Shown here: positions 1 through 60,337 of the stretch, piece after piece
Numbering within the stretch: the stretch's first letter is position 1
Layout of the letters: every line of letters starts with the position of its first letter
IMG/VR virus record: IMGVR_UViG_3300011400_000003
Coordinates: 1 to 60,337 of that record
Length of the DNA stretch: 60,337 nt
Reading direction: 5' to 3' (one strand)
Origin: a virus
Taxonomy: Duplodnaviria > Caudoviricetes
The notes under the pieces: generated by a model
The model's database searches: none
Told to the model about the DNA's origin: nothing
The model's input: the letters and a program-made list of their open reading frames with translations, nothing else
Translations under genes and position numbers: made by a program

Positions 1-68
1 ATGTTAGGGGGGGTGTAGATTTGGCGACCCCCCCTCCCCCCTTTTAAAAATAGTCAGAGACACAAAAC

Positions 69-308
69 TCAAGGAATCTCCTTCTTTTCTTTTCGATAAA
101 GGCCTGAAACATTCTGGTCAACGATCTCATCAATTGCTTCTTCTATAGCTTTTGTTTGTAGCTCATCCGACAGTTCATCTGACACAACAGCAATCCTAGC
201 TAGGAAGGACGGTGTATGGTAGCCGGCCGATCTATCAAATTCATACCATTCATCATAACTAGTGAAAGGATCATGAGGGTTGTCTATTGTTGTTAACATA
301 GATCTCAT
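69..308 (-). CDS. Conserved hypothetical protein (last gene, downstream of RNAP)
   Basis: ORF MRSMLTTIDNPHDPF; start moved to the ATG just after the RNAP stop, with GAGGA RBS. Confidence 0.7.
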   Translation of the reverse strand: MRSMLTTIDNPHDPFTSYDEWYEFDRSAGYHTPSFLARIAVVSDELSDELQTKAIEEAIDEIVDQNVSGLYRKEKKEIP

Positions 309-312
309 CACA

Positions 313-3045
313 CTATTCCTCCTCTCCACTAGTTGATGCATCAAGAGTACTGAGCGATACACCAAGTCTTTGTGCAACTTCTGCTCTTGTTGCACCTTGT
401 GCTAGCAAGGAGCGAGCTAATGCAGTCTTAGATGCTGTCATCAATACTTGTCGTCTTGGTGTAGCTAGCTCTCGCACATTCTCAATGTCTGCCTTCTTAA
501 GTATCTGAGATAGTACATTGTCGCTAACCGCACCTGCTTGTACTGCATTCCATTCTTCAGGTGTGAACTTAATCTTCTTTGATCTAACACCTACTACTGC
601 ACGAGCACGCTCTAACTCACGCCCTCTAATCTTCTTACGGGAGGACTCTTCTAAATTGGGGTGTTCTGCAAAGTGCGCTCGTGTGATGGTGTTGGCTATA
701 GCCTGGGCCTTTCGTTCACGGGGGCGGTTACTAATGACTAATGAAAGCTTAGCCTTCAATGAATCAACTTCGTTCTTGTAGATCCTGGCTGCTGATGGTG
801 AACGTTGAAGCAATGGTGTATTCAATGCTTCAAGCCTGGCAGTGTTAGCTAAGTTCTTTAACTTGTTAGAGTGATTAGCATACAGCACTTCCATTGGTGT
901 ACCAGAAGAAAGTGTGTGTGCATCCTCTGCTATGGCTAGCTTGTTTACTTTTCTAGTCTTGGGTACTAACTCGCCTGCTTTGTTGCGACGCTTCTTACCT
1001 GTAGGTACGGTAACCTTACGACCAGTGACCCTATCAACGGGCCCACCCTCTGACTGAGGACGATCCTTAAAGTCGGGGAACTTACGTATCTCAGACTTTT
1101 TCCTAGAGATTAAGGTAGATGCGCCCCTGTTTGCGCCTTCCTGATACTCTGCTTTAAGGGCAGCAATACCATTACGTTTCTTAGATAGCTGCCAATCAAG
1201 GCCGTGTTTCTCTGAGTCAATCACTACCATAGAATGACGGATAGCACGAACAAGATGGTCATGTGGCGCAAGCTTAAGAGTCATGTCTGTAATTAAGTTA
1301 GAGACATTACCCATCTCTTGATTCTTCTTGTCCACTGTAATCTTAGGAATTACTAGATTCCCATCTTTGTCTTTAGGAATCTTATAGATCTGAGGATCGA
1401 AGTCTTTCAACCCATCAAGTGGATCAGTAGCAATGAACTTGTTAGAATTGTTAGGAATGACAAGTACAGTATCACCATCAAAGTCGGCACCAGACAACAC
1501 TTGTGCTGTGCTGTGATTAATACCAACAGCATCAATGGCTTCACCACCAATTAATTTCTGTCCTTCAGGATTCCTGTTATTAACTGTTAATCTAGGAATC
1601 TCAAATGTACCACCATGAGGATATCTAACAAGAACTACCTCTTCTCCATTGTTATAGTTAGGAGCATAGATCTCTCTCTTACCAAGGGTATCAAGAGGAA
1701 GGATGGCGTGCCAGTTTGATCTAGGTAAAGCGGCAGCTCTTAAGTGAACAGCAGCAGCATCTGCTTTGTCAGCAAACTTCTCAAGAAGAACCTTCTTAAC
1801 TGTAGGATTGGTTAACTCCATGATGTCTTCAAATTCTTTTTGTTCACGCTCGAAGGTAACATCAAGTTGTTCTTTAGCCAACTTAGGACTCTGCTTTGAA
1901 AGCATCTGAGAAGAAAGACTTTCTGCCCACTTGTGCCAGTCACCCTGCTCGTTGACAAGATTCATAGCAGAGACATTCTTTTCGTTAGGTTGTCCTTCAT
2001 TCTTAACAATCTGACGAACAACGGAACCAAAAGGATAGTCTGTATCTTCCTCAATCTCTTTCATAGCATCAAGTTTATTTCCTGTGTTCTTCTTATTAGT
2101 GTTGAACACAAGATCCACGCCATCAGGAAGGTTGTCCTTGTAGACAGCCATACCTTTCAGATAGTGGCCTTTACCTACTTGAATTCTAACTTGAGCATAC
2201 CGATTCTTACCTAAAGTAAGATCTTTTGCGCCTTCTCGAACATAGATTACACCATCAGCTTCTGCTCCACCTTCATCACCATAACGAATCATTACTCGTC
2301 TTGGACTGACTGGAATTGGAGGATGATTAGTTAAACCCCACTGTCTTCCACCATCAGATGTAAAGGCTTGAATTTGTTTGATGTTGAATCGCTGTTCCCA
2401 GGCTTCTTTTTGAGTAACACCAGGAGGAACGAGTACTTTGTTGTTGGTATCGAAAGTGGTCCCAACCTGTGGTGATTTAAACTGATGAACCCGGTATCCT
2501 TCTTCTTCAAGGATAGCTACTGCAGCAGAAAGTTTTTGTTGACTTATACCTTTGGATTCTAAACCATCACCAATTGGAACATAGCTTTCTACACCACTAC
2601 CAACATCAATTGGACTCTTAGTTTTCCAAGCTTCATCAACATGAGTCTTAAGCATGGCCGCTGTGTTAACGAGAATATCATTACGATCTTTAACACTAGG
2701 GTCTAAAAACGAACGGAAAGTAGTTTCAGGAACACCCATCGCGGCAGCCGCAGCTACACCAGACATACCCTTCTTATACTTTAACTCATGTGCACGTACA
2801 ATGTTATCTTGCCTCTGTCTGTGAAGCTCAATGGTTTTTCTCGCACGAAGTTGTGTTGTGGAAGAACACCCTAACGCTTCTGCTCGTTCTTTCTCAGTAA
2901 GTCCTTGTTTTCTAAGATCCGCTTCAAGATCTAAGAAAGAAGGATTACGAGGCGTTCCTTCATTACCTCCACTACCCCAAGGATAACGACCAGAATGACG
3001 AGGAGTACCATAGTGAGCAAGATAGTCGTCTTCTTCAATAATCAC
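313..3045 (-). CDS. Single-subunit two-barrel DNA-dependent RNA polymerase (YonO-like), with N-terminal LAH-YG tag and HTH segments
   Basis: LSGADFDGD catalytic motif with upstream YAP and RYPH motifs; 910 aa; C-terminal HTH (RAEVAQRLGVSLSTL). Confidence 0.88.
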   Translation of the reverse strand: MIIEEDDYLAHYGTPRHSGRYPWGSGGNEGTPRNPSFLDLEADLRKQGLTEKERAEALGCSSTTQLRARKTIELHRQRQDNIVRAHELKYKKGMSGVAAAAAMGVPETTFRSFLDPSVKDRNDILVNTAAMLKTHVDEAWKTKSPIDVGSGVESYVPIGDGLESKGISQQKLSAAVAILEEEGYRVHQFKSPQVGTTFDTNNKVLVPPGVTQKEAWEQRFNIKQIQAFTSDGGRQWGLTNHPPIPVSPRRVMIRYGDEGGAEADGVIYVREGAKDLTLGKNRYAQVRIQVGKGHYLKGMAVYKDNLPDGVDLVFNTNKKNTGNKLDAMKEIEEDTDYPFGSVVRQIVKNEGQPNEKNVSAMNLVNEQGDWHKWAESLSSQMLSKQSPKLAKEQLDVTFEREQKEFEDIMELTNPTVKKVLLEKFADKADAAAVHLRAAALPRSNWHAILPLDTLGKREIYAPNYNNGEEVVLVRYPHGGTFEIPRLTVNNRNPEGQKLIGGEAIDAVGINHSTAQVLSGADFDGDTVLVIPNNSNKFIATDPLDGLKDFDPQIYKIPKDKDGNLVIPKITVDKKNQEMGNVSNLITDMTLKLAPHDHLVRAIRHSMVVIDSEKHGLDWQLSKKRNGIAALKAEYQEGANRGASTLISRKKSEIRKFPDFKDRPQSEGGPVDRVTGRKVTVPTGKKRRNKAGELVPKTRKVNKLAIAEDAHTLSSGTPMEVLYANHSNKLKNLANTARLEALNTPLLQRSPSAARIYKNEVDSLKAKLSLVISNRPRERKAQAIANTITRAHFAEHPNLEESSRKKIRGRELERARAVVGVRSKKIKFTPEEWNAVQAGAVSDNVLSQILKKADIENVRELATPRRQVLMTASKTALARSLLAQGATRAEVAQRLGVSLSTLDASTSGEEE

Positions 3046-3596
3046 AGGGCCTCCTTTATCATCTCGATCTGTTGGTCAAAATCAATAATGGTTTGCATAA
3101 TAGAAACAATAAGTTCAGGAGGAGGTTCAAATTCTCTGATTTCCTCTCTTTGGTAGATCCTTAAAATGATTCTAATAGTAAACGGATCAACACCATACTC
3201 CAAACAAAAAAGAGCAGCGTAAATCTCAAGTTGTTTCTCAGAAGTAGCAGTTATGCCTGTTTTAAGATCGTGAATTCTTAATATGTTTCTCTTAAAACAA
3301 ATAGTATCGGCTGTTCCAAAACAATTTTCTGAGAAAAATAAGACTTGTTCGCAAACCATCCTGTACCCAATAGCGTCTGCTACATAAGTACACAATGATT
3401 GTTCACCTCTAGAAAGCTTAACGCCGAGATTAATTGCATCATGAGCAAGTTTATGAAGTGCTGTACCTCGACGAGCAGCCATAACAGTATAGAACCTAGC
3501 TTCTAATTTCTGATCAGTATAATTTAGCCAACTATGGTTGCTAGGACTAAGAAATGCGTGCTTGTCTTGCAGTTCCGAATGCCGATTGAAGATCAT
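3042..3596 (-). CDS. PD-(D/E)XK exonuclease, Cas4/RecB-like
   Basis: LSPS, RGTALH, GTAD, IHDLKTG, QLEIYA motifs. Confidence 0.8.
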   Translation of the reverse strand: MIFNRHSELQDKHAFLSPSNHSWLNYTDQKLEARFYTVMAARRGTALHKLAHDAINLGVKLSRGEQSLCTYVADAIGYRMVCEQVLFFSENCFGTADTICFKRNILRIHDLKTGITATSEKQLEIYAALFCLEYGVDPFTIRIILRIYQREEIREFEPPPELIVSIMQTIIDFDQQIEMIKEAL

Positions 3597-3858
3597 CTAA
3601 CACCCGCTCTTCATTCTGAGGATGGATGAAAGCAGCGAAAGACATTTCATCATACATCTCAATGTAGTAGTCTTGATTCGGCTGCTCGGGCGCATTGTAA
3701 GAAGCCTTAACTTCCAACATGGCCCACTGACTTCCAAAAAGAATAAGAAGATCAGGGATCCCTTGGCTGTTTTGTGGATCATTCTTTAAAATGACACAGC
3801 CAGGAAACAAGATGGTCAACTTTCGAATTAAATTTCGTTGGTAGGTGGTCTCGTTCAC
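3547..3858 (-). CDS. VRR-NUC domain nuclease
   Basis: GIPDL...LEVK...NQ motifs; GTG start with GGAGA RBS. Confidence 0.8.
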   Translation of the reverse strand: MNETTYQRNLIRKLTILFPGCVILKNDPQNSQGIPDLLILFGSQWAMLEVKASYNAPEQPNQDYYIEMYDEMSFAAFIHPQNEERVLDDLQSAFGTARQARIS

Positions 3859-3898
3859 GACATCTCCAGAAAAATTGAGAAACTGTGAGTTCCTCTCA

Positions 3899-3922
3899 TT
3901 ATATGGGATGTTTGGCGAGCGG
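3899..3922 (-). promoter_or_regulatory. Phage-specific promoter, divergent copy
   Basis: CCGCTCGCCAAACATCCCATATAA keeps the CGC / ACA / TATAA spacing of the 14 other copies. Confidence 0.55.
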
Positions 3923-3931
3923 AATGATACC

Positions 3932-4447
3932 CTATTTAACAATTTCGAAGATTGACCCATATGGAAAGAGTTCGACGCCTGAGTATGTAGATGTCCAAAT
4001 ATCCTCAAACAGTAAACCCTCTTTCATCCCTGCTTCTACAATACTAGAATAACAATCACCAGTCACAATATTGACACATGCCAGGTTTTGATAATGCACT
4101 GGTATTCTTGCTCTTAACTGATGTGTGTATTTCCATGCAAACCATCTAGGGCGCCAAATAAGATTATAGGCTGCCACATTAGAAAAATCCCCATCTAATA
4201 TCACAACGTGATCGCATAATAAATTAGGAGATTCAACAAAGTACTCAGCAACTAAACGAGCAACACTACGAGTATGTCTTCCACCATCCCATGGAGATTT
4301 CAAAGCGACCTTCAAGTGTCCGAACGTGTTAAAGCTCAGACTCATGATCATGTCTCTAGATGTGTTATAGATTCTACCAACGTTACTCACATGATATGTT
4401 GGAAATTCTCGTATTACTTCCCATTCCTCTTGAATTGTATCAAGCAC
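3932..4447 (-). CDS. NUMOD4 / degenerate HNH protein
   Basis: EEWEVIREFPTYHVSNVGRI (NUMOD4), RLVAEYF, DGDFSN...NL; catalytic His apparently lost; GTG start with GGAGG. Confidence 0.75.
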   Translation of the reverse strand: MLDTIQEEWEVIREFPTYHVSNVGRIYNTSRDMIMSLSFNTFGHLKVALKSPWDGGRHTRSVARLVAEYFVESPNLLCDHVVILDGDFSNVAAYNLIWRPRWFAWKYTHQLRARIPVHYQNLACVNIVTGDCYSSIVEAGMKEGLLFEDIWTSTYSGVELFPYGSIFEIVK

Positions 4448-4718
4448 GGCGCCTCCAGAACTGCCACCATCGTTTACGAACGAGTGCCAGAGACCAACCA
4501 TTAGCTGTACATTTGTCGCAAGGTAAGAATATACCTTGGTTCAAATCCAATACTGCTCCATTGTCCCCACATACAGTACACGGAACATTGTGTGATGCAC
4601 CTAAACCAAAATCAACAATAATCTGTGTTGCGAACGGTTGGGGTTCTGACAATCGGTCTTGGACCACACGATATCGAGAAACTTGCTGATAATTTGTAGC
4701 ATAACTTCTATTGGTCAT
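4440..4718 (-). CDS. Hypothetical Zn-ribbon protein
   Basis: CxxC...CxxC; AAAGGGA RBS. Confidence 0.6.
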   Translation of the reverse strand: MTNRSYATNYQQVSRYRVVQDRLSEPQPFATQIIVDFGLGASHNVPCTVCGDNGAVLDLNQGIFLPCDKCTANGWSLALVRKRWWQFWRRRA

Positions 4719-4979
4719 TATGTCCCTTTCACGTCAGTTTCAAAAATGTGGACAAATATTTCATTTTCTTTGAGAAAAGACTTTGTAGAAATTTACTAGA
4801 TACTCCCATTCTTACATCCATAAAGGGGGTATTATGTTAAAATATATATAGTCTTTTTTCTTTAAAACTGTGTAAAAAACGCCCCACGTCCGAATAATCC
4901 TTATTAACCTAGTAATGCCCACTATTCATGCCCCAATTTGTCCGTTTCACGTCAGTTCTCCAATTGTCTAAAATGTGCG
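4719..4979. other. Candidate replication origin (non-coding, AT-rich, direct repeats)
   Basis: TTTCACGTCAGTT at 4727-4739 and 4945-4957; AT-rich core ~4835-4867; adjacent to helicase. Confidence 0.45.
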
Positions 4980-6179
4980 TCATATTTGAACAAATTCGTC
5001 AGATTTCTCAGGAATTAGATACTCTCTAATAAATTTACGCTCGTTAAAATTCTTCTTATGGTCTAGTGACCACTTGATTCCACGGTCCATTTCAGAATTG
5101 CTCACAAATATGTAATAATAAAGACTAGCGTAAAAGGTATTTAACCTATCAATACGCCCTTGGCATTGTATAAAGTTCTTATAGGAATAAGTCAGACTGT
5201 ATAAAACCATAGAATCAGTGCTAGTACAGTTCCATCCTTCAGCTCCAGCAGTGTACTGAACTAAGAAAATCCAGCTGTCATGGCCGTCCGATTCGGGTAA
5301 TTCGTCGTGTCTGTGCCCATTCCACTCGAATACATCTATCTCTTTACTTAGCGTCCGAAGGATCTCCAACTCATAATCAAACGTGTAAAACACGATCAAT
5401 CGTGGATGGAAAGCCATAAGGAATCTAAGCGCCTCCAGACGAGAAGGGTCAGAGTTAACAACTCTTCGCATAACTCGATACATTTCAGCAGCATCAATAA
5501 TTGGTCTTTGTTCATATACGTGCCACCGATCTTTAGTAACTTTTTTCACTAATTTTTCATTATAGCTAACTGGTATTTCGTTAAGAAAGCGCTCTGCTTT
5601 ACTAACATATGGCATCTCTACCAGGATGTCGTTCCTGAGAACTTCGAGTTTTCTTTCGTTAATGTATCCACGAATTTTTGGATATTTGACAAAGGGTTCG
5701 TAGATAACGTGACGTTGTTTAAATTGAGAGGCGTTCTTGTAGAAACCATTAGCAATGAAAACAGGGGCATAATCGAGCCAGGTATCGCCAGGGGTCGCAC
5801 TAAGTAATACCCAGTGGTTCTTAGCAGCAATTTTGAGAAACGATCGAACCCAGGATCCTCGTCCGACAAGTCTTTGCTCATCAAATATGAAGAAAGCATC
5901 TTTTACTCCCTCGTACTTCCATAAATTGTTCCAACTATTAACTTCTAGAAGTCCATGGTTTGTATCGGGGAAACCAATTCCAAACTTAGCAGCTTCGACT
6001 TCCCAGTCTAATGAATCACGTTTCTTGGCTGTAGTTATCACATAAATGTGCCGGGGGGATTCTTTTTCAATGTAGTACTGAAGCACCGTTGCAGACTTAC
6101 CCGCTCCTACACCGCCCCACAAAATCTTACCGTTACCGAGATGTTCCACTGCCTCCAACTGGTGCTCCATCAATTCCAT
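4980..6179 (-). CDS. SF2 DNA helicase
   Basis: GVGAGKS Walker A, variant DEQR box, LSATP, AGAEGWN, QCQGRIDR. Confidence 0.88.
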   Translation of the reverse strand: MELMEHQLEAVEHLGNGKILWGGVGAGKSATVLQYYIEKESPRHIYVITTAKKRDSLDWEVEAAKFGIGFPDTNHGLLEVNSWNNLWKYEGVKDAFFIFDEQRLVGRGSWVRSFLKIAAKNHWVLLSATPGDTWLDYAPVFIANGFYKNASQFKQRHVIYEPFVKYPKIRGYINERKLEVLRNDILVEMPYVSKAERFLNEIPVSYNEKLVKKVTKDRWHVYEQRPIIDAAEMYRVMRRVVNSDPSRLEALRFLMAFHPRLIVFYTFDYELEILRTLSKEIDVFEWNGHRHDELPESDGHDSWIFLVQYTAGAEGWNCTSTDSMVLYSLTYSYKNFIQCQGRIDRLNTFYASLYYYIFVSNSEMDRGIKWSLDHKKNFNERKFIREYLIPEKSDEFVQI

Positions 6180-6305
6180 TATTCACCTCCTAATATGACC
6201 GCCATCAATAAGAGCTTCTCTCCACGCCCAGAAAACAAAACCCCAAACAATAATGACAAGAACAACAAAAACTACCCAACTAATGATTTCAATAAAAATC
6301 ATTAT

Positions 6306-6473
6306 TCACCTCGCTTTATGTGCGTGCATATTACCGCTTTTAGTTAAGGCACATTCCGTATTGCATTTCGAGCAGATGCCATAACCAGAAAAATTACCGT
6401 TTGGTGGCATGGTGACTGTGTTAGGTGGTAGTCCGCCGCCTTCGCATTTTATTCCTCTATTTGACCAACCCAT
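6306..6473 (-). CDS. Small hypothetical Cys/His protein
   Basis: MGWSNRG... with AAGGAG RBS; CxxC and HxH. Confidence 0.5.
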   Translation of the reverse strand: MGWSNRGIKCEGGGLPPNTVTMPPNGNFSGYGICSKCNTECALTKSGNMHAHKAR

Positions 6474-6484
6474 TATTATTCTCC

Positions 6485-6754
6485 TTAGAAATCGACTACC
6501 GGTCCAGCACCTTCCCAATATGCTTTGCTCGTAAGAAATTTCAGGATTGGTTTGAGTTTATCGTCATTTATTAGTAAATCATATAACTCAGCGCAAGATC
6601 TACAAATACTGGCTAAATTAAACTCTTTACGCGTCGTGCTGCAACTACAACCCTGATCCCCACGATGAACTGCTTTATTGCAAAACATACACGAATAAAA
6701 TCTAGGCATGAACAGCGTGCATTCCATTACCAAATCCAAACAAATAGAATCCAA
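6485..6754 (-). CDS. Hypothetical Cys-rich protein
   Basis: ORF track; CxxC pairs; start uncertain. Confidence 0.45.
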   Translation of the reverse strand: MDSICLDLVMECTLFMPRFYSCMFCNKAVHRGDQGCSCSTTRKEFNLASICRSCAELYDLLINDDKLKPILKFLTSKAYWEGAGPVVDF

Positions 6755-7008
6755 TATGCGAGCTTTAACACGGCCATCATTAATGCGATCGTTACAACCG
6801 TAACAGCAAGTGCGCCTAGACCTTCCATTATCTCATCCATTATGCTCTCCTATTAAGTTCATCCAACAGGTGTCGAGCAATATCAATTTCACCCATGGCT
6901 TTAATAAATAGAACGGCCTCAATGGATAGAGGAGGAGTATCTAGTTTTAGTGAAAGAAGTCTGTCTCTTTGTGTTGCTAGAGTTTCATTTATGTCAGACA
7001 ACGTTGTT

Positions 7009-7338
7009 TTATCCATCATTCACCTCGTAATCTTTATTATACTCCATACGTTCCATTTTAGGAAAACACAACAAACCCTCGATAACTGTTGGAATATATT
7101 CAGGTAAAAGTTCACCGGTGACTGCGTTAAACAAGAAACTGTTCATTTGACCACATGCCATACGATGCCAAACACACATCGATCCTTCATAAATATGGTC
7201 AGAAGTACTAGTCTTAAATCTTCCACGAATCTTAGCTTTACGAGGACACCCAGGAATCATACAAACATCAAAAGGTCTAACCCATAAAGGATTCTGTGCA
7301 TCAGTAATCATAACAATATCAAAATTAATATTCATCAA
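7009..7338 (-). CDS. Hypothetical protein
   Basis: Tightly packed minus-strand ORF. Confidence 0.55.
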   Translation of the reverse strand: MMNINFDIVMITDAQNPLWVRPFDVCMIPGCPRKAKIRGRFKTSTSDHIYEGSMCVWHRMACGQMNSFLFNAVTGELLPEYIPTVIEGLLCFPKMERMEYNKDYEVNDG

Positions 7339-7565
7339 TCCCCCTCACCCAACATTCTTTTAGTTGTAAGTCCTCTTCTAGTTGGTCTATCGTATGTGTC
7401 AATAGTAATGAGAACGGCTTTACCATCCTCAATCACAACCGCGTCTAAAATTTTAGCGTCACCAAAATCTTTAACCACAACATCAGTACCTATAGATCCT
7501 ACGAATGCCTGTTCATCGAATCGATCGTGTTGATTAGCGGGTATCTTGAACGTTAGTCGCATCAT
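7335..7565 (-). CDS. Hypothetical protein
   Basis: Packed ORF with GAGGG RBS. Confidence 0.55.
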   Translation of the reverse strand: MMRLTFKIPANQHDRFDEQAFVGSIGTDVVVKDFGDAKILDAVVIEDGKAVLITIDTYDRPTRRGLTTKRMLGEGD

Positions 7566-7872
7566 TGCCCTCGACAAACTTTAAGTATTGTTCTTCAGTT
7601 ATCTCGATTGGTTCGTGGTATCGATCTTCCTGATACCAAAATCTAGGATTTCCAAATGTGGTTGTTCGCATACTACGATTTGGAAGGCCATCAAAGGTTG
7701 GGCGTTCCATACCAAATTGAGGCCACCCCATCCAATCACGTTCTTCAGCTGGTTCGAGAATCGGTTTCCATGCCATTTGACACCGTCCTTTGATTAGTTT
7801 ATCGCAGCCCATGTAATCACAGCCTCTATATTTACCGTCGGGGCAAAATATATTTTTTACTTTAGCCATCAA
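7534..7872 (-). CDS. Hypothetical protein
   Basis: Packed ORF. Confidence 0.5.
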   Translation of the reverse strand: MMAKVKNIFCPDGKYRGCDYMGCDKLIKGRCQMAWKPILEPAEERDWMGWPQFGMERPTFDGLPNRSMRTTTFGNPRFWYQEDRYHEPIEITEEQYLKFVEGNDATNVQDTR

Positions 7873-8065
7873 TACTCTCGTATTCTACAAAGGTACAACC
7901 AGGATGTTGACAATGTCGTTTTTTAATACTAAATCTAATAACGTCACCAAGTAACCACGGCCCCCACATCGGAACATGAAACTCGCCATTGGGAGAAACT
8001 ATGCCGGTTGAAATATGAACTTCGTCACCGTTATCTCTAATTCCTATCCTCCAAGCAGCTAACAT
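7862..8065 (-). CDS. Hypothetical protein
   Basis: Packed ORF with AAGGA RBS. Confidence 0.5.
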   Translation of the reverse strand: MLAAWRIGIRDNGDEVHISTGIVSPNGEFHVPMWGPWLLGDVIRFSIKKRHCQHPGCTFVEYESIDG

Positions 8066-8073
8066 AAGTTTCC

Positions 8074-8298
8074 TTAAGGTTTAATATCATCCCAATCTTT
8101 ACCAAAAGGCCAGAACACAGCATATCCATAACCAAGCGTCGATACATGACGAAGTGCATCGATCTCTTCTTTATGTAACCCTATAGGATAAACAGAATCA
8201 TCATAGGCGAACACAAACCAAGCGCCTTCTTCTTTAGGATTATGAAGCTCTCGTAATTGATTAGGAGAAAGTATTTCTTTACCTGTTATTGCAACCAT
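8074..8298 (-). CDS. Hypothetical protein
   Basis: Packed ORF with GAGGTG RBS. Confidence 0.55.
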   Translation of the reverse strand: MVAITGKEILSPNQLRELHNPKEEGAWFVFAYDDSVYPIGLHKEEIDALRHVSTLGYGYAVFWPFGKDWDDIKP

Positions 8299-8585
8299 GC
8301 TCGCACCTCTTTAGTTCGTACGTTGTATCGCATGATCAAATCAACGCCAGTAACCTGAAGAATTTGAACTGTCTCGGGAGTGAGAACAAGCGTTCCAATA
8401 GCTTTTCCACGTAGATCAATGATGGGGTATTCAACAGGAGCCCGTACTGCTCGTCCTGTACATCCACCAACTCCACAGAGTAAAGTTGGGGGTAGTTGCT
8501 GCAGAAAAACCTCTGGGGCTTGAAAATCTCCCTGTTTGAGTGTTTTAGTTGAACCACAATTGGCGCAAGTGTACGTCATTTCCAT
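8286..8585 (-). CDS. Hypothetical Zn-ribbon protein
   Basis: CANC...CGVGGC. Confidence 0.55.
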   Translation of the reverse strand: MEMTYTCANCGSTKTLKQGDFQAPEVFLQQLPPTLLCGVGGCTGRAVRAPVEYPIIDLRGKAIGTLVLTPETVQILQVTGVDLIMRYNVRTKEVRAWLQ

Positions 8586-8794
8586 TAGTCAAACCTTTTG
8601 TCGGTAACTGCTACACCCTTACCGTCCGCATCGAATATGCCTGCACAATCCTTACACGTCTTGAGACCGGTGCTATTAGGTTCCTCGAAATTGTCTTTGG
8701 AGCAATTTGAATCATGTACATAAAACTGTCTGTTACCAGCTAAATCGTGTTCATCCATTGTAACTCCTAGGGGTGGGTGGTTGGGCATTCCCAC
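8585..8794 (-). CDS. Hypothetical protein
   Basis: Packed ORF; start may be the internal ATG (MDEHD). Confidence 0.5.
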   Translation of the reverse strand: MGMPNHPPLGVTMDEHDLAGNRQFYVHDSNCSKDNFEEPNSTGLKTCKDCAGIFDADGKGVAVTDKRFD

Positions 8795-8795
8795 A

Positions 8796-8853
8796 AAGAA
8801 AAGGATAGGCCTTGTGCCTGTTGGCAGAGGCTTCTCCTCTTTTGAACTACTTA
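8796..8853 (-). terminator. Intrinsic terminator
   Basis: AGGAGAAGCC...GGCCUAUCCU stem followed by UUUCUUU. Confidence 0.65.
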
Positions 8854-9065
8854 ATTCGTTTGATGTTGGCTTTTTTTGCGAACGTCATGGATGCTAGCGT
8901 ACGGCTAGGTAGACTGTCACATACCGTCATGTGGAATGTAACACCATCGTCTTCAGCGTCTTCAACGCGGTTAACCATGAATGCTACTTCCTCAGCGAAG
9001 GTAATTTCATCGCCTACCTCAATACTGTTTGCTGCAACCATTTCGTATTCGAAATTGGCTGTCAT
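8847..9065 (-). CDS. Cassette-encoded small protein
   Basis: AAGGAG RBS; own promoter (9091) and terminator. Confidence 0.7.
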   Translation of the reverse strand: MTANFEYEMVAANSIEVGDEITFAEEVAFMVNRVEDAEDDGVTFHMTVCDSLPSRTLASMTFAKKANIKRIK

Positions 9066-9090
9066 CAATTACTCCTTTGTAGTTGTTCCA

Positions 9091-9114
9091 TTATAAGGAG
9101 TGTAAAATATGCGA
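9091..9114 (-). promoter_or_regulatory. Phage-specific promoter
   Basis: TCGCATATTTTACACTCCTTATAA. Confidence 0.8.
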
Positions 9115-9115
9115 C

Positions 9116-9149
9116 AAAAGGAGAAGCCTTGTTAGGGCCTCTCCCTTTG
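9116..9149 (-). terminator. Intrinsic terminator
   Basis: GGGAGAGGCC-CUAACAA-GGCUUCUCCU followed by UUU, abutting the next promoter. Confidence 0.7.
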
Positions 9150-9168
9150 GATCGTTGGTCTACGTGTG

Positions 9169-9369
9169 TTAGTTCTTGTTGAACACGTTCGACGCTGTGC
9201 GCCATGCCGTTTTCGCCGTGACAACGCTGCCTACGGCGGCAAGCGCCACCATCGCAATTCCGAACAATTGGAATCGGATACTGGTCCTGCCCTCGTAGCC
9301 GGCATTGAATGCGTCACGCATGGTGAGGTTGTCTTTGCTGTTCAATTCACCGCTCCTTGTAGTGGTCAA
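9169..9369 (-). CDS. Cassette-encoded small membrane protein
   Basis: One hydrophobic segment; between promoter 9378 and terminator 9116. Confidence 0.65.
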   Translation of the reverse strand: MTTTRSGELNSKDNLTMRDAFNAGYEGRTSIRFQLFGIAMVALAAVGSVVTAKTAWRTASNVFNKN

Positions 9370-9377
9370 TTTCTCCG

Positions 9378-9401
9378 TTATAGACGCTGTAAAATATGCG
9401 A
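9378..9401 (-). promoter_or_regulatory. Phage-specific promoter
   Basis: TCGCATATTTTACAGCGTCTATAA. Confidence 0.8.
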
Positions 9402-9443
9402 AAAAAAAAGAAAAGGATAGGGCTTGTTGGGCCTTCTCCTTTT
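9402..9443 (-). terminator. Intrinsic terminator
   Basis: AAAAGGAGAAGGC...GCCCUAUCCUUUU followed by a long U tract. Confidence 0.7.
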
Positions 9444-9444
9444 A

Positions 9445-9627
9445 CTACGCATTGGCGAATGTTTTGAATTCAACAGATTCCATCATGATGTCTGTGACCT
9501 CTTCACCCAACGCTTCGATCAAGAGTGCTCGGAGCTTCTTGATAAGTTCCGTACGCTCTTTCTTCGTGGCGTTTGTTTGAATCTTCTCACATACATCAGA
9601 GATTTGCTTTTGAAGCTTTCGCATCAT
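9445..9627 (-). CDS. Cassette-encoded small helical protein
   Basis: AGGAG RBS; own promoter and terminator. Confidence 0.65.
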   Translation of the reverse strand: MMRKLQKQISDVCEKIQTNATKKERTELIKKLRALLIEALGEEVTDIMMESVEFKTFANA

Positions 9628-9649
9628 TACTCCTGTTGTAGTAGTATCA

Positions 9650-9673
9650 TTATAACACATGTAATTTATGCGA
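9650..9673 (-). promoter_or_regulatory. Phage-specific promoter
   Basis: TCGCATAAATTACATGTGTTATAA. Confidence 0.8.
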
Positions 9674-9684
9674 CCTCAAAAGGC

Positions 9685-9713
9685 AAAAAAGACGAGCCTT
9701 GTAGGGCCCGTCT
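9685..9713 (-). terminator. Intrinsic terminator
   Basis: AGACGGGCC-CUACAA-GGCUCGUCU followed by UUUUU. Confidence 0.7.
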
Positions 9714-9735
9714 AATTGGCTTTCGCCGGGTTTCG

Positions 9736-9936
9736 TTACGCCGGGTTGTTCTCCGGGGTAGCGACCGTCTTGGTCTTCCGGAACTTGCCGACGATCGACT
9801 GTGCTGCCGTCACGACGAGCGTTCCGACGAACAATCCACCAACCACCGCCATGGGTGTGATGAAGTTCATCTTCACGTTGTCGCCGACAGTCAAGTCACT
9901 CATCTTCGTGTTCCAGAGTCCTGTGGTCTCTTCCAT
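9736..9936 (-). CDS. Cassette-encoded small membrane protein
   Basis: AAGGAG RBS; one hydrophobic segment. Confidence 0.7.
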   Translation of the reverse strand: MEETTGLWNTKMSDLTVGDNVKMNFITPMAVVGGLFVGTLVVTAAQSIVGKFRKTKTVATPENNPA

Positions 9937-9967
9937 CGAATTACTCCTTGTGTAGCGAATATCTTCA

Positions 9968-9991
9968 TTATATTGTGTGTAAATTCTGCGA
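9968..9991 (-). promoter_or_regulatory. Phage-specific promoter
   Basis: TCGCAGAATTTACACACAATATAA. Confidence 0.8.
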
Positions 9992-10007
9992 GAGTATTCA
10001 CTAGAAA

Positions 10008-10298
10008 TTAGCGGTCCAAGCGGTTTTCTTCCTTGTCGTAGATGCGAATTCGATGATCTGATTCAGCAATATGAACCATAGCCATCCTTAAGAAGTCGTT
10101 TCTCTCCTGGAATTCAATCGCAAACTCGTCTGGAGTATTTGCATTATTGTATCCACCAGGCACCCAGGTAATTAGGTCCCCTTGAAGAGTAACTATCTCT
10201 TCCAACTTTTTAGCATATGTTCTATGCCACTTGTGGATAAACCCTACAACAGCACCGCCGATGAACGGTAATGCAAATTTTTCATATACTAGATTCAT
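10008..10298 (-). CDS. Hypothetical membrane-anchored protein
   Basis: N-terminal hydrophobic segment; AAGGAG RBS. Confidence 0.6.
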   Translation of the reverse strand: MNLVYEKFALPFIGGAVVGFIHKWHRTYAKKLEEIVTLQGDLITWVPGGYNNANTPDEFAIEFQERNDFLRMAMVHIAESDHRIRIYDKEENRLDR

Positions 10299-10444
10299 CT
10301 AGGCTCCTTCTGATTCATGTCACAAGTAGAGCACACGCCTTCGATTACTTCTTTGCCTCGTTCTTCCGCTCTTCTAACATCAGAAGTTGTTACATCTACC
10401 ATTCTAGATCTCTTACAAATAACGCACCAACCAAAAATTCTCAT
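10295..10444 (-). CDS. Small Zn-ribbon protein (49 aa, below the ORF track cutoff)
   Basis: MRIFGWCVIC...VCSTC; AAGGAG RBS. Confidence 0.6.
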   Translation of the reverse strand: MRIFGWCVICKRSRMVDVTTSDVRRAEERGKEVIEGVCSTCDMNQKEPR

Positions 10445-10464
10445 TATACTCCTTAATATAGAAA

Positions 10465-10621
10465 GAATGGGGGGAGCACAGGCCTCTCACTCTAGCCGGA
10501 AGGCACCTGTTACTCGAGTAAGTCCCACCACCAAACCGAGCGGGTGGCTCGGAGCGAAACCTTACTCAGGTTGTAGGGACCCCGGAACAACACGGCACTT
10601 CCCTCGAACCTACCCCCATTC
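10465..10621 (-). ncRNA. Candidate structured ncRNA (~157 nt)
   Basis: Intergenic; closing stem GAAUGGGGG/CCCCCAUUC with nested GGAAG/CUUCC, GAGUAAG/CUUACUC, CCGAGC/GCUCGG. Confidence 0.6.
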
Positions 10622-10625
10622 CGAA

Positions 10626-10943
10626 CTAAAACACCCACTTCCAAACTTCAATTAAGATTTTAATCATAACGAGAGACACAATACACAATAGACAAAAGAA
10701 CATTATAGAAAGAATTCCCCAAAAGAAAGTAGCTATAGTAGTCCGAAGTCTAACCCAACCGCCCTCCGGGATTTTTTCTAAGGTTGGAGGTTCAATTATA
10801 ATGTTGTCTTCGGGTACTACAATTCGCATAGCTGGTGAGTACCCTTCGTGTTCTAGATTTTCACAATATACTAGATCTTGATCTGGAATAAATGGTAATT
10901 CTTTGACTACTCCGCAGTCGTCGCAAATATAATAGTAAATCAT
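10626..10943 (-). CDS. Hypothetical Zn-ribbon plus C-terminal TM protein
   Basis: CDDC...C; long hydrophobic C-terminus. Confidence 0.55.
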   Translation of the reverse strand: MIYYYICDDCGVVKELPFIPDQDLVYCENLEHEGYSPAMRIVVPEDNIIIEPPTLEKIPEGGWVRLRTTIATFFWGILSIMFFCLLCIVSLVMIKILIEVWKWVF

Positions 10944-11299
10944 GGGCGTCTGTATCCATTCGTCGAGCGATTACGTAAAATATGTTGTTTTACTAGATCT
11001 TGTTTGACGGCCTCACGAGTAAGACCCGGCATAATGCGACCAAGAACAAAGTCTGGAGGACCGGTACTATCATTTCTCTCGACATGTGCCAAAGTTCCGC
11101 ACGTGATAAGTAACCTAGCATCTTCTCCCTCAAAAGAATCCCCGCCCACCATCGTTACTCCGCACTCTCGACCAGCAAATCCGTATGCTACCTCAAACCC
11201 GCTTCTCGTCCATGCAATCTCCATGTCTCCGAAAGCATGATCTTGCAACTCATCCCGATCACACCCATCAAGGATGGCCTTTGCTTCATTGACGTCCAT
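10940..11299 (-). CDS. Hypothetical protein
   Basis: GAGGAG RBS. Confidence 0.65.
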   Translation of the reverse strand: MDVNEAKAILDGCDRDELQDHAFGDMEIAWTRSGFEVAYGFAGRECGVTMVGGDSFEGEDARLLITCGTLAHVERNDSTGPPDFVLGRIMPGLTREAVKQDLVKQHILRNRSTNGYRRP

Positions 11300-11317
11300 G
11301 GAATTACTCCTCGGAGG

Positions 11318-11542
11318 TTAAGGATTTTTCTTTTCTTCTCGTTTTTTAGCTATACTTTCTCTGACTTTTGCAGAGAAGCCACCAAAAGTTTTAGGCACTG
11401 ACCGAGTTTCAGAATATGGTGCTTTTGCTTGTTGAATTTTCTTTTCTGCTTTTCTAATTTCTGAATTAGTCATCTCAGCTCTAGAAGAGGGTCCGCTTTT
11501 TAGTCCCATCTTTCTCAAACGTTTCGCTTTTGTTCCTCTCAT
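11318..11542 (-). CDS. Small basic protein
   Basis: Lys/Arg-rich packed ORF. Confidence 0.55.
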   Translation of the reverse strand: MRGTKAKRLRKMGLKSGPSSRAEMTNSEIRKAEKKIQQAKAPYSETRSVPKTFGGFSAKVRESIAKKREEKKNP

Positions 11543-11543
11543 A

Positions 11544-11750
11544 TCAACTCACAACATTCACGCCGACAAAGAAAAGCATCACAATAACAATCCATACAGC
11601 AACAGCGCAAAGCATAAGCCAAAAGAAATCAAATTTGCTTCTTGTGTACATGTTACTCCTTAACTTTCTATTGTTTCCATCTGTCTGGTCATAGGATTCA
11701 TCTTTGCTTTTAAAGAACCTATTGGACGGGTGGTGTGTGGAATTTTGCAT
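11544..11750 (-). CDS. Small membrane protein
   Basis: C-terminal hydrophobic helix. Confidence 0.55.
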   Translation of the reverse strand: MQNSTHHPSNRFFKSKDESYDQTDGNNRKLRSNMYTRSKFDFFWLMLCAVAVWIVIVMLFFVGVNVVS

Positions 11751-11826
11751 CGGTTCCCGTCTTTTGTTCTACACATTTCGTGTGGGCCGGCCTTACAGGT
11801 TGGACATGATTCATTCGCCCAGGCTC

Positions 11827-12108
11827 TCATAGCATCTCCGAATCTATGTTAATGAATCGACGATATGCGTCAGAATGCTTTGGCGTGAATGGAGTAACCT
11901 TATTAATGGCTTCTCCAATTTTTATGATGTTATTACCCAACAACTTAAAACTTACAAAGACGTCGTTCGCAGCGTATTGCATCATTTGAACGCCCTTTAC
12001 GTACTCCAAAATTAGTTTCCGCGCGTTCTTCCGCTCTTCCTCACGAACTAACCATGCCACGATTAAACAGAACACTAGGAATATGAATACCGCCCCGAGC
12101 GCTTTCAT
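11827..12108 (-). CDS. Membrane-anchored hypothetical protein
   Basis: N-terminal hydrophobic helix; ATGA overlap with upstream gene. Confidence 0.55.
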   Translation of the reverse strand: MKALGAVFIFLVFCLIVAWLVREEERKNARKLILEYVKGVQMMQYAANDVFVSFKLLGNNIIKIGEAINKVTPFTPKHSDAYRRFINIDSEML

Positions 12109-12296
12109 TCGTCGTCTTCTTTATACTTAACGGTCACAACAACTTTATCATCGATGCGTATACCCGTTAATGCGTTTTGCGCTTTGAACACGACGGTTGT
12201 TCCAAATATGTATCCGTCTGCAGTAACAATTACATCGTTACTTTTCTTTTCGACTTTAGATACTAGTGCTTCAAATGCTTGTTCCATTATTTGCAC
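12105..12296 (-). CDS. Hypothetical protein
   Basis: Packed ORF; probable start MEQAF. Confidence 0.5.
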   Translation of the reverse strand: MQIMEQAFEALVSKVEKKSNDVIVTADGYIFGTTVVFKAQNALTGIRIDDKVVVTVKYKEDDE

Positions 12297-12544
12297 CCCG
12301 CTTGTTTGGCATGAGCAAGATCAGTCTTAACAACATAACCATCAACCATGCATTGTATGCCTAGAAAAGTAGTCGATGTCGTTGTCGATGACAAAATCCG
12401 GTCGATTTTTGTTTCGTAGAAACCCTTGTTCGTCGATTTCCCAATCTGGAAAGAGAGAAAACTCAACAACAACACCACGACCATCATCATAAACTTTGTG
12501 AATTTTTCCGATCGGCTTTTCGGCACGTTTATTCTCCTCTTCAA
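12287..12544 (-). CDS. Hypothetical membrane protein
   Basis: TM segment; competes with overlapping ORF 12342..12575. Confidence 0.4.
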   Translation of the reverse strand: MKRRINVPKSRSEKFTKFMMMVVVLLLSFLSFQIGKSTNKGFYETKIDRILSSTTTSTTFLGIQCMVDGYVVKTDLAHAKQAGCK

Positions 12545-12779
12545 TTATCTGAAAAGCTTTGTCAAGAGGCATCATGTAGCGACTCCAAACCTAGTTAATT
12601 ACGGTTCCTATCTTCACTCATGAGTTGTTCATTTGCGTGCAATTCACTAAAAGAATATCCCGAAACATCCGCTCCTGCATCTGCTGAGTGTCCGTAACAG
12701 AAAGGCTCGTCGTCGAAGCTTACAGCACAGACGCAGTCTGGCATTTCACAAATATGTACTTCGTTCATTATTCGCCCCC

Positions 12780-13082
12780 CTAAGGTCGCACACTGTTTAT
12801 GTACTCAATTACAGAATATAGTGCCTTCTCGTGATCTAAACCATCTCGTCGAAGATCTAGCAATGTTGTAATTAGATGGACATGATTGACGCTCAATTCC
12901 TCAGCAAACGCAACCATGGTGTCCACGTATAAATCAGTCTCAGTCTTCAGAGTGAGAGAACTTAGTTGTAAGAACCGACCGTTTTTGTGTTCAATTTCAG
13001 CTAACAATGAAAGTCTGCCTGTCGCAACGTCGTAGATTTTCCATGCATCTAGAAAAGCTTGACCTTTAGCGGAGAGTTCCAT
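12780..13082 (-). CDS. Hypothetical protein
   Basis: AAAGGA RBS; TAATG overlap. Confidence 0.6.
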   Translation of the reverse strand: MELSAKGQAFLDAWKIYDVATGRLSLLAEIEHKNGRFLQLSSLTLKTETDLYVDTMVAFAEELSVNHVHLITTLLDLRRDGLDHEKALYSVIEYINSVRP

Positions 13083-13258
13083 TATTTAGTTCCTTTCGAA
13101 CAATTATCAAGATGTCTCTGCTTGTTTCCACAAGGGCAGTTCTTATCCATACAAGTTGCGCAACCGTTACAACGAAGTTTTGGTTCAGTAAAAATATGGA
13201 ATAGTTTATCGAAATCCGGTTCATCATTTGTTAGATTTTCGAGACCGTCAATTCCCAT
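13082..13258 (-). CDS. Small Cys-rich protein
   Basis: Start MGIDG after GAAGGAG RBS; the longer ORF-track version runs through the RNA element. Confidence 0.55.
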   Translation of the reverse strand: MGIDGLENLTNDEPDFDKLFHIFTEPKLRCNGCATCMDKNCPCGNKQRHLDNCSKGTK

Positions 13259-13287
13259 TAGTTCTCCTTCTAATTGTAAATATGAAA

Positions 13288-13370
13288 GGTTGTGGGTTAG
13301 GGTCTGCAGCCCCAACAGGAAGTCGTACCCCAGGCTTTTCACACCGTAGCACCCCGCTGTCCCCACAACC
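13288..13370 (-). ncRNA. Three-way-junction RNA element, copy A
   Basis: GGUUGUGGG-GACAGC...GUUG-GGG..CCC-UAA-CCCACAACC. Confidence 0.7.
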
Positions 13371-13384
13371 ATATATGGTTCTAC

Positions 13385-13813
13385 TTAAGCAGCAAGCTTG
13401 TTCATGACTGTGGACAAAGAGACCCCGAAGTGCTTAGCAATTTCCGCATTGGTGTATCCCATGCGCTTCATTTTCTTGAGTTCTTTGATCTCTTGCTCGT
13501 CCAGAATTACTCGTGCTTTACGAGCAGCAATCCGCTTCTTTGCTGTCTTGCTTTTCAGTTGTGTCGTGTTGTTATTTATTTGATCAGGTGTGAATGCCTG
13601 AACAACGACGCTAGAGTCCTGAAGCTTGACCCGAACGATCAAGTCTCGCTTGCTGGCTTCAGAATATACCTTGTACATGAAGCCACCAAGACCAATGTGA
13701 AAGTCAGAGTCTTTGGTGATCTTCCACACACTACCGTCAAGCCACTGACCCCAGGGGTACTGAGCCTCAGACTCTTTTTCGTCTTTCGGAAATTCACGCA
13801 AACGACTAGCCAT
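13385..13813 (-). CDS. HTH DNA-binding protein
   Basis: YPWGQWLDG N-domain; C-terminal HTH GYTNAEIAKHFGVSLSTV. Confidence 0.75.
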   Translation of the reverse strand: MASRLREFPKDEKESEAQYPWGQWLDGSVWKITKDSDFHIGLGGFMYKVYSEASKRDLIVRVKLQDSSVVVQAFTPDQINNNTTQLKSKTAKKRIAARKARVILDEQEIKELKKMKRMGYTNAEIAKHFGVSLSTVMNKLAA

Positions 13814-14005
13814 TATTATGTTCCTTTCAATTGTGGTTAGCTAACAACGAAGGGCTGTGAGTAATCATCGAGAATAATTAAGGTGAGCGCAGGAGTAAAT
13901 CCAGCCCTTAATGAAACTCTAGAAGTATTTCAGCGTACGCCCCTCCAGTAAGTTCCTTAGGCTTACCTTCTATAACGTACATCCATACTGTCCTCACAGC
14001 ACCAG

Positions 14006-14360
14006 TGGACCTGGGGGGAATCGAACCCCCGTCCAGAACTCCTTTAACTGCTCGTTTACTGCAATAGCCACTGGAACCGTGGCCGCTCTCACGCTCCACC
14101 ACCTTCTTTTTCTGCGGAGAATAAAGAAGGAAACGCATTACTCTTTCCTTACTTAGCCGTTAGTTAATAGGGTGGACCAACCCCAGACGTGGCTACTACT
14201 ACGCAGCAACCAGTTGAGCGTCAGCGCAAAGCGCCTCGTACTCAGCGTCGATGTCACCGATGTTGGTGTCATTTAGTTTGGTTCCGTGTTTTAACGTCAC
14301 TTCGGAGATGACGTGCAGAAGAAACAATCTCCAGTAGATCTGTCGAATCCTATCAGGCCC
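14006..14360 (-). ncRNA. ssrA: tmRNA (355 nt); tag ORF 14199..14270 encodes (A)DTNIGDIDAEYEALCADAQLVAA
   Basis: 5' GGGCCUGAUAGGAUUCGAC; 3' GGGGGUUCGAUUCCCCCCAGGUCCA; G3:U70 Ala identity pair; UAAAU before the resume codon; tag ends LVAA followed by three UAG. Confidence 0.95.
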
Positions 14361-14452
14361 AAATATCTACTTGCGCCTCAAATGCACGAGGCCAAGAAGT
14401 CCAGCAATTGTAATCACAACGACAGCAACAATTCCAATAATTTTAGTGTTCA

Positions 14453-14773
14453 TTATTCCTCAATTCTATGAAATATTACTCCGTCTATATTAAATACAAG
14501 ATTGAATTCTGTCATCTTACTTGGGTCGCCAATTCCTCCGAGACCGAAATCAAGAGAACCATCCCCACGGCTTTCATTCAAAAGCCAACCAGAAATAGCA
14601 CCCTCAACCGTTCGAGGTAAACCAAGAGCATCATATATTTCGTTTAAAAATACATGACCTCTAGAACGTAACATATGATTAAAGTAATTCTCATGTGCTC
14701 GAAGAAAATTCAAGTTCATTTCAGAATTGTCACTCCAAAGTTCGTTGTGTTCATCAAACACACTGGGTTTCAT
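14453..14773 (-). CDS. Stand-alone C-terminal DUF6353-like domain protein
   Basis: GHVFLNEIYDALGL...GW...FNIDG aligns with the C-terminus of 24713..25615. Confidence 0.7.
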   Translation of the reverse strand: MKPSVFDEHNELWSDNSEMNLNFLRAHENYFNHMLRSRGHVFLNEIYDALGLPRTVEGAISGWLLNESRGDGSLDFGLGGIGDPSKMTEFNLVFNIDGVIFHRIEE

Positions 14774-14808
14774 TACCCGCTCCTTCTAATTGTAAATATG
14801 ATTGATGG

Positions 14809-14912
14809 TTGTGGGTTAGGTGTCTAGAACACCAACTTCTCAAGCTCCCCTACCTACCGACACAGTCAGTGGATCAAACGGTTTAGTGTTTATCTTGAAG
14901 CTGTCCCCACAA
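14809..14912 (-). ncRNA. Three-way-junction RNA element, copy B
   Basis: UUGUGGG-GACAGC...GUU-GGUGU..ACACC-UAA-CCCACAA. Confidence 0.7.
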
Positions 14913-14919
14913 ATATCAA

Positions 14920-15087
14920 CTAACCTTCGTCTTGATTTCCTTGCCCGGAATTCGCTGTATCGGTAACCATACCGCTGTCAGTTTCCTGACCAGAAGAAGG
15001 CTCCGTTTCTTCCGTGCGCTCCGGAGTGGCCTGATCCTGGTCTTGCTGATCGTTCTGCTGTTCGACCTCGTTGGGGTCACGTTCCAT
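14920..15087 (-). CDS. Small acidic disordered protein (55 aa)
   Basis: MERDPNEVEQQNDQQDQD...; GAGGA RBS; below the ORF track cutoff. Confidence 0.55.
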   Translation of the reverse strand: MERDPNEVEQQNDQQDQDQATPERTEETEPSSGQETDSGMVTDTANSGQGNQDEG

Positions 15088-15127
15088 TTACTTGTTCCTC
15101 TCAAAAATATAGCCGATGTTGACTTGC

Positions 15128-15394
15128 TTAGTCGTCGTGGTCTGCGTTGTCTGCAATGGTTGTGAACCACAAACCCCATCGCTTCAGGGTGTCTGGATCA
15201 CCGGAACGAAGAAGCTTTGCGTCCTCTTCGAACTTCTCAACACGATCAGGATGCTCGTGTTCCACCGCAGCGAAATATTCAGCAATGTGTGCGGCACGCT
15301 CAATCGATCCACCATTACTTTGAATAGCTTCTGTAACTCGATGACCTGTGATCGTAAGCTTACTACCAAGATCTCGAAGAGTTGTTGCGTTCAC
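15128..15394 (-). CDS. Hypothetical protein
   Basis: GAAGGAG RBS, GTG start. Confidence 0.65.
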   Translation of the reverse strand: MNATTLRDLGSKLTITGHRVTEAIQSNGGSIERAAHIAEYFAAVEHEHPDRVEKFEEDAKLLRSGDPDTLKRWGLWFTTIADNADHDD

Positions 15395-15422
15395 TTTTCT
15401 CCTTCGTTGAAATATGATTCGT

Positions 15423-15493
15423 GTTATAGGGAGTTAGGCTAGACTTGCCAACACTGAACCCCTTCGGCGGCGCAATGCTGTCCTCCCTATAAC
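15423..15493 (-). ncRNA. Three-way-junction RNA element, copy C
   Basis: GUUAUAGGGAG-GACAGC...GUU-GGC..GCC-UAA-CUCCCUAUAAC. Confidence 0.7.
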
Positions 15494-15547
15494 CCTGGCT
15501 CATTACAAGCCCTACTTCATGTGATGTCCAATCTCTCAAAGTCTAGG

Positions 15548-15757
15548 TTAGTCAAATTTAAAGTTGGGGCCCATCGGTGTCATCCCCCTATCATAAGTTT
15601 TATACTCTTTAGAAGCGCATGAGTTATGGTCCATGCGCCGGGTTGAAACCCGATCCTCTAATTTAAATATACTTCGACATGTGAGTGCAACTGTGAAACC
15701 CACGGGCATTTCACCGATAAAGGCTGCATGGGCATTTTTGATTTTAACCGGAGCCAT
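15548..15757 (-). CDS. Hypothetical protein
   Basis: AGGAG RBS. Confidence 0.5.
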   Translation of the reverse strand: MAPVKIKNAHAAFIGEMPVGFTVALTCRSIFKLEDRVSTRRMDHNSCASKEYKTYDRGMTPMGPNFKFD

Positions 15758-15884
15758 TGCACCACTCCTAATCTAAAAATACCGTTTGTCGAAGAACAGC
15801 ATATTTAAACCTATGAAGATCGCGCCAAGACCCTAGTTACCACATTAACTATGCTCGTAGAGAATAAGGATCATTTCAATCCTC

Positions 15885-16280
15885 CTAGTTTTTGTGGTTC
15901 TCCGCCCACTCGAGAATGGAGTCGAACTCGTCGTCATCGATCTCACCTTCACCCGTCGTCTCCAATCGAATGATGGCAAGCTTGATGACTTCCAAGACTT
16001 CGTCTTTGGTCCGTCCAGGAGAGTCGTTGAAAGCGGGAATGGAGTGGTACTGCCGTCCGTATCGTTCTCCGATGATCTGAAGAACGACTTCCCGAGCACC
16101 TTTCTGAGCGTCGGTCAGTCCGTGCTCGTTGGAATTGCAATATCCGAACAAGGCGCCCTCCAAGCAGACGTAGTACTTGCCGTCAGAACCTTCAGTGCTC
16201 CAATCGCCTTGGGTCCAGCCCTTCTCGACCCGCTTGTATGCCGTTCGAAGCACCTTGATAGGGGTGCCGGCTTTACTCAT
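15885..16280 (-). CDS. DUF6197-like protein
   Basis: GWTQG, CLEGAL, FNDSPGRTKDEV motifs typical of this actinobacterial family (from recall). Confidence 0.65.
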   Translation of the reverse strand: MSKAGTPIKVLRTAYKRVEKGWTQGDWSTEGSDGKYYVCLEGALFGYCNSNEHGLTDAQKGAREVVLQIIGERYGRQYHSIPAFNDSPGRTKDEVLEVIKLAIIRLETTGEGEIDDDEFDSILEWAENHKN

Positions 16281-16451
16281 TAGTTACCCCTTTCGTGGGT
16301 TCGGGAGGAACAAACAGCTCGGGTTCTGTCTCGTAAAGCTTTGAGATGAAGCCGCAAATATCTTTCTGTTCCTCAGTAATGTTTTCAGGATCTACCACGT
16401 TTCCGTCAAGATCTCTAAAAACTACTTGCATGCTTCATCTCCTTAGAAGGC

Positions 16452-16537
16452 GGGGGTTAGACCAACCAAACCTGTCCGGTTCATTAGTTAGTCAACAGAG
16501 TCAGATGTGACCCTAGTCACGAGTCTGCTGTCCCCCC
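16452..16537 (-). ncRNA. Three-way-junction RNA element, copy D
   Basis: GGGGG-GACAGC...GUU-GACUAACUAA..UUGGUUGGUC-UAA-CCCCC. Confidence 0.7.
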
Positions 16538-16541
16538 ATGA

Positions 16542-16904
16542 CTAACGGATTAAGTATTTGTATTCTGAACACTCCACAATTATTGGAATGTTCTTCGCCG
16601 CTTTAGTAGGCTCAAAACGTAAAGCGGTTTGCTTGTTCTTGCTCATTGGGTGTTTGTCGACCTTCGGTTTGAGGTCTTTCAACACGCTGCAAGCTTTCTT
16701 AACGTCTTTGTCTCTAACCGACACATACGCCGTTGTTGAACGAATCTTTCCGTTCCCTAAAATGTCGCTGGGTCCACCTTGGCACGAGTAGAAAGTCTTG
16801 ATACCCGCCTCCCAAAGGCGCAAACAAACAGGAAGCACGTAAATATCAATCTCTACGTACTTGTCTTTCATGTAAACCGTTGGATGGAGGATTCTTTGTC
16901 TCAT
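16542..16904 (-). CDS. Hypothetical protein with ID...L...GIKT..SCQG motif
   Basis: Motif resembles the TYW3-like N-terminus; weak. Confidence 0.55.
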   Translation of the reverse strand: MRQRILHPTVYMKDKYVEIDIYVLPVCLRLWEAGIKTFYSCQGGPSDILGNGKIRSTTAYVSVRDKDVKKACSVLKDLKPKVDKHPMSKNKQTALRFEPTKAAKNIPIIVECSEYKYLIR

Positions 16905-16974
16905 TAGGCTCCATTCAAATGGACAGAAAATAAGAAAGAGGTACCTGATAAATCAGATATTGTCCTCTCTCCTA

Positions 16975-16998
16975 TTACAAGCGTTGTATATCTTGCGA
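16975..16998 (-). promoter_or_regulatory. Phage-specific promoter followed by leader hairpin 16927..16973
   Basis: TCGCAAGATATACAACGCTTGTAA. Confidence 0.75.
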
Positions 16999-17323
16999 AT
17001 CAGACAGCATGCTGGAGTTTCCAAATATTAACGTCTTCGGTGTACTTTATACCGTCTGATACGCCCCATAACACTGTGGCCGTATTGTCCTCATTGATTT
17101 GTTCAATTATCCCCGTCGGGGATTTTTGCCCTAAACGATTTACTCTATCACCCAAACAAATCATGATGCTCTCTGCTCAAATATGTTTTGCCGAGTTGGT
17201 TCAGTAGTTTCTTCATCAACAATAATGACTACTTGACAAATATGTTGATCGTGTGGACCTATCTGAGTGCATTTAATTTCTACGTCACCTTTACCGAAAT
17301 CAACCACGGTCCAAATATCACAG

Positions 17324-17692
17324 TCAACTAGCATTCTCCTCAGCTCCTACAATCTTCCCTTCTTCGGGGAAGTTGTCTGGCGATTCATTTTTATCAGCAT
17401 TCAAATTATCTAAGAACTCTTTCATCTCATCTGTAATTGCAACAAATTGAGATTTAAAAATAAATCCTGGAAAACAACGAACGTTCTTACCCATCTTCGT
17501 CATCCAAAAACCAGGTGTCACTTTGTAAACATTTGGAACCATACGCCGATCAACCAAAATATACTTTGATCCGTCTTCTTCTTCGCAGACAGTTCCAATG
17601 AATTCAGCTGCATCCCAGAGGTTCTCAGCCGTGATTTCAACGGCCTCTACTCGAAACGGATTGCGCACATAGTTCTTGTATTCCAAATCCAC
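17324..17692 (-). CDS. Conserved phage protein (Y.R.P..VEA...G.W....F...F family)
   Basis: YVRNPFRVEAVEI...PGFW...IFKSQF pattern. Confidence 0.6.
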   Translation of the reverse strand: MDLEYKNYVRNPFRVEAVEITAENLWDAAEFIGTVCEEEDGSKYILVDRRMVPNVYKVTPGFWMTKMGKNVRCFPGFIFKSQFVAITDEMKEFLDNLNADKNESPDNFPEEGKIVGAEENAS

Positions 17693-17735
17693 GATAGTGT
17701 CCCGTCTATTCCGATTTTAGGGGTTTTAAATATGT

Positions 17736-17954
17736 TTAAAGATCTAGTGCTGATCGAACGGCAGCGTCCTTTGCTTCTAAAAGTTTACGAAGTGCCACTG
17801 ACTTCTCTGGTCCATCTGGTAGATTGTCTTCAGTCCACCAGGCTAAATTTCTAAACTGTCGACTCACCCCCTGTAGATTCTCTGGAAGATGTTCATGTGC
17901 AAAATATCGCATAATGGGGCTGTGCCCAAGTTCCTCAAGTTTGTCGTGATCCAC
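17736..17954 (-). CDS. Acb2/Tad1-like helical-hairpin protein (putative nucleotide-signal sponge)
   Basis: F.H.HLP...F..LA...LPDGPEKSVALRKLLEAKD resembles the Acb2/Tad1 C-terminal helix pattern. Confidence 0.5.
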   Translation of the reverse strand: MDHDKLEELGHSPIMRYFAHEHLPENLQGVSRQFRNLAWWTEDNLPDGPEKSVALRKLLEAKDAAVRSALDL

Positions 17955-18505
17955 TAATCAGTTTTCCTTTCTGCAGTTTGATGGATCATACTTTCATCTA
18001 ATTTCTTACCAGCAGTTTCAGACAATAAGTAATATGTTTTAAAACAATCGTCGTTAGTAAAAGCTTCTGGATTACGGATACTCTGCCAACACGGAGTATC
18101 TCCCATTTCAACACTCATCCACTCAGTTGGTTCGTCTGTAAGTGGTGTGAGATTTTTGTACTGAAGAAGAGCATTCAACATTGGAATAGCAACTGAAGAA
18201 GAACCTCCAGAATGACCATATGTAGTGAATCCTTCGACGGCCGCAATGATACTGGCATTGAAATCTTCATCATTACCAGCAAGATCCAACTCTCGCATAG
18301 CATGAAGGACAAGATTTGAAGGTTCCACGGCTTTCTTTTCAAGAAGTCTTATAACTTCATCAGCTGTTCCTCCAACTACAGAAAGAATCTGCATTTCAGA
18401 AATATCCTCGAATACTTCTTTGACAACACCCATCCGTGTTGCTAGGTCCAATTCTAACAAAATTTTACGAGGAAAACTAAATATAATTACTGTTTGATCG
18501 TTCAT
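17954..18505 (-). CDS. Conserved phage protein (GHSGGS motif)
   Basis: F..YGHSGGS...LTPLT...EW. Confidence 0.65.
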   Translation of the reverse strand: MNDQTVIIFSFPRKILLELDLATRMGVVKEVFEDISEMQILSVVGGTADEVIRLLEKKAVEPSNLVLHAMRELDLAGNDEDFNASIIAAVEGFTTYGHSGGSSSVAIPMLNALLQYKNLTPLTDEPTEWMSVEMGDTPCWQSIRNPEAFTNDDCFKTYYLLSETAGKKLDESMIHQTAERKTD

Positions 18506-18705
18506 TAAGTCTCCTCTCGGTCTGGTAATCGTGCAGCAATAGCATCTACCTTTGTTTCTAATTTATTAATTACTTCAAAAATAGCACTTTCTTTTGCCTG
18601 TTTTAGATCTTCTCTTAACTGATTACCCATCTTGTCGGCTTCGTCCTTGAGGTGTTGTACTTTCGAGTCGATCCTCTCGTTCATCTCAAACCAAGGATCA
18701 CCCAT
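18505..18705 (-). CDS. Small coiled-coil protein
   Basis: TAATG-coupled; GAGGAG RBS. Confidence 0.6.
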   Translation of the reverse strand: MGDPWFEMNERIDSKVQHLKDEADKMGNQLREDLKQAKESAIFEVINKLETKVDAIAARLPDREET

Positions 18706-19169
18706 TATCGCTCCTCGAGTTGTGCGTACTTCAACTCCAAAGGATCTTCGTCAATAGTTACGAACATGGTCTTCAAATATGCTGCAGTACCTGACTTACC
18801 TGTGGCTTCGATGTTCCAATCATAAGGTCGAAATATAATGTCAACTTGCTTGAACTCCACCGAATCCAAAACGCCGATCAAACCTTCGTCCAAGAGCGTA
18901 CGACCAGTAGAGGTGATCATGTATACCTTCGGTGGCCTGACCTTGTACTTAACCTTAATTTGGAGAGTAATCAACTCATCGTCGCCCTCTTCTCTAGGCT
19001 CACGAGTCTTAACGTTCCATCCATCTTTGGCTAAATTGGATGCCGTCTCTTGATCTAAAATAACACAGAAGTTTCGATCACCAGATCGATTAAATGGCTT
19101 TTCCTCCCCGGAGAAATTTGGCCAAATAACTTCTACATCTTCCATAACAACATTGACTTCAGGATCCAT
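18705..19169 (-). CDS. ssb: Single-stranded DNA-binding protein
   Basis: NFSG...GDRNF, GWNVK, AYLKTMFVTIDED; located in the replication operon. Confidence 0.7.
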   Translation of the reverse strand: MDPEVNVVMEDVEVIWPNFSGEEKPFNRSGDRNFCVILDQETASNLAKDGWNVKTREPREEGDDELITLQIKVKYKVRPPKVYMITSTGRTLLDEGLIGVLDSVEFKQVDIIFRPYDWNIEATGKSGTAAYLKTMFVTIDEDPLELKYAQLEER

Positions 19170-19425
19170 TGCTCTTAGTCCCTTCGTATGTAATACATTG
19201 AATTGCGGTCCAAGGAATTTCTACAACTCCACCAATATCTCTATCAACAGAAACCATGATTGGATGAGCGTATGCATCTCTAACAAGCCAAACAACTTTA
19301 CCAACAAAAACTCCACCAAGTAAGGTGAACCTCCAAATATGATTCTTGTACTCTGGTTCTAGACTATCAAACGTCTTAAGAAAGAACGGCTTGTCATCAT
19401 CCATGCTTAGGCCACTCCTCGACAT
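19159..19425 (-). CDS. Hypothetical protein
   Basis: Packed ORF; probable start MDDDK. Confidence 0.5.
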   Translation of the reverse strand: MSRSGLSMDDDKPFFLKTFDSLEPEYKNHIWRFTLLGGVFVGKVVWLVRDAYAHPIMVSVDRDIGGVVEIPWTAIQCITYEGTKSNGS

Positions 19426-19582
19426 ACCCAGCAGCTATTAAATCTTCAGGAATCCTACCCCAAGTCCCATAGATCAAAATATGAGTGTCGATGTCTCCAT
19501 CTTTCTTAAGAATAAAACTCCGGTTCCCCAAGAGTACACGGATCCTTCGGTAAATCTTGAACTGAATCAGATGTCTTCGCAT
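19397..19582 (-). CDS. Hypothetical protein
   Basis: Packed ORF. Confidence 0.4.
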   Translation of the reverse strand: MRRHLIQFKIYRRIRVLLGNRSFILKKDGDIDTHILIYGTWGRIPEDLIAAGYVEEWPKHG

Positions 19583-19709
19583 TCATTCCTCTATTCGGTT
19601 TGTAGAAATATAGAATTAGCCGTCGAATAGCGTTCGCTACATCAAACTCTTTACGTCTTATAGCATCGAACAAAGCAACCTTAGCTTCTTGATACTCATT
19701 CTGGTTCAC
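19506..19709 (-). CDS. Hypothetical protein
   Basis: Overlaps the polymerase stop. Confidence 0.4.
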   Translation of the reverse strand: MNQNEYQEAKVALFDAIRRKEFDVANAIRRLILYFYKPNRGMNAKTSDSVQDLPKDPCTLGEPEFYS

Positions 19710-22700
19710 AGATGTTCACCCCGTCTTTAGCCAAGACAAGAAAAGCTTCGATTCCTTCTACTTCATCGAATTGACTTAGAGCGTCAACAGCTTTTTGTTC
19801 CAGCGTCTTGAAATATGTCATGTCTACGACCAAAACGCCTTCTTCATCACGCTTCTTAGCGGTTTCACGATCGATCCACAAATATCCCTTTGTCCCAGTG
19901 ACCGCATACTTCTTGTCTTCGTTGATGCGCCACAAGATTCCTCCACCATCCATGACCGGAACAAAACTTCCAGTTCGACCAACGTGCACCATATCTTTAG
20001 CTTCCGGATCTTCCTTACCAGAAAAGTCTAGGTACATGGTTCCTTTTTGGACGTTCTTGGTCTCACAGTAGTCGTCAAATATGATTGGCTTATCTGGATC
20101 GAACAACTTCTTGAACACGTACTTGTGCTGGAATTGTGCACCAACAGTGGTCCATTCTACACAATCTCTAGCAACATAGACTGCATCGTTAACTAAGAAG
20201 AACCTCACATAAGTATTTTCGAGTTCAAAGTCATAGCCATACTTCTTACCATAGTGAATAACAAAATCGACGATCTCTTTCGTAGCGTCAGGAATCTTAA
20301 TCGAATCGGTCTTAATATGAATTACCTTAAACCCTTTGCTTTGCACCTCGTGCTTAAGGTTAATCATAAACAAAGCGCCACGCTTCGCTACAATGTTATC
20401 TTTGTTACGGATGTCACGAAACGAGTTGGTAAACCTTGCACTCGTGAGACCATAGACGATGTTGATGACGATTTTAAGAGCATAGGAAAGATCCGCAGCG
20501 TGTTGATCGTCCCCCAAAAACTGGGCGAGCTTGCCGTCAAGCAGAGTCCTCGCCTTTTCGTAGTCCTTATGCTTGATTGCCATACGAGCATCTTTGAGTT
20601 CCGAGAACTTATGGGTGTATGGTCCAAAAAGATCGAGTAATTCGATACTCGTCGGATGCATACTCGCCACGTCCAAAACGGCGACATGCTCATAGATACC
20701 AGGCTCGGCATAAACATATCCACCTTCACCCGTTGTTTCTCCACGATACTTGCTCTCCATTCCATTAAATTCGTATCCTGGAAACATTTCACTTAGATCT
20801 GTATAAACAAATTGACTCTGAGGTTCACGATTGTCGCCAAATATAATCTTCGCTGTGTGTGTCTGTGTTGTGTGATTAACAGAAAGACCAGACAGCTCCG
20901 AAAGAATTTGCCGAGCTACGAAGTCCTGCTTTCGATCTTCGAATACTGCTTCTGTTCCAATCACATCATTCACACAATAGTCTTCAACAATCTTCCATTT
21001 TTCGGGCGGAACCGGTTCGTTATATGGAAGATCTAACTCCATGTGATGAAGACCTAATTCAATCATGAACTTCTTCAACCCTTGCTTCTTTGAGCTGAAG
21101 TCATAAATATCCGTATAGGATAGGTTATACGCCTCACCAAAGAAAGCATCCCTGTTGTTTCCCCCACCTATAAGCCTAATGCTTAATCGATGTAGTTCCT
21201 CAAGACCGAATCCTAAGAATCGAGCATAAAGAATATGATTGTCGTATCTACGATTGTTGAATCCGATAAGCTTCATTTCAAATAATGCTTCGACATCTTT
21301 TGATTCAGGGTTGATCATTCTAACAACGGTATCAGATCCTTGAACTTTCCAGCACACTACAAACAAATTAGGATATACCTCAACATCGTAGAACACTAAA
21401 GGTGCATTATCTACGACAACTTCAGGCATTGTGTTTTCGGACATAAATTTCATCTCTTGAACTAATCTCATACATGTTGCTGCATGGTGTGTACTCTTTG
21501 CTGCGAACGTTAAAATATCCGATCGCATGTCACGAACGTCATACGGTATTCCAGCAGCATAAACCTCATCAAGAATATCATGAATGAAGTCTACTGAAGA
21601 TTTAGTTCCAGCATGAATCTCTTTCCGAAGGTTCCTAGCAATTAAATCTCGAAGGCCCTTTTCACTTTGGATGCTCTTGTTACTGATCAAGGGCTTCTCC
21701 TTCTTAGGCAATCCTCCAGCCAGAGGCGTAATATTCACGTTATTGCTTGCTGTAACTTTTCTTCTAAGCGACGAGTCGCCCAAGAGAGACTTGATTTCAA
21801 TACCGGGTTCATAGGACGAAGCAAGCTCTCGAACGTCACCGCCGGCATATACATAATGCAAGTGAATACCAAACCCGGACTTACTAACCTCTGCGTAGGT
21901 GGCAGGCCAAGTTGACGCTTTAGCACAATTTAACTCCAGACTTTTGTTTCCGTCTTCGTCTGTTAGATCGAAGTCGATGATAATATGATTCTCTGGAACC
22001 TTTACATAATGTAGTTTACTTGTATCTAGATCCGACAACGTTGTGGTAACCTCTGCCCAGCGCTTTTCTGGAAACCCATCTGCATTTGCATATTGAGCAG
22101 GCAACCCAGGATTTTGTTCGTCAAATATAGAAGGACCTTCTCTAAGTTCAATTTCATATTGGCCCTCCGGTTTTATTGGAAATTCAGCGGCTGGCGCCAA
22201 GCTTTCCAAATGCTTAAACCCACGATAGTAGCTACGGACATTGACCCCATCAACACGAGCCTTCTCTTCGAAAATATAGAAGTAATTCTTGAGTTCCTCT
22301 CTAAGTTTGTATTGCGGGAGCCGTCGTTCGATCCCTGTGTCATCACACCATTCCTTATATAGTTGCCAAGCTCGCTTAAGTGTTATTGCATCTTCTGCTT
22401 TAAATATGTCGAAGCAAGATTCCACAAAGTTGTAAAACACATCTGTCTGAAGCATCATCTCTGTGGGTCGGTAACCACCGTAGTAATTCTTACCCATTGA
22501 AATATAACGTTGCAAACAGTGGTATGCAATTGCACCAAGTTCGAACTCAATTTGGTCCATTAATCTGAAATATGTATCGTGTTCGATCGTTCGTTGCGTA
22601 GGTACAACGTCGATTAGTCTTCTAATGATTCCGGATTTTGCGTCCGAGATTCGTACAGGAACGTTCGTCCCCATGAAGAGGAATGCATTTGACTTTGTCT

Positions 22701-23490
22701 CGAACGGTGTCTTGTACTTTTCGTTGACTGTGAGGGTCTCGTGTGCAACAATTGAATTAAGTTTGGTGTTGTCGTAGATTCTGGAGAGGTCCCCATCGTG
22801 TTGTATAGCAACCAGTGGATTTGATCGGAAAGCGGCAGTGGCAAACGCATTGTTGCTGCCGGCCAACTCCCTAGCGTCAAATACGCTGCAGTATCCTTTG
22901 AAGAGGGCTCCGATAATGTTAAGCACAGTAGACTTCCCACTACCTGGCGGCCCATAGAATACGAGAAACTTCTGTATGTATTTGGAATCCCCATGAACAA
23001 TCGCACCAATTGCCCATTCAATCTTGGATCTTTCTTCCTCATTATATAACGTTCCCACCAAGGTAGACCAGGCAAGGCACTCCGAGTTAGTAAGTGAATA
23101 GGATAATCGCTTACTCGCATAATCTTCCTTTCTGACTTCCGTGTCAGCAAATATAAGTGTTTCATCCAAATTGTGATAATTCATTCCGCTGTTGCGGACG
23201 AAACGCTGAAATTCATCCCAAAGCTTAGTGCTATTGACTTCCATTCGTGCAACTTTGTAGGTTACATTGTGCTTCTTGCTTAAGTGATCTGCATAGTCTT
23301 GTAAGTCTTGATCTACTAGACGTTGGACATCGTAAATATCCGTTGACCAGAGGCCTCGTTCAGCATCCCAGATTGCATAGAACGAACCACCACGAGTCAT
23401 CAGATCTTTTGATTTTCCAACCTTCCAGTCTGGACGAACTTGGAGGGTCCCGTCCTTCTTTTCATTGATAACAATGGTGTAAAAGTCCAC
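19696..23490 (-). CDS. Fused replicase: SF3 helicase + AEP-type primase + 3'-5' exonuclease + family B-like DNA polymerase
   Basis: YGPPGSGKST; IDFD...SKSGFGIHLHY; FYDVEV, GFNNRRYD, YCVNDV; LDVASMHP, KIVINIVYG, KTDS. Confidence 0.9.
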   Translation of the reverse strand: MDFYTIVINEKKDGTLQVRPDWKVGKSKDLMTRGGSFYAIWDAERGLWSTDIYDVQRLVDQDLQDYADHLSKKHNVTYKVARMEVNSTKLWDEFQRFVRNSGMNYHNLDETLIFADTEVRKEDYASKRLSYSLTNSECLAWSTLVGTLYNEEERSKIEWAIGAIVHGDSKYIQKFLVFYGPPGSGKSTVLNIIGALFKGYCSVFDARELAGSNNAFATAAFRSNPLVAIQHDGDLSRIYDNTKLNSIVAHETLTVNEKYKTPFETKSNAFLFMGTNVPVRISDAKSGIIRRLIDVVPTQRTIEHDTYFRLMDQIEFELGAIAYHCLQRYISMGKNYYGGYRPTEMMLQTDVFYNFVESCFDIFKAEDAITLKRAWQLYKEWCDDTGIERRLPQYKLREELKNYFYIFEEKARVDGVNVRSYYRGFKHLESLAPAAEFPIKPEGQYEIELREGPSIFDEQNPGLPAQYANADGFPEKRWAEVTTTLSDLDTSKLHYVKVPENHIIIDFDLTDEDGNKSLELNCAKASTWPATYAEVSKSGFGIHLHYVYAGGDVRELASSYEPGIEIKSLLGDSSLRRKVTASNNVNITPLAGGLPKKEKPLISNKSIQSEKGLRDLIARNLRKEIHAGTKSSVDFIHDILDEVYAAGIPYDVRDMRSDILTFAAKSTHHAATCMRLVQEMKFMSENTMPEVVVDNAPLVFYDVEVYPNLFVVCWKVQGSDTVVRMINPESKDVEALFEMKLIGFNNRRYDNHILYARFLGFGLEELHRLSIRLIGGGNNRDAFFGEAYNLSYTDIYDFSSKKQGLKKFMIELGLHHMELDLPYNEPVPPEKWKIVEDYCVNDVIGTEAVFEDRKQDFVARQILSELSGLSVNHTTQTHTAKIIFGDNREPQSQFVYTDLSEMFPGYEFNGMESKYRGETTGEGGYVYAEPGIYEHVAVLDVASMHPTSIELLDLFGPYTHKFSELKDARMAIKHKDYEKARTLLDGKLAQFLGDDQHAADLSYALKIVINIVYGLTSARFTNSFRDIRNKDNIVAKRGALFMINLKHEVQSKGFKVIHIKTDSIKIPDATKEIVDFVIHYGKKYGYDFELENTYVRFFLVNDAVYVARDCVEWTTVGAQFQHKYVFKKLFDPDKPIIFDDYCETKNVQKGTMYLDFSGKEDPEAKDMVHVGRTGSFVPVMDGGGILWRINEDKKYAVTGTKGYLWIDRETAKKRDEEGVLVVDMTYFKTLEQKAVDALSQFDEVEGIEAFLVLAKDGVNICEPE

Positions 23491-23499
23491 AACCCTCCC

Positions 23500-24021
23500 T
23501 TACAATAAGTGTCGGCGTTGAATATACTCACAGAATTGATACCAAATTTCTATTACCCTTTGATCGTTCGGAGTTTCTTCAATCGGAAACATACCACCAA
23601 ATCCGTTTGGTTCGTATGCTCTCCATGTAAAGGCATATAGAACGTCCTCGATTAACGGTACGTCCGATTCAGATATGCGCTTGAATCTATCCAATCCAAG
23701 ATTGGTAAGAAATTCCCAAAACCAATCCCTTGCTGGAATATCCGTTTGAAACGATGCCCTATTTGCAAAAGCAATCCAAACCTCAAGTATAGAGATAGGA
23801 ATCGCATCTAGTGCGTTACGTTTAATCGAACGCCTTCTTAAAAAGTCTCGTCTGATCTCCAATCCATCTGCGTATCTATGTTCATCAGCAGGAACCTCTT
23901 TGACCCATGTAAACGGAGTACCAAACAAAATATCCATAAGTTGAGCGTAATCTCGAGTATTAGGATCTAATACCTTCGCACAGAGCCAACTGAAGTATAC
24001 ATCTTCAAGAGGCTCATTCAT
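23500..24021 (-). CDS. Conserved hypothetical protein
   Basis: GGMFP...DQRVIEIWYQ; directly upstream of the replicase. Confidence 0.7.
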   Translation of the reverse strand: MNEPLEDVYFSWLCAKVLDPNTRDYAQLMDILFGTPFTWVKEVPADEHRYADGLEIRRDFLRRRSIKRNALDAIPISILEVWIAFANRASFQTDIPARDWFWEFLTNLGLDRFKRISESDVPLIEDVLYAFTWRAYEPNGFGGMFPIEETPNDQRVIEIWYQFCEYIQRRHLL

Positions 24022-24023
24022 AA

Positions 24024-24713
24024 CTATCTCTCTCTAAATTTTCTATCTGATGAATGTTTAAGATCCGTTGTAGATGCCTGTTCTTCAATTTCGTTGCCAA
24101 GAACTTCTACAGAGTAATGACCCGGATCTCTAATCACTTCGTATTCAGCAAGAAGCTTAGAATTTCGAATATAAACAACGTTCGGATCTTTGGATCCGTG
24201 TCCAAACAGTAACGGACCTAGAATTACTCCAGGATTATAAATTGGTACATTGTCTTCGTCTACTAAAATATCATCTCCAGCGTAATACGTTAGATTTGAT
24301 TGACGATACTCTCGTTCATCCGTAATGAACTCATCCTGATGAAGAATGTATGGTGCTTCCTCTGTGCGTTTACTAGTTTCATCTTCCCAATTCCACACTG
24401 TTCCGTCAGAATCAGTATCAAATATGGTTCGATGTTCTGGTTCTACTGGTTCGCCAAGAGTTTGTTCAATGAATGTCTTTCCTTTTTCAATTACTTCTGA
24501 AAATTCATCTGGAATATCAGTATCGGTTTCTTCTTCAGTATCAGAAACTACAGCTAAATCGCTCATGTCCCAATCTTGTGCAGGAACTGCATGAATGAAT
24601 TTTTGTTGACGCTTACCTAGCAAATATCCGATTCCAAAACCAATACCTAATGCAATAGCTCCTACAATTGCGACAGTTGGATCCGGACGTGGTTTCAAAA
24701 TTTCATCATCCAT
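24024..24713 (-). CDS. Membrane-anchored hypothetical protein
   Basis: N-terminal TM; PYI, LTYYAGD, VYIRN..EYEV. Confidence 0.7.
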   Translation of the reverse strand: MDDEILKPRPDPTVAIVGAIALGIGFGIGYLLGKRQQKFIHAVPAQDWDMSDLAVVSDTEEETDTDIPDEFSEVIEKGKTFIEQTLGEPVEPEHRTIFDTDSDGTVWNWEDETSKRTEEAPYILHQDEFITDEREYRQSNLTYYAGDDILVDEDNVPIYNPGVILGPLLFGHGSKDPNVVYIRNSKLLAEYEVIRDPGHYSVEVLGNEIEEQASTTDLKHSSDRKFRER

Positions 24714-25615
24714 TATGCCTCATCAATCAGATTCCAGACTTCACCATCTACATTGAAGTCAAGCCAAATTGCGGGTTCCCAATTACCTACGCCTTGCTCG
24801 TTTATCCCTTCCCAAATATGGAAATCGATGTATCCATCACCAGGACCGTTCTTGACCCAACCGACAATTGCTCCAATACTACTACGCTCCATACCAAGAG
24901 AATCATATACATCATTTAACAATAGATGACCGTTGGCTTGAAGTCGTTGAGAAGCAATATTCTGTTGACACATCAAGAAATTACGGTTTATTTCTGAACT
25001 GTTTACCCAATTACGATTGTGTTCGTCAAATAACCGTGCGTACGGAGAATGCTTACTCGGATTTACAGTTTCAATAGTCTTCTTCTTACCATCAATTTCA
25101 ATAACTTGCTTCTCTGCATCCAAATATAATGCACGCTCACGTTCTTCACCAAGCTCTTCACGAACTCGAGCACGATATGCTTCGAACGCTTCCATAACAG
25201 CAGCGAGTGTTGCAGAAAGCGCAGCATTACGTTTGGTCAACTGAACATGAGAACCAGTCAAACACGCAATAGAAACACTACCGAGAATAATCGAAGGACC
25301 ATACAACTTACAAATTTTAAGTGCGCCCTTCGTATACACATACATTACATCTCTACGGTATTCTGCTTGTGTATACCGTACAGGATTTTCACTTGTCTCA
25401 GCAAGTTCACTGTAACCACCAACGTCAGTTACAGAATTGAAGTCATCTTTAATCTCGTCAACCACATCGCCTAATCTTAAAGTTGCTCGAGATGAAAGGA
25501 ATGCTGTTCCAATCACTCCAAATACTCCACCTACGAACAGAATATGCGGAGAATTCTTTTTTGTTTTCAGAATTGTTCTAGCAAGTTTGCTAGACACAGA
25601 AGTAGGTAGTTTCAT
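24713..25615 (-). CDS. DUF6353-like membrane-associated protein
   Basis: KNSPHIL-TM...LYGPSI...GHLLLNDVYDSLG...GW...LDFNVDG. Confidence 0.75.
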   Translation of the reverse strand: MKLPTSVSSKLARTILKTKKNSPHILFVGGVFGVIGTAFLSSRATLRLGDVVDEIKDDFNSVTDVGGYSELAETSENPVRYTQAEYRRDVMYVYTKGALKICKLYGPSIILGSVSIACLTGSHVQLTKRNAALSATLAAVMEAFEAYRARVREELGEERERALYLDAEKQVIEIDGKKKTIETVNPSKHSPYARLFDEHNRNWVNSSEINRNFLMCQQNIASQRLQANGHLLLNDVYDSLGMERSSIGAIVGWVKNGPGDGYIDFHIWEGINEQGVGNWEPAIWLDFNVDGEVWNLIDEA

Positions 25616-25634
25616 TCAGCAACCTTTCATTAAA

Positions 25635-25829
25635 TTATCGTTTGGCTGCACGCTTGCAGTTCTTACAACTGAAGACTGATGTCCAAAACTTCTTCATCTT
25701 CATTTCGAACGGTTCATAGTTGTCGTTTAAAATAAGACCACAAACAGTAACTTTTAATCCATTCACAATTTGCAAATGCTTTAGACGACTTACTTTGTGC
25801 TCAATGATTTTGTAATCAACATCCGTCAT
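25635..25829 (-). CDS. Small Zn-finger protein
   Basis: H...CG...CKNC. Confidence 0.55.
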   Translation of the reverse strand: MTDVDYKIIEHKVSRLKHLQIVNGLKVTVCGLILNDNYEPFEMKMKKFWTSVFSCKNCKRAAKR

Positions 25830-26089
25830 TACGGACCTTTCGTCGATTTAGGTTGAGGAAGAACTAACATGAATCCACTAGGAGGAACTTCTCTGATTTC
25901 AACATCTTTAAGTTCTGTCCATCCTACGTGTTCGTCTGTATGTACGGATGGTACTCCAACTAGACTCTTTAGATCGCCAAGAGTTACACACGAAAATTGA
26001 TCTATGATATCGCTCATGGCATCAAAAACTTTTACCGCTTCGTCTTTGGTTGCAAAAATATAATCAAACATTAGCAACCTTCCTTTCAT
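25829..26089 (-). CDS. Paralog of the C-terminal domain of 26086..26745
   Basis: ATKDEA...VTLGDL..LVG.P..HTDE..GW...LPQP. Confidence 0.7.
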   Translation of the reverse strand: MKGRLLMFDYIFATKDEAVKVFDAMSDIIDQFSCVTLGDLKSLVGVPSVHTDEHVGWTELKDVEIREVPPSGFMLVLPQPKSTKGP

Positions 26090-26745
26090 CCTCGCAGTGG
26101 TTGTGGTTGTGGTAGATCTAGCAAATATCCTTCACGAATCTGTTGAACCTGAGCACTTCGGATATCGTCCCAACCCCAAGCTTCATCTACGTGCGTCGCA
26201 GGAAGTCCAACCATGTTGTACAAGTCGCCCACGGTTACAGTCCCATACTGCTCGATGATGTTGCCCATCTGTTCGATGGTGCTATCTGCTTCATCCTTGG
26301 TCGCAAGAACCAAACCAGTATTCAGAGAATGCCTACTGGAATATCGTGGTCCAGTACCGAGTTGCTGTGGCGTTAGTCCTCGTCTATCGAGGTTGTCACC
26401 TCTACCAACTACAGAGCTGTATCCACGTTGCACAGGACTTTGGTATGAAATATGCGACGCCCTATACCCACGTTGCACCGCACGCTCACCAAACAACATA
26501 CGATCCACGCCTCTAGACGCACCATCAGCAAGCATATTCTTGAGCGCAGGAATCATCACGTCATAGAACACGTAGTTGGTCACGTTTCTAAAATCGGCAG
26601 CAACAAACATGTCCTTAAATCGTTGCCCAAGAGACTTCTTCTGAATGAGAACTTCTCCAGTTGTAACTCGTTCTACTTTCTTTTCTACCTTCTCACTTTC
26701 CTTTTTTGCTTTGTCTTTGTTAGAATTACTATAATTGTTAGGCAT
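26086..26745 (-). CDS. Conserved hypothetical protein
   Basis: ATKDEA...YGTVTVGDLYNMVGL...GW...LDLPQP. Confidence 0.75.
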   Translation of the reverse strand: MPNNYSNSNKDKAKKESEKVEKKVERVTTGEVLIQKKSLGQRFKDMFVAADFRNVTNYVFYDVMIPALKNMLADGASRGVDRMLFGERAVQRGYRASHISYQSPVQRGYSSVVGRGDNLDRRGLTPQQLGTGPRYSSRHSLNTGLVLATKDEADSTIEQMGNIIEQYGTVTVGDLYNMVGLPATHVDEAWGWDDIRSAQVQQIREGYLLDLPQPQPLRG

Positions 26746-26753
26746 TAGACTCC

Positions 26754-27197
26754 TTAATTATTTGTAGATGATGTCGGAGGCGCCTTAGGCTTATCCTGAT
26801 CTTGTAATTTCTTATTGAACTCGTCGATGTCCTTGGGCATAATTCCCTCAACAAATTTCGCTGCTGCTTCAGCATCTGTCATAAACTCAGTCATAATAGA
26901 TTCAAAAGCTAAACTTTGTACAAACTTCTCACGAAGTTCGTCCGATTTTTCAAATCTTTTTCCATCAGGAGATTTTACACCATAGGACATAAGAAGAACT
27001 TCTTTAATCTTTTTGAAAATTTCCTTTTCGTTTGACTCATCGATGATTCTTTGAAGGAACTTACCAAGCCCTCCTTCAATATCAACTTGCATTTCAAGAA
27101 GTTCTACCTTGGACAGATGAAACCAGCAAATATCAACTACTTCTTCATCATCCCAATTTTTATACTTGACATCAAGCTTCAACATCAGGCGCCTCAT
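26754..27197 (-). CDS. Conserved protein, possibly tail-assembly-chaperone-like
   Basis: SYGVKSPDGKRFEKS...FVQS...F..GIMP; start probably MLKLD. Confidence 0.6.
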   Translation of the reverse strand: MRRLMLKLDVKYKNWDDEEVVDICWFHLSKVELLEMQVDIEGGLGKFLQRIIDESNEKEIFKKIKEVLLMSYGVKSPDGKRFEKSDELREKFVQSLAFESIMTEFMTDAEAAAKFVEGIMPKDIDEFNKKLQDQDKPKAPPTSSTNN

Positions 27198-27348
27198 TTA
27201 AATTAGCGTATCTACGAGCAACAATAAATTTGTCGTAACCATCATCCACAAGCCGTGTGGCTACTGCAGTAATAATTAAAAGAATTGCTCCTTTCGCAAC
27301 ATCATCGAAAGCAGCTAGCATCTTTCGTCTAGCTTCCAATCTATTCAT
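27172..27348 (-). CDS. Small membrane protein (58 aa)
   Basis: MNRLEARRK...ILLIITAVA; AAGGAG RBS directly after the promoter. Confidence 0.6.
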   Translation of the reverse strand: MNRLEARRKMLAAFDDVAKGAILLIITAVATRLVDDGYDKFIVARRYANLNEAPDVEA

Positions 27349-27374
27349 AAAATATCTCCTTGTAGGGTCTTCCG

Positions 27375-27398
27375 TTATACGGCTTGTATAATTTGCGA
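27375..27398 (-). promoter_or_regulatory. Phage-specific promoter heading the replication operon
   Basis: TCGCAAATTATACAAGCCGTATAA. Confidence 0.8.
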
Positions 27399-28160
27399 TT
27401 ACAATATCTTCCTATCACTGGCACGAAGATGCTTATAGTCAAATGCCAAGCAAGGTTCACCCTCTGGCGACATTGTTGTAGAAAATTCCAACTCAAGTAA
27501 CTTGTCAGTATCCCAACCTAGATTGTCTGACTCAGATGTGTGATCCAAATTAAGAAGATCATAGAAGTCTGACATTGTTACCCAATAAGTATTCACAACC
27601 ATTTGGTTGATGTCGTTCTCTGCCTTGCGCAGACTTTCCATGTCACTCTTGAAATATCTTCCTGTCCACAACTCACAGCACAGAACCTCTCCTTTACCAA
27701 GCATCAGTATCTGAGAGTTTGGAGGATTATCCGTAATCTTCTTCTGTGCTAACTCGTCACGAATCTTTTGTTCTTTTCCCTTACCGAATTGTTCTATTAC
27801 GTGATCCTTGTACTCTGAGAATGCACGTTCGGTAATGGAATATGCGGCTACTGCAGCAGATGTGCGTCGTCCGGATGCTCTTTGAGATCCGATAATGCAT
27901 GCAATCGTAGCTGCGCCTGAAATCACAGGTGGAATATATAACACCCATGTTTCTTGCACTGATCTTATAAAATACTCTCTACGATTTCTGAACGGTTGCT
28001 CCTTTTTTAATTCCTCCAGTGGTTGGACCGCTTTGAACGACGCTTTCGCCGTTAAATATGATGTCGTTACTACACCCGCAACACCAAGACCTGTGAAAAT
28101 TTCAGGAGAGTTTCTTTTAAGTGTTTTTAATGACCTATTAAAAATATCTGATGCGGTCAA
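27399..28160 (-). CDS. DUF6353-like membrane-associated protein
   Basis: RNSPEIFTGLG...YIPP...GRYFKS...VTMSDFYDLL...GW; start uncertain. Confidence 0.75.
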   Translation of the reverse strand: MTASDIFNRSLKTLKRNSPEIFTGLGVAGVVTTSYLTAKASFKAVQPLEELKKEQPFRNRREYFIRSVQETWVLYIPPVISGAATIACIIGSQRASGRRTSAAVAAYSITERAFSEYKDHVIEQFGKGKEQKIRDELAQKKITDNPPNSQILMLGKGEVLCCELWTGRYFKSDMESLRKAENDINQMVVNTYWVTMSDFYDLLNLDHTSESDNLGWDTDKLLELEFSTTMSPEGEPCLAFDYKHLRASDRKIL

Positions 28161-28285
28161 CGGTTCCTCATTTCTCGGACAAATATCCAAATTAGCCAAA
28201 GTCCTCCAGTGATAACTGTCATGAAACAGTCACCAATGAACTTGAAGAATCCGTACTTTTTCTTACAACAATACGCTGGATACAT
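28157..28285 (-). CDS. Small membrane protein (42 aa)
   Basis: MYPAYCCKKKYGFFKFIGD...TGGLWLIWIFVREMRNR. Confidence 0.65.
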   Translation of the reverse strand: MYPAYCCKKKYGFFKFIGDCFMTVITGGLWLIWIFVREMRNR

Positions 28286-28506
28286 CATCCCTCCTCAAAT
28301 ATAAGTCCTACTTTTTCAAGGGCATCTACCGCTAGCTCTGCAACAACTTTAGAAGTATCAAACACTGTAAGATCTTCTGGTAGTTGTTTTTCAAAGGCCA
28401 AAGCTTGTCTTACAAACTCTTCACCAGATTCCTCTGGGTCTAGAGCAACCACCAGTTGAACCGCCATTGCTTCCATTATGGCTTCAAGAGCCACTGAGCG
28501 TTTCAC
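28285..28506 (-). CDS. Hypothetical protein (73 aa)
   Basis: GTG start after AAAGGAG; the longer ORF-track version runs through RNA units. Confidence 0.65.
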   Translation of the reverse strand: MKRSVALEAIMEAMAVQLVVALDPEESGEEFVRQALAFEKQLPEDLTVFDTSKVVAELAVDALEKVGLIFEEG

Positions 28507-28532
28507 GATTCTCCTTTGCAATTTGTAAATAT

Positions 28533-28614
28533 AAAAAAGAGGACTGGTTGAACCGCTAAGGTGTTTACATATTAGCAATTTCGTAAACTGTCTTAGTCGG
28601 ACAAGTGTCCTTTC
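28533..28614 (-). ncRNA. Promoter-driven hairpin RNA or attenuator leader (~82 nt)
   Basis: Starts at G right after TGTAAT; AGGAC/GUCCU closing stem followed by U6. Confidence 0.5.
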
Positions 28615-28615
28615 A

Positions 28616-28639
28616 TTACAAGCCATGTAAATTCGGCGA
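28616..28639 (-). promoter_or_regulatory. Phage-specific promoter
   Basis: TCGCCGAATTTACATGGCTTGTAA. Confidence 0.75.
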
Positions 28640-28640
28640 G

Positions 28641-28758
28641 AAAAAAATGAGAAGCAGGGGTTACTGGCCCAACGCAAACCAGTCGTTAAGTCCTTTTTCA
28701 GGGACCACCGAGTAGGTATGAGTTTTCTCCCATACACCTGCGTGTCTTACTCCTTCTC
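28641..28758 (-). ncRNA. ORF-less small RNA (~118 nt)
   Basis: Between two promoters; GAGAAG/CUUCUC closing stem followed by U7. Confidence 0.6.
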
Positions 28759-28759
28759 G

Positions 28760-28783
28760 TTATAGACCATGTATAAATTGCGA
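28760..28783 (-). promoter_or_regulatory. Phage-specific promoter
   Basis: TCGCAATTTATACATGGTCTATAA. Confidence 0.8.
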
Positions 28784-28790
28784 AAAATAT

Positions 28791-28843
28791 AAAAGAGGCC
28801 TGTCCCCGAGTTCGGGGTGGTACTGGTAATTTACAGACCTCTC
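28791..28843 (-). ncRNA. ORF-less small RNA (~53 nt)
   Basis: Between two promoters; GAGAGGUCUGU/ACAGGCCUCUU stem, inner CCCCG/CGGGG hairpin, U tract. Confidence 0.6.
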
Positions 28844-28844
28844 G

Positions 28845-28868
28845 TTACAAGAGTTGTATTTCTAGCGA
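28845..28868 (-). promoter_or_regulatory. Phage-specific promoter
   Basis: TCGCTAGAAATACAACTCTTGTAA. Confidence 0.75.
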
Positions 28869-28914
28869 AAAACCTAAGCTTTGTGTAAGCCTAGGTCTTG
28901 AGGCCCTTGGGTTA

Positions 28915-29088
28915 TTATTTCTCCAGTGAGTCAAACCATTTCTTTGCAAGATAGGTTGCCCCAAAAATCAGGATCCACTTGAGCAGCATGAAGCTGCCGA
29001 ATTGCTTCAGCGCTTTGATGCCAAGTTTCCTGTTCAGGGCCGACGCTTCTTCGTCAGACATGTTTCGAATATCTTCAATGGTGTACAT
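28915..29088 (-). CDS. Cassette-encoded small membrane protein (57 aa)
   Basis: MYTIEDIRNMS...LLKWILIFGA; AAAGGA RBS; terminator 28868..28898. Confidence 0.65.
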   Translation of the reverse strand: MYTIEDIRNMSDEEASALNRKLGIKALKQFGSFMLLKWILIFGATYLAKKWFDSLEK

Positions 29089-29109
29089 AATATTCCTTTC
29101 GTGGCCTCA

Positions 29110-29133
29110 TTATGAAAGGTGTAAAATATGCGA
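29110..29133 (-). promoter_or_regulatory. Phage-specific promoter
   Basis: TCGCATATTTTACACCTTTCATAA. Confidence 0.8.
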
Positions 29134-29176
29134 AAAAAGTGTCGAGGAAAGGCCCTGTTTGGCCCCTCCTCTTTGG

Positions 29177-29401
29177 TCACGCTGCCGTTGGCTTCTTCGT
29201 GAAAGTTTGGGTATCGCCGTTCTTTAGTCGCACGATGATGGCTTGTGCACCTTCGTCGTTGTGCCAGTGCCCCACCTTGTCGATCCTGTATCCACGTGCT
29301 TGATGCACGGCGAATAGGGCGCCAAGGGCGGCAAAGCCCACGATTGCGGTGTCGCAACCATCCTTGTGGTTCTGATAGAAACGCTTGATCCGCTCTTTCA
29401 T
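29177..29401 (-). CDS. Cassette-encoded membrane-anchored protein
   Basis: Start MKERIK after AAAGGA; one TM segment. Confidence 0.65.
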   Translation of the reverse strand: MKERIKRFYQNHKDGCDTAIVGFAALGALFAVHQARGYRIDKVGHWHNDEGAQAIIVRLKNGDTQTFTKKPTAA

Positions 29402-29429
29402 TTCAATTTCCTTTCGGTCGTTGTGTCCA

Positions 29430-29453
29430 TTATATGCCATGTAGAATATGCGA
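29430..29453 (-). promoter_or_regulatory. Phage-specific promoter
   Basis: TCGCATATTCTACATGGCATATAA. Confidence 0.8.
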
Positions 29454-29454
29454 A

Positions 29455-29646
29455 TTAAACGTGGCCTTGGCGATGGTGCTCCAAAAGTTCTTCCACAGTC
29501 CATGGAGTTGAATATTCAACAATTTCCAGAGTCACTGGGTTGTTACGTTCTTCTGGGTGTTGTTCAATAAATTTCATCAGAATTTCGTACTGATACTCGC
29601 CTTCAATTATTACGTTAACCTTCTCTGTTTTAATTCGCATTTTCAT
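29455..29646 (-). CDS. Hypothetical protein
   Basis: Start MKMRIK after AAAGGAG. Confidence 0.55.
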   Translation of the reverse strand: MKMRIKTEKVNVIIEGEYQYEILMKFIEQHPEERNNPVTLEIVEYSTPWTVEELLEHHRQGHV

Positions 29647-29675
29647 TATCCGCTCCTTTGTTAAAAATATGAGAG

Positions 29676-29758
29676 TACCGGGCACGGGATTCGAACCCGT
29701 ACGTCCTTTCGGACCGAGGATTTTAAGTCCACTGCGTCTGCCGTTTCGCCAGCCCGGC
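29676..29758 (-). tRNA. tRNA-Leu, anticodon UAA (reads TTA); CCA not encoded
   Basis: GCCGGGC/GCCCGGU acceptor stem, CUUAAAA anticodon loop (29725-29723), long variable arm GUCC-GAAA-GGAC, GGUUCGAAUCC T-arm. Confidence 0.95.
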
Positions 29759-29764
29759 TGAAAG

Positions 29765-29929
29765 CTAATCCTTACTAATTAGAACCAACAATCCGTTTCG
29801 ATACTCAACATCATCAACGGTAAAACTTTCTTCGGCCGGAAGGCCATCTTTTTGAACTTCAAATATGACGTGAGGATCATGATCCGCAACCCTCTCACCG
29901 ACTGAATTTACAATTTGTGAAAAATGCAT
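29765..29929 (-). CDS. Small hypothetical protein (54 aa)
   Basis: MHFSQIV...; AAAGGAG RBS. Confidence 0.55.
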   Translation of the reverse strand: MHFSQIVNSVGERVADHDPHVIFEVQKDGLPAEESFTVDDVEYRNGLLVLISKD

Positions 29930-29954
29930 TATGTCTCCTTTGTTCTGTCAAATA

Positions 29955-30206
29955 TCAAGTAAAAGGATCTTCGTCGCCGTCCAAAGTACGAAGCCCAGTT
30001 ATAAGTAAACCTCGTGCTCTATGAGGAGGCATAACACCACCCGAAAAAAGTATGGGATATCCATATGTTCCATCTTCGTCCGTGTTTGTTACGCATCCTA
30101 CAAACACCCACTCGATAAGCATGTCACTTTTCTCAACTTCTTCAAAAACTCCAAGAGCTTGTGTTGCAGCTTGTTCGATAAGACTGGAAGCTTCGTTACT
30201 ATCCAT
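29955..30206 (-). CDS. Hypothetical protein
   Basis: EWVFVG...PPHRARGLL. Confidence 0.65.
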   Translation of the reverse strand: MDSNEASSLIEQAATQALGVFEEVEKSDMLIEWVFVGCVTNTDEDGTYGYPILFSGGVMPPHRARGLLITGLRTLDGDEDPFT

Positions 30207-30357
30207 CAGATTCTTCCAGTTCTGCCATCAAGGCGTCATACTCATCTTGAAGCTGATCTGACTTTGCGAAATATGTGGCAGTTAATCTCGCCCGCCTTTT
30301 GAAGTAGTCGTCAAATCTTTCTTCTAGAGTTTTCTCTTTAGGCTTAGTTTGTGGCAT
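30199..30357 (-). CDS. Small hypothetical protein (52 aa)
   Basis: MPQTKPKEKTLEERF...; AAAGG RBS. Confidence 0.55.
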   Translation of the reverse strand: MPQTKPKEKTLEERFDDYFKRRARLTATYFAKSDQLQDEYDALMAELEESDG

Positions 30358-30432
30358 TTTGAACCTTTCGAGAAAAAGAATATGGGATGAAGGACGATTA
30401 ACGTCCGGCTGCGAAAATATCGCGACCTCCCG

Positions 30433-30456
30433 TTACAAGGCTTGTAAATTCTGCGA
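30433..30456 (-). promoter_or_regulatory. Phage-specific promoter followed by leader hairpin 30373..30431
   Basis: TCGCAGAATTTACAAGCCTTGTAA. Confidence 0.8.
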
Positions 30457-30496
30457 AAAGTGTCAGGGAAAAGCCTTGTGGCTAATCCCCTTAGGA

Positions 30497-30667
30497 TCAC
30501 CTCCCGTTTCGTTCTCGCCTCCTGACTTCTTTCTTCCAAGTCTTCGAGTTCCTTCGTGCGGTGTTGGCACGGACGAGGCCCGTCATAGCGCTAACTACGA
30601 GAGCCAAAACCGTAGCAACTCCAAGAGGGTTCTCTTCGAATTGGGCTTTCAGCTTGTCAAGGTTCAC
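30497..30667 (-). CDS. Cassette-encoded small membrane protein (56 aa)
   Basis: MNLDKLK...ENPLGVATVLALVV...basic tail; AAAGGA RBS. Confidence 0.65.
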   Translation of the reverse strand: MNLDKLKAQFEENPLGVATVLALVVSAMTGLVRANTARRNSKTWKKEVRRRERNGR

Positions 30668-30695
30668 GAGTGTCCTTTCGGCTAGGTTATTCCCA

Positions 30696-30719
30696 TTATA
30701 CTGGCTGTAAAATATGCGA
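30696..30719 (-). promoter_or_regulatory. Phage-specific promoter
   Basis: TCGCATATTTTACAGCCAGTATAA. Confidence 0.8.
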
Positions 30720-30936
30720 TTTTTGATTAGACCCTCGTATTTTGCCTTCTAAGCGATTTTTGACGTTCGCCGGCACTGAGTACCGGACACCTTTCTAAAT
30801 ATGTCTCAGAATGTACGCTGACGCGTACCAATTTTGGAAAGTTCCTCAAAAATGGCCCCCCGGGGATTTTCCAGGGCAAAAAAGAAGAATCCTTGTACAG
30901 AATGTCCTTAAATGTCCCTTTCCCATCGCGACGGCG

Positions 30937-30989
30937 AAAACACAGAAGCCATGTAGGATCTTTTCAGGGATCCCACAGGCTTCCTGTGC
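30937..30989 (-). terminator. Intrinsic terminator
   Basis: CACAGGAAGCC-UGUGGGAUC...GAUCCUACA-UGGCUUCUGUG followed by UUUU. Confidence 0.65.
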
Positions 30990-31012
30990 TTAGCAACAGT
31001 CTGGTTCTGTGC

Positions 31013-31309
31013 TCATGGTACTTTCGGTCGTAGTTTGAGTTGGTAGCCTTTAGATGTCATCACGTGCTTCTGTTCGTATGCAACCAACAAGAACATCTCG
31101 ATGAAACTCCCAAAGACGATCAGCATCGTGTCTCGACTTACGGGCTTTCGACTTTCACTATTCTTAAGCTCGTAGAGTCGTTCCAACAATTCCATCATCT
31201 TAGGGTAGTCTGCATGATCTACTTTTATTGCTTCCATCTTCTTCAGAACAGCACTGATCTGTCCATCTAAAGGCGACGGCTTCTTAAAACTCGGAAAATG
31301 CCGTAGCAC
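31013..31309 (-). CDS. Hypothetical membrane protein
   Basis: VSRDTMLIV...YEQKHVMTSK; GTG start after AAAGGAAGG. Confidence 0.65.
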   Translation of the reverse strand: MLRHFPSFKKPSPLDGQISAVLKKMEAIKVDHADYPKMMELLERLYELKNSESRKPVSRDTMLIVFGSFIEMFLLVAYEQKHVMTSKGYQLKLRPKVP

Positions 31310-31332
31310 TGCCTTCCTTTCTGTTGTTTCCA

Positions 31333-31356
31333 TTATAGGCAATGTATAGATTGCGG
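31333..31356 (-). promoter_or_regulatory. Phage-specific promoter, first copy after the tail module
   Basis: CCGCAATCTATACATTGCCTATAA. Confidence 0.7.
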
Positions 31357-31358
31357 CA

Positions 31359-31580
31359 TCATTCATAGCTAAACAACGTGCCCTTGAACGGAACCACCTT
31401 AAATATAACCCGCTTCTTCTTTGGCAGATCGTCTAACGGCGTAGCGATTTCAAAGCTATACCTAACTTTCCCGTCTTCCGGACGTTCCTCAATAATTTCT
31501 CCACCATAAGTCAACTTGATCGATCCACGACCAAGAATGAACCCAACTATAAGAGCAATGATAACGGCTAGAATAATCAT
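31359..31580 (-). CDS. Small membrane protein
   Basis: N-terminal TM; ATGA overlap with upstream gene. Confidence 0.65.
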   Translation of the reverse strand: MIILAVIIALIVGFILGRGSIKLTYGGEIIEERPEDGKVRYSFEIATPLDDLPKKKRVIFKVVPFKGTLFSYE

Positions 31581-32701
31581 GCGTCTTCTAACTCCAGACT
31601 TAATGTAGGATATGCTACTGTTCCATTTTCATCTTCAATTTCAACAAATTCGCTTACACGCATTACTGTACTTTCGTTGTAATCACCAACAACCCGCACA
31701 AGATCTCCAACGTTGAAGTCTACTCTGTATCTAGATTCAACAGTCTTCTTTGATACTTCTGCTTTGGTAAGATTAATATCTTTTTGTGATTTAAGAACTT
31801 CTCTACCTTTTTGCTGTAATGCATCATTAATAATAACCCAATTAGCCAAAACTTCTGTTTCCTCAAAATCCTCGTCAATTTCTGGTGCGGACACTTGCAT
31901 CATACGTCGATTGTAGTGATCAAGTCCAGGAAGATGAACAATTGTTTGAACCCACTTACCTGTTACAACAGCTGAAGTTTTTAAATTTTTATTACTCCAT
32001 AAATAATCAGCATTTACAATTTGACCAGAATCATAAGAAAATATAATGCTGGCCGTTCTGTCAATTCCTTTATGAACGAAAATTAATGTGTTTGGCGAAA
32101 ATTCGCCAAGAGGCGACCAAATTCCTGGGCGAATAATTCTAATACCAATATCGTCAATAGACATAAGTTCTATTATCGAAGAATATAAATCTTTAACATC
32201 GAGCTTTCTTGATGTGTTAACCCCAGCTCCAGTGATTGTGGTATCAACAGTAATGTAACCAATTGAATTGTTGTCATCTGATAAATATTCTGAGGAAAGG
32301 TGATGGTTGATCAAATGAACAACTTGATCCCACGTTTTTTGAGCTGGAATAAGAACCTTTCCGTCAGAAACTAGCCTTGGGAAGATTCGATTGCTCCCTA
32401 CAACTCGTTGTTCAAAATATGTTTCGAACCCTCGACCTGTAACGGTAATTATAGATTCTTCATCTTGGGAATCGTTAATCTCATGATTTTCTACAATCAT
32501 TAATTCTGGAGTATTAAGATGAGAAACAAAGGAACCAATAGGAAGCTTTTCTTTTAAACCAGAATATACCGGGGCAACGAATTTAAATTCTCCACCTTCA
32601 TCATAACGTTCAATCCACATTTTACTGGTAATATCATTAATGATTTCGCCCTGTTGCATTAACAACGGTGCCTCTGGATTTTTCATTGAAATAACGTCCA
32701 T
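31577..32701 (-). CDS. Minor tail / hub protein (ReqiPepy6 Gp37-like)
   Basis: MWIERY..GEF, GRGFE, DFNVGDLV, RVSE, YPTL; follows the Dit genes. Confidence 0.8.
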   Translation of the reverse strand: MDVISMKNPEAPLLMQQGEIINDITSKMWIERYDEGGEFKFVAPVYSGLKEKLPIGSFVSHLNTPELMIVENHEINDSQDEESIITVTGRGFETYFEQRVVGSNRIFPRLVSDGKVLIPAQKTWDQVVHLINHHLSSEYLSDDNNSIGYITVDTTITGAGVNTSRKLDVKDLYSSIIELMSIDDIGIRIIRPGIWSPLGEFSPNTLIFVHKGIDRTASIIFSYDSGQIVNADYLWSNKNLKTSAVVTGKWVQTIVHLPGLDHYNRRMMQVSAPEIDEDFEETEVLANWVIINDALQQKGREVLKSQKDINLTKAEVSKKTVESRYRVDFNVGDLVRVVGDYNESTVMRVSEFVEIEDENGTVAYPTLSLELEDA

Positions 32702-32702
32702 A

Positions 32703-33536
32703 CTACACCCCCCAGTAAGTCTCGTAATGTGAAATTGAGTGCCAAAACACATAAGAATGATTACTTATACTGTATTCGTTTGTTCCTGGAAATATAATTG
32801 GCCATATAGGATTAAGATCGATTACATCGCCTAAATGAGTTACAACGGAGTCTCTCACCACATACAAATACTTGTTGTTAAACTCACTGGAGAAATGTAA
32901 AACGTCGTTATTGAAAAACAAATCTCTAGGCCTAATTATAAAACTAAATCCTTCCGATTCGTTTGTAATACCAAACTCTGTAAGCGTTGAATTAAATTCC
33001 GCAATAAAAGAAAAACCATGAGGTGCCGTTGAAACATTATCTTCAAGAATTAAAAGTCCCGGATTTGAAATATCAAAATCAACGTTTACTGGAGCCAGCG
33101 ATTTTAACATTGGATCTCTGCACTCAATTGTTAGCTTTACTTCTTGATCTCTATCAAAATGATCAGTTTCAAGCTTTAGTATAAATCCAGATATTGCCGC
33201 AACAACTGTGGAATTGTTTTTAAAATGTAATTGAACTTCTCCGCCTCTAGCTGCAGAAACTAGACGATACAAGTCATCTCTTAGTTGAAAATATGATTCA
33301 GATTCAGCATAATTTGGATTCAAACCAATTTGAATAACTACCGTTCGTTTCTTACGCATAAGGTTATATAACTTAGACTCTTGATCCGTTCCATAATACT
33401 TTGGAACTACTAAGTCTGAATCTAAGCCTTCAATGGATACAGCATTATATGGATTCAAAGCGGTTGGATCTCTAAAACTAAGAACAAGTTCATCAGCGTT
33501 TGACGGCGGGTGTATTTCTACACTAGTTAATTTCAT
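32703..33536 (-). CDS. Distal tail (Dit-like) protein, copy 2
   Basis: SIEGLD, CRDP, IFPGTN, YWGV end; position after tape measure. Confidence 0.75.
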   Translation of the reverse strand: MKLTSVEIHPPSNADELVLSFRDPTALNPYNAVSIEGLDSDLVVPKYYGTDQESKLYNLMRKKRTVVIQIGLNPNYAESESYFQLRDDLYRLVSAARGGEVQLHFKNNSTVVAAISGFILKLETDHFDRDQEVKLTIECRDPMLKSLAPVNVDFDISNPGLLILEDNVSTAPHGFSFIAEFNSTLTEFGITNESEGFSFIIRPRDLFFNNDVLHFSSEFNNKYLYVVRDSVVTHLGDVIDLNPIWPIIFPGTNEYSISNHSYVFWHSISHYETYWGV

Positions 33537-33538
33537 AT

Positions 33539-34480
33539 TTATACACCCCAGTATGCTCGATAATATGAAAGACTTTGCCAACTCAGAGAGTCAGAATTAT
33601 TAAAAGAAAGACGATTGCTACCTGGAAATATAATTGGCCAGATAGACTTTCCTGTTACTCTATCCATCAAATTTCTCGCTGTTGTTCTAATTTCTTTTCT
33701 ACCAAATTCACTTGAAAAATGTAATACCTCTCCAGCATCAAATCCACCAATAGGAATAACTCTGAAATTCCAGGAAGCATCTGTTGGGTCTGTAATGATC
33801 AAATCTGGAATGGCTTCATTAATTTTTATTCTAAATGACACTCCATGAGGGGCTGTTGAAATATCATCAGAAATTGTGAAGTCAGAAAAATCAAGAAGAT
33901 CATAATTAATTACAATTGGAGATGGAGATCTAAGAACTGGGTCTTCACAATAAACAGTTACCGCCATCATTTGATCTCTATCTGATGGGTTTGATTCAAC
34001 TTTAGTAACAAAACCAGTTAAAACAGCTACAATTTCATCATCATTCATAAAATGAATATCAACTCTTCCTGTTTTAGATATACTTGTGACTTTATAGACA
34101 CCAGCTCTAAGATCAGAAAAAGTTTCATTAGCACTAAAATCTGGATTCAAACCAATCTTAAATATAACCTCAACTGGCTCTTTTTCAAGAGTATAAAATT
34201 TTTGACCAGATTCTGAACTATAATACTTTGGTTTAAATATACCATCTAATCCATCAATAGATCTCGCATTATATGGGTTCAAAGCTTTAGGATCTCTAAA
34301 GCTAAGAACAATTCCTTCCGGTGTCGGAGTTAACGGTCCTGCTGTACCTATAAAATTAAAATATACAGCATCAGGAGGAGGTTCTGCTTCACCATCATAT
34401 TGAAAAAGAGTATTGACAAAATCAAAATCGCCTTCATCATAATCAATTGGATCATCTTCAAATACGAAATATGGACTCAT
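33539..34480 (-). CDS. Distal tail (Dit-like) protein, copy 1
   Basis: Paralog of 32703..33536 (LSFRDP.ALNPYNA, STAPHG, HFSSEF, IWPIIFPG, YWGV). Confidence 0.75.
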   Translation of the reverse strand: MSPYFVFEDDPIDYDEGDFDFVNTLFQYDGEAEPPPDAVYFNFIGTAGPLTPTPEGIVLSFRDPKALNPYNARSIDGLDGIFKPKYYSSESGQKFYTLEKEPVEVIFKIGLNPDFSANETFSDLRAGVYKVTSISKTGRVDIHFMNDDEIVAVLTGFVTKVESNPSDRDQMMAVTVYCEDPVLRSPSPIVINYDLLDFSDFTISDDISTAPHGVSFRIKINEAIPDLIITDPTDASWNFRVIPIGGFDAGEVLHFSSEFGRKEIRTTARNLMDRVTGKSIWPIIFPGSNRLSFNNSDSLSWQSLSYYRAYWGV

Positions 34481-35544
34481 CCGTTTGACCCCCATGGGGT
34501 TGTTACAATTACAGGCACCACCCCTGGTACATGTACATCAGTTACAGCAGTAATCTGACCATCGTTATCCACAACAAACGAAAAAGCTGGATCTGTACCA
34601 AATTCAACATCAGTAGTATCAGTAAAATATGCGCCAGTTATAACTACTGAAGTACCTCCAGCAGGAGGGCCATTGGTCGGAATTACCGAAGAAACAATTG
34701 GAGGAGGATTAATAAATTCAAATTCATCAGCTGCTACTAATGCGTTATCTCCATCTGCATTTGTAACAATAATATCAGTTACTCCAACAGCATGCGCAGG
34801 AGACGTTGCCTCTATGTATCCGTCACTAACGACCGTAAAAGAAGTAGCTGCAGTAGCACCAAATTTAACAGCAGTTACACCAGTAAAATTATGACCAGCA
34901 ATTGTAACCACTGTTCCACCACTAGCTGGACCTTCGGTAGGCCCAATTTGTAAGATTTCTGGAAGCCCTAAACCACCCTCCCAAATCTCAATATCCCTTA
35001 GAGATCCAGCACCTATTAAAAACCCATGTTTGGTAGCGCTAATGTGAGCCGTGTCATAAACAGTAAATACAGATATTCCATTAACTGTACATTCGATTTT
35101 TGAACCTGAGGTTTTTATTTTGTAAATAATACCTGTCGCAACACCACCAAGATTAAGAGCACCAGATACGGTGGTCCATGTGCCAGCAACTTTTTTATAT
35201 AATTTTGTTGTCGATCCGTCTAAAGCAAGAAAAGCCCAATAATTATTTATATCATCATAACGAAATATAATTCCATGTCTAACACCACTACCGCCGAAGT
35301 TGTTTTTCAATAGTATTTCTATATTTGAAATTCCTGTATCAATATAATTTATAACAACGGCAGTATAACCTGTAATACCTATGTTTAATGTGGCCGAACC
35401 ACCCAATTGAGCAGTGTTACTAATAATATCTGCTACTTCTGGATTACCAAGCCAAGGTGTAGGATCTAGAATGCCAACCCCATCTGTGTTACCAAGAGAA
35501 GTACTATCTAATCGATCAAATGTATCTGATGTAAGTAAAGCCAT
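34477..35544 (-). CDS. Tail-associated protein: lectin-like beta-sandwich plus two IPT/TIG domains
   Basis: P.GP..GGT.V.I.G..F...T.V.FG repeated twice. Confidence 0.75.
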   Translation of the reverse strand: MALLTSDTFDRLDSTSLGNTDGVGILDPTPWLGNPEVADIISNTAQLGGSATLNIGITGYTAVVINYIDTGISNIEILLKNNFGGSGVRHGIIFRYDDINNYWAFLALDGSTTKLYKKVAGTWTTVSGALNLGGVATGIIYKIKTSGSKIECTVNGISVFTVYDTAHISATKHGFLIGAGSLRDIEIWEGGLGLPEILQIGPTEGPASGGTVVTIAGHNFTGVTAVKFGATAATSFTVVSDGYIEATSPAHAVGVTDIIVTNADGDNALVAADEFEFINPPPIVSSVIPTNGPPAGGTSVVITGAYFTDTTDVEFGTDPAFSFVVDNDGQITAVTDVHVPGVVPVIVTTPWGSNG

Positions 35545-35561
35545 TTAAATCTCCTCTTGGT

Positions 35562-36317
35562 TCAGGAACTACTATTTAAATGATAATATGCAACGGGACT
35601 CATTGCTAATTGGGCCACAATATAATCATCAGGATCTATACGAGCATCATAGAGCGCCTCTACTGTTGCGTCATCAACAATACCTGTACCTAATGCTATT
35701 TCGTCATATACGTTTATTCCAGATCCAACTGGGCTTCCACCAACAAGAAAGGTGTCAACATCAACAGGACCGGAATATCCAGCAGCACCTTGCGTCAATT
35801 TAAGAACCCCATCTTCATATAGTTTTACCACATTTGCCGTAGCATTATAGCTTCCAAATATAAAGTGTGGGCCTGGTGTGTCAGGAACACTAACCGATAT
35901 AGTATCCAGTTCTGTAAAAATAATAAGAAAATGACTAACTCCTGGAATATCAGGTACACTTCCAACGTTAGCTACTGAACTACCATTTATTTGCATAAGA
36001 GTTCTATAATCTTCAATACTATCAACCCAACCGCACATCCACCAAGAATCATCTAAAATATCTAATGGTGTTGGTGATATGTATTGTCCTATATAACCCG
36101 GAACCTCTGACACACCTATAGCACCAGCATCTCCAGCAATAAGACTACTCTCTACAATGATAGTATCAGGAACATACTCTGTTAAATGATACTCATTACC
36201 AGAATAGTCATTTAAATCGAAACTTGGACCTGGATCAACGGGTGGTTCCGGTTCAGGAACAGGATCAAATATCCCTGAAAAACCAGAAGGTCCAATTACA
36301 ATTTTTGTCACCTTCAT
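35562..36317 (-). CDS. LamG/concanavalin-like minor tail protein
   Basis: HFIFGSY...KLYEDGV...DEIA; PVAYYHLN. Confidence 0.65.
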   Translation of the reverse strand: MKVTKIVIGPSGFSGIFDPVPEPEPPVDPGPSFDLNDYSGNEYHLTEYVPDTIIVESSLIAGDAGAIGVSEVPGYIGQYISPTPLDILDDSWWMCGWVDSIEDYRTLMQINGSSVANVGSVPDIPGVSHFLIIFTELDTISVSVPDTPGPHFIFGSYNATANVVKLYEDGVLKLTQGAAGYSGPVDVDTFLVGGSPVGSGINVYDEIALGTGIVDDATVEALYDARIDPDDYIVAQLAMSPVAYYHLNSSS

Positions 36318-39300
36318 GATATGCTCAACTTTTCCTTCGCCAATGCAAATTGACTCTTAGTATTACGATAAATATCATTAGTAGACAAAGGTTCTGGAGA
36401 GTTAATCGTTTGCTCAAAGGTATTATTGATTACTGTAGATTCACCAGTACCCGTTTCTTCTCCTACTTCTGGGTTAGTACTTGAAATAGCACGAGCTTGA
36501 TCGAACGATACTTCTGGGGTTAATATCGGAATGCTCATAAGAGTGGCAATATCTCCAGAAGCAGTTTCAATGTTTGTTAGATCTAATACTGGAGTAATCG
36601 TAGGATTGAACTCATCCATACCTTCTAATATGGCTGGAACTTGTGCTAAAGCCGTAACAAATTTATCTATTGCAGGAGTTTCATCAGTAAAACTAGCTGT
36701 TGTAAATATTGCATCTATATTTCCAGGAGGCGCAGGTTCTGGTCTAGGTCCTGGTAATACTTCTCTTTCCGGTCCTAATAAATCTGGAACAGGAACGGCG
36801 TCTTTTGCTGCTTGTTTTGCAGCTTCCACAAATATAGTTCGAAATGCCTTTGCCAAAGATCCAGCAAATCGTCCTATTGCTCTACCAAGTTCTTCATCTC
36901 TAGAATCAATAGCATTAGCCATACCATTAAATAATGCAATAAGCATATCAAATCCAGCAGCTACAATAATTGGGACTTGTTTTCCAATTTCACTAGCAAC
37001 TGAAGTTAATACTGCTGTAATTGCCGCAGCAAGAGCCCCAATAACTTTTGGAGCTTTACTTGCCAGACCATTAAAGAATTTGATAATGGAATCAGCACCT
37101 GAAGTTACAATCTTATGCGCTTGATTTCCTATTTCAGTAATAAATCTAGTAATAACCTCACCAACCGTAGCAACAATTTTAACTAAATTATCACCAATAC
37201 CTTTAAGGAAATCGGTCAGTACCTTAACGCCAGCACCTATAACTTTTACGGCATGTGTGCCCATAGCTGTAATAAATTCAGTAATAATTTCACTTACTGC
37301 ACCAACAACCCTACTAACATTATCGCTAATTCCTTTTAGTACATTAACAAGTAGTCCTAATCCTGCAGCAACTACGTCTTCTGCGTGATTTCCAAGTTCG
37401 TTCAAGAATGCTACAATTAACGAAGCTGCACTAGTAGCTATTTCTGGAAGCTTTAGTCTAATAGCATCCATGAAATTAATCATAATGTCTGATGCAGCAG
37501 TAGCAATTTCACCAATATTATCTCGAACTCCTTGGAGGAAAACGAGTAACATTTCAATACCGGTTTGAACAACATCTGGAAATATCTCTCTAACACCCAA
37601 CAAGAAGCTTTGAATCACTACGATCGCTGCTTCAGCCATCTTAGGTGCCAAATCAATAACGGTTTCAAGCAATTGCATTACAAAAGCTTGGAACAAACGC
37701 AATAACAATGGAGCTGCTTTTAAAATATCTTTTGCGAAGCCAATAGCAAAATCAAACAGCGCTTTCTGAATGTTGGGCATTGCTGTAATGATAATCTTTA
37801 AAGCTTCGACAATGCCCTTTGCTCCTGCAGCTCCAGAGTTTGCCATAATCTCGAAAGCTTTGGCGATTAACGCTGCTCCGACTCCGAATAGAGCAAAAGC
37901 AACCCCAAGAAGGCTTAAAGCGGCACCTAGAGCAAGAATGTTAGGTATAACTGGACTAAGTAATGCTGCTGCAATACCAAGAACGGCAAGTACCCCTGCA
38001 ATTGCTCCTAGTCCCATAGCAAGTTGAGCTATACTAAGTTCACCCAAACTCTTCAGTACTTTAGCAAGAATTCTCAGTGCTACAGCAACGATAAGTATTG
38101 AAAACGCTCCTCCTGCTGCTCCTTGCATAAGATTTGTTGCTACAACAAGAACCAATAATATTGCAGCAAGAGCACCAATACCCTTTGCCAAAGTTCCAAT
38201 AGCAAGACCGCCCATCTTTTCTATAGCGCTGGCCATAATGTTCATAGCAATACCAATGGCAATCATTGCAATACCAGCAGCAATTAAGCCAGCGGAGTTT
38301 GTTAAAATAAAGTTCATAGCAACAATAAGTGTTGTTAATGCTGCTGCCACGCCTAAGAAGCCCTTAGCCATCTCACCAAGCGACATCGAAGCAAACAATC
38401 TTATTGCCCTATTAAGAATAATAAGAGAAGTAGAAATTAAAGCGATCGCGATTGCTGCAGAAACTAGTCCTGTGGTGTTTGCGGAAATCTTATTAAGAGA
38501 AGTAACTAGAAGTGCAAGAGCAAACGCTATAGCACCCATACCTTTAGCCAATTCGCCCATAGACATTTGAGCGAACTGTTTTACAGCCTGACTAAGAATT
38601 ATAAGTGATGTAGATATAATTATTAAAGCTATACCAGCAGAAATCATCCCTGCAGTATTTGCAGAAATAGAATTAACTGCAACAACTAACAAACCAAGGC
38701 CAACTGCTACTCCGCCTAGACCCTTTGCTAAATCACCCAACTTCATAGTAGACAAAATCTTAATAGCCACGGCTAATACAACAGCAGCACTAGCAATTAA
38801 AATCATGGCTGTGGCAACTAATTGTAATCGAAGAGCATGCGCACCCAAATCAAACTTACCAATCAAAGCTAGTGCTCCAAGTAACTGTCCAAAACTAACA
38901 CTAAGAGCAACAAGAGCCTTAGTTAATGCTTTTGAGTCGATCAAAGATAGAACAAGTAATGCTCCGGCAATAATTGCAATAGCAGCAGCAATTTTCATTA
39001 ATGCTTCAGCCTTAAGCTTTATTTGCATAGCTTGAAATTTTTCATTAACGGTATCAAGAAGACCGTTAAGTCTATTTATAAAACCGCCACTTAAAATATT
39101 AAGTCCACCAAATCCACCATCGACGAACTTTTTAATTAAAACAGCAATACCAGCAAGAAGACCAACATTAATTACATCTAATGCCGCGTTGAAATCACCA
39201 GGTTGAAACGCTTCTGCAATCTTATCGCCAAGACTCTTAAACCAATCAGTCATGTAATCTAAAACTGGTTGCAAGAAGTCGTTGACCTTGGCGAATGCTG

Positions 39301-40954
39301 ATTGTACTCTATCCCAAATACTATGAACCTGTTCCATTCTTTGGCCTACACGACCAAGCCCAACTTCTACTTTATTGCCAATATTAATGTTGAAGAAATT
39401 AAATATCTTGTCACGAAGATCCTGCAAAGCTTTAATAGGACCATCAGATGAGAAATTAACTCCCTCAAAGAAGTCAACTATAGCGTTCTTTAACTTCTTG
39501 AAAGCTTCAACGGGGTTAATAAGAATGGCACTAAGATCTTCGAAGAACCTCTTTATTCCTCCACCTTCAACAAGAGCCTTGTTAAGGTTTGTAATAAAGT
39601 CTCCGGTGTTTTCTCCGAAACCAAGTAACCCTTTCCCAGCAGGAAGCAGAGCTTGTAGAACATCCCCAATGGTACGAACAACACCCTTTACAATTTCAAA
39701 ACCAATCTCTACTGCTGCAAAGAAACCACGGAAAATGCTCTTAAGACTATTGAGCGTATCTGCTCCTATTTTGATTCTTTCTGTGAACTCTTTAAATGAC
39801 TCAGCCAATTCAACGAAGTTCTTACCAGCAGACCCAGAAAAGATGTCTTTGAATGCCCCTTTAAACACTTTAGCAATAGGCTTAAGTGCATGATACAAAT
39901 TTACTAAACCATCAACAAATAGTTGAATGCCGAATTGAAAGAACGTAACGTTTATACCTTTGATAAACTCAATAAGATTGTCAACGTTAATTCTCTTTAA
40001 TAAAACAAACGCATCAATAAGAGGTTTAAGTCCTTCTGCAACATTATCAATAACTGGAGTTAACGCATTAAATAGATCTCTTTGTTGCTGCAAGTGAGGG
40101 GTGGCGAACTGTGCGCCAAGTCTTGAGAAGGCAGCACGCATGTTAGCTAACGAACCAGAATAGGTCTTGTTAGCCGATGTGGCGTGCTCACCGAATGCGT
40201 CATCCATGGCCTTTGCGAAGGTCTTAAAGTCAATCTCGCCGTTGCTTGCCATTTCGTTAACTTTTTCTTCGGTAACACCAAGCTGTTTTGCTAAAGCGGA
40301 AGCGGCATTAAGTCCTCTGGTAGCAAATTGCATAAGATCTTGTCGGTTTACTTCATTCATACCAGCGGAACTAACGAAAATGTCTCCAATTTCGCCAAAT
40401 GACGAACCTGTAAGCGCCGCAACACCAGCTACACCACGAAGAGCGGTTGACATTTCTTCGCCAGCTTTAAGTCCTGAAGCACCAAACTGTGCTGCGATTT
40501 TTGCAGCTTCGTCAAGCCCAAACGCCGTGCCCTTTACAGCCTTTAAAGCCGCATCCATACCCTCTTTTACATTAATCCCGATGCCTTCGAACAAGAATGC
40601 TGCTTGCTCGAGATTCTTTGCTCTTGATGTACCGCCACCAATAATTGGCGCTAGAATATCGCCACCAATTCTTCTAGTAAACCTTAAAACTCCTGTGGTT
40701 AAATTGTTAATAACACTAAAAGCAACCGCGCCCATTGATGTAAATCTAGATGCAATGTGATCAATAGCTTGACCCATGTGATCAGTATTAAAACTATTTA
40801 ATGCAGTAGAAGCTCTTTCAATACCTTTACCAGCATTTGAAAATTGAAGGCTTTCAGACAGCTTGTCTAAACTACGTAATGTCTGTTCAATACGTCGTTC
40901 GAACGATCTGTTGTCAAATTGAATTGATACAATCCTGTCATCAACTTCGCTCAT
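36314..40954 (-). CDS. Tape measure protein
   Basis: ~1546 aa; DDRIVSIQFDN start; Ala/Gly/Leu-rich amphipathic repeats; ITPVLDL. Confidence 0.92.
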   Translation of the reverse strand: MSEVDDRIVSIQFDNRSFERRIEQTLRSLDKLSESLQFSNAGKGIERASTALNSFNTDHMGQAIDHIASRFTSMGAVAFSVINNLTTGVLRFTRRIGGDILAPIIGGGTSRAKNLEQAAFLFEGIGINVKEGMDAALKAVKGTAFGLDEAAKIAAQFGASGLKAGEEMSTALRGVAGVAALTGSSFGEIGDIFVSSAGMNEVNRQDLMQFATRGLNAASALAKQLGVTEEKVNEMASNGEIDFKTFAKAMDDAFGEHATSANKTYSGSLANMRAAFSRLGAQFATPHLQQQRDLFNALTPVIDNVAEGLKPLIDAFVLLKRINVDNLIEFIKGINVTFFQFGIQLFVDGLVNLYHALKPIAKVFKGAFKDIFSGSAGKNFVELAESFKEFTERIKIGADTLNSLKSIFRGFFAAVEIGFEIVKGVVRTIGDVLQALLPAGKGLLGFGENTGDFITNLNKALVEGGGIKRFFEDLSAILINPVEAFKKLKNAIVDFFEGVNFSSDGPIKALQDLRDKIFNFFNINIGNKVEVGLGRVGQRMEQVHSIWDRVQSAFAKVNDFLQPVLDYMTDWFKSLGDKIAEAFQPGDFNAALDVINVGLLAGIAVLIKKFVDGGFGGLNILSGGFINRLNGLLDTVNEKFQAMQIKLKAEALMKIAAAIAIIAGALLVLSLIDSKALTKALVALSVSFGQLLGALALIGKFDLGAHALRLQLVATAMILIASAAVVLAVAIKILSTMKLGDLAKGLGGVAVGLGLLVVAVNSISANTAGMISAGIALIIISTSLIILSQAVKQFAQMSMGELAKGMGAIAFALALLVTSLNKISANTTGLVSAAIAIALISTSLIILNRAIRLFASMSLGEMAKGFLGVAAALTTLIVAMNFILTNSAGLIAAGIAMIAIGIAMNIMASAIEKMGGLAIGTLAKGIGALAAILLVLVVATNLMQGAAGGAFSILIVAVALRILAKVLKSLGELSIAQLAMGLGAIAGVLAVLGIAAALLSPVIPNILALGAALSLLGVAFALFGVGAALIAKAFEIMANSGAAGAKGIVEALKIIITAMPNIQKALFDFAIGFAKDILKAAPLLLRLFQAFVMQLLETVIDLAPKMAEAAIVVIQSFLLGVREIFPDVVQTGIEMLLVFLQGVRDNIGEIATAASDIMINFMDAIRLKLPEIATSAASLIVAFLNELGNHAEDVVAAGLGLLVNVLKGISDNVSRVVGAVSEIITEFITAMGTHAVKVIGAGVKVLTDFLKGIGDNLVKIVATVGEVITRFITEIGNQAHKIVTSGADSIIKFFNGLASKAPKVIGALAAAITAVLTSVASEIGKQVPIIVAAGFDMLIALFNGMANAIDSRDEELGRAIGRFAGSLAKAFRTIFVEAAKQAAKDAVPVPDLLGPEREVLPGPRPEPAPPGNIDAIFTTASFTDETPAIDKFVTALAQVPAILEGMDEFNPTITPVLDLTNIETASGDIATLMSIPILTPEVSFDQARAISSTNPEVGEETGTGESTVINNTFEQTINSPEPLSTNDIYRNTKSQFALAKEKLSIS

Positions 40955-41331
40955 GCTGTCACCTTCTTCCATACATCATTAACAATATCGTCAAATACCA
41001 CTCTCATTGCTGGATTAATGTAATCTATACCTGAAATATAAGTTCCGCCTCTTGTTCCATGTCCGTATTGAATAAGAATTGCTACTGAAGGCCAACCTGG
41101 TCCCGCTTCATTAGTATTGAACCATTCAATACCAGTCCAAGTTCCATCATGTGTAATTCTATAATCCCAAGAATCAGCAGTAAGGCCAGTATCAACAGGA
41201 GTTGCACTACTAAGAGCCTCCACACCCATTAATCCATATCGATCAAGATCTGATAAGTTTTTACCACTCTGAAGCCGATTAAGATCTTCTCTAGTTTTAC
41301 TATAATTTCCTTTGCTAAAGACCTTGAACAT
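40951..41331 (-). CDS. Tail-completion / HK97 gp10-like protein
   Basis: TPVDTG.TA.SW, QYGHGT, YINPA. Confidence 0.75.
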   Translation of the reverse strand: MFKVFSKGNYSKTREDLNRLQSGKNLSDLDRYGLMGVEALSSATPVDTGLTADSWDYRITHDGTWTGIEWFNTNEAGPGWPSVAILIQYGHGTRGGTYISGIDYINPAMRVVFDDIVNDVWKKVTA

Positions 41332-41339
41332 GGTGTTCC

Positions 41340-42041
41340 TTAGGCGTCTGTAAATCTACCTGAAATATAACAAACCGATTCATTATCCAGTCTGAGGGCT
41401 CCAGTGCCACTAAGTCGTTCTGCCTTAACTCTAAACAACTGCGTTGAAGAAGTCATATCAGACACATCTGCAGTACCCATAAGCATAATGTCTCGTTCGT
41501 TGCTAGAAGCAAGAGTTGCCCAACGAATTCGTTTATGTGCAATTACTCTTGACCCAATAAGCAATTCTAATTCTGTATTACTGGTATCTGTTACCTGATG
41601 AGCCTGGCCAAGTAAAGCAAAAGCTTCAAAATCTTTAGCCCACGGTGGAATATCTACTGAAATTTCAAGAGCAGTAGGCCAAGTGGCTGGACCCGTGGCA
41701 TCTTCATCAGTAGCAACTTCGACCTCGTGTCTTACTTTATCTTCACCATTCTGAGACCACATCCATCGCCAAGATCCTCCAGGCCAAATATAAACTCTAT
41801 TAGTATCGGTTTCCCAAATCATATCTCCTTCAGCAGGAGATCCAGGACGAGTACCACTCGTACAAATAATAAGACCACTTCCGGCAGGTCCGGTTGGGCC
41901 AATTACGGGACCGGCATTAACTGTTCCACCATTATTTCTTTCAAGAATTAAATCTCCGGCTATAACTTCTCCACCAATAATCGCTTGATCTTCAATGTCT
42001 TGGGCCCGTGCTGCTGTAAATCCAGTTACACTAACAACCAT
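41340..42041 (-). CDS. Minor tail / fibre-like protein
   Basis: GPTGPAG; TSGTRP.SP.EG..IWETDT motif. Confidence 0.6.
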   Translation of the reverse strand: MVVSVTGFTAARAQDIEDQAIIGGEVIAGDLILERNNGGTVNAGPVIGPTGPAGSGLIICTSGTRPGSPAEGDMIWETDTNRVYIWPGGSWRWMWSQNGEDKVRHEVEVATDEDATGPATWPTALEISVDIPPWAKDFEAFALLGQAHQVTDTSNTELELLIGSRVIAHKRIRWATLASSNERDIMLMGTADVSDMTSSTQLFRVKAERLSGTGALRLDNESVCYISGRFTDA

Positions 42042-42056
42042 AGGAATCTCCTTAAA

Positions 42057-42857
42057 CTAAGGCGTACTAGAAATTTCATAGGTTTGAGCATCCAAAAATT
42101 CTCCAAACACCTCACTAATAGCAAATTCTCCAGCAGCAGGAAAAGTAATAGGGTTCTCACCTTCTGGTAATGATGAATATGCGGTCCAAGTACCATCACC
42201 ATTGTCCACAACTACGACACTGAACCAACTAAGAAGATAAATAAGCAACTCAGACATTGGAATAAGTTCTGCTTCTGTATCTTCGGTTCCATAAAGCAAA
42301 TTTTCTAGTAATGTCAATAACTCTGGATCAATGTCTGTTGAATCAATAATAATGTGGGCCGTTGGACGAAAACCAATTACTTCTTCTGGTACAGAAAAAA
42401 TATCCCATTCAAATTCAGTAATAGAAGGAGAACCAGTATTAGTTTCAAAAGCTTTATCTCTAGGAATAGCTGTAACATTATACAAAATATGAATTTTATA
42501 GCCTAGATCCTCGTCAAGAGAGTTTCCTATTTTAGTTCTATATGAGAGTCCAAAGCTCTTAGGTTTTTGATTTGTAATATACATACCAGGATTAACTTGA
42601 ACTACGCCTTCTAAATCTGAAAATTCATCTGGATATGTTATAGCCTTCATAGACGCTTCGAAATCCCCAAGAATCACTAAATCATTAATTTTCATCCCAT
42701 CCCAATGAATGGGTTTTAACTGTTGATCTGATTTTTCTACAATTGAAGTAAGACCATTCCAAGGAACTGCCGGAGCGGATGGCGGATACAAAACGCCTCT
42801 ATCTACACCAGATTCATACTCTCTATCTTCAGCACTATCCCAAACTAAAACCGACAT
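42057..42857 (-). CDS. Second major-tail-tube-like protein
   Basis: WD..R.YE.GVDRGVLY, WNGL, FGLSYRT, GYKIH match 43425..44300. Confidence 0.8.
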   Translation of the reverse strand: MSVLVWDSAEDREYESGVDRGVLYPPSAPAVPWNGLTSIVEKSDQQLKPIHWDGMKINDLVILGDFEASMKAITYPDEFSDLEGVVQVNPGMYITNQKPKSFGLSYRTKIGNSLDEDLGYKIHILYNVTAIPRDKAFETNTGSPSITEFEWDIFSVPEEVIGFRPTAHIIIDSTDIDPELLTLLENLLYGTEDTEAELIPMSELLIYLLSWFSVVVVDNGDGTWTAYSSLPEGENPITFPAAGEFAISEVFGEFLDAQTYEISSTP

Positions 42858-42867
42858 GTTCCTCCTC

Positions 42868-43410
42868 TCAGCCCTTTGTACCTAATTGCGCTCTTCTTCT
42901 AGCATTCTCTTCCGCATAATGTCTAGAAAGTTCACCTTTCGACATCTTCTTAGGCTTTGAATTTTTAACTCCACAAATTCTGATTAAAGAAAACAATCTG
43001 TTCAAATGCCATTGTTCACATTCAAGTGGAATGTTGAAAGATACCATCCAGTAATAAATTAACTCTGAAGTGATAACCTCTCCTGGACCCCGAGATCCTG
43101 GCATGTTGCCAAAAGTTGTTGCAGATTGAGGAGAATCAATATACGCTTGAATCTCATCAACATTATTCTGCGTCAAGTTTTTAAAGATCTCAGGGTCCAG
43201 ATTTGGTTCAATACTCATGCATCTAATGTAGTCAAGAACTTCCTCCGAATCTTTCTTCACAGAAGATAGAAACGGTTTATTATGAATTGACTCCCATTTT
43301 GACACTGAAAGTAAAGAATGCTCTAACTTAACTAAAACACCACCAACTGTTGAAAATAAATTTTCAACTTCGTCATAAATCTCATCTTCTCCAATGGTGA
43401 TTATTAGCAT
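42868..43410 (-). CDS. Tail assembly chaperone-like protein
   Basis: LEHSL.S.SKWES, TSELIYYWM, WHLNRL; directly after the tail tube gene. Confidence 0.7.
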   Translation of the reverse strand: MLIITIGEDEIYDEVENLFSTVGGVLVKLEHSLLSVSKWESIHNKPFLSSVKKDSEEVLDYIRCMSIEPNLDPEIFKNLTQNNVDEIQAYIDSPQSATTFGNMPGSRGPGEVITSELIYYWMVSFNIPLECEQWHLNRLFSLIRICGVKNSKPKKMSKGELSRHYAEENARRRAQLGTKG

Positions 43411-43424
43411 TCCTTAACTCCTAA

Positions 43425-44300
43425 TTAACTAAAATTAATGAACCATGCGTTAACGGCAGTAGGACCAAAGACATATCCAGCATTTGGCTGAGCAGTAACA
43501 ACGGTGTCTTCAGTGATAACCACATCGCCAGTAACAACTTCACCGTCAATGTAGTATGTAACGCCGGTAACCACCGGAATAGTAATTTCATCGGCTCCAG
43601 AGTCATACGTCGGAGCAGTAAGCATGTCACCAGTGATAACAGTAAACGTGCCATCAAACAATGCAATAACAGCATCCGGCGTGGGAAGTGCAGGATCAAC
43701 TCCAACAGTACCATAAAGAGCCGTCTCAAGAGCGGCTAATGCAGCAGCATCTGCAGTCCTTGAGTCGATAGTAATAATTGAAGTCGGCTTCAAGCCAGTA
43801 ACAAGCGCCGGAGTAGTAGTAACTTCCCAACTAAACGTAATGGGTTCTGGAGAGTCACTAACTGTGGTGTATGCTTTCTCAGACGGACTGGCCTTGCACC
43901 CCCAAATCAGGTGGAGCTTATAACCAAGATCATCACCTTCAATGTCGTTACCAACTTTTGTTCTATACGATAAACCAAACACCTTACGAGCCTGTTGGCC
44001 AACAGTAACACCCGGCTCAGGTACAGAAAGACCATCAAACTCAGCAAATTCATCTGGAAAAGTAAACGCTTCAAGCGTTGCACCAAATTCTTCTGCTGAA
44101 AAAAGATTAAGATACTTGATGTTATCTGCAAATTGTGCGTTAGGTTCTGCGCCGGAAGGCTTTTCGGTAACGGAAACTAAACCGTTCCAAGCAACCCCAT
44201 CGTCGTAAACACCTCCAGCATCGGGAATGTAAAGGACGCCGTGGTCAACGCCGGTTTCGTAAAACCGTTCGCCGGTGCCGTCCCATGTAAGTGCGGTCAT
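43425..44300 (-). CDS. Major tail tube protein with C-terminal Ig-like domain
   Basis: ETGVDHGVLY, AWNGL, ADNIKY, FSWEVTTTP. Confidence 0.88.
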   Translation of the reverse strand: MTALTWDGTGERFYETGVDHGVLYIPDAGGVYDDGVAWNGLVSVTEKPSGAEPNAQFADNIKYLNLFSAEEFGATLEAFTFPDEFAEFDGLSVPEPGVTVGQQARKVFGLSYRTKVGNDIEGDDLGYKLHLIWGCKASPSEKAYTTVSDSPEPITFSWEVTTTPALVTGLKPTSIITIDSRTADAAALAALETALYGTVGVDPALPTPDAVIALFDGTFTVITGDMLTAPTYDSGADEITIPVVTGVTYYIDGEVVTGDVVITEDTVVTAQPNAGYVFGPTAVNAWFINFS

Positions 44301-44312
44301 TCGGGTTTCTCC

Positions 44313-44615
44313 TTAAAAGTAAAGACTAAAAACGTCGTGATTCAACTGATCTGAAGTGAAAAAACGATCAAAAGCACAAAGCGATAAAGCTCCAACTTCA
44401 TCAGGAATATCACTATCAGGATTAGGATCAATAACTGTGACCTGATATCGCTTCATTGTATTATATGGCAAATCATCTGCAAATTCTGTTATTACGGCTG
44501 ACCGTTGATAAACAATACAAGGATACTCCATCCGTACTGTTTCAGGCGGTTGAAAATATACATTACCTGTAATTGCTTTCAACATAATGTGTAATTCAGT
44601 CCGGGGTCGGGCCAT
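44313..44615 (-). CDS. Tail terminator
   Basis: NVYFQPP, YPCIVY, LNHDVF. Confidence 0.75.
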   Translation of the reverse strand: MARPRTELHIMLKAITGNVYFQPPETVRMEYPCIVYQRSAVITEFADDLPYNTMKRYQVTVIDPNPDSDIPDEVGALSLCAFDRFFTSDQLNHDVFSLYF

Positions 44616-44931
44616 TATACACACCCCCAAAATTTAAGATGAGTCTGGGACGCTTGACGTCTACAGAATTTACTCGCCAGCGAATCCCCGACCACATCAC
44701 ATACTTAATATAGATGAAATTGTCGATGGCGTATTGGTCGGCCACAACACTGATACTATTAGAAACTGTAATATCATCCTTAAGTTTCTCCGGGGATTCT
44801 TGTAGATTTCTATTATCACGAACTACATCACCTTGGTAGTCGTATTCCGTAATTGTATCTACAAATATCCCAGAATCATCAGGAGTCTCTACAGATATGC
44901 CATAACCAACTTTTCCGTAGAATCTTGCCAT
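44596..44931 (-). CDS. Head-to-tail stopper/closure protein
   Basis: YQGDV, ISVVAD.YA, RPRLIL..GGVYNG; position after capsid. Confidence 0.7.
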   Translation of the reverse strand: MARFYGKVGYGISVETPDDSGIFVDTITEYDYQGDVVRDNRNLQESPEKLKDDITVSNSISVVADQYAIDNFIYIKYVMWSGIRWRVNSVDVKRPRLILNFGGVYNGPTPD

Positions 44932-44946
44932 CTAAACTCCTTGAGA

Positions 44947-46989
44947 TTACAGAGCCGTAAAGGTCCAGTCATCAACCTCACTGGTTGCAAAGTACTTGCC
45001 CGAGGCAGGAGTTGCAACGATCTCAACCGTCTCACCCGAAGGAATCGTGTAAGGCGATCCAGCGTTATCAACAACGGTATCGGTGTCAGTACGTGTGTAC
45101 ACGACGCCAGTGGTGTCATTAATAGTAAGCTCACCGGTCTCCTCATCGAATGTCGGAGCCAGAGGAGTAACCAGAACATCACCCGAAGCAACCTTACGGA
45201 TAACCAGAGCCGACTTCAGCTTGGTAAGAGCGCCGCAAAGACGGGTTTCAATCAGGTACTTGTGCTTGTTGTAGTCAATGTCGAAATCGTCGAACAAGTT
45301 GACTTCGCCACCCTTAGTGGCACCAAACACATAGTCAATGGGGTTCACGATAATGCCAAGAAGCTCTTCATCATCGTCCATTGCCTCAACCGGAATGATG
45401 CTTGCAACACGCAGAACAGTCGCAACCTCGTCCAAGCTCCTGTAAAGCGAACGACCAAGCGTATCCTTCAACAGAAGGAACATGGCAATGACCGTCTCGG
45501 AGGTGTAGAGATTCGGCTGTCCACTACCCTTGTAATACTTGCGATTGGTGATAACCGCGTCGATGAATTCCTGAATCGACGAGCTTGCGTCACCAATGTT
45601 GACGTAAAGGGTGGTCACATACAATTCGTGATCAGTAGCGATCGGACGAATGTTAGCTTCCTGAATCTTGTCTTCATCTGAAATATCCCGACCATCGCCC
45701 ATAAGCGCTGCACGAGCGATTTCCTCGTCGAGCATGATCCGCATCTCAGCCTTGAGCCAAGACACGATATCAAAGTCGGTGATGTCGACAATGTCGTCAC
45801 GGTCCAGAGACTGCTTCTTGTAGATAGTCTGAGGAGTCGTAGTACGACGCAGAATCGGGAAGAACTCTTCCTTCTTCAGATCACCCTTAATGTAACCACG
45901 GGCTCGAGCTTCGTCCATCGTAATATCCGCAGCAAAGGTCTTGATACGACTAAACGGGCTCTTACGAGTGGCGGCAAGAAACGAGCCTACCCATTCCGTA
46001 CGACGCTGAAGAAACTCGGGAACTGCATCGGTTGCAACAGCATCTGGGAACAGAATATCAATGTCCGTAATACCGTGAGACAGTGCATAGTTCTCTGCAG
46101 CGTGCTTCAATGAACCGGTACGAATGGCGTCTTTGAGGATCGCATCACGATCTTCATGAGAAAGAATCGACTCTCCTTCCTTACCATCATCACCGCTTTC
46201 AAACACGTTGTGCTTCACTTCTCCACCCTTCTTTTCTTTGTCATCGTCGTCGTCTTCGTCATCGTCCTCATCGGAAGACTGCTTCATGTCACTCTTCTTG
46301 ATTCCAAGAGCTTCTCCAACGAGGAACTGAACTACTTCCTGTTGCTCGGTGTTCATTGAAGCATAAATATCCCCAACAGTACGATCATCAGCATGCTCGA
46401 TGTCTTCACCGCTTCTCACACCAATCAAAGTGTGGAGAAATTCACGGTCTTCGTCATCCATCTTATCGAGAAACTCGACAATATCCTTCTTTGCTTCGGT
46501 TTTGCTACCCATTCCTCCACCTACTGTGTTGGTGTGCTCGAAACTGAGCCCAGTGTAAATGATTGCTTCATCTTCAATAATCTCATCCCCATCATCATGG
46601 CGGATGGTAATAGGATCAATAAGAGCGCCAGGATTAGCGCCACCAAGTACAAGACTAACTTCACGGATTGCCCCGTGAAACACTTTCTTTCCTCGTTCAA
46701 TGAGTTGATTAGCCCAGATGGAAAGCATAGTGATGTCGCCATGTTGGACTAACCCTTTAGCATGCTGCGCTTGCCTAGAATCGTTGAAATATGCACTACA
46801 CCAAACACCTTCTGGGCGATTTTCAAGAATTGCATGGCCCAAAACATTCTCTGGTGTCTTTTTATCATGCTGCCAAACAAGAGGAACCGTAAGGTTATCC
46901 TGATGCTCGAAAGCGTTGGGCATGATTGTGCGGCCGTCGGTGCATTGAAGCCCTGCCTTGGTGGCCCAGCCGCAGAAATCTGCTTCCAT
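44947..46989 (-). CDS. Prohead protease-scaffold-major capsid fusion with C-terminal Ig-like domain
   Basis: VPLVWQH, LSI, EVSLV (HK97-type protease); acidic linker; LDEEIARA.L.GDGR; FDIDYN...ETR. Confidence 0.92.
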   Translation of the reverse strand: MEADFCGWATKAGLQCTDGRTIMPNAFEHQDNLTVPLVWQHDKKTPENVLGHAILENRPEGVWCSAYFNDSRQAQHAKGLVQHGDITMLSIWANQLIERGKKVFHGAIREVSLVLGGANPGALIDPITIRHDDGDEIIEDEAIIYTGLSFEHTNTVGGGMGSKTEAKKDIVEFLDKMDDEDREFLHTLIGVRSGEDIEHADDRTVGDIYASMNTEQQEVVQFLVGEALGIKKSDMKQSSDEDDDEDDDDDKEKKGGEVKHNVFESGDDGKEGESILSHEDRDAILKDAIRTGSLKHAAENYALSHGITDIDILFPDAVATDAVPEFLQRRTEWVGSFLAATRKSPFSRIKTFAADITMDEARARGYIKGDLKKEEFFPILRRTTTPQTIYKKQSLDRDDIVDITDFDIVSWLKAEMRIMLDEEIARAALMGDGRDISDEDKIQEANIRPIATDHELYVTTLYVNIGDASSSIQEFIDAVITNRKYYKGSGQPNLYTSETVIAMFLLLKDTLGRSLYRSLDEVATVLRVASIIPVEAMDDDEELLGIIVNPIDYVFGATKGGEVNLFDDFDIDYNKHKYLIETRLCGALTKLKSALVIRKVASGDVLVTPLAPTFDEETGELTINDTTGVVYTRTDTDTVVDNAGSPYTIPSGETVEIVATPASGKYFATSEVDDWTFTAL

Positions 46990-47003
46990 TTTGATTGTCC
47001 TTT

Positions 47004-48257
47004 CTAAGAATTCGGCGGCTGTTCTTCCGGCTGATTCTTAGGTTTTAATTCGCCAGTATTAACAACTACACCTGGTTGTGGCATGTTGCTATTAACTAAT
47101 TCATCTGCTTTAGGATCTTGCGAAGGAGGAAGACCCATGCCAGCTCTAACTTCGTTGCTAGACAAGATTTCATTACGAGTAAATTTGTCTGCAATTTCAG
47201 CAAGATCTTTAAGCGGAACCAACTGGAACGGATTTCTAAAGTACTGAACTGCTTTTAGATCTTTAGTACCTTGATACCCAATGAATGAACGCTGCATTGC
47301 TTCTCTAATAGCATCAATGATTGGTTTAACTGTTCTGTTGAAATAGTTAATCATGGTTGCTTCGGTAGCTGTGCCATTCATTACCTCTTCAGTAAGACCA
47401 AGTTGACTATAAAGCATTGCGGTAAGGTACTCAACTTGCTTAAGGAGGTTATTCTCAGCCGGTCGATTTAATTGTGTGACCTTTTCGGTGCTATCAGTAT
47501 ACGCAATACCATACTGACTACCTTTTAATTGAAGTTCAATGTCAGAACGACGCGTTTCTGCTTGTTGCCGTCGGGCCTCAGACTTAATTACATACGGAAG
47601 TTGAATAATCAGGTCTAACTTTCCAGAACTCGACTGTTCATCAACCGCATCAAGTAAAGACAACTTTTTAATGAGTCTTTGAAGGGTTGAATTCGGCTCA
47701 TTCATTACAGAATAAAGCGGATTTTCAACAATTGCAACAGAATTTTTCTTTAACGTAATCTCTTCTCTTAAGCCCTTTGCCTCATTATATACTCTGACTC
47801 TGACGTGGCTTGGGTACCAAGCACGAATTTCTCCTACACGAAGACTATAAATATCAATAGTTTCTTCGCTACTAGGATCAATTGTTGTATCTACTGGAAC
47901 AATAGCAGCACATCCACCATCAAACAAAGTCAAAGCGATGTCTTGTCTAAATGCTCGAGGCGCTTGATCAATATTCGCTTCTAGAGTTAAACAATTATTA
48001 AAAAAACTTTCAATGTCTTCTAGATAGCGTTTCTTATCATCCAATTTTACATGTCTGAAGTCAATTCCAGCAACATCAATAGCAATACGATTGTAAATTG
48101 AAGAAATGATAGTTCGTTCGTTATTGAAACTTCTTCTTGGTACTGATGGAGAACTACCACCAGAATATGTTGGTGTACCAGTACCATAATCTAATCTTGT
48201 TTCTTCCTGACTACGAAAAGCATTAACAGCTCTTCGTAACCGAGCACGAATAGCCAA
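47004..48257 (-). CDS. Portal protein
   Basis: IYNRIAIDVA, GKLDLIIQLPY, NEILSSNEVR. Confidence 0.9.
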   Translation of the reverse strand: MAIRARLRRAVNAFRSQEETRLDYGTGTPTYSGGSSPSVPRRSFNNERTIISSIYNRIAIDVAGIDFRHVKLDDKKRYLEDIESFFNNCLTLEANIDQAPRAFRQDIALTLFDGGCAAIVPVDTTIDPSSEETIDIYSLRVGEIRAWYPSHVRVRVYNEAKGLREEITLKKNSVAIVENPLYSVMNEPNSTLQRLIKKLSLLDAVDEQSSSGKLDLIIQLPYVIKSEARRQQAETRRSDIELQLKGSQYGIAYTDSTEKVTQLNRPAENNLLKQVEYLTAMLYSQLGLTEEVMNGTATEATMINYFNRTVKPIIDAIREAMQRSFIGYQGTKDLKAVQYFRNPFQLVPLKDLAEIADKFTRNEILSSNEVRAGMGLPPSQDPKADELVNSNMPQPGVVVNTGELKPKNQPEEQPPNS

Positions 48258-48290
48258 GAGGTGTCACCTCCCTTCAAATATAATTATTAT

Positions 48291-48353
48291 CTATGGTGCT
48301 GGAATGCCATGATGCTCAAGGAACTCCGATAAATCCATTTCCATAGTATTCAC
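48291..48353 (-). CDS. 20-aa micro-ORF consisting of the FLEH-HGI tag
   Basis: MNTMEMDLSEFLEHHGIPAP; AGGAGG RBS. Confidence 0.5.
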   Translation of the reverse strand: MNTMEMDLSEFLEHHGIPAP

Positions 48354-48381
48354 TAATCCTCCTTTTTAAATATGATGGAGG

Positions 48382-48777
48382 TTAGGTGTAAGCACCAACT
48401 TGATTCAGAACCGTTCCATCAAAGAAGAACAAGGCCACACCATCGGCAGCAAGAGTGAACTTAGCAGCAGCGCTTGCAGTCCCACCAAGCTTAATAGCTC
48501 TAGCGTCTCCACCGTCAAACGCGACGGTCGGAGTTTCTGCAGAGTTTCCATTGGTGAACTTAATGGCAACAAGAGTGTTTGCCTCCGGTTCAGCAGCAGT
48601 AGTAGTCTTCGCTGCAGTACCAATTGCCGTTGCAACAGTGATCGGAACTGATTCTAAATCACTAGCAGTAAACGGTGAACCACCTGCATTAAACAAAGCA
48701 ATTTCTGCGGTTGGCCGATCAAGTCGAAGTGTCTGACGACGTGAACGCTCAACAACATTATACTGATGAACTTCCAT
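48382..48777 (-). CDS. Ala/Thr-rich structural (decoration/fibre-like) protein
   Basis: TAAKT...IKFTNGNSA.TPT fibre-type motif. Confidence 0.6.
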   Translation of the reverse strand: MEVHQYNVVERSRRQTLRLDRPTAEIALFNAGGSPFTASDLESVPITVATAIGTAAKTTTAAEPEANTLVAIKFTNGNSAETPTVAFDGGDARAIKLGGTASAAAKFTLAADGVALFFFDGTVLNQVGAYT

Positions 48778-48796
48778 TTTGAATCCTTTTTCTAAG

Positions 48797-49339
48797 TTAC
48801 CGCTGAGCGGTTTTGATGAGTCGGTTTACAGTTCTTTTTAGTCGTTGAGATTCAACGACATCTTTAACTTTACTTATACTATTACTCATTACTGTTTGGC
48901 CTTTTGGACTAGAAAGGAAAGCAGCACCTCCAGCAGCGATTGCTACAAAAGCGGCTTTCGTTCCCATTTCTCCAGTAATTCGACGAGCAATAGCACCGCC
49001 GGTTTGCTTAGCAGCTTTGCCCTTATTTTTTCTAGATCGTTCTGATCGAGCTTTGGATGCGTGCTTAGATAAATCTTGATTATTAAGATGTCTGTCAAAC
49101 GCCTTTGCGTAAGTTGGATCTTTCTTTTTCTTTGCTTCTACGGTAGCCTTAATCAATTTTCGACGAGTTCCAGCACCTTCGCCAAAGAATAATTTTGCTC
49201 TTGCGAACTCTTTTGCATCTTTAGCAGCTGCACGATCAGTGCCTCTAGAAGCACCGCCTCGATCATCATTACGAATACCCCATCGCATTCCTTTAATACC
49301 GAAGTGTTCTAGGAACTCCTCGGTTTGTAAATCGTTCAC
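48797..49339 (-). CDS. HxGxKGMRWG-tag protein (putative internal virion protein)
   Basis: FLEHFGIKGMRWGIR; basic body; C-terminal hydrophobic segment. Confidence 0.75.
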   Translation of the reverse strand: MNDLQTEEFLEHFGIKGMRWGIRNDDRGGASRGTDRAAAKDAKEFARAKLFFGEGAGTRRKLIKATVEAKKKKDPTYAKAFDRHLNNQDLSKHASKARSERSRKNKGKAAKQTGGAIARRITGEMGTKAAFVAIAAGGAAFLSSPKGQTVMSNSISKVKDVVESQRLKRTVNRLIKTAQR

Positions 49340-49352
49340 TTGAACACCTCCT

Positions 49353-50882
49353 CTATAAAACTGCGGCTACTTTTCTATCAAATCTCTTATTAAGAATTTC
49401 TGCAAAGTTTGAGAACTGACTAGCATCCATCTTACCTTCAGCACGCATTCTTCTTAACGAATACATTTGTGTTTCACGTTGACTTTCGATGAACTCTTGA
49501 GCTGTTTGAGATACGTTTCTAGCTCTTCCAGCATTGCCTCTAGCATTATAACCACCAAAGTTAGGAGGATCAAACTTAAAATTACGTGGACCACTGTTTT
49601 CTTGACGAAGAGCATATAAAGCTAGAGCAAATGGAACTGTAAAAACTAAACTTTTTGCGGCGCCAATTGCGGCACCCTTTGCGGCTTTTCTTCTCATCTT
49701 TCGTGCTCTACGTTGACGAGGTGTCAATTTTACATCACGAGCAAGCCTACGTTTATCATTTCTAACACCCCATCGCATTCCTTTAATACCGAAATGCACA
49801 AGAAAATTATCTACGTCATTAATTGCCGCCATAAATAATTCACCTAAAGTCATTTGCATCAATTTAATCTCAGATTCCCCAACAAAGGTATGCGCATTTA
49901 AGGTATCAAGTTGAAAATCCGACCCATTTAAAAGACGCAATGGTGTTTTAGCAAGTCTTCCTGAATCATTAAAATCAATTAACGCATTATATCCACTATC
50001 TTTTACCATCTTAAAAAATTGTTGTACATCAGGATGACCGTCCAGCCCATTAGCCCATTGAATAACAAAATTTCCGAAATTTTGTTTAGCTAATCCATCA
50101 ATTGCTTTTTCTTTATCTACTTCACTTAATGTTCCCCAAATTCTTCCAACTGGCGTATTGGCTATAATTCTTTGATCTCTAAGAAGGTTTTTAAAAATAT
50201 TAAACGTTTCTTCTCCTGATGGCGCTTTAATTGGAACCTGAGATCTAAGATTAACCAGCCAACCACTTTTATTATCATAACCCCAAGTTTTCCACCATTT
50301 TGGTAATTCTGCTTTATAACGTTGAACATCTGAATCTTCAAAAGCAGCGAAAAACCCTTGAGGTCTAATTTCTGTTTCTTGAATGGTCGATAATCTTTTA
50401 AAAATAGAACCAGCAGGAAGATCTATTTTAGTGCCCCAATGATCGTCTAAGCCAGGTACAACCCCTTCTAACGTACTCATTGGAGATTCTGAAAGAACTT
50501 TAAGTTGCTCTAAATTAAGCTGAGCATAATCATCTTGAAGGCCTTTTACATCTAATAGAAAATCGCTGCCAACACCATACTTTTTACCTAAATATATAGC
50601 TCCACCGGCTAAAAGTGCACCACCAACACCTATACCAACACCTAAAGCAATTTTCTTTTGCTTATCGGTTAAATGAAAACCTTTATCGTCATCTTTTCCG
50701 GTATATGGACCGTACTTTCGGTTAAGTTGATCGCTTCGAAAATCTTTATCTGAAAATACGCCCTTAATTTTCTTTTGTACATCATCATTAAATTGTGAAA
50801 TGCTATTTGTGATATCTTTTCTAATCCCCCATCGCATTCCTTTAACACCATAGTGCTCAAGGAAGACGTCTACGTCATTCAC
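49353..50882 (-). CDS. Double HxGxKGMRWG-tag protein (two fused modules)
   Basis: FLEHYGVKGMRWG at the N-terminus and internal FLVHFGIKGMRWG; two TM-like segments. Confidence 0.8.
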   Translation of the reverse strand: MNDVDVFLEHYGVKGMRWGIRKDITNSISQFNDDVQKKIKGVFSDKDFRSDQLNRKYGPYTGKDDDKGFHLTDKQKKIALGVGIGVGGALLAGGAIYLGKKYGVGSDFLLDVKGLQDDYAQLNLEQLKVLSESPMSTLEGVVPGLDDHWGTKIDLPAGSIFKRLSTIQETEIRPQGFFAAFEDSDVQRYKAELPKWWKTWGYDNKSGWLVNLRSQVPIKAPSGEETFNIFKNLLRDQRIIANTPVGRIWGTLSEVDKEKAIDGLAKQNFGNFVIQWANGLDGHPDVQQFFKMVKDSGYNALIDFNDSGRLAKTPLRLLNGSDFQLDTLNAHTFVGESEIKLMQMTLGELFMAAINDVDNFLVHFGIKGMRWGVRNDKRRLARDVKLTPRQRRARKMRRKAAKGAAIGAAKSLVFTVPFALALYALRQENSGPRNFKFDPPNFGGYNARGNAGRARNVSQTAQEFIESQRETQMYSLRRMRAEGKMDASQFSNFAEILNKRFDRKVAAVL

Positions 50883-52627
50883 TCGAACGCCTCCTTGTTA
50901 AGCTTGTAAGCAACATAAGCGTCCATCATAGCAGAAACGTTATCAATCTTGTCTTCTGCTCGTTTCTTGAACAATTTTCGATTTCCGTTAGTATCTTCCA
51001 GAGTAACAGCATTACCCATAGCAAAAGTCATAAGTTCTTGATCAAATATAAGTGCTCGTTGCTCAGCTAAAATCTTCAATTCGCCAAGAGGAACCGACTC
51101 TGTTCTTGCTCCTTGAATGACTTTCTCTATACCATACGGGCCGTTTTCTTGTTCCCATCTGGTAACAAAGGCCTTAGCGTTGTATGGATCGAAGCCAAAG
51201 CATCGAACATCATACTCTTTTGCTAATATAAAAGCATCGAGATCATCATAAACTTCATTATCAACATCAAGAACGTTTCCGTCCATGATAACAAGACTTC
51301 CCTCTCGAATGAATTCTTCATACTTCATTCGCATGGCGCCTGGAAGTTTAAGCAAAGTCAATTCTGTAATATAACTTCGAGTCTTGACGCCAAAGCTTCC
51401 GTTTGAAAGCGGAAACAGAAAAGTAAACGCACAGAAGTCGTCGCCTTGGGATAGGTCAGCACCAAGAGCACACGGAATCTGCCAGAACTCTTTCGGTGGA
51501 TGTGGAAGAGTGTCTTCGTAAGTGAAGAAATATGTATAGCCTTCCATTGGAATACCGAAACGCTTAGCTAAAATATCATTACGAGCAGCAGGAGCTTTCT
51601 CGGCTCTTTCTACATCTAAATGATAGACGTCATACGTTACGGTTTTTCCTAGATTAGGCTGAGCTTTCAACCACATCTCTGGTTGAGCAACTTCTTCAAT
51701 ATCGTCAAGTTTGTAATGCCAGATTGAAATATGAGGAGCGTGATACTCTCCTCTAAGAATTTTACCCAATTCTAATTTAATAGTGTCGCCAGATCCGTTT
51801 CTAACCGTTCCTTCAGAACTAATAGCGACAATCAACCAGTCGTCCATCTTGGAAGCGCCCTGCTCGATTGCTCCAACGACATCCTCTCGAATATCGCCGG
51901 AAAGCCATTCGTCAACAGTTGAAATTTTTGGTCTTAATCCCTGCAGCTTGTTGATAGCCATAGGACGAATCTCAAGTATTGACCCAGTTAGAAAATTTTC
52001 AATTCCCTTTTTAGTTGAAGCCAGTTTTTGACGCATAGCGGTTGATCCACTAGTGTTTCTAACTGTTCCCTCTGTAAGGAATTTGAACAACGGACCTCTA
52101 GCTCTGGTAATTGCAGTTCTAAAAGGGGATAGAACTTCATCTGCTTGCTTCATGGTTGGAGCGGTATTGATTTGGTGAGTGGTTGCAACATCAACATTAA
52201 GAAAATATGCTTGAATGCAACAAGCATACATTGATTTAGCAGCACCTCTAGCCACAATCAAATATTGTTTTGTAACTAATCGTTTCTTAAGTAATTTCGT
52301 AACGTATCCACCAGGTTCACCTTCTTCTCCTGGTTGATAAACGCTTCGTTCAACATAGTAATACCAACCAAATATCTGTTCTGCCCATACTTTGAACGTA
52401 TCAAGAAGATACAAATCAGTACCATCAGTAAGCGTTAATTCCCATTCGCAATACTTGATGAAACCTTCAACTGCTTCTGAATCATACCAAATATCTGGAT
52501 TAGCTATAAGATCATCGATACGATTCATCTCTAGAGAAATTAATTCGTTTACAGGAATTTCTCCACGTAAAACTTGGTCTCTAAATATACCATAGTACTG
52601 TGGCGTAGCGGTATTTGATAAAACCAA
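50879..52627 (-). CDS. terL: Terminase large subunit
   Basis: VARGAAKS Walker A, VDEW Walker B, GADLS, FDPY, KIDNVSAMMDA. Confidence 0.95.
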   Translation of the reverse strand: MVLSNTATPQYYGIFRDQVLRGEIPVNELISLEMNRIDDLIANPDIWYDSEAVEGFIKYCEWELTLTDGTDLYLLDTFKVWAEQIFGWYYYVERSVYQPGEEGEPGGYVTKLLKKRLVTKQYLIVARGAAKSMYACCIQAYFLNVDVATTHQINTAPTMKQADEVLSPFRTAITRARGPLFKFLTEGTVRNTSGSTAMRQKLASTKKGIENFLTGSILEIRPMAINKLQGLRPKISTVDEWLSGDIREDVVGAIEQGASKMDDWLIVAISSEGTVRNGSGDTIKLELGKILRGEYHAPHISIWHYKLDDIEEVAQPEMWLKAQPNLGKTVTYDVYHLDVERAEKAPAARNDILAKRFGIPMEGYTYFFTYEDTLPHPPKEFWQIPCALGADLSQGDDFCAFTFLFPLSNGSFGVKTRSYITELTLLKLPGAMRMKYEEFIREGSLVIMDGNVLDVDNEVYDDLDAFILAKEYDVRCFGFDPYNAKAFVTRWEQENGPYGIEKVIQGARTESVPLGELKILAEQRALIFDQELMTFAMGNAVTLEDTNGNRKLFKKRAEDKIDNVSAMMDAYVAYKLNKEAFE

Positions 52628-52646
52628 CTAAACCACCTCCTATGAT

Positions 52647-53039
52647 TTAAATAAATGATGAACCTGGTTTAAGATTAATTCTTCTACCTTTATGTCTATT
52701 AATAAATGCCGCAATTGGTTTTCCTGCAGGACTGTTTGCAATAGCTGCAACAGAAGAAATAAGCCCTGCAGTAGCAACAACTGCTTTAATATGCTTTTCG
52801 CCTCGTTTAATTGTTCCAGGATTAAGACGATCAAAATTCTGCTCTAAACCAAGTCGAGTATTCACTGTTTGTAATTGTTTATTGGTTAAAGAAGTTTTTG
52901 GCTTCTTTCGAAGATCGTTCGCTGTTTTATAATCTACAGTTACTCGACCGGTTCTTGAGTCTACCTTATTACGAATACCCCATCGCATTCCTTTAATACC
53001 GTGGTGTGCAAGCACACCTTCTACATCCATAAATATCAC
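52647..53039 (-). CDS. HxGxKGMRWG-tag protein
   Basis: VLAHHGIKGMRWGIR; LTNKQL...RL.LE; hydrophobic segment. Confidence 0.75.
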   Translation of the reverse strand: MIFMDVEGVLAHHGIKGMRWGIRNKVDSRTGRVTVDYKTANDLRKKPKTSLTNKQLQTVNTRLGLEQNFDRLNPGTIKRGEKHIKAVVATAGLISSVAAIANSPAGKPIAAFINRHKGRRINLKPGSSFI

Positions 53040-53054
53040 CTCCTTATTAATAAC

Positions 53055-54407
53055 TCACGCTAGAGCAGCAATCAAATCAGTTTCCATGGCATCTCTAGTT
53101 GCGGTCCATGGGTTTCCTGTTTCTGGATCGTTTGCTCCAGAGTTTGCTAAATTAACAACTTCGTGTGGATCAGTATCCAACGCATACAACTCAAATTCGT
53201 CTTCAGGAAAATTAATGTCAAAACAAAAATGATTCGTGTGATACCTTATAAGTTTACGAGTACTAGTACTAATTGCATCAAATGATGGTTGGTCTTGCGG
53301 AATACTAAACGGATCACCTAAAGGATCGGTTCTACCCTGGATAAGTAATTCTCTATCATCATAATTAATAGGATTAACTGCTACATCAGTTAAATCTTCT
53401 CCAGTTACATCAGTAAGACCTGGAGTTACACCTTGTATGGCACAAATTGTAGATGTAATATCTATGTTAGTGGTCTGGGGTGTTACTATGTTATTCTCTG
53501 GGAAGGAAGGACCTGCACATATTAAAGGAACCCTAAGAGATCCGTAATCATATGGTGTGTTCTTAGCAGGACCAGTTACCGCCTTTAAAAGAACCTCTCC
53601 ATAATGAATCGAATTGTCATTTGTAAATATAACGTCAGTATCGCTCATATCTATAAGATCTAAAATACTTGCTAAAAATGCGTCAGCTCCACTACATTCT
53701 CGAAGTTGTCTACGAAACAATTGACGAATAGCATTTCTATCATCTGTATCTAATGCATTACGTAACTGAACCCAATGGGCTCTAAGATTAAGTGATGTTT
53801 CTTCAATTATGCTATGCTTAGCATGACTCCAAATATGATTATGTTGAGGTCGAGGATGCATGGGATCATGGGGATTTGTTGGAGCTACATATAAAAACCA
53901 AGGCTCAGTAGCTGCTGCAAGAAAATCTTGAACCTGGGTATAATAGTAATCTAAATGATAATCAGACGGTGTTGAAACTCCTCCTGGACTACCATTATAA
54001 ATAGAATATCCATGTGCCCACCCAAGTTTACCGGCAGCATTATGCACTAGCTGACGCCAAAAATCCCAACCATCACCAACCGGTCGTTCGTCATTTAACA
54101 TTCCTCGATCATTTAAATACTTACCTATAAGTCCTGTATAAATCCCATCATCATTCAACCAAGCAGCAATAGTATTATCAAAATCGTAATCGACATTATC
54201 TAAATCATAATCATTATTATCAAAAACACCATGGTGTTTACCCAATTGACCAGTCATAAAACCAACTCTAGCCGGTTGGCAAAGACCAATTGACTGTCTT
54301 GTATTAATAAATGTGGTGCCTAATCGTTTTAACCTTGATAATGTTGGCATATAAAACGAACAATCATATCGCATGTCGTCAGTAACAAACATCAAAGTGT
54401 TAGTCAT
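53055..54407 (-). CDS. Formylglycine-dependent (type I / S1) sulfatase
   Basis: TDD, CQPAR..FMTG, GKYLN, PWFLYV...PH, NDN, K..Y...RVPL, ELY.L.TDPHE..NLA; no signal peptide. Confidence 0.88.
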   Translation of the reverse strand: MTNTLMFVTDDMRYDCSFYMPTLSRLKRLGTTFINTRQSIGLCQPARVGFMTGQLGKHHGVFDNNDYDLDNVDYDFDNTIAAWLNDDGIYTGLIGKYLNDRGMLNDERPVGDGWDFWRQLVHNAAGKLGWAHGYSIYNGSPGGVSTPSDYHLDYYYTQVQDFLAAATEPWFLYVAPTNPHDPMHPRPQHNHIWSHAKHSIIEETSLNLRAHWVQLRNALDTDDRNAIRQLFRRQLRECSGADAFLASILDLIDMSDTDVIFTNDNSIHYGEVLLKAVTGPAKNTPYDYGSLRVPLICAGPSFPENNIVTPQTTNIDITSTICAIQGVTPGLTDVTGEDLTDVAVNPINYDDRELLIQGRTDPLGDPFSIPQDQPSFDAISTSTRKLIRYHTNHFCFDINFPEDEFELYALDTDPHEVVNLANSGANDPETGNPWTATRDAMETDLIAALA

Positions 54408-55270
54408 GTATGCTCAACCCTTAAGAAATATCGACCCACCCTAAAGCCCTTACTACCAGAACCCGCAGTCTTAATGACTTTAAACACTGGTCCATATATA
54501 TCACCAACATCTGGAATAGTATTAGCTGTAGAATGTGTCGCTACTGGAGTAGCATTTCCATTATCCCAATCCGCCAAACTATCTTCAATCCATGCACGAA
54601 TCATTGGTGAAGAAGGATCACCATCACATTGAATAATAAACCATACCCATCCTGTGCTAGCCGCCACATTTGTGTCAGTGTCGCCACGAGTGCTTGCGTC
54701 TGCTGTCTTAAAATGCCATGTATTATCAGCCGAACTATACCTAAAGTAATATCCATTGGTATGTTCGGTTCCAGTTTTTACATTCCCTAAACCAATTTCA
54801 ATCGTAAAATCATTAGTTCCATTATTAAGTACTGGAATTTTACATCTACACGCCCAAGTAAATGCCGGTGATCCCTCCATATGAACTATGTGTCTAGAAA
54901 TAGTTGCAACATCAGCATTCGCAACCACACTCATAATAGCAAAGCCAAAATTACCTGAGTCTGCAGCTGCAGCCAAAGTAATGTTAGCTGTTGCAACTAA
55001 ATCAGCAAGCCAACCAAGTTGTCCAATTTCTCCATCTTCTGTGGTTCCACCGAAAAAATAATCTCTCTCTTCAATGAAAGAATCCATCTCAATAAGACGG
55101 CGTAATGAACCAATTCTAGAATCTAACTCGTCTAATTGCTCTTGTGTAGTGTCGCCACTAAGTTCTCCACCGGGTGTGGCCGGTTGTTCTGTAGCAGTCA
55201 TCGGAATATCAACACCGTCAATTTCTGCTCCAGCTACAAAATTTGGTTTACGACGAACAGTTTGAGGCAT
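54404..55270 (-). CDS. Putative virion beta-sandwich (receptor-binding-like) protein
   Basis: TTQEQLDEL linker followed by a lectin-like beta domain; coupled to the fibre and sulfatase genes. Confidence 0.55.
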   Translation of the reverse strand: MPQTVRRKPNFVAGAEIDGVDIPMTATEQPATPGGELSGDTTQEQLDELDSRIGSLRRLIEMDSFIEERDYFFGGTTEDGEIGQLGWLADLVATANITLAAAADSGNFGFAIMSVVANADVATISRHIVHMEGSPAFTWACRCKIPVLNNGTNDFTIEIGLGNVKTGTEHTNGYYFRYSSADNTWHFKTADASTRGDTDTNVAASTGWVWFIIQCDGDPSSPMIRAWIEDSLADWDNGNATPVATHSTANTIPDVGDIYGPVFKVIKTAGSGSKGFRVGRYFLRVEHT

Positions 55271-55273
55271 AAT

Positions 55274-56182
55274 TTACACTCCAGCGATGACTAATATTCT
55301 ACGACCAGAAGCAATGTTGGACCCAGTTTCATCTGTTAAAATAAGCCTATCTGCTGTTGAACCTACAGCTTCGTACTCTTCTTCTGCCCCAGTTGCACTA
55401 ACAACCACACGAACAATGAAATCGTGAATGTTAGTCAAGTTTAGATTATGATCAACATTAGCGGTTGGTGCTCCATTAGGAACTACCCCAGCAAAGAAAC
55501 GAGGACGCAGAGCTATCGCAGAAGTAAGAGCAGCAACTGCATCGTCGTTATCTTCAAGTAATCCTTGAATCTCGATTAAAGTATCATAAGCAGCAGCGGC
55601 GCCATTACTAATAGCAGCAACTGCAGCGGCTACCACTTGTGCAAAACTGTTACCTTCAAGTAATGGAGAGTCAAGAACAGTACCACTAAATACTCCACTA
55701 GAATATGCTAGATCTAATGATGCTGTGTCACTTATACTAATTGAAGAACGTACTTCATTAGTAAAGTCCAAAATCGCTCTTACTTGAGCAGCAGTTAAAT
55801 CAGTTGGATCACCAGAACCAGCACCTAACGCACGACCCTTTATAGTAGCTGCAGCCATATCAGCAAGTTCAGTATTAGTAATAATACCCGGCTTGATCGT
55901 AGCTACTAAAATTCCAGGAGAACCAGCATTATCTGTATAACTCCAATCAAGGAAACTATTATCATTGATCATCACCGCAATAAAATCTTCAACTTCTTCT
56001 TGCGTAAGTCCGCCGCCTCCACCAAGTTCGCTGGCAAGAGGAACTAAAATATCAACTCCACCCAGACGAAACGCAAGCTTTCCTTCCACTGAATCAAACC
56101 AAATATCCTGATTAGCCGGAGTTGATTGATCTAGAGGAAGTTTAACTCTGCCCTTAAACTCATAGTCTTTGAAAGTCTCCAC
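55274..56182 (-). CDS. Fibre-like structural protein
   Basis: LADMAAATIKGR...GDPTDLTAAQV and AYDTLIEI motifs common in phage fibres; VDHNLN. Confidence 0.65.
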   Translation of the reverse strand: METFKDYEFKGRVKLPLDQSTPANQDIWFDSVEGKLAFRLGGVDILVPLASELGGGGGLTQEEVEDFIAVMINDNSFLDWSYTDNAGSPGILVATIKPGIITNTELADMAAATIKGRALGAGSGDPTDLTAAQVRAILDFTNEVRSSISISDTASLDLAYSSGVFSGTVLDSPLLEGNSFAQVVAAAVAAISNGAAAAYDTLIEIQGLLEDNDDAVAALTSAIALRPRFFAGVVPNGAPTANVDHNLNLTNIHDFIVRVVVSATGAEEEYEAVGSTADRLILTDETGSNIASGRRILVIAGV

Positions 56183-56191
56183 TGCTTCCTC

Positions 56192-56764
56192 CTAGGAAAC
56201 ATTCCAATCTCCAGCAATAGCCACGGGCCAAGTTGCTAGCGAACGATTAAGGTTGACATACGTGATACTTTGTGGTTCAATCTCATTACCATCTTCATCT
56301 CTGAATTGAAACCCAGCAGGGTTGTAACCCAAATTGTGATCCATGATCCAAACAATAGCCGGCGTGGCTTGAGTTCCAGATGCTGCCGGATCTGATAATC
56401 CCACGTCGTCCTCCTCGTCATCCTCAGCAAGAGCCACCTCTCTCAGATAGCTAAGTCTTGTTAAGAATTCATCTCGTTGTTTTTCAATAGCATTAATATT
56501 AAAAGACGTTGTTGGTGGATCAAATAAGAGACGAACACTTACATACATCAACGTTTTAAGATTACTCAATTGATCTACTGGAAGACTCAAGTCAACCCAA
56601 TTAGCTGTATCATCTTCAATACTAAATCCTGGGGGACCAACACCTATTTGGTTTACTATGGAGAATGTAGCATTAATGTGTGTAATAATATCAAGATCGA
56701 ATGCTGTATCTGCTTCCCCAACACCTAAGTTCTTCTTGGTACTAGTAAGAATACTGTCTTCCAT
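56192..56764 (-). CDS. Head-to-tail adaptor with C-terminal extension
   Basis: SILTSTKK.LG, FD.DII.HIN, QIGVG, VRLLFDPP; extra W...HNLG..P domain. Confidence 0.8.
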   Translation of the reverse strand: MEDSILTSTKKNLGVGEADTAFDLDIITHINATFSIVNQIGVGPPGFSIEDDTANWVDLSLPVDQLSNLKTLMYVSVRLLFDPPTTSFNINAIEKQRDEFLTRLSYLREVALAEDDEEDDVGLSDPAASGTQATPAIVWIMDHNLGYNPAGFQFRDEDGNEIEPQSITYVNLNRSLATWPVAIAGDWNVS

Positions 56765-56773
56765 CTAAGCTCC

Positions 56774-57190
56774 TCACCAAAGTTTAGTGTCATGGGGAGT
56801 TCTCCTAGTAACAACTCTTGGGCTAGATCTCGACACACCGAAGTGAATCTCGTTATGGGTTCGATGAGTCGTAAGAATTAGAAACTCTGGATCAAGAATC
56901 CAATCTTCTCTATGTAAAATATCATCAAGAGCAACAGGATTCATGTGATGAACTAACGGTTCATGATGAATTTCATACCCAGGAATACCTAAATCACATC
57001 CATTATCTCTAATAATTACTTCTCGTCGAAGGTCTTCCCAATATCTCGAGTTATAAAAATCTTGACTAACGTGACGATCGAACCCAAAAGTCGCATGGCC
57101 TACTGCTCCTTCAAGTCTTAAGTAACCAAAGCGTCCTTCAAACGTGTCGAATTGGAGTAGTTCAGAATATGATCTAGTAATCATAGTCAT
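56774..57190 (-). CDS. HNH endonuclease (packaging-associated type)
   Basis: RDNGCDLG, VHHMNP, THNEIHFG. Confidence 0.85.
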   Translation of the reverse strand: MTMITRSYSELLQFDTFEGRFGYLRLEGAVGHATFGFDRHVSQDFYNSRYWEDLRREVIIRDNGCDLGIPGYEIHHEPLVHHMNPVALDDILHREDWILDPEFLILTTHRTHNEIHFGVSRSSPRVVTRRTPHDTKLW

Positions 57191-57509
57191 CATACTCCGG
57201 TGTGTCGTCTGGTTCACCTCTGTAAATCTTAAAGGCACTCAAAGCTTCACCATAAAGCTCTTCGATTCTTGCCTGAGAAGCAATCTGTTCACGCCTTGCG
57301 CTGAGCAACATATTCTCATGACGAATTTTCTCTTGTTCTAATTGCTCTCTTGTAGTACCCAGCTTCAAAAAATGCGTAATTACTTGGGCCGATGCAGTAC
57401 CTTGAACAATCTGTTGCTCAGCAAGATCTGTAGCAAGGGAGATAAGCTGATTCTCTCTGCCTTCAAGTGTCTCTGCGGGCCGTAAAGGCTTACGACTAGA
57501 TCGACTCAT
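57174..57509 (-). CDS. Conserved protein, possible terminase small subunit
   Basis: RENQLISLA...GTASAQVITHFLKLG; position in the packaging region. Confidence 0.55.
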   Translation of the reverse strand: MSRSSRKPLRPAETLEGRENQLISLATDLAEQQIVQGTASAQVITHFLKLGTTREQLEQEKIRHENMLLSARREQIASQARIEELYGEALSAFKIYRGEPDDTPEYDDYDY

Positions 57510-57524
57510 CTCCCCTCCTTTCAA

Positions 57525-57965
57525 TTATTCTTCTGGAACAGACAGCTGTAATGTTGTTGTAGTTGAAGAAGTTTCTAATGTGGCTGGTGTTGTTAAAGTG
57601 CTAGTGGTTGTAGTAACTGCACCCAGATTTTCTCCACAACGATTCTTTACTTCTGTAACATAATTCGGTCTATTCTCCATAGCAACTAATAGTTGTTGTT
57701 GTACTTCTCTTTCCTCAGCCCCATCTGCTTCTTGGCCGGAAAGAATAATTAATCTAGATAAATCTTTTCTAAACGTTTCTTGAATTTCTTGGGATACCAA
57801 TCCTCTACATGCATTTTGTTCTTGGTCTCTATTAAAATCTGAAACAATTACAGTTAAATATGCTAAAAGAATGAACACTAAAATTGTTAAAATTGAAGGA
57901 ATTACTATGATTGCTGCTTGTCCTACATTAATCTTTTGTTCGAACTTATCTGAAGGAGCCGACAT
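57525..57965 (-). CDS. Membrane-anchored protein (lysis cassette)
   Basis: N-terminal TM; two Cys; Thr-rich tail. Confidence 0.6.
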   Translation of the reverse strand: MSAPSDKFEQKINVGQAAIIVIPSILTILVFILLAYLTVIVSDFNRDQEQNACRGLVSQEIQETFRKDLSRLIILSGQEADGAEEREVQQQLLVAMENRPNYVTEVKNRCGENLGAVTTTTSTLTTPATLETSSTTTTLQLSVPEE

Positions 57966-58273
57966 TAATCAACCTCCTTTTCCCAGATAGTTTCTGGAAC
58001 TTGAATGTTGTTCTTCTGTAATGTGTAAATTAAAATATTAGATACCCGTTCACACTTTCGATGTCTTTTATCAGCGGCAGTCATGTCTTCAGCATGTTTT
58101 GCTTTGAGTTGTGAAATTTCATCTTTAAGATTCTTGACTTCAGTATCGCGTTCTAATTTAAGATCCTCCGCCCTTTGCCTTTGCGCTGAAACTAACGAAA
58201 ATACAAATCTAATGTTAATTAACAGAAGGACAAAGGCCACCCCCCCTACTGGAATCAGTAGGCTATTATCCAC
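57965..58273 (-). CDS. Membrane-anchored coiled-coil protein (lysis cassette)
   Basis: N-terminal TM followed by coiled coil. Confidence 0.6.
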   Translation of the reverse strand: MDNSLLIPVGGVAFVLLLINIRFVFSLVSAQRQRAEDLKLERDTEVKNLKDEISQLKAKHAEDMTAADKRHRKCERVSNILIYTLQKNNIQVPETIWEKEVD

Positions 58274-58294
58274 TTCATCCTCCTAGGACGTGTG

Positions 58295-58645
58295 TTATGC
58301 AGCCTTACCTAATCCATGAGTCGGAGAAATATCTCTAACTGCAGGAGTTCCAACGTGCTTGGTGAAACCATAGTAAGAAAGAATAGCGACAGCAAATGTA
58401 GTAACAAAGCTAGTCAAAAATGTCTTAGTGTTAACAACACCGTTGACATCAATGACGTCTTGGAGCGCAGTTGCAAGAATAGTAAGACCTAATGTCGTAA
58501 TCGCTTTAACGGCCGCACTAGCGTTTGCCTTTGTGATGAGGGCAGTGAGAAGAGGAATAAGCACACCAACGATAACAGTAAGAATGCTAACATTGACAAC
58601 AGCTTTCTCTTCAACTGTTGAAACTTCAGCTAAAAGGTCTAACAT
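58295..58645 (-). CDS. Holin
   Basis: Three TM segments; directly after the endolysin. Confidence 0.75.
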   Translation of the reverse strand: MLDLLAEVSTVEEKAVVNVSILTVIVGVLIPLLTALITKANASAAVKAITTLGLTILATALQDVIDVNGVVNTKTFLTSFVTTFAVAILSYYGFTKHVGTPAVRDISPTHGLGKAA

Positions 58646-58666
58646 TTAATTCTCCTTAGTCAAACA

Positions 58667-59467
58667 TTAAGTGTTCTTCTGAGCCGATGGCGTAGCAGAA
58701 CTACCATCAGTAAACACAACTACATAACCGTGATGCAACACACCATCTCTTGTATAGTCTCGACGCTCAAGACGGGAAACATGCTTCTTAACTCCTTGTG
58801 TATCATAGGTCTTGAGCAAATCAGCACCACTAATCAAGCCTCCAGTAAGTGCAGCTTGACCAGGAACCGGGGGAAGAAAGTCAACTCGACCACCGTCGTA
58901 TGCTGTCCACCATCCACCATCAGGATGCTGAAGTCGTGCGGCAAGTTTTAAGTTAGGATCAAACATAGGCCTTACCTTTGGTGGAGGCGGCGGAGGAGCC
59001 GCAACTTGATCGGATTCAGAAAATGCAACAAAACCGACTATGAAGTGACGATCTCGTTTACGGTACTTAACTGCGTTTGAGGTATTACCCCCAATGAACA
59101 CAATCCAAGCACCATCATCTTCATAAACCACTTCACCATGATCGGTTTGCCCGCCATCCCATTGAAATATACCCCAGTCACCTGGTTTTGCTCTCCAGTT
59201 CTTATCCCGCCAAAGACCTTTCGACCGAGCCCAAGCTTCTGCAGCTCCAGTAAACGAGAACCCCCGTTCACCATGAGTAGCTCCTTCAAAACGATACCCA
59301 CCCTCAACAGTCACCTTTGAGGCGAAGGAGATACACCATCCACCACCAGGACAACGAACACCATACTGCCAATCAGAATACCCCTGACAATTAGACCCCC
59401 ACGGAACCTCGACAACTCCAACCTGGCTTTGCGCATATTGAATTGATTTTGGAATGATGTAAGTCAT
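58667..59467 (-). CDS. CHAP-domain endolysin
   Basis: A.SQVG..E...SN, WCISF, PGD, DHGEVV, IGGNT; Pro-rich linker; C-terminal binding domain. Confidence 0.88.
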   Translation of the reverse strand: MTYIIPKSIQYAQSQVGVVEVPWGSNCQGYSDWQYGVRCPGGGWCISFASKVTVEGGYRFEGATHGERGFSFTGAAEAWARSKGLWRDKNWRAKPGDWGIFQWDGGQTDHGEVVYEDDGAWIVFIGGNTSNAVKYRKRDRHFIVGFVAFSESDQVAAPPPPPPKVRPMFDPNLKLAARLQHPDGGWWTAYDGGRVDFLPPVPGQAALTGGLISGADLLKTYDTQGVKKHVSRLERRDYTRDGVLHHGYVVVFTDGSSATPSAQKNT

Positions 59468-59595
59468 TCGTTCTCCTCTGATGCTGGAGAACCTTTGATC
59501 TTTCCATCAGGAGTCATAAGATCATCAAGGTCATCCGATTCGTCAAGAGGAGGGGGCATCTCTGTTGATTGTTCAGTTTCTTCTAAATCAGGCAT
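59464..59595 (-). CDS. Small acidic protein (43 aa)
   Basis: MPDLEETEQ...; AAGGGG RBS; ATGA-coupled to the lysin. Confidence 0.5.
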   Translation of the reverse strand: MPDLEETEQSTEMPPPLDESDDLDDLMTPDGKIKGSPASEENE

Positions 59596-59771
59596 TAGTA
59601 ACCCCCTTTAAATATTCGGAATTCCACAAGCTCGTTCCCAAGCACGATGATGAAATCCTACACATAATCTATAACCGGAAGCTCGCTTAATCCACTCTGT
59701 AACTGTCGCAACCAATGCCCAACGTCGATTTACAACTGGTTGCGCCCATCCGTAACCAAACCATGTTAGCA

Positions 59772-60266
59772 CTAGTGACCTCCTGTTAAACTAAAAACTA
59801 ATTCCTGATCTCCCCATGCAACCATCAGTTTGTCGAATCTCAAAAATGATGGAGGATTCTCAACGATGGTTCCACGAGGACCAATTGTTACGTGCGGAGT
59901 GAATGGCCATTCGCTGGCGTCCCACTTCTCAACAGCCCTACGTAAAGCTCTCAACTGCGGAGTTGATTCCAACGTGAACACTTCGACCGGTGGGTTGTCG
60001 GCCGTGTTGCCACCGAATTCGTCAGTACCAGTAACCCTAAGAGAAAATGGATTAGTGAGTACAGCCAGGTCAGAAGCTTCCTTACCTAACTCGTTGAAGA
60101 AAGTTGGATTGAGATCCTCAACTTTGCCGACGTATACTAACGTCATGTGTGGACACTTGGTCTTGCACCACTCGGTATTGGTTGGAATAAGCGCAATCAT
60201 GACTCCTTGGGAGCCAATCTTGTCCACAGTATCTACACTACCTGACCAATCAGGTTCGTTCATCAT
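59772..60266 (-). CDS. 2H phosphoesterase (2'-5' RNA ligase / Acb1-like fold)
   Basis: Two HxT motifs: PHMTLVY and FTPHVTI. Confidence 0.85.
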   Translation of the reverse strand: MMNEPDWSGSVDTVDKIGSQGVMIALIPTNTEWCKTKCPHMTLVYVGKVEDLNPTFFNELGKEASDLAVLTNPFSLRVTGTDEFGGNTADNPPVEVFTLESTPQLRALRRAVEKWDASEWPFTPHVTIGPRGTIVENPPSFLRFDKLMVAWGDQELVFSLTGGH

Positions 60267-60337
60267 GAAAAATCCTTCCAGCCACGCTGACCTGTCGAAA
60301 AGTTCCCACCAAAATTCCCCCCGGAGAAATTTTAGGG

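Follow-up and report, generated by a model that had tools for sequence, protein, structure and literature searches.

A short peptide tag flanking a phage terminase gene evolves in concert within genomes and coincides with switches of homology between cargo genes in Gordonia relatives

Why do otherwise unrelated genes of one phage carry a short peptide tag whose coding DNA is identical even at synonymous positions? The question is raised by the window studied here, a stretch of 60,337 nucleotides that represents a complete phage genome of 60 kb. Its large terminase (50879..52627, minus strand), with about 80% amino-acid identity to the terminases of Streptomyces and Gordonia phages, is flanked by three genes that together contain four copies of the motif H-x-G-I/V-K-G-M-R-W-G-I/V-R, all on the minus strand. 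Copy c1 (49262..49327) lies at the N-terminus of a 180-aa ORF (48797-49339), copy c3 (50814..50879) at the N-terminus of a 509-aa ORF (49353-50882) whose start overlaps the terminase stop, and copy c2 (49752..49820) inside that same ORF, at about residues 355-376. Copy c4 (52971..53027) is found at the N-terminus of a small ORF directly upstream of the large terminase (52647-53039), the start of which is probably the ATG at 53030 (52647-53030, 127 aa), as in a 127-aa database entry. This gene belongs to the most conserved tag-bearing family, in which LTNKQL..RL.LEQNF and NSPAGK motifs are also present. Three of the four tags are thus N-terminal, 16-22 residues into the ORF. The residue preceding the tag His varies (E/A/S/T/Y), and outside the tag the proteins have 11-22% of their flanking residues in common.

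The motif is covered by Pfam DUF7211 (PF23847), an entry whose profile has 25 positions and a gathering score of 27 bits. The same 25-position motif is recognized above the curated cut-off in the window and in the copies of relatives. In the window, the three proteins score 36.6, 83.3 (in two stretches), and 33.5 bits, and the DNA-level scores of the four copies are 47.6 (c2), 46.6 (c3), 39.3 (c1), and 35.7 bits. The Pfam entry gives the motif only, whereas the multi-copy layout around the terminase, the concerted evolution, and the breakpoints are features seen here. Literature searches by family name and motif strings returned no description of the motif, its function, its arrangement, or its concerted evolution, and nearly all tag-bearing genes are annotated as hypothetical.

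The identity at the DNA level is extensive. On the plus strand, positions 49268-49301 equal positions 52968-53001 over 34 nt (ATTACG...TACCG), the genes themselves being encoded on the minus strand. The pairwise in-register exact runs among the four copies measure 34, 27, 25, 19, 19, and 19 nt, which confirms the original prediction that the tag DNA is identical over 34 bp between two genes 3.7 kb apart, over 27 bp with the internal copy, and over 19 bp with the fourth. The 19-nt core occurs exactly four times in the window (at 49278, 49768, 50827, and 52978), compared with 0.01 expected occurrences, and four matches were obtained in none of 100 shuffles. A repeat search of the window returned a single four-copy family of direct repeats, 67 nt long. 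The use of common codons could in principle generate such identity, and ATT, GGT, and AAA are indeed common in this phage genome. When tags were drawn from the codon usage of the window itself (15,380 codons), however, 19.9 ± 3.8 of the 52 comparable codon pairs were identical, compared with 42 observed, and at least 42 were reached in none of 200,000 simulations; the 34-nt run was reached in 3 of 20,000. The three tag glycines are encoded, by position, by GGT, GGA, and GGT/GGG, with a choice that agrees across the copies, and the tag arginine is CGA in all four copies although CGA makes up 19% of the genome's Arg codons. This pattern is unlike simple optimal-codon choice, and GC-matched genomes have different codons at these tag positions. 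As the sole source of the identity, codon bias or translational selection is therefore refuted; the original prediction had named this explanation as its own refutation, and it now has next to no probability.

The tags of one genome evolve in concert, in their synonymous positions as well as in the variable basic residue (K/R/H). The original prediction had proposed a comparison of synonymous identity within and between genomes as a check, and the values are higher within: across the 13-codon tag, synonymous identity reaches 0.63 when the tags come from one genome (0.81 for the window), compared with 0.42 between GC-matched genomes and about 0.39 expected from codon usage. The within-genome value was reached by none of 2000 permutations, and 16 of 17 multi-tag genomes show higher identity within than between. 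With a looser motif set, the values are 0.556 (498/896) and 0.428 (8001/18,697), within-genome identity being higher in 34 of 44 genomes. Exact runs of at least 19 nt were seen in 30% of 60 pairs within genomes, compared with 2.5% of 2943 pairs between genomes. For 273 triplets, a tag was compared with one from its own genome but a different cargo and with one from another genome but the same cargo: the same-genome tag was closer in 189, equally close in 21, and more distant in 63. The same-genome tag prevails in 15 of 18 genomes and, for the window, in 24 of 27 triplets. Against the trend stand those 63 triplets and three genomes, and one genome (L086) has a within-genome identity of only 0.2. 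Of 18 multi-tag genomes, 14 have a single K/R/H state, compared with 4.9 expected (0 of 5000 randomizations), and the residue at position +10 likewise shows far more uniformity within genomes than chance would give. The K/R/H state changes 17 times on a terminase tree of 64 tips, compared with 21.2 times when the labels are shuffled.

Similar tags within a genome might also stem from a recent duplication of one tag gene, after which the cargo diverged or was replaced illegitimately, with no need for ongoing exchange at the tag. This would suit the location of c2 and c3 within one ORF and the leader codons that they have in common (AATGACGTAGA), as well as the near-duplicate adjoining modules of some relatives (for example in locus L014, with a flank amino-acid identity of 0.44). 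We nevertheless consider it improbable. Orthologues of each window cargo are present in other genomes at 47-62% amino-acid identity, so that the cargo lineages predate the genome splits, yet the tags group by genome; toward the genomes with these orthologues, codon identity at terminase synonymous sites is 0.40-0.52, near saturation. Leaving out similar-flank pairs does not lower the within-genome signal (30 pairs, 0.66), and the K/R/H state flips on the terminase tree as often as given above while being uniform inside genomes. Another explanation, which we rate as quite improbable, is that one receptor keeps the tag amino acids alike, with the synonymous identity arising incidentally as starting codons that were already alike mutated in parallel. 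The uniformity of the K/R/H and +10 residues is what such co-adaptation predicts, but identity that is purely synonymous (third bases of the Gly, Lys, and Ile/Val codons) is left unexplained by it, and breakpoints at the tags require recombination regardless. Moreover, a low-power search for columns covarying with K/R/H found none in the terminase (top score equalled by 193 of 300 shuffles), the portal (213/300), or the protease N-terminus (50/300).

A signal at the level of nucleic acids, which the original prediction had offered as its alternative, would make the 19-34 nt element an RNA structure, a regulator or small-RNA site, or a set of packaging-enzyme boxes. The recognition boxes of pac and cos sites are often found near the terminase gene, which the repeats surround here, and similarity within a genome combined with divergence between genomes is the expectation for a coevolving DNA or RNA site. 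Between genomes, though, the third codon positions are free to vary while the peptide is invariant. An Rfam search of the tag sites gave no match at E ≤ 1, and the RNA folds of the four sites differ (z-scores of -1.1, -0.2, -2.2, and 0.0) and have no common fold. In Streptomyces relatives whose ends are defined, there is just one tag, located about 2.3 kb inward of the end, and the tag motif is present in 41,598 representative proteins at E ≤ 0.001, often three to five times per long protein. The alternative thus found no support and appears very improbable.

If recombination acts at the tag, homology between genomes should change there. This was mapped in five cultured Gordonia phages (Fazel, Schwartz33, Pherobrine, Secretariat, and Gill), in which homology between genomes indeed switches at the tag: 24 of 70 internal ends of alignments of at least 200 nt fall at a tag in both partners, while tag windows make up only 2-4% of each locus. 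Alignment extension over the conserved motif could contribute in part to the enrichment of right-hand ends. In the comparison of Fazel gp16 with the Pherobrine gp16 context, identity is 0.83-0.73 upstream of the tag and at background downstream, whereas Fazel gp16 and Pherobrine gp17 are at background upstream and 0.92-0.93 identical downstream. Among same-cargo pairs, 12 of 36 have an upstream identity of at most 0.63 (random 60-mers: mean 0.53, 95th percentile 0.62). The unit that is exchanged, inserted, or deleted thus extends from one tag to the next. For the window itself, megablast returned no match, and hence no relative close enough for mapping exchange in its own lineage. In 80 more distant metagenomic loci, those ends of long alignments that are near the tag concentrate at the terminase stop, at -60..-31 nt (329 ends), and only 132 lie between -30 and +59 of the tag. 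In the cultured relatives, mosaic breakpoints were therefore found at the tag, as the original prediction required, and in the distant set mostly at the terminase stop. Cargo following the tag is highly variable, the 17 first genes downstream of the terminase falling into 13 cargo clusters.

Taken as a whole, the explanation that we favor, and hold to be rather probable, is that a DUF7211 tag evolving in concert serves as a recombination point for cargo swapping and may be a virion address. Homologous recombination or gene conversion would act on 20-70 nt of tag homology and would both homogenize the tags and shuffle the cargo. The main reading of the original prediction, that recombination or conversion at the tag swaps cargo domains, is supported in this form, with the choice between conversion proper and repeated crossing-over being a matter of inference. 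The phage encodes its own recombination system, consisting of a single-strand annealing protein (18705..19169, minus strand) and an exonuclease (3042-3596), both recognized by PHROG profiles (phrog_4787, 1.5e-54; phrog_3953, 2.3e-71), which probably assist recombination at the tag. A shufflon or other invertible segment finds no counterpart here: all copies are direct repeats on one strand, and no invertase or integrase was found among the 62 window proteins searched against PHROGs. The homology on offer, an island of 34-67 nt, is short for conversion to work efficiently, and direct repeats on either side of the essential terminase gene would also give lethal deletions.

What the tag does as a peptide is a separate matter. 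The tag genes follow one another directly between the terminase and the portal (47004..48257, minus strand), a slot that they fill with variable content; a single further ORF (48382-48777) lies in this slot, with matches to unnamed phage families of 500-1042 aa. In structure models the tags are disordered (pLDDT below 50). The cargo domain of the 509-aa ORF (49836..50441, minus strand; about residues 148-349) has a predicted ADP-ribosyltransferase/RES-like fold, with the ART-PolyVal family as its Atlas lead, and acetyltransferases and 2H phosphoesterases are found as cargo elsewhere. Most cargo has no known domain: among 43 multi-tag proteins scanned, eight were domain-bearing (five GNAT, two 2H ligase, and one glutamine deamidase). 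Two annotations point to the virion, namely that of Lactococcus phage 1706 orf7, which contains two degenerate tags and whose virion presence rests on its GenBank label "structural protein," and that of one PHROG tag family labeled as virion structural protein in the database. We give nearly even chances to the idea that the tag is a disordered docking or address motif that directs the cargo to one shared site, the procapsid or virion being the likeliest. The prohead protease fused to the major capsid protein (44947..46989, minus strand) is then a candidate receptor, although the covariation search described above pointed to no binding partner.

Functions other than addressing are possible, although we assign them a lower probability. 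The tag may be a processing site in multi-tag proteins, a DNA- or packaging-motor-binding element with a basic linker, or a component of a module for membrane targeting. Two tag modules are found in the window's 509-aa ORF, and the best database matches, 500-1500 aa long, have three to five tags each. The net charge of the 30-residue stretch that follows the tag averages +4.2. Of 70 modules, 28 contain a hydrophobic segment, among them every one of the four in the window, a feature that would fit a membrane role too. In addition, the most conserved tag gene occupies the position expected of a small terminase, and no small terminase subunit is annotated in the relatives. Processing need not compete with addressing, however, as cleavage and addressing are combined in the capsid targeting of T4. 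The second module of the 509-aa ORF is present in some relatives and absent in others, and c2 follows an in-frame ATG (49842-49844) whose ribosome-binding site, AGGTG, is weak, so that the C-terminal module might be made separately.

Several known systems resemble this arrangement. In T4, the capsid-targeting sequence (CTS) is a short N-terminal peptide common to the internal proteins IPI-III and Alt, and encapsulin cargo-loading peptides dock varied cargo inside an HK97-fold shell. Among the cargo here are enzymes typical of injected effectors; should the address reading hold, the tag would act like either of these peptides. With the CTS, the tag shares its use as a short N-terminal peptide on several unrelated proteins of one phage; with the encapsulin peptides, the likeness of a short, Gly-rich, disordered peptide is purely conceptual. 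T4 Alt is described as an ADP-ribosyltransferase that is packaged and injected (PMC5512222). The tag differs from the CTS in that its phage, a siphovirus whose protease is fused to the capsid protein, is of an unrelated group, and in that the motif is also found at internal positions, with several copies per protein. Polyvalent phage proteins, for which packaging and injection are predicted (Iyer et al. 2017, PMC5512222), are encoded beside virion genes and combine two to fifteen effector-type domains in a single chain. They and MuF-fused toxins are similar in being multi-module proteins next to portal or terminase genes with ART, GNAT, and phosphoesterase-type domains (PMC5512222), whereas here most modules have genes of their own, connected through the recurrent tag, in place of one giant protein. 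The searched passages of PMC5512222 mention neither Gordonia or Arthrobacter phages nor the tag motif.

The original prediction had also drawn an analogy to polymorphic effector systems. In CDI and Rhs loci, a conserved motif precedes a variable C-terminal toxin, and orphan cassettes recombine. The analogy holds insofar as a constant short motif is followed by variable toxin-like cargo and homology switches at that motif in the Gordonia relatives. It fails for the other hallmarks, since neither an immunity gene nor secretion genes were found among the scanned window proteins (10 with Pfam, 62 with PHROGs). Furthermore, the constant part is here about 13-25 residues long and starts separate small genes in a phage head cluster.

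The tag motif was found at 537 sites in 174 cultured actinophage genomes. It can be tentatively proposed that DUF7211 is the address label of a cassette system not described before, belonging to a very large group of phages (actinophages, Lactococcus 1706-like phages, and uncultured kin), in which a disordered peptide loads exchangeable effector enzymes into the capsid for injection, the tag DNA provides the homology for swapping, adding, or dropping cassettes from tag to tag, and recombination keeps the labels of a genome in step. A tag that is both a loading and an exchange signal would account for the long-noted variable block of small genes between the actinophage terminase and portal. It would also offer a sequence handle for injected phage effectors, candidate anti-defence enzymes included, and a natural peptide for putting foreign proteins into phage heads. 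At the DNA level, the tag would represent a clean natural case of a coding motif serving as a recombination hotspot.

A truncated fifth tag is located just upstream of the portal gene (48291..48344, minus strand; weak profile match at 48303-48335) and was also recovered as a member of repeat family D3. It forms a 17-codon ORF (MEMDLSEFLEHHGIPAP followed by a stop) with its own AAAGGAGG ribosome-binding site, ends where the K-G-M-R-W-G core would start, and looks like the remnant of a lost cargo gene.

The window, 60,337 bases long, is one complete viral record in which nearly all genes lie on the minus strand. Direct reading of the DNA shows a shared 34-nt sequence at 49268-49301 and 52968-53001, and the exact in-register runs between the tag copies measure 34, 27, 25, 19, 19, and 19 nt, so that the 34-bp identity and the shorter runs of 27 and 19 nt named in the original prediction are confirmed to the base. 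The window contains exactly four occurrences of the 19-nt core (at 49278, 49768, 50827, and 52978), against 0.01 matches expected in shuffled sequence, and none of 100 shuffles contained four. A repeat search places the four tags in one direct-repeat family of 67 nt with 70-81% identity, whose coding sense is H-x-G-(I/V)-K-G-M-R-W-G-(I/V)-R. All four copies exceed the Pfam cut-off for DUF7211, and on this sequence criterion the repeated element is a member of that family.

The tags are carried by three genes on the minus strand. A 180-aa ORF (48797-49339) has its tag at the N-terminus, a 509-aa ORF (49353-50882) has one at the N-terminus and one internally at about residue 355, and a small ORF of probably 127 aa (52647-53039, probably 52647-53030) bears an N-terminal tag and lies directly upstream of the large terminase (50879-52627, minus strand), which has tag genes on both sides. 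The tag genes precede those for the portal (47004-48257, minus strand) and a protease-capsid fusion (44947-46989, minus strand). A fifth, truncated tag is found just upstream of the portal gene in a 17-codon ORF (48291-48344, minus strand) that codes for no more than the leader and the initial half of the tag. It has its own strong ribosome-binding site and reads MEMDLSEFLEHHGIPAP-stop, with the break exactly at the expected start of the K-G-M-R-W-G core, and resembles the remnant of a deleted cargo gene, broken off inside the tag. Beyond its tag, the family of the protein encoded at 52647-53030 (minus strand) has a second conserved stretch, LTNKQLQ..N.RL.LEQNF.RLNP, together with an NSPAGK motif (alignment A5), and similar stretches are also C-terminal in several multi-tag proteins (alignment A4).

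The tags of one genome resemble each other at synonymous sites more than they resemble those of other genomes. Across 13 tag codons, synonymous codon identity was 0.63 within genomes (38 pairs in 17 genomes; 0.81 in the window) versus 0.42 between genomes (672 pairs with G+C within 3%), which bears out the comparison that the original prediction had proposed; about 0.39 is expected from the codon usage of each genome. The within-genome value was the higher one in 16 of 17 genomes, and it was reached by none of 2000 G+C-binned permutations. With a looser motif (159 tags in 64 non-redundant records), 498 of 896 codons were identical within versus 8001 of 18697 between genomes, with within-genome identity higher in 34 of 44 genomes. 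Exact runs of at least 19 nt were present in 30% of 60 within-genome pairs versus 2.5% of 2943 between-genome pairs. The classical test for concerted evolution, in which each tag was compared with a same-genome tag of unrelated cargo and an other-genome tag of homologous cargo, is positive: in 273 such triplets, the same-genome tag was closer in 189, tied in 21, and further in 63, and it was closer in the majority of triplets for 15 of 18 genomes. The cargoes of the window have orthologues at 47-62% identity in four related loci (L015, L016, L033, and L068), whose terminases share only 0.40-0.52 of the codons at identical residues with the window and are therefore near saturation at synonymous sites. 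Taken together with the closeness of same-genome tags, this means that the tags of the window were homogenised long after the split from every sampled relative. The basic residue before Trp (Lys, Arg, or His), the only core position that varies freely, points to the same conclusion. Among 18 genomes with several tags, 14 have a single state at this position (4.9 expected; 0 of 5000 shuffles), yet on a terminase tree with 64 tips it switches 17 times, close to the 21.2 times obtained with shuffled labels.

Codon bias alone, which the original prediction had named as an explanation that would undo it, does not account for this identity. When the four 13-codon tags were redrawn 200,000 times from the usage of 15,380 codons in the window's long ORFs, 19.9 +/- 3.8 identical codon pairs were obtained on average with a maximum of 39, so that no simulation reached the observed 42 of 52, and a 34-nt identical run appeared in 3 of 20,000 codon-usage simulations. 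Glycine is encoded by GGT, GGA, and GGT/GGG according to its position in the tag, and arginine by CGA in all four copies, a codon making up 19% of Arg codons; together with the simulations, these position-specific choices argue against simple selection for preferred codons. A signal acting at the nucleic-acid level had been put forward as the alternative source of the identity. It finds no support, as the third positions of tag codons vary freely between genomes, Rfam has no family matching 48500-53300 at E<=1, and the folds differ among the four tag sites (z-scores of -1.1, -0.2, -2.2, and 0.0). A start-site signal was considered because of AAAGGAATG inside the tag and was rejected, since the real starts own separate AAGGAGG sites and AAAGGAATG is present because the coding of Lys-Gly-Met dictates it. 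A shufflon was likewise dismissed, given that the repeats are direct and no invertase was found among the 62 window proteins scanned against PHROGs.

Recombination or gene conversion at the tag, the reading favored by the original prediction, is supported by the within-genome identity and by breakpoints in cultured Gordonia phages, although the expectation of breakpoints at the tag held in these phages and was not borne out in a distant metagenomic set. In the latter, 329 ends of long alignments near a tag cluster at the terminase stop (-60..-31 nt), with just 132 ends between -30 and +59, and these ends are not in favor of breakpoints at the tag. Fine mapping was performed on the Deejayvirinae group of Gordonia phages, which share 73-92% DNA identity (Gill and Tanis, 98.9% identical, were counted once). 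Alignments of at least 200 nt between Fazel, Schwartz33, Pherobrine, Secretariat, and Gill have 70 internal ends, 24 of which coincide with a tag in both of the phages compared and at the same offset, although tag windows make up only 2-4% of each locus. Fazel gp16 and Pherobrine gp16 (acetyltransferase) have identities of 0.83, 0.68, 0.82, and 0.73 upstream, 0.92 in the tag, and 0.48-0.55 (background) downstream, and the profile is flipped for Fazel gp16 and Pherobrine gp17, with 0.52-0.60 (background) upstream and 0.92-0.93 downstream. For Fazel gp17 and Pherobrine gp18, identity is 0.97 up to 40 nt before the tag, 0.73 in the last 30 nt, and at background downstream; here, the ribosome-binding site and leader go with the upstream segment. 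Among 36 different-genome tag pairs with a cargo DNA identity of 72% or more, 12 had an upstream identity of at most 0.63, the baseline from random 60-mers being a mean of 0.53 with a 95th percentile of 0.62. The extension of alignments over the conserved motif may explain part of the excess of right-hand ends at tags; the left-hand ends and flipped profiles are beyond such an explanation. The Gordonia ends and profiles thus indicate that the unit of exchange extends from one tag to the next. Among the genes of the window are those for a single-strand annealing protein (18705-19169, minus strand) and an exonuclease (3042-3596), a type of phage system known to recombine short or diverged homology.

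The tag is widespread among related phages. The terminase of the window has ~80% protein identity to its counterparts in Streptomyces (Scapunavirus) and Gordonia phages, which are high in G+C, yet the window has a G+C content of only 42%, with AAGGAGG ribosome-binding sites; related loci range from 36 to 60%. No match among cultured phages was obtained by megablast with 7.5 kb of the window, and the phage group has been linked to Lactococcus 1706-like phages in a preprint (bioRxiv 10.1101/842583). When viral contigs were scanned, 239 related stretches were recovered, and 80 loci among them were retained. The strict motif detects 79 tags in 51 records (the window is one of them), and a profile built from the tags detects 161 in 77 of 84 records. 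Of 60 loci with sufficient sequence, 43 have a tag gene no more than 600 nt upstream of the terminase, and 33 of 69 loci have one directly downstream. The nearest upstream tags belong to one conserved family in 34 of 36 cases; the first gene downstream falls into 13 distinct cargo clusters in 17 cases. Cultured phages contain 537 tag sites in 174 records, nearly all from named actinophages (Arthrobacter 63, Gordonia 55, Streptomyces 44, and a few others), with seven copies in Rhodococcus phage ReqiPoco6. Among 1.84 billion representative proteins searched with a profile, 41,598 match the tag at E<=0.001, the best matches having 3-5 tags in proteins of 500-1500 aa. A Pfam scan covering 43 of 150 listed tag proteins identified GNAT acetyltransferases (5), 2',5' RNA ligases (2H; 2), and a papain-fold glutamine deamidase toxin domain (1), with the tag as sole Pfam match in the remaining 35. 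In Gordonia phages Fazel, Schwartz33, Pherobrine, Secretariat, Gill, and Tanis (loci L088-L095), where no small terminase subunit is annotated, the gene immediately preceding that of the terminase bears differing labels ('RNA ligase', 'phosphoesterase', or hypothetical). A tag and a conserved LTNKQL-type module form the end of its product, which means that in these phages an enzyme is fused to the terminase-proximal tag module.

In the AlphaFold model of the 509-aa protein, the tags (residues 1-44 and 348-386) are unstructured (pLDDT below 50), and the small terminase-proximal protein is modeled as helical with low confidence (pLDDT 61; about 50 in the tag); such predicted disorder would fit a short linear docking motif. 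The 30 residues past the tag are basic (mean net charge +4.2). A hydrophobic Gly/Ala-rich segment occurs in 28 of 70 modules, including all four of the window; it lies 30-100 residues past the tag and in those modules only, for which reason a Tat or signal peptide was rejected. The central domain of the 509-aa protein (pLDDT 70-95) has a predicted fold resembling NAD-using toxins, with the MbcT RES toxin as best Foldseek match (E 0.018), followed by NatT, diphtheria toxin, ParT, Tse6, and Tne2. Independently of Foldseek, a protein atlas places it with RES and ART-PolyVal clusters (0.86-0.87), which serves as a lead only, and Pfam at E<=10 returned a chance match only. Some support for an association with the virion comes from database annotations: orf7 of Lactococcus phage 1706, which lies directly upstream of the terminase of that phage and contains two degenerate tags, is a 'structural protein' in GenBank, and one tag-sharing PHROG family is labeled virion structural protein. 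For phage polyvalent proteins with ART and GNAT domains encoded beside virion genes, packaging and injection have been predicted (PMC5512222).

As a reasoned proposal, we advance the hypothesis, tentatively, that the likeliest role of the tag is that of an address peptide bringing changeable cargo to the procapsid or virion; it may instead be a processing site or a DNA- or motor-binding element, or have a membrane role. No column of the terminase (64 sequences), portal (38), or protease N-terminus (27) covaried with the variable basic residue above shuffles. Like the capsid targeting sequence of T4, the tag is one N-terminal peptide common to several cargoes, the packaging and cleavage known from T4 being an analogy only here. 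The swapping of cargo by recombination at a conserved motif recalls the junction motifs of polymorphic toxins; no immunity genes were found, and no secretion genes among the window proteins scanned (10 against Pfam, 62 against PHROGs). A literature search returned no paper naming DUF7211 or the tag motif strings, and actinophage genomics papers, in the passages searched, note gene insertions between terminase and portal but do not mention the tag motif.

Some further genes of the window deserve mention. A 450-aa sulfatase-family protein (53055-54407, minus strand; Pfam Sulfatase, 2.3e-22) adjoins the tag and terminase genes, an unusual kind of enzyme for a phage structural region. A 910-aa protein (313-3045, minus strand) matches end-to-end a PHROG labeled RNA-dependent RNA polymerase (YonO-like), and this putative RNA polymerase is described as a signature of the phage group (bioRxiv 10.1101/842583). 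Three paralogues of phrog_2152, a family without known function, are scattered through the replication region (14453-14773, 24713-25615, and 27399-28199, minus strand), and two paralogous major tail protein genes (42057-42857 and 43425-44300, minus strand) are separated by one gene (42868-43410).

What the first reader, a model, noticed from the sequence alone, without database searches (positions are those of the whole stretch)
53055..56182. Complete formylglycine sulfatase inside the virion gene module
Seen: all main catalytic motifs (DD, CxPxR, GK, PH, DN, K), no signal peptide, ATGA-coupled to a beta-sandwich gene that follows a fibre gene. I see no formylglycine-generating enzyme in the genome. 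Established: CxPxR Cys needs FGE or anSME conversion, and FGE is common in aerobic Actinomycetota. Inference: a host-matured, virion-associated enzyme that desulfates (or cleaves phosphoesters on) surface glycans for receptor access, rather than a metabolic gene.
Basis: partly seen in the sequence, partly recalled or inferred. Interest (0 to 1): 0.75.

Follow-up and report, generated by a model that had tools for sequence, protein, structure and literature searches.

The report
Phage tail-fibre lectin–sulfatase gene pair
An uncultured phage related to phages of Actinomycetota carries an apparently intact sulfate-removing enzyme whose gene is locked to a sugar-binding tail-fibre tip gene, which suggests that the virus particle strips sulfate from its host's surface, a chemistry I found no report of for phage particles.

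Summary
Window 53055-54407 (-) encodes a 450-aa Cys-type (CxPxR) sulfatase (PF00884, 80 bits). It has no room for a signal peptide, and its ATG overlaps the stop of the upstream gene (ATGA). The complete 60-kb phage has no FGE and no radical-SAM gene. One canonical His (GKxH) is missing, as in its whole subfamily.

The upstream gene (P0002) is a ConA-like jelly roll (pLDDT 90.7). Its family sits at the C-terminus of phage tail-fibre proteins.

The pair [ConA-like domain][leaderless sulfatase], with overlapping stop and start, recurs:
- In a contig (L080) where the ConA-like domain ends a 903-aa collagen-like fibre.
- In four Actinomycetota MAGs, where the lectin-like protein has an RR-type signal-like N-terminus and the sulfatase has none.
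- A related phage (G006, TerL 83%) couples a different leaderless sulfatase to another fibre-tip-like gene.

My best reading (about 0.5) is a two-subunit lectin–sulfatase module mounted on an accessory tail fibre and matured by host FGE. No data show that it is in virions. The complex prediction gave no verdict. The cellular copies lie among sulfur-scavenging genes. The cassette sits upstream of the large terminase (TerL), not in the tail module.

This scan has noted fibre-linked phage sulfatases before, on other DNA.

The parts
53055..54407 (-). Leaderless Cys-type (CxPxR) sulfatase, 450 aa (P0001)
   Evidence: PF00884 at 80.1 bits. Catalytic residues D10 D11 C43 R47 K96 H180 D264 N265 K282 are conserved. 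The closest solved relative is choline sulfatase 6fny, E 2.5e-13.
54404..54407 (-). ATGA stop/start overlap between the lectin-like gene and the sulfatase
   Evidence: Read directly. ORF coordinates show a stop/start overlap at the same junction in L080, and the upstream ORF ends at 4992 in L082-L084 and L086 with sulfatase ORFs called from 4989 in L084 and L086.
54404..55270 (-). ConA-like / SO2946-like jelly-roll protein, 288 aa (P0002), with a short N-terminus and a helix at 42-64; likely fibre-tip lectin subunit
   Evidence: AF2 pLDDT 90.7. Foldseek top hit 2a5z, then ConA-like folds. BFVD hits are phage proteins carrying Mtd_N or SO2946-like_C. 57% identical to the C-terminus of the 903-aa collagen-like fibre of L080. 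The family has 744 representatives with the best-matching stretch near the C-terminus in nearly all 150 listed.
55274..56182 (-). Fibre-like protein, 302 aa (P0003); its stop lies 3 nt before the P0002 start
   Evidence: 37 proteins at E <= 0.001, own record included; the full-length relatives are 38-66% identical. The central tail-fibre motif matched 375 IMG/VR stretches. Junction read.
56192..56764 (-). Connector-like virion protein (PF24829) with an 80-aa C-terminal extension; left border of the cassette
   Evidence: PF24829 at 107.6 bits and phrog_4247 'virion structural protein'. 48% identical to Gordonia phage Conley gp11.
52647..53039 (-). 130-aa DUF7211 protein; right border of the cassette
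   Evidence: PF23847. Weak match to Conley gp12. 37% identical to the G006 gene just upstream of TerL.
50879..52627 (-). Terminase large subunit (context)
   Evidence: PF20441 and PF03354. 78% identical to Conley TerL and 83% to G006 TerL.

Best explanation
The three genes 56182-53055 (-) form an accessory tail-fibre cassette: a fibre shaft protein (P0003), a ConA-like lectin tip (P0002) and a formylglycine-type sulfatase (P0001). I propose that the sulfatase is made in the cytoplasm and that the host's FGE converts its Cys43 to formylglycine. It would then bind the lectin-like subunit and ride on the fibre tip. There it would remove sulfate (or a similar ester) from a host surface glycan, either to reach the receptor or to destroy it.

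Shown here: the enzyme's family and its intact motifs; the lack of a leader; the translational coupling; the fold of P0002; the recurrence of the lectin/sulfatase pair; and the absence of FGE from the phage.

Inferred: the physical complex, incorporation into virions, maturation by the host, and the substrate.
For: 1. The enzyme looks intact. PF00884 scores 80 bits and all metal, FGly and sulfate-binding residues but one His are conserved. The 48%-identical homologue P0004 keeps them too.

2. P0002 belongs to a fibre-tip domain family.
- It has 744 representatives, with the best-matching stretch near the C-terminus in nearly all of the 150 listed.
- Of 50 members scanned, 14 match SO2946-like_C, 12 Laminin_G_3, 2 Mtd_N and 1 Collagen.
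- PHROG matches among the members are minor tail, tail fibre, tail spike and baseplate proteins.

3. In L080 the same domain (57% identity) is the C-terminus of a 903-aa fibre with BppL_N and collagen repeats. A sulfatase 46% identical to P0001 starts in its stop codon. These are the only two genes that L080 shares with the window, so the pair moves as a unit.

4. I scanned 158 loci that hold sulfatase relatives. Six hold a P0002-like ORF, and in each it lies directly upstream of the sulfatase. A seventh pair is a 45%-diverged second copy in G001.

5. In the MAG pairs the lectin-like protein has an N-terminal RR followed by a hydrophobic, signal-like stretch, and the sulfatase has no leader. 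Sister sulfatases carry leaders of their own. This fits co-export as a complex (Tat 'hitchhiking', an established mechanism that I recall from the literature).

6. The related phage G006 (TerL 83%, portal 70%) has another leaderless, intact sulfatase (30% identical to P0001). Its start overlaps the stop of a fibre-tip-like gene inside a cluster of large genes, of which the first shares the P0003 fibre motif.

7. P0087 (P0003-like), P0272 (P0002-like) and P0004 (sulfatase) all list a longest contig of 10,437 bases. This suggests the same trio in a further phage.

8. FGE matches occur in 4 of 4 Actinomycetota MAGs that carry the pair.
Against: - There are no virion proteomics and no expression data.
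- In the window the sulfatase is a separate gene, not fused to a virion protein.
- The cassette is far from the tail module.
- The MAG pairs L083, L084 and L086 lie beside TauD and Cys/Met PLP enzymes, which is a nutritional setting.
- The Tat signal model TIGR01409 did not detect the lectin leaders. Export by Sec is therefore possible, and then lectin and sulfatase would end up in different compartments.
- The L080 sulfatase has two in-frame stops and Pro in place of His180, so the enzyme is dispensable there.
- The fibre-tip partner in G006 is not detectably a P0002 relative.
- Paired lectins sit on three separate branches of an unsupported FastTree.
- One canonical active-site His is missing.
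- The host, and whether it has sulfated surface glycans, are unknown.
Confidence: 0.5

Rival explanations
1. Soluble accessory enzyme. The lectin and sulfatase are made late and are not built into the particle. They are released at lysis, or act in the dying cell. There they strip sulfate from capsule, slime or debris so that progeny are not trapped (receptor destruction), or they free sulfate for the infected cell (an auxiliary metabolic gene).
For: The sulfatase is a separate gene without a virion-anchoring domain. The cellular copies lie in a sulfur-scavenging setting with TauD, an MFS transporter and Cys/Met PLP enzymes. Sulfatases on prophage regions have been called auxiliary metabolic genes in one paper (PMC11077953, passages read). 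The cassette sits just downstream of the lysis genes on the transcribed strand.
Against: The phage lectin partner has lost the signal-like N-terminus of the cellular forms. In L080 and P0084 it is fused to fibre shafts instead. A cytoplasmic lectin–sulfatase pair has no obvious access to extracellular sulfate esters before lysis. G006 likewise places its sulfatase inside a cluster of large genes, one with the P0003 fibre motif.
Confidence: 0.22
2. Same architecture, different chemistry. The enzyme is a formylglycine-dependent phosphoester or phosphonate-ester hydrolase. It would cut phosphodiester-linked wall glycopolymers (teichoic-acid-like) instead of sulfate esters.
For: There are weak matches to the phosphoric/sulfuric ester hydrolase PehA (NF045661, E 1.2e-06) and to PF01663. 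The canonical GKxH His is missing. Promiscuity between sulfate and phosphate esters in this superfamily is established knowledge (recalled). In L080 a PF04185 phosphoesterase with two FN3 domains lies next to the pair.
Against: The best family matches are sulfatases: PF00884, choline sulfatase TIGR03417 and the solved choline sulfatase. JGI names for relatives are N-acetylglucosamine-6-sulfatase or arylsulfatase. Cellular neighbours point to sulfur, not phosphorus.
Confidence: 0.13
3. The sulfatase-fold protein is no longer an enzyme in the phage. It serves as a fibre assembly factor or as a binding subunit for a sulfated ligand, for example because the host cannot make formylglycine.
For: It occupies the slot just downstream of a fibre-tip gene, where tail-fibre chaperones usually lie (established knowledge, recalled). 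The L080 copy is broken at the active-site His. The 0.7-Mb bin that holds L080 has no FGE match.
Against: The listed catalytic residues except the GKxH His are kept in P0001, and the CxPxR, PH and DN motifs with the following Lys are kept in P0004 and P0270, despite 30-48% identity. This argues for selection on catalysis.
Confidence: 0.1

Closest known systems
Family S1 formylglycine-dependent sulfatases (PF00884); closest solved is choline sulfatase BetC (6fny, 6g5z, 7pth); relatives are named N-acetylglucosamine-6-sulfatase by JGI
   Same: Pfam match, CxPxR motif with the downstream MTG, the metal-binding Asp/Asp/Asp/Asn, and the sulfate-binding Lys/His/Lys.
   Different: There is no signal peptide. 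The His of GKxH is replaced (GKYLN). The gene is encoded by a phage and coupled to a lectin-like fibre-tip gene. The SulfAtlas subfamily was not assigned because no library was at hand. The resemblance of GKYLN to eukaryotic GNS/Sulf enzymes is recalled, not tested.
Virion-associated receptor-modifying enzymes of phages (tailspike depolymerases, O-antigen or capsule deacetylases and esterases, sialidases)
   Same: An enzyme encoded in a fibre cassette next to a carbohydrate-binding tip, and the presumed action on host surface glycans.
   Different: The chemistry is sulfate ester hydrolysis. The enzyme depends on a host-supplied post-translational maturation (FGly). It is a separate subunit and not a domain of the fibre. 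My searches found no paper describing a phage-particle sulfatase.
SO2946-like_C / ConA-like (Laminin_G_3) C-terminal domains of phage fibre proteins (PDB 2a5z)
   Same: P0002's fold and family.
   Different: In this sub-branch the domain is paired with a sulfatase. In Actinomycetota MAGs it carries a signal-like N-terminus instead of a fibre shaft.
Tat 'hitchhiker' pairs (for example hydrogenase small and large subunits; recalled)
   Same: One partner has an RR-containing signal-like leader, and the other is leaderless and translationally coupled.
   Different: The Tat nature of the leader was not confirmed (TIGR01409 not detected). Complex formation has not been shown.
Gordonia phages of cluster DJ (Deejayvirinae, e.g. 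Conley, Tanis)
   Same: Genome architecture. TerL is 78% identical, portal 61% and the capsid-protease fusion 51%, and both have two major tail protein paralogues.
   Different: Conley has one 520-aa DUF7211-type gene where the window has P0003, P0002, the sulfatase and a 130-aa DUF7211 gene. The window has 41% G+C.

Membership tests
Type I (formylglycine) sulfatase, Pfam PF00884 / SulfAtlas S1 | Alkaline-phosphatase-like sulfatase domain | tested here: met
   PF00884 at E 2.3e-22, 80.1 bits against a cut-off of 25, residues 19-323. phmmer against PDB choline sulfatases gives E 2.5e-13.
Type I (formylglycine) sulfatase, Pfam PF00884 / SulfAtlas S1 | C/S-x-P-x-R motif with the downstream hydrophobic-T-G | tested here: met
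   C43-Q-P-A-R47-V-G-F-M-T-G. C43, P45, R47 and G53 are invariant in 19 sequences.
Type I (formylglycine) sulfatase, Pfam PF00884 / SulfAtlas S1 | Metal-binding Asp-Asp (N-terminal) and Asp-Asn/His pair | tested here: met
   D10 and D11 are at least 90% conserved; D264 and N265 are invariant.
Type I (formylglycine) sulfatase, Pfam PF00884 / SulfAtlas S1 | Sulfate-binding Lys, His, Lys and the second His of GKxH | tested here: inconclusive
   K96, H180 and K282 are conserved. The GKxH His is absent (GKYLN), and this holds across the subfamily.
Type I (formylglycine) sulfatase, Pfam PF00884 / SulfAtlas S1 | Cys actually converted to formylglycine; sulfate ester hydrolysis | not testable with these tools
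   This needs expression with an FGE, mass spectrometry and assays. The phage has no FGE or radical-SAM gene.
Type I (formylglycine) sulfatase, Pfam PF00884 / SulfAtlas S1 | Assignment to a SulfAtlas subfamily | not tested
   No SulfAtlas library was available. NCBIfam equivalogs fall far below their cut-offs (choline sulfatase 75 against 433 bits).
SO2946-like_C / ConA-like lectin domain (P0002) | Jelly-roll fold like PDB 2a5z; family profile match | tested here: met
   The model has pLDDT 90.7. Foldseek's top hit is 2a5z at E 3.4e-08. P0002's own Pfam score is below the cut-off (21.7 against 27), but 14 of 50 family members match, best E 7.1e-17.
Phage tail fibre / receptor-binding proteins | Domain found at the distal end of proteins with recognised fibre shafts or anchors | tested here: met
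   In L080 the order is BppL_N, Collagen, then the P0002-like domain. Family members carry Mtd_N and collagen and match tail PHROGs. For P0003 only the fibre motif was found, and its PHROG hits have unknown function.
Virion-associated depolymerase or tailspike enzyme | Catalytic domain covalently part of a virion protein, or shown in virions | tested here: not met
   The sulfatase is a separate ORF in the window, in L080 and in G006. There are no virion data.
Tat hitchhiker pair (cellular homologues) | Twin-arginine signal on one subunit only | tested here: inconclusive
   RR followed by an Ala/Gly/Thr-rich hydrophobic stretch is read in L082, L083, L084, L086 and L247. TIGR01409 was not detected. 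The sulfatases are leaderless.
Tat hitchhiker pair (cellular homologues) | Stable complex of the two subunits | not testable with these tools
   The one complex job gave no verdict (see Tried and rejected).

The most novel reading that the evidence does not exclude
Actinomycetota and their phages share a previously undescribed two-subunit enzyme: a ConA-like lectin subunit plus a leaderless formylglycine sulfatase. Cells export it by piggy-backing on the lectin's Tat signal. Phages have repeatedly grafted it onto tail-fibre tips. This would be the first virion-borne sulfatase, and it would depend on the host's FGE for activation. It would imply that sulfated surface glycans are phage receptors or barriers in these hosts.
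Probability: 0.3. Interest if true: 0.8.

Novelty: new variant of a known kind. Interest (0 to 1): 0.68.

Why it matters
Phage particles are known to carry glycosidases, lyases and deacetylases that open a path through host surface glycans. I found no report of a sulfatase doing this.

If the enzyme rides on the fibre, three things follow:
- Sulfate ester removal joins the set of virion chemistries.
- Sulfated envelope polymers would be implied in an uncultured, probably actinobacterial, host.
- Virion function would depend on a host maturation enzyme (FGE), so host range could be limited by an intracellular factor.

The conserved lectin/sulfatase gene pair also predicts a heteromeric sulfatase and a possible Tat hitchhiking route in Actinomycetota. 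Both can be tested with two cloned genes.

Tried and rejected
- Complex prediction of P0001 with P0002, each with its alignment, gave no verdict (ipSAE 0.00 in two runs, controls not run). It counts neither for nor against binding.
- The first fold of P0002, from a 3-row alignment, was useless (pLDDT 43). It succeeded with 50 rows.
- I tested the idea that the roughly 215-aa C-terminal extension of the 638-aa sulfatase P0005 is a fused P0002 domain. Neither BLASTP nor hhalign supports it.
- I tested whether P0003 is fused to P0002-like domains elsewhere. Only generic fibre-motif matches turned up.
- hhalign does not place the G006 fibre-tip-like P0271 in the P0002 family.
- IMG/VR pattern scans with the sulfatase found no relative (one search failed because the alignment was too loose). 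G006 was found only by way of P0003, so these scans miss relatives.
- A scan with A4 found one distant locus, and it has no sulfatase.
- tblastn of P0001 and of P0002 against 50,697 phage records found nothing at the E-value limits first used (1e-5 and 1e-3). P0001 gave 4 marginal matches at E <= 1.
- The Tat signal model did not detect the MAG lectin leaders.
- The promoter and terminator scan of 52-58 kb gave 15 promoter-like sites, no more than the shuffles (17.6 +/- 4.2); terminator-like sites were 9 against 3.9 +/- 1.8 in the shuffles, but I did not interpret them.
Their gene order is inferred only from matching contig lengths.
- The sulfatase itself was not folded, because both fold jobs went to P0002.
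Full report
WHAT THE WINDOW IS

The window is a whole IMG/VR virus record of 60,337 bases, which CheckV rates as 100% complete. It has about 41% G+C, and almost all of its genes lie on the minus strand.

Its capsid-protease fusion is about 50% identical to those of Gordonia cluster DJ (Deejayvirinae), Arthrobacter and Streptomyces phages. 244 phage records matched, all below 60% identity. Against Gordonia phage Conley, TerL is 78% identical, portal 61% and the capsid fusion 51%, and the gene order is the same.

PHROG and Pfam scans give this order on the transcribed strand:
- endolysin
- a weak holin-like gene
- small genes
- HNH endonuclease
- a connector-like virion protein (PF24829)
- P0003
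- P0002
- the sulfatase
- a 130-aa DUF7211 protein
- TerL
- two more DUF7211 proteins
- portal
- the capsid-protease fusion
- tail genes, the tape-measure gene and minor tail genes
- replication genes

THE OBSERVATION

ORF 53055-54407 (-) encodes 450 aa. It matches PF00884 at 80.1 bits against a cut-off of 25. The best solved relatives are choline sulfatases (6fny, E 2.5e-13).

In a 19-sequence alignment C43, P45, R47, H180, D264, N265 and K282 are invariant. D10, D11 and K96 are at least 90% conserved. All are invariant among the six closest sequences.

One canonical residue is missing. Where most sulfatases have GKxH, this protein has GKYLN, and the position falls opposite a gap against 6fny. 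The whole subfamily shares this, including the cellular members. It is therefore a lineage trait and not decay.

The protein starts at the first available start codon, and the DD motif is at residues 10-11. Relatives with leaders have CxPxR at positions 76-176, against 43 here. So there is no signal peptide.

The ATGA overlap with the upstream gene is in the DNA. P0003's stop lies 3 nt before P0002's ATG. The phage has no match to FGE (PF03781) or to radical SAM (PF04055). The controls for both searches gave hits.

WHERE THE CASSETTE SITS

Conley has, between its gp11 (the connector-like homologue, 48% identical) and TerL, a single 520-aa DUF7211-type gene. The window has P0003, P0002, the sulfatase and a 130-aa DUF7211 gene in that place.

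The cassette is thus an accessory insertion in the left arm. It is about 17 kb from the tape-measure and minor-tail genes. 'Inside the virion gene module' is only loosely right.

THE NEIGHBOURS

P0002. With a 50-row alignment it folds with pLDDT 90.7. The model has a helix at 42-64 followed by an all-beta domain.
- Foldseek's best PDB match is SO2946 (2a5z). Next come ConA-like jelly rolls: GH16 enzymes, legume lectin, and the lectin-like subdomains of clostridial toxin binding regions.
- In BFVD the best matches are uncultured phage proteins, several carrying Mtd_N, 'phage tail repeat' or SO2946-like_C labels.
- An exhaustive profile search found 744 cluster representatives at E <= 0.001. In nearly all of the 150 listed, which range from 147 to 1186 aa, the best-matching stretch ends near the C-terminus.
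- Of 50 members scanned, 14 match SO2946-like_C, 12 Laminin_G_3, 2 Mtd_N and 1 Collagen.
- PHROG matches are minor tail, tail fibre, tail spike and baseplate families.

P0003. The search returned 37 proteins at E <= 0.001, its own record included; the full-length relatives are 38-66% identical. Its central motif matched 375 IMG/VR stretches. Its own PHROG hits have unknown function.

THE KEY COMPARATIVE RESULT

The closest sulfatase that I could place on DNA is in L080, a 9.55-kb contig of 51% G+C binned with a Saccharibacteria MAG (46% identity). Immediately upstream lies a 903-aa protein with BppL_N, collagen repeats and many tail-fibre PHROG matches. Its last roughly 263 residues are 57% identical to P0002 residues 26-288. 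The sulfatase ORF begins inside its stop codon. These two are the only window genes with a match in L080, so the pair travels as a unit between unrelated backbones.

The L080 sulfatase has two adjacent in-frame stops and Pro in place of His180. It is probably decaying.

I then scanned all 158 loci that the two collection scans had returned for sulfatase relatives. Their flanks vary and some contigs are very short. Six hold a P0002-like ORF, and in every case it ends at the sulfatase start: L080, L003 (a fragment), L082, L083, L084 and L086.

hhalign confirms the L084 protein as a family member (probability 100, E 1.8e-61, 250 columns). A sample of 301 genomes of that class holds the lectin in only 2, both already known. 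One of them has a second, 45%-diverged copy with the same architecture.

In these MAG pairs the lectin-like protein starts with a charged region holding RR. That is followed by an Ala/Gly/Thr-rich hydrophobic stretch and an Ala/Pro-rich linker, while the sulfatase starts directly at the fold. Sister sulfatases in the same clade carry leaders of their own. Two of them score just under the TIGR01409 cut-off (15.5 and 14.6 against 16.7). The lectin leaders were not detected by that model, so 'Tat' rests on my reading of the sequence.

The pattern is what a co-exported two-subunit enzyme would show, but it is not proof.

A RELATED PHAGE

G006 is a 40-kb IMG/VR record, 68% complete, with 47% G+C. 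It shares the backbone: TerL 83%, portal 70%, capsid fusion 57%.

Upstream of its endolysin it carries a cluster of large genes. The first is P0003-like. A 793-aa gene and a 271-aa protein follow; the 271-aa protein has a fibre-type N-terminal motif. Then comes a leaderless, motif-intact sulfatase (P0270) whose start overlaps the preceding stop, followed by 477-aa and 931-aa proteins, the latter with Ig-like domains.

P0270 is 30% identical to P0001 over its full length. The 271-aa partner is not detectably a P0002 relative.

Separately, P0087 (P0003-like, 66%), P0272 (P0002-like) and P0004 (sulfatase, 48%) all list a longest contig of 10,437 bases. This suggests the same trio on one further contig. 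I could not fetch it.

ORIGIN

I built an IQ-TREE of 33 sulfatases. I left out L004, L089, L094, L132 and L147 because of doubtful ORF calls, and also the broken L080 copy and P0270.

The tree puts P0001 with P0004 (100/100) and P0005. They fall inside a 100/100 clade of 22 rows. All 13 rows of that clade with a known origin come from Actinomycetota MAGs (Acidimicrobiia, Actinomycetes). The branching among its four subclades is unresolved.

FGE matches above the cut-off occur in 4 of 4 Actinomycetota MAGs with the pair. There are none in the 0.7-Mb bin of L080.

HOW IT MOST LIKELY WORKS

The lectin-like subunit and the sulfatase form a unit.
- In cells, the lectin's leader takes the unit out. 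There, next to TauD and Cys/Met enzymes, it probably scavenges sulfate esters.
- In phages, the leader is replaced by a fibre shaft (L080, P0084) or by a short N-terminus behind a separate shaft gene (the window). The sulfatase would then sit at a fibre tip after maturation by host FGE in the cytoplasm, where it would desulfate a host surface polymer.

Shown: the enzyme's family and motifs, the fold, the coupling, the recurrence of the pair, and the absence of FGE from the phage.

Inferred: the complex, virion incorporation, maturation by the host, and the substrate.

WEAKNESSES

- There are no virion, expression or activity data.
- The complex job gave no verdict (listed under Tried and rejected only).
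- The Tat assignment is unconfirmed.
- The cellular setting is nutritional.
- One copy of the sulfatase is broken.
- Paired lectins lie on three separate branches of an unsupported FastTree, and the context of most family members is unknown.
- The host is unknown, and 41% G+C is well below the 66-68% of the MAG loci examined here.

COMPARISON WITH WHAT IS KNOWN

The enzyme meets the sequence criteria of S1 sulfatases except for one His.

The arrangement works like the enzyme-bearing fibres and tailspikes of other phages. It is not a member of that class as usually defined, because the enzyme is not fused to a virion protein and has not been shown in virions.

Full-text searches gave 0 papers for six phrases such as 'phage-encoded sulfatase'. 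Combinations of sulfatase with tail fibre, depolymerase, receptor-binding protein or virion gave nothing relevant.
- One review (PMC9853417; passages read) mentions sulfatases only as bacterial mucin enzymes.
- One paper (PMC11077953; passages read) counts 13 sulfatases as auxiliary metabolic genes on prophage regions. I did not open its Table S4.

Cultured-phage records hold no real relative of P0001.

Earlier unchecked notes of this scan describe fibre-linked sulfatases in other, unrelated phage DNA. None shares sequence with P0001 or P0002.

VERDICT

This is a new variant of a known kind. Its most interesting part is the conserved lectin/sulfatase pair shared by Actinomycetota chromosomes and phage fibres.

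Noticed in passing
window 14003-14360 (-): The phage encodes a tmRNA. Rfam RF00023 scores 78.8 bits against a gathering score of 47 over the full model, and ARAGORN also calls it with a 23-residue tag. A tRNA-Leu(TAA) lies at 29676-29758 (-).
   Followed up: partly
window 52647-53039, 49353-50882, 48797-49339 (all -): Three genes flanking TerL carry four copies of the 25-aa DUF7211 motif (H-x-G-[IV]-K-G-M-R-W-G-[IV]-R). Each copy stands at the start of a protein or protein half, and hydrophobic or basic stretches lie further along the proteins. Conley and G006 have counterparts. The function is unknown, and I found no paper on DUF7211.
   Followed up: partly
L080 6037-8103 (-) and 8167-9405 (+): Next to the broken lectin/sulfatase pair lie a 688-aa PF04185 phosphoesterase with two FN3 domains, which matches 'minor tail protein' PHROGs, and a GT1 glycosyltransferase.
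   Followed up: no
L080 4660-5979 (+): This sulfatase homologue has two adjacent in-frame stop codons and Pro at the position of the active-site His180. The 0.7-Mb bin that holds the contig has no FGE match. The binning of this phage-like contig with a Saccharibacteria MAG may be wrong.
   Followed up: partly
L247 (G001:C1:2223067-2227038): One Acidimicrobiia MAG has a second, 45%-diverged copy of the lectin/sulfatase pair. It has the same layout: a signal-like leader on the lectin only.
   Followed up: partly
window 313-3045 (-): A 910-aa protein matches phrog_4291 end to end (1123 bits). That PHROG is labelled 'RNA-dependent RNA polymerase', an odd label for a dsDNA siphovirus. I did not examine it further.
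   Followed up: no
whole window: The G+C content is about 41% (35-46% by 2-kb bins). The closest cultured relatives by capsid and TerL infect Gordonia, Arthrobacter and Streptomyces, which I recall as high-G+C genera. The relative G006 has 47%.
   Followed up: no
window 56192-56764 (-): The connector-like PF24829 protein is 190 aa, with an 80-residue C-terminal extension that matches other PHROGs. Its homologues in Conley (115 aa) and G006 (117 aa) lack the extension.
   Followed up: no
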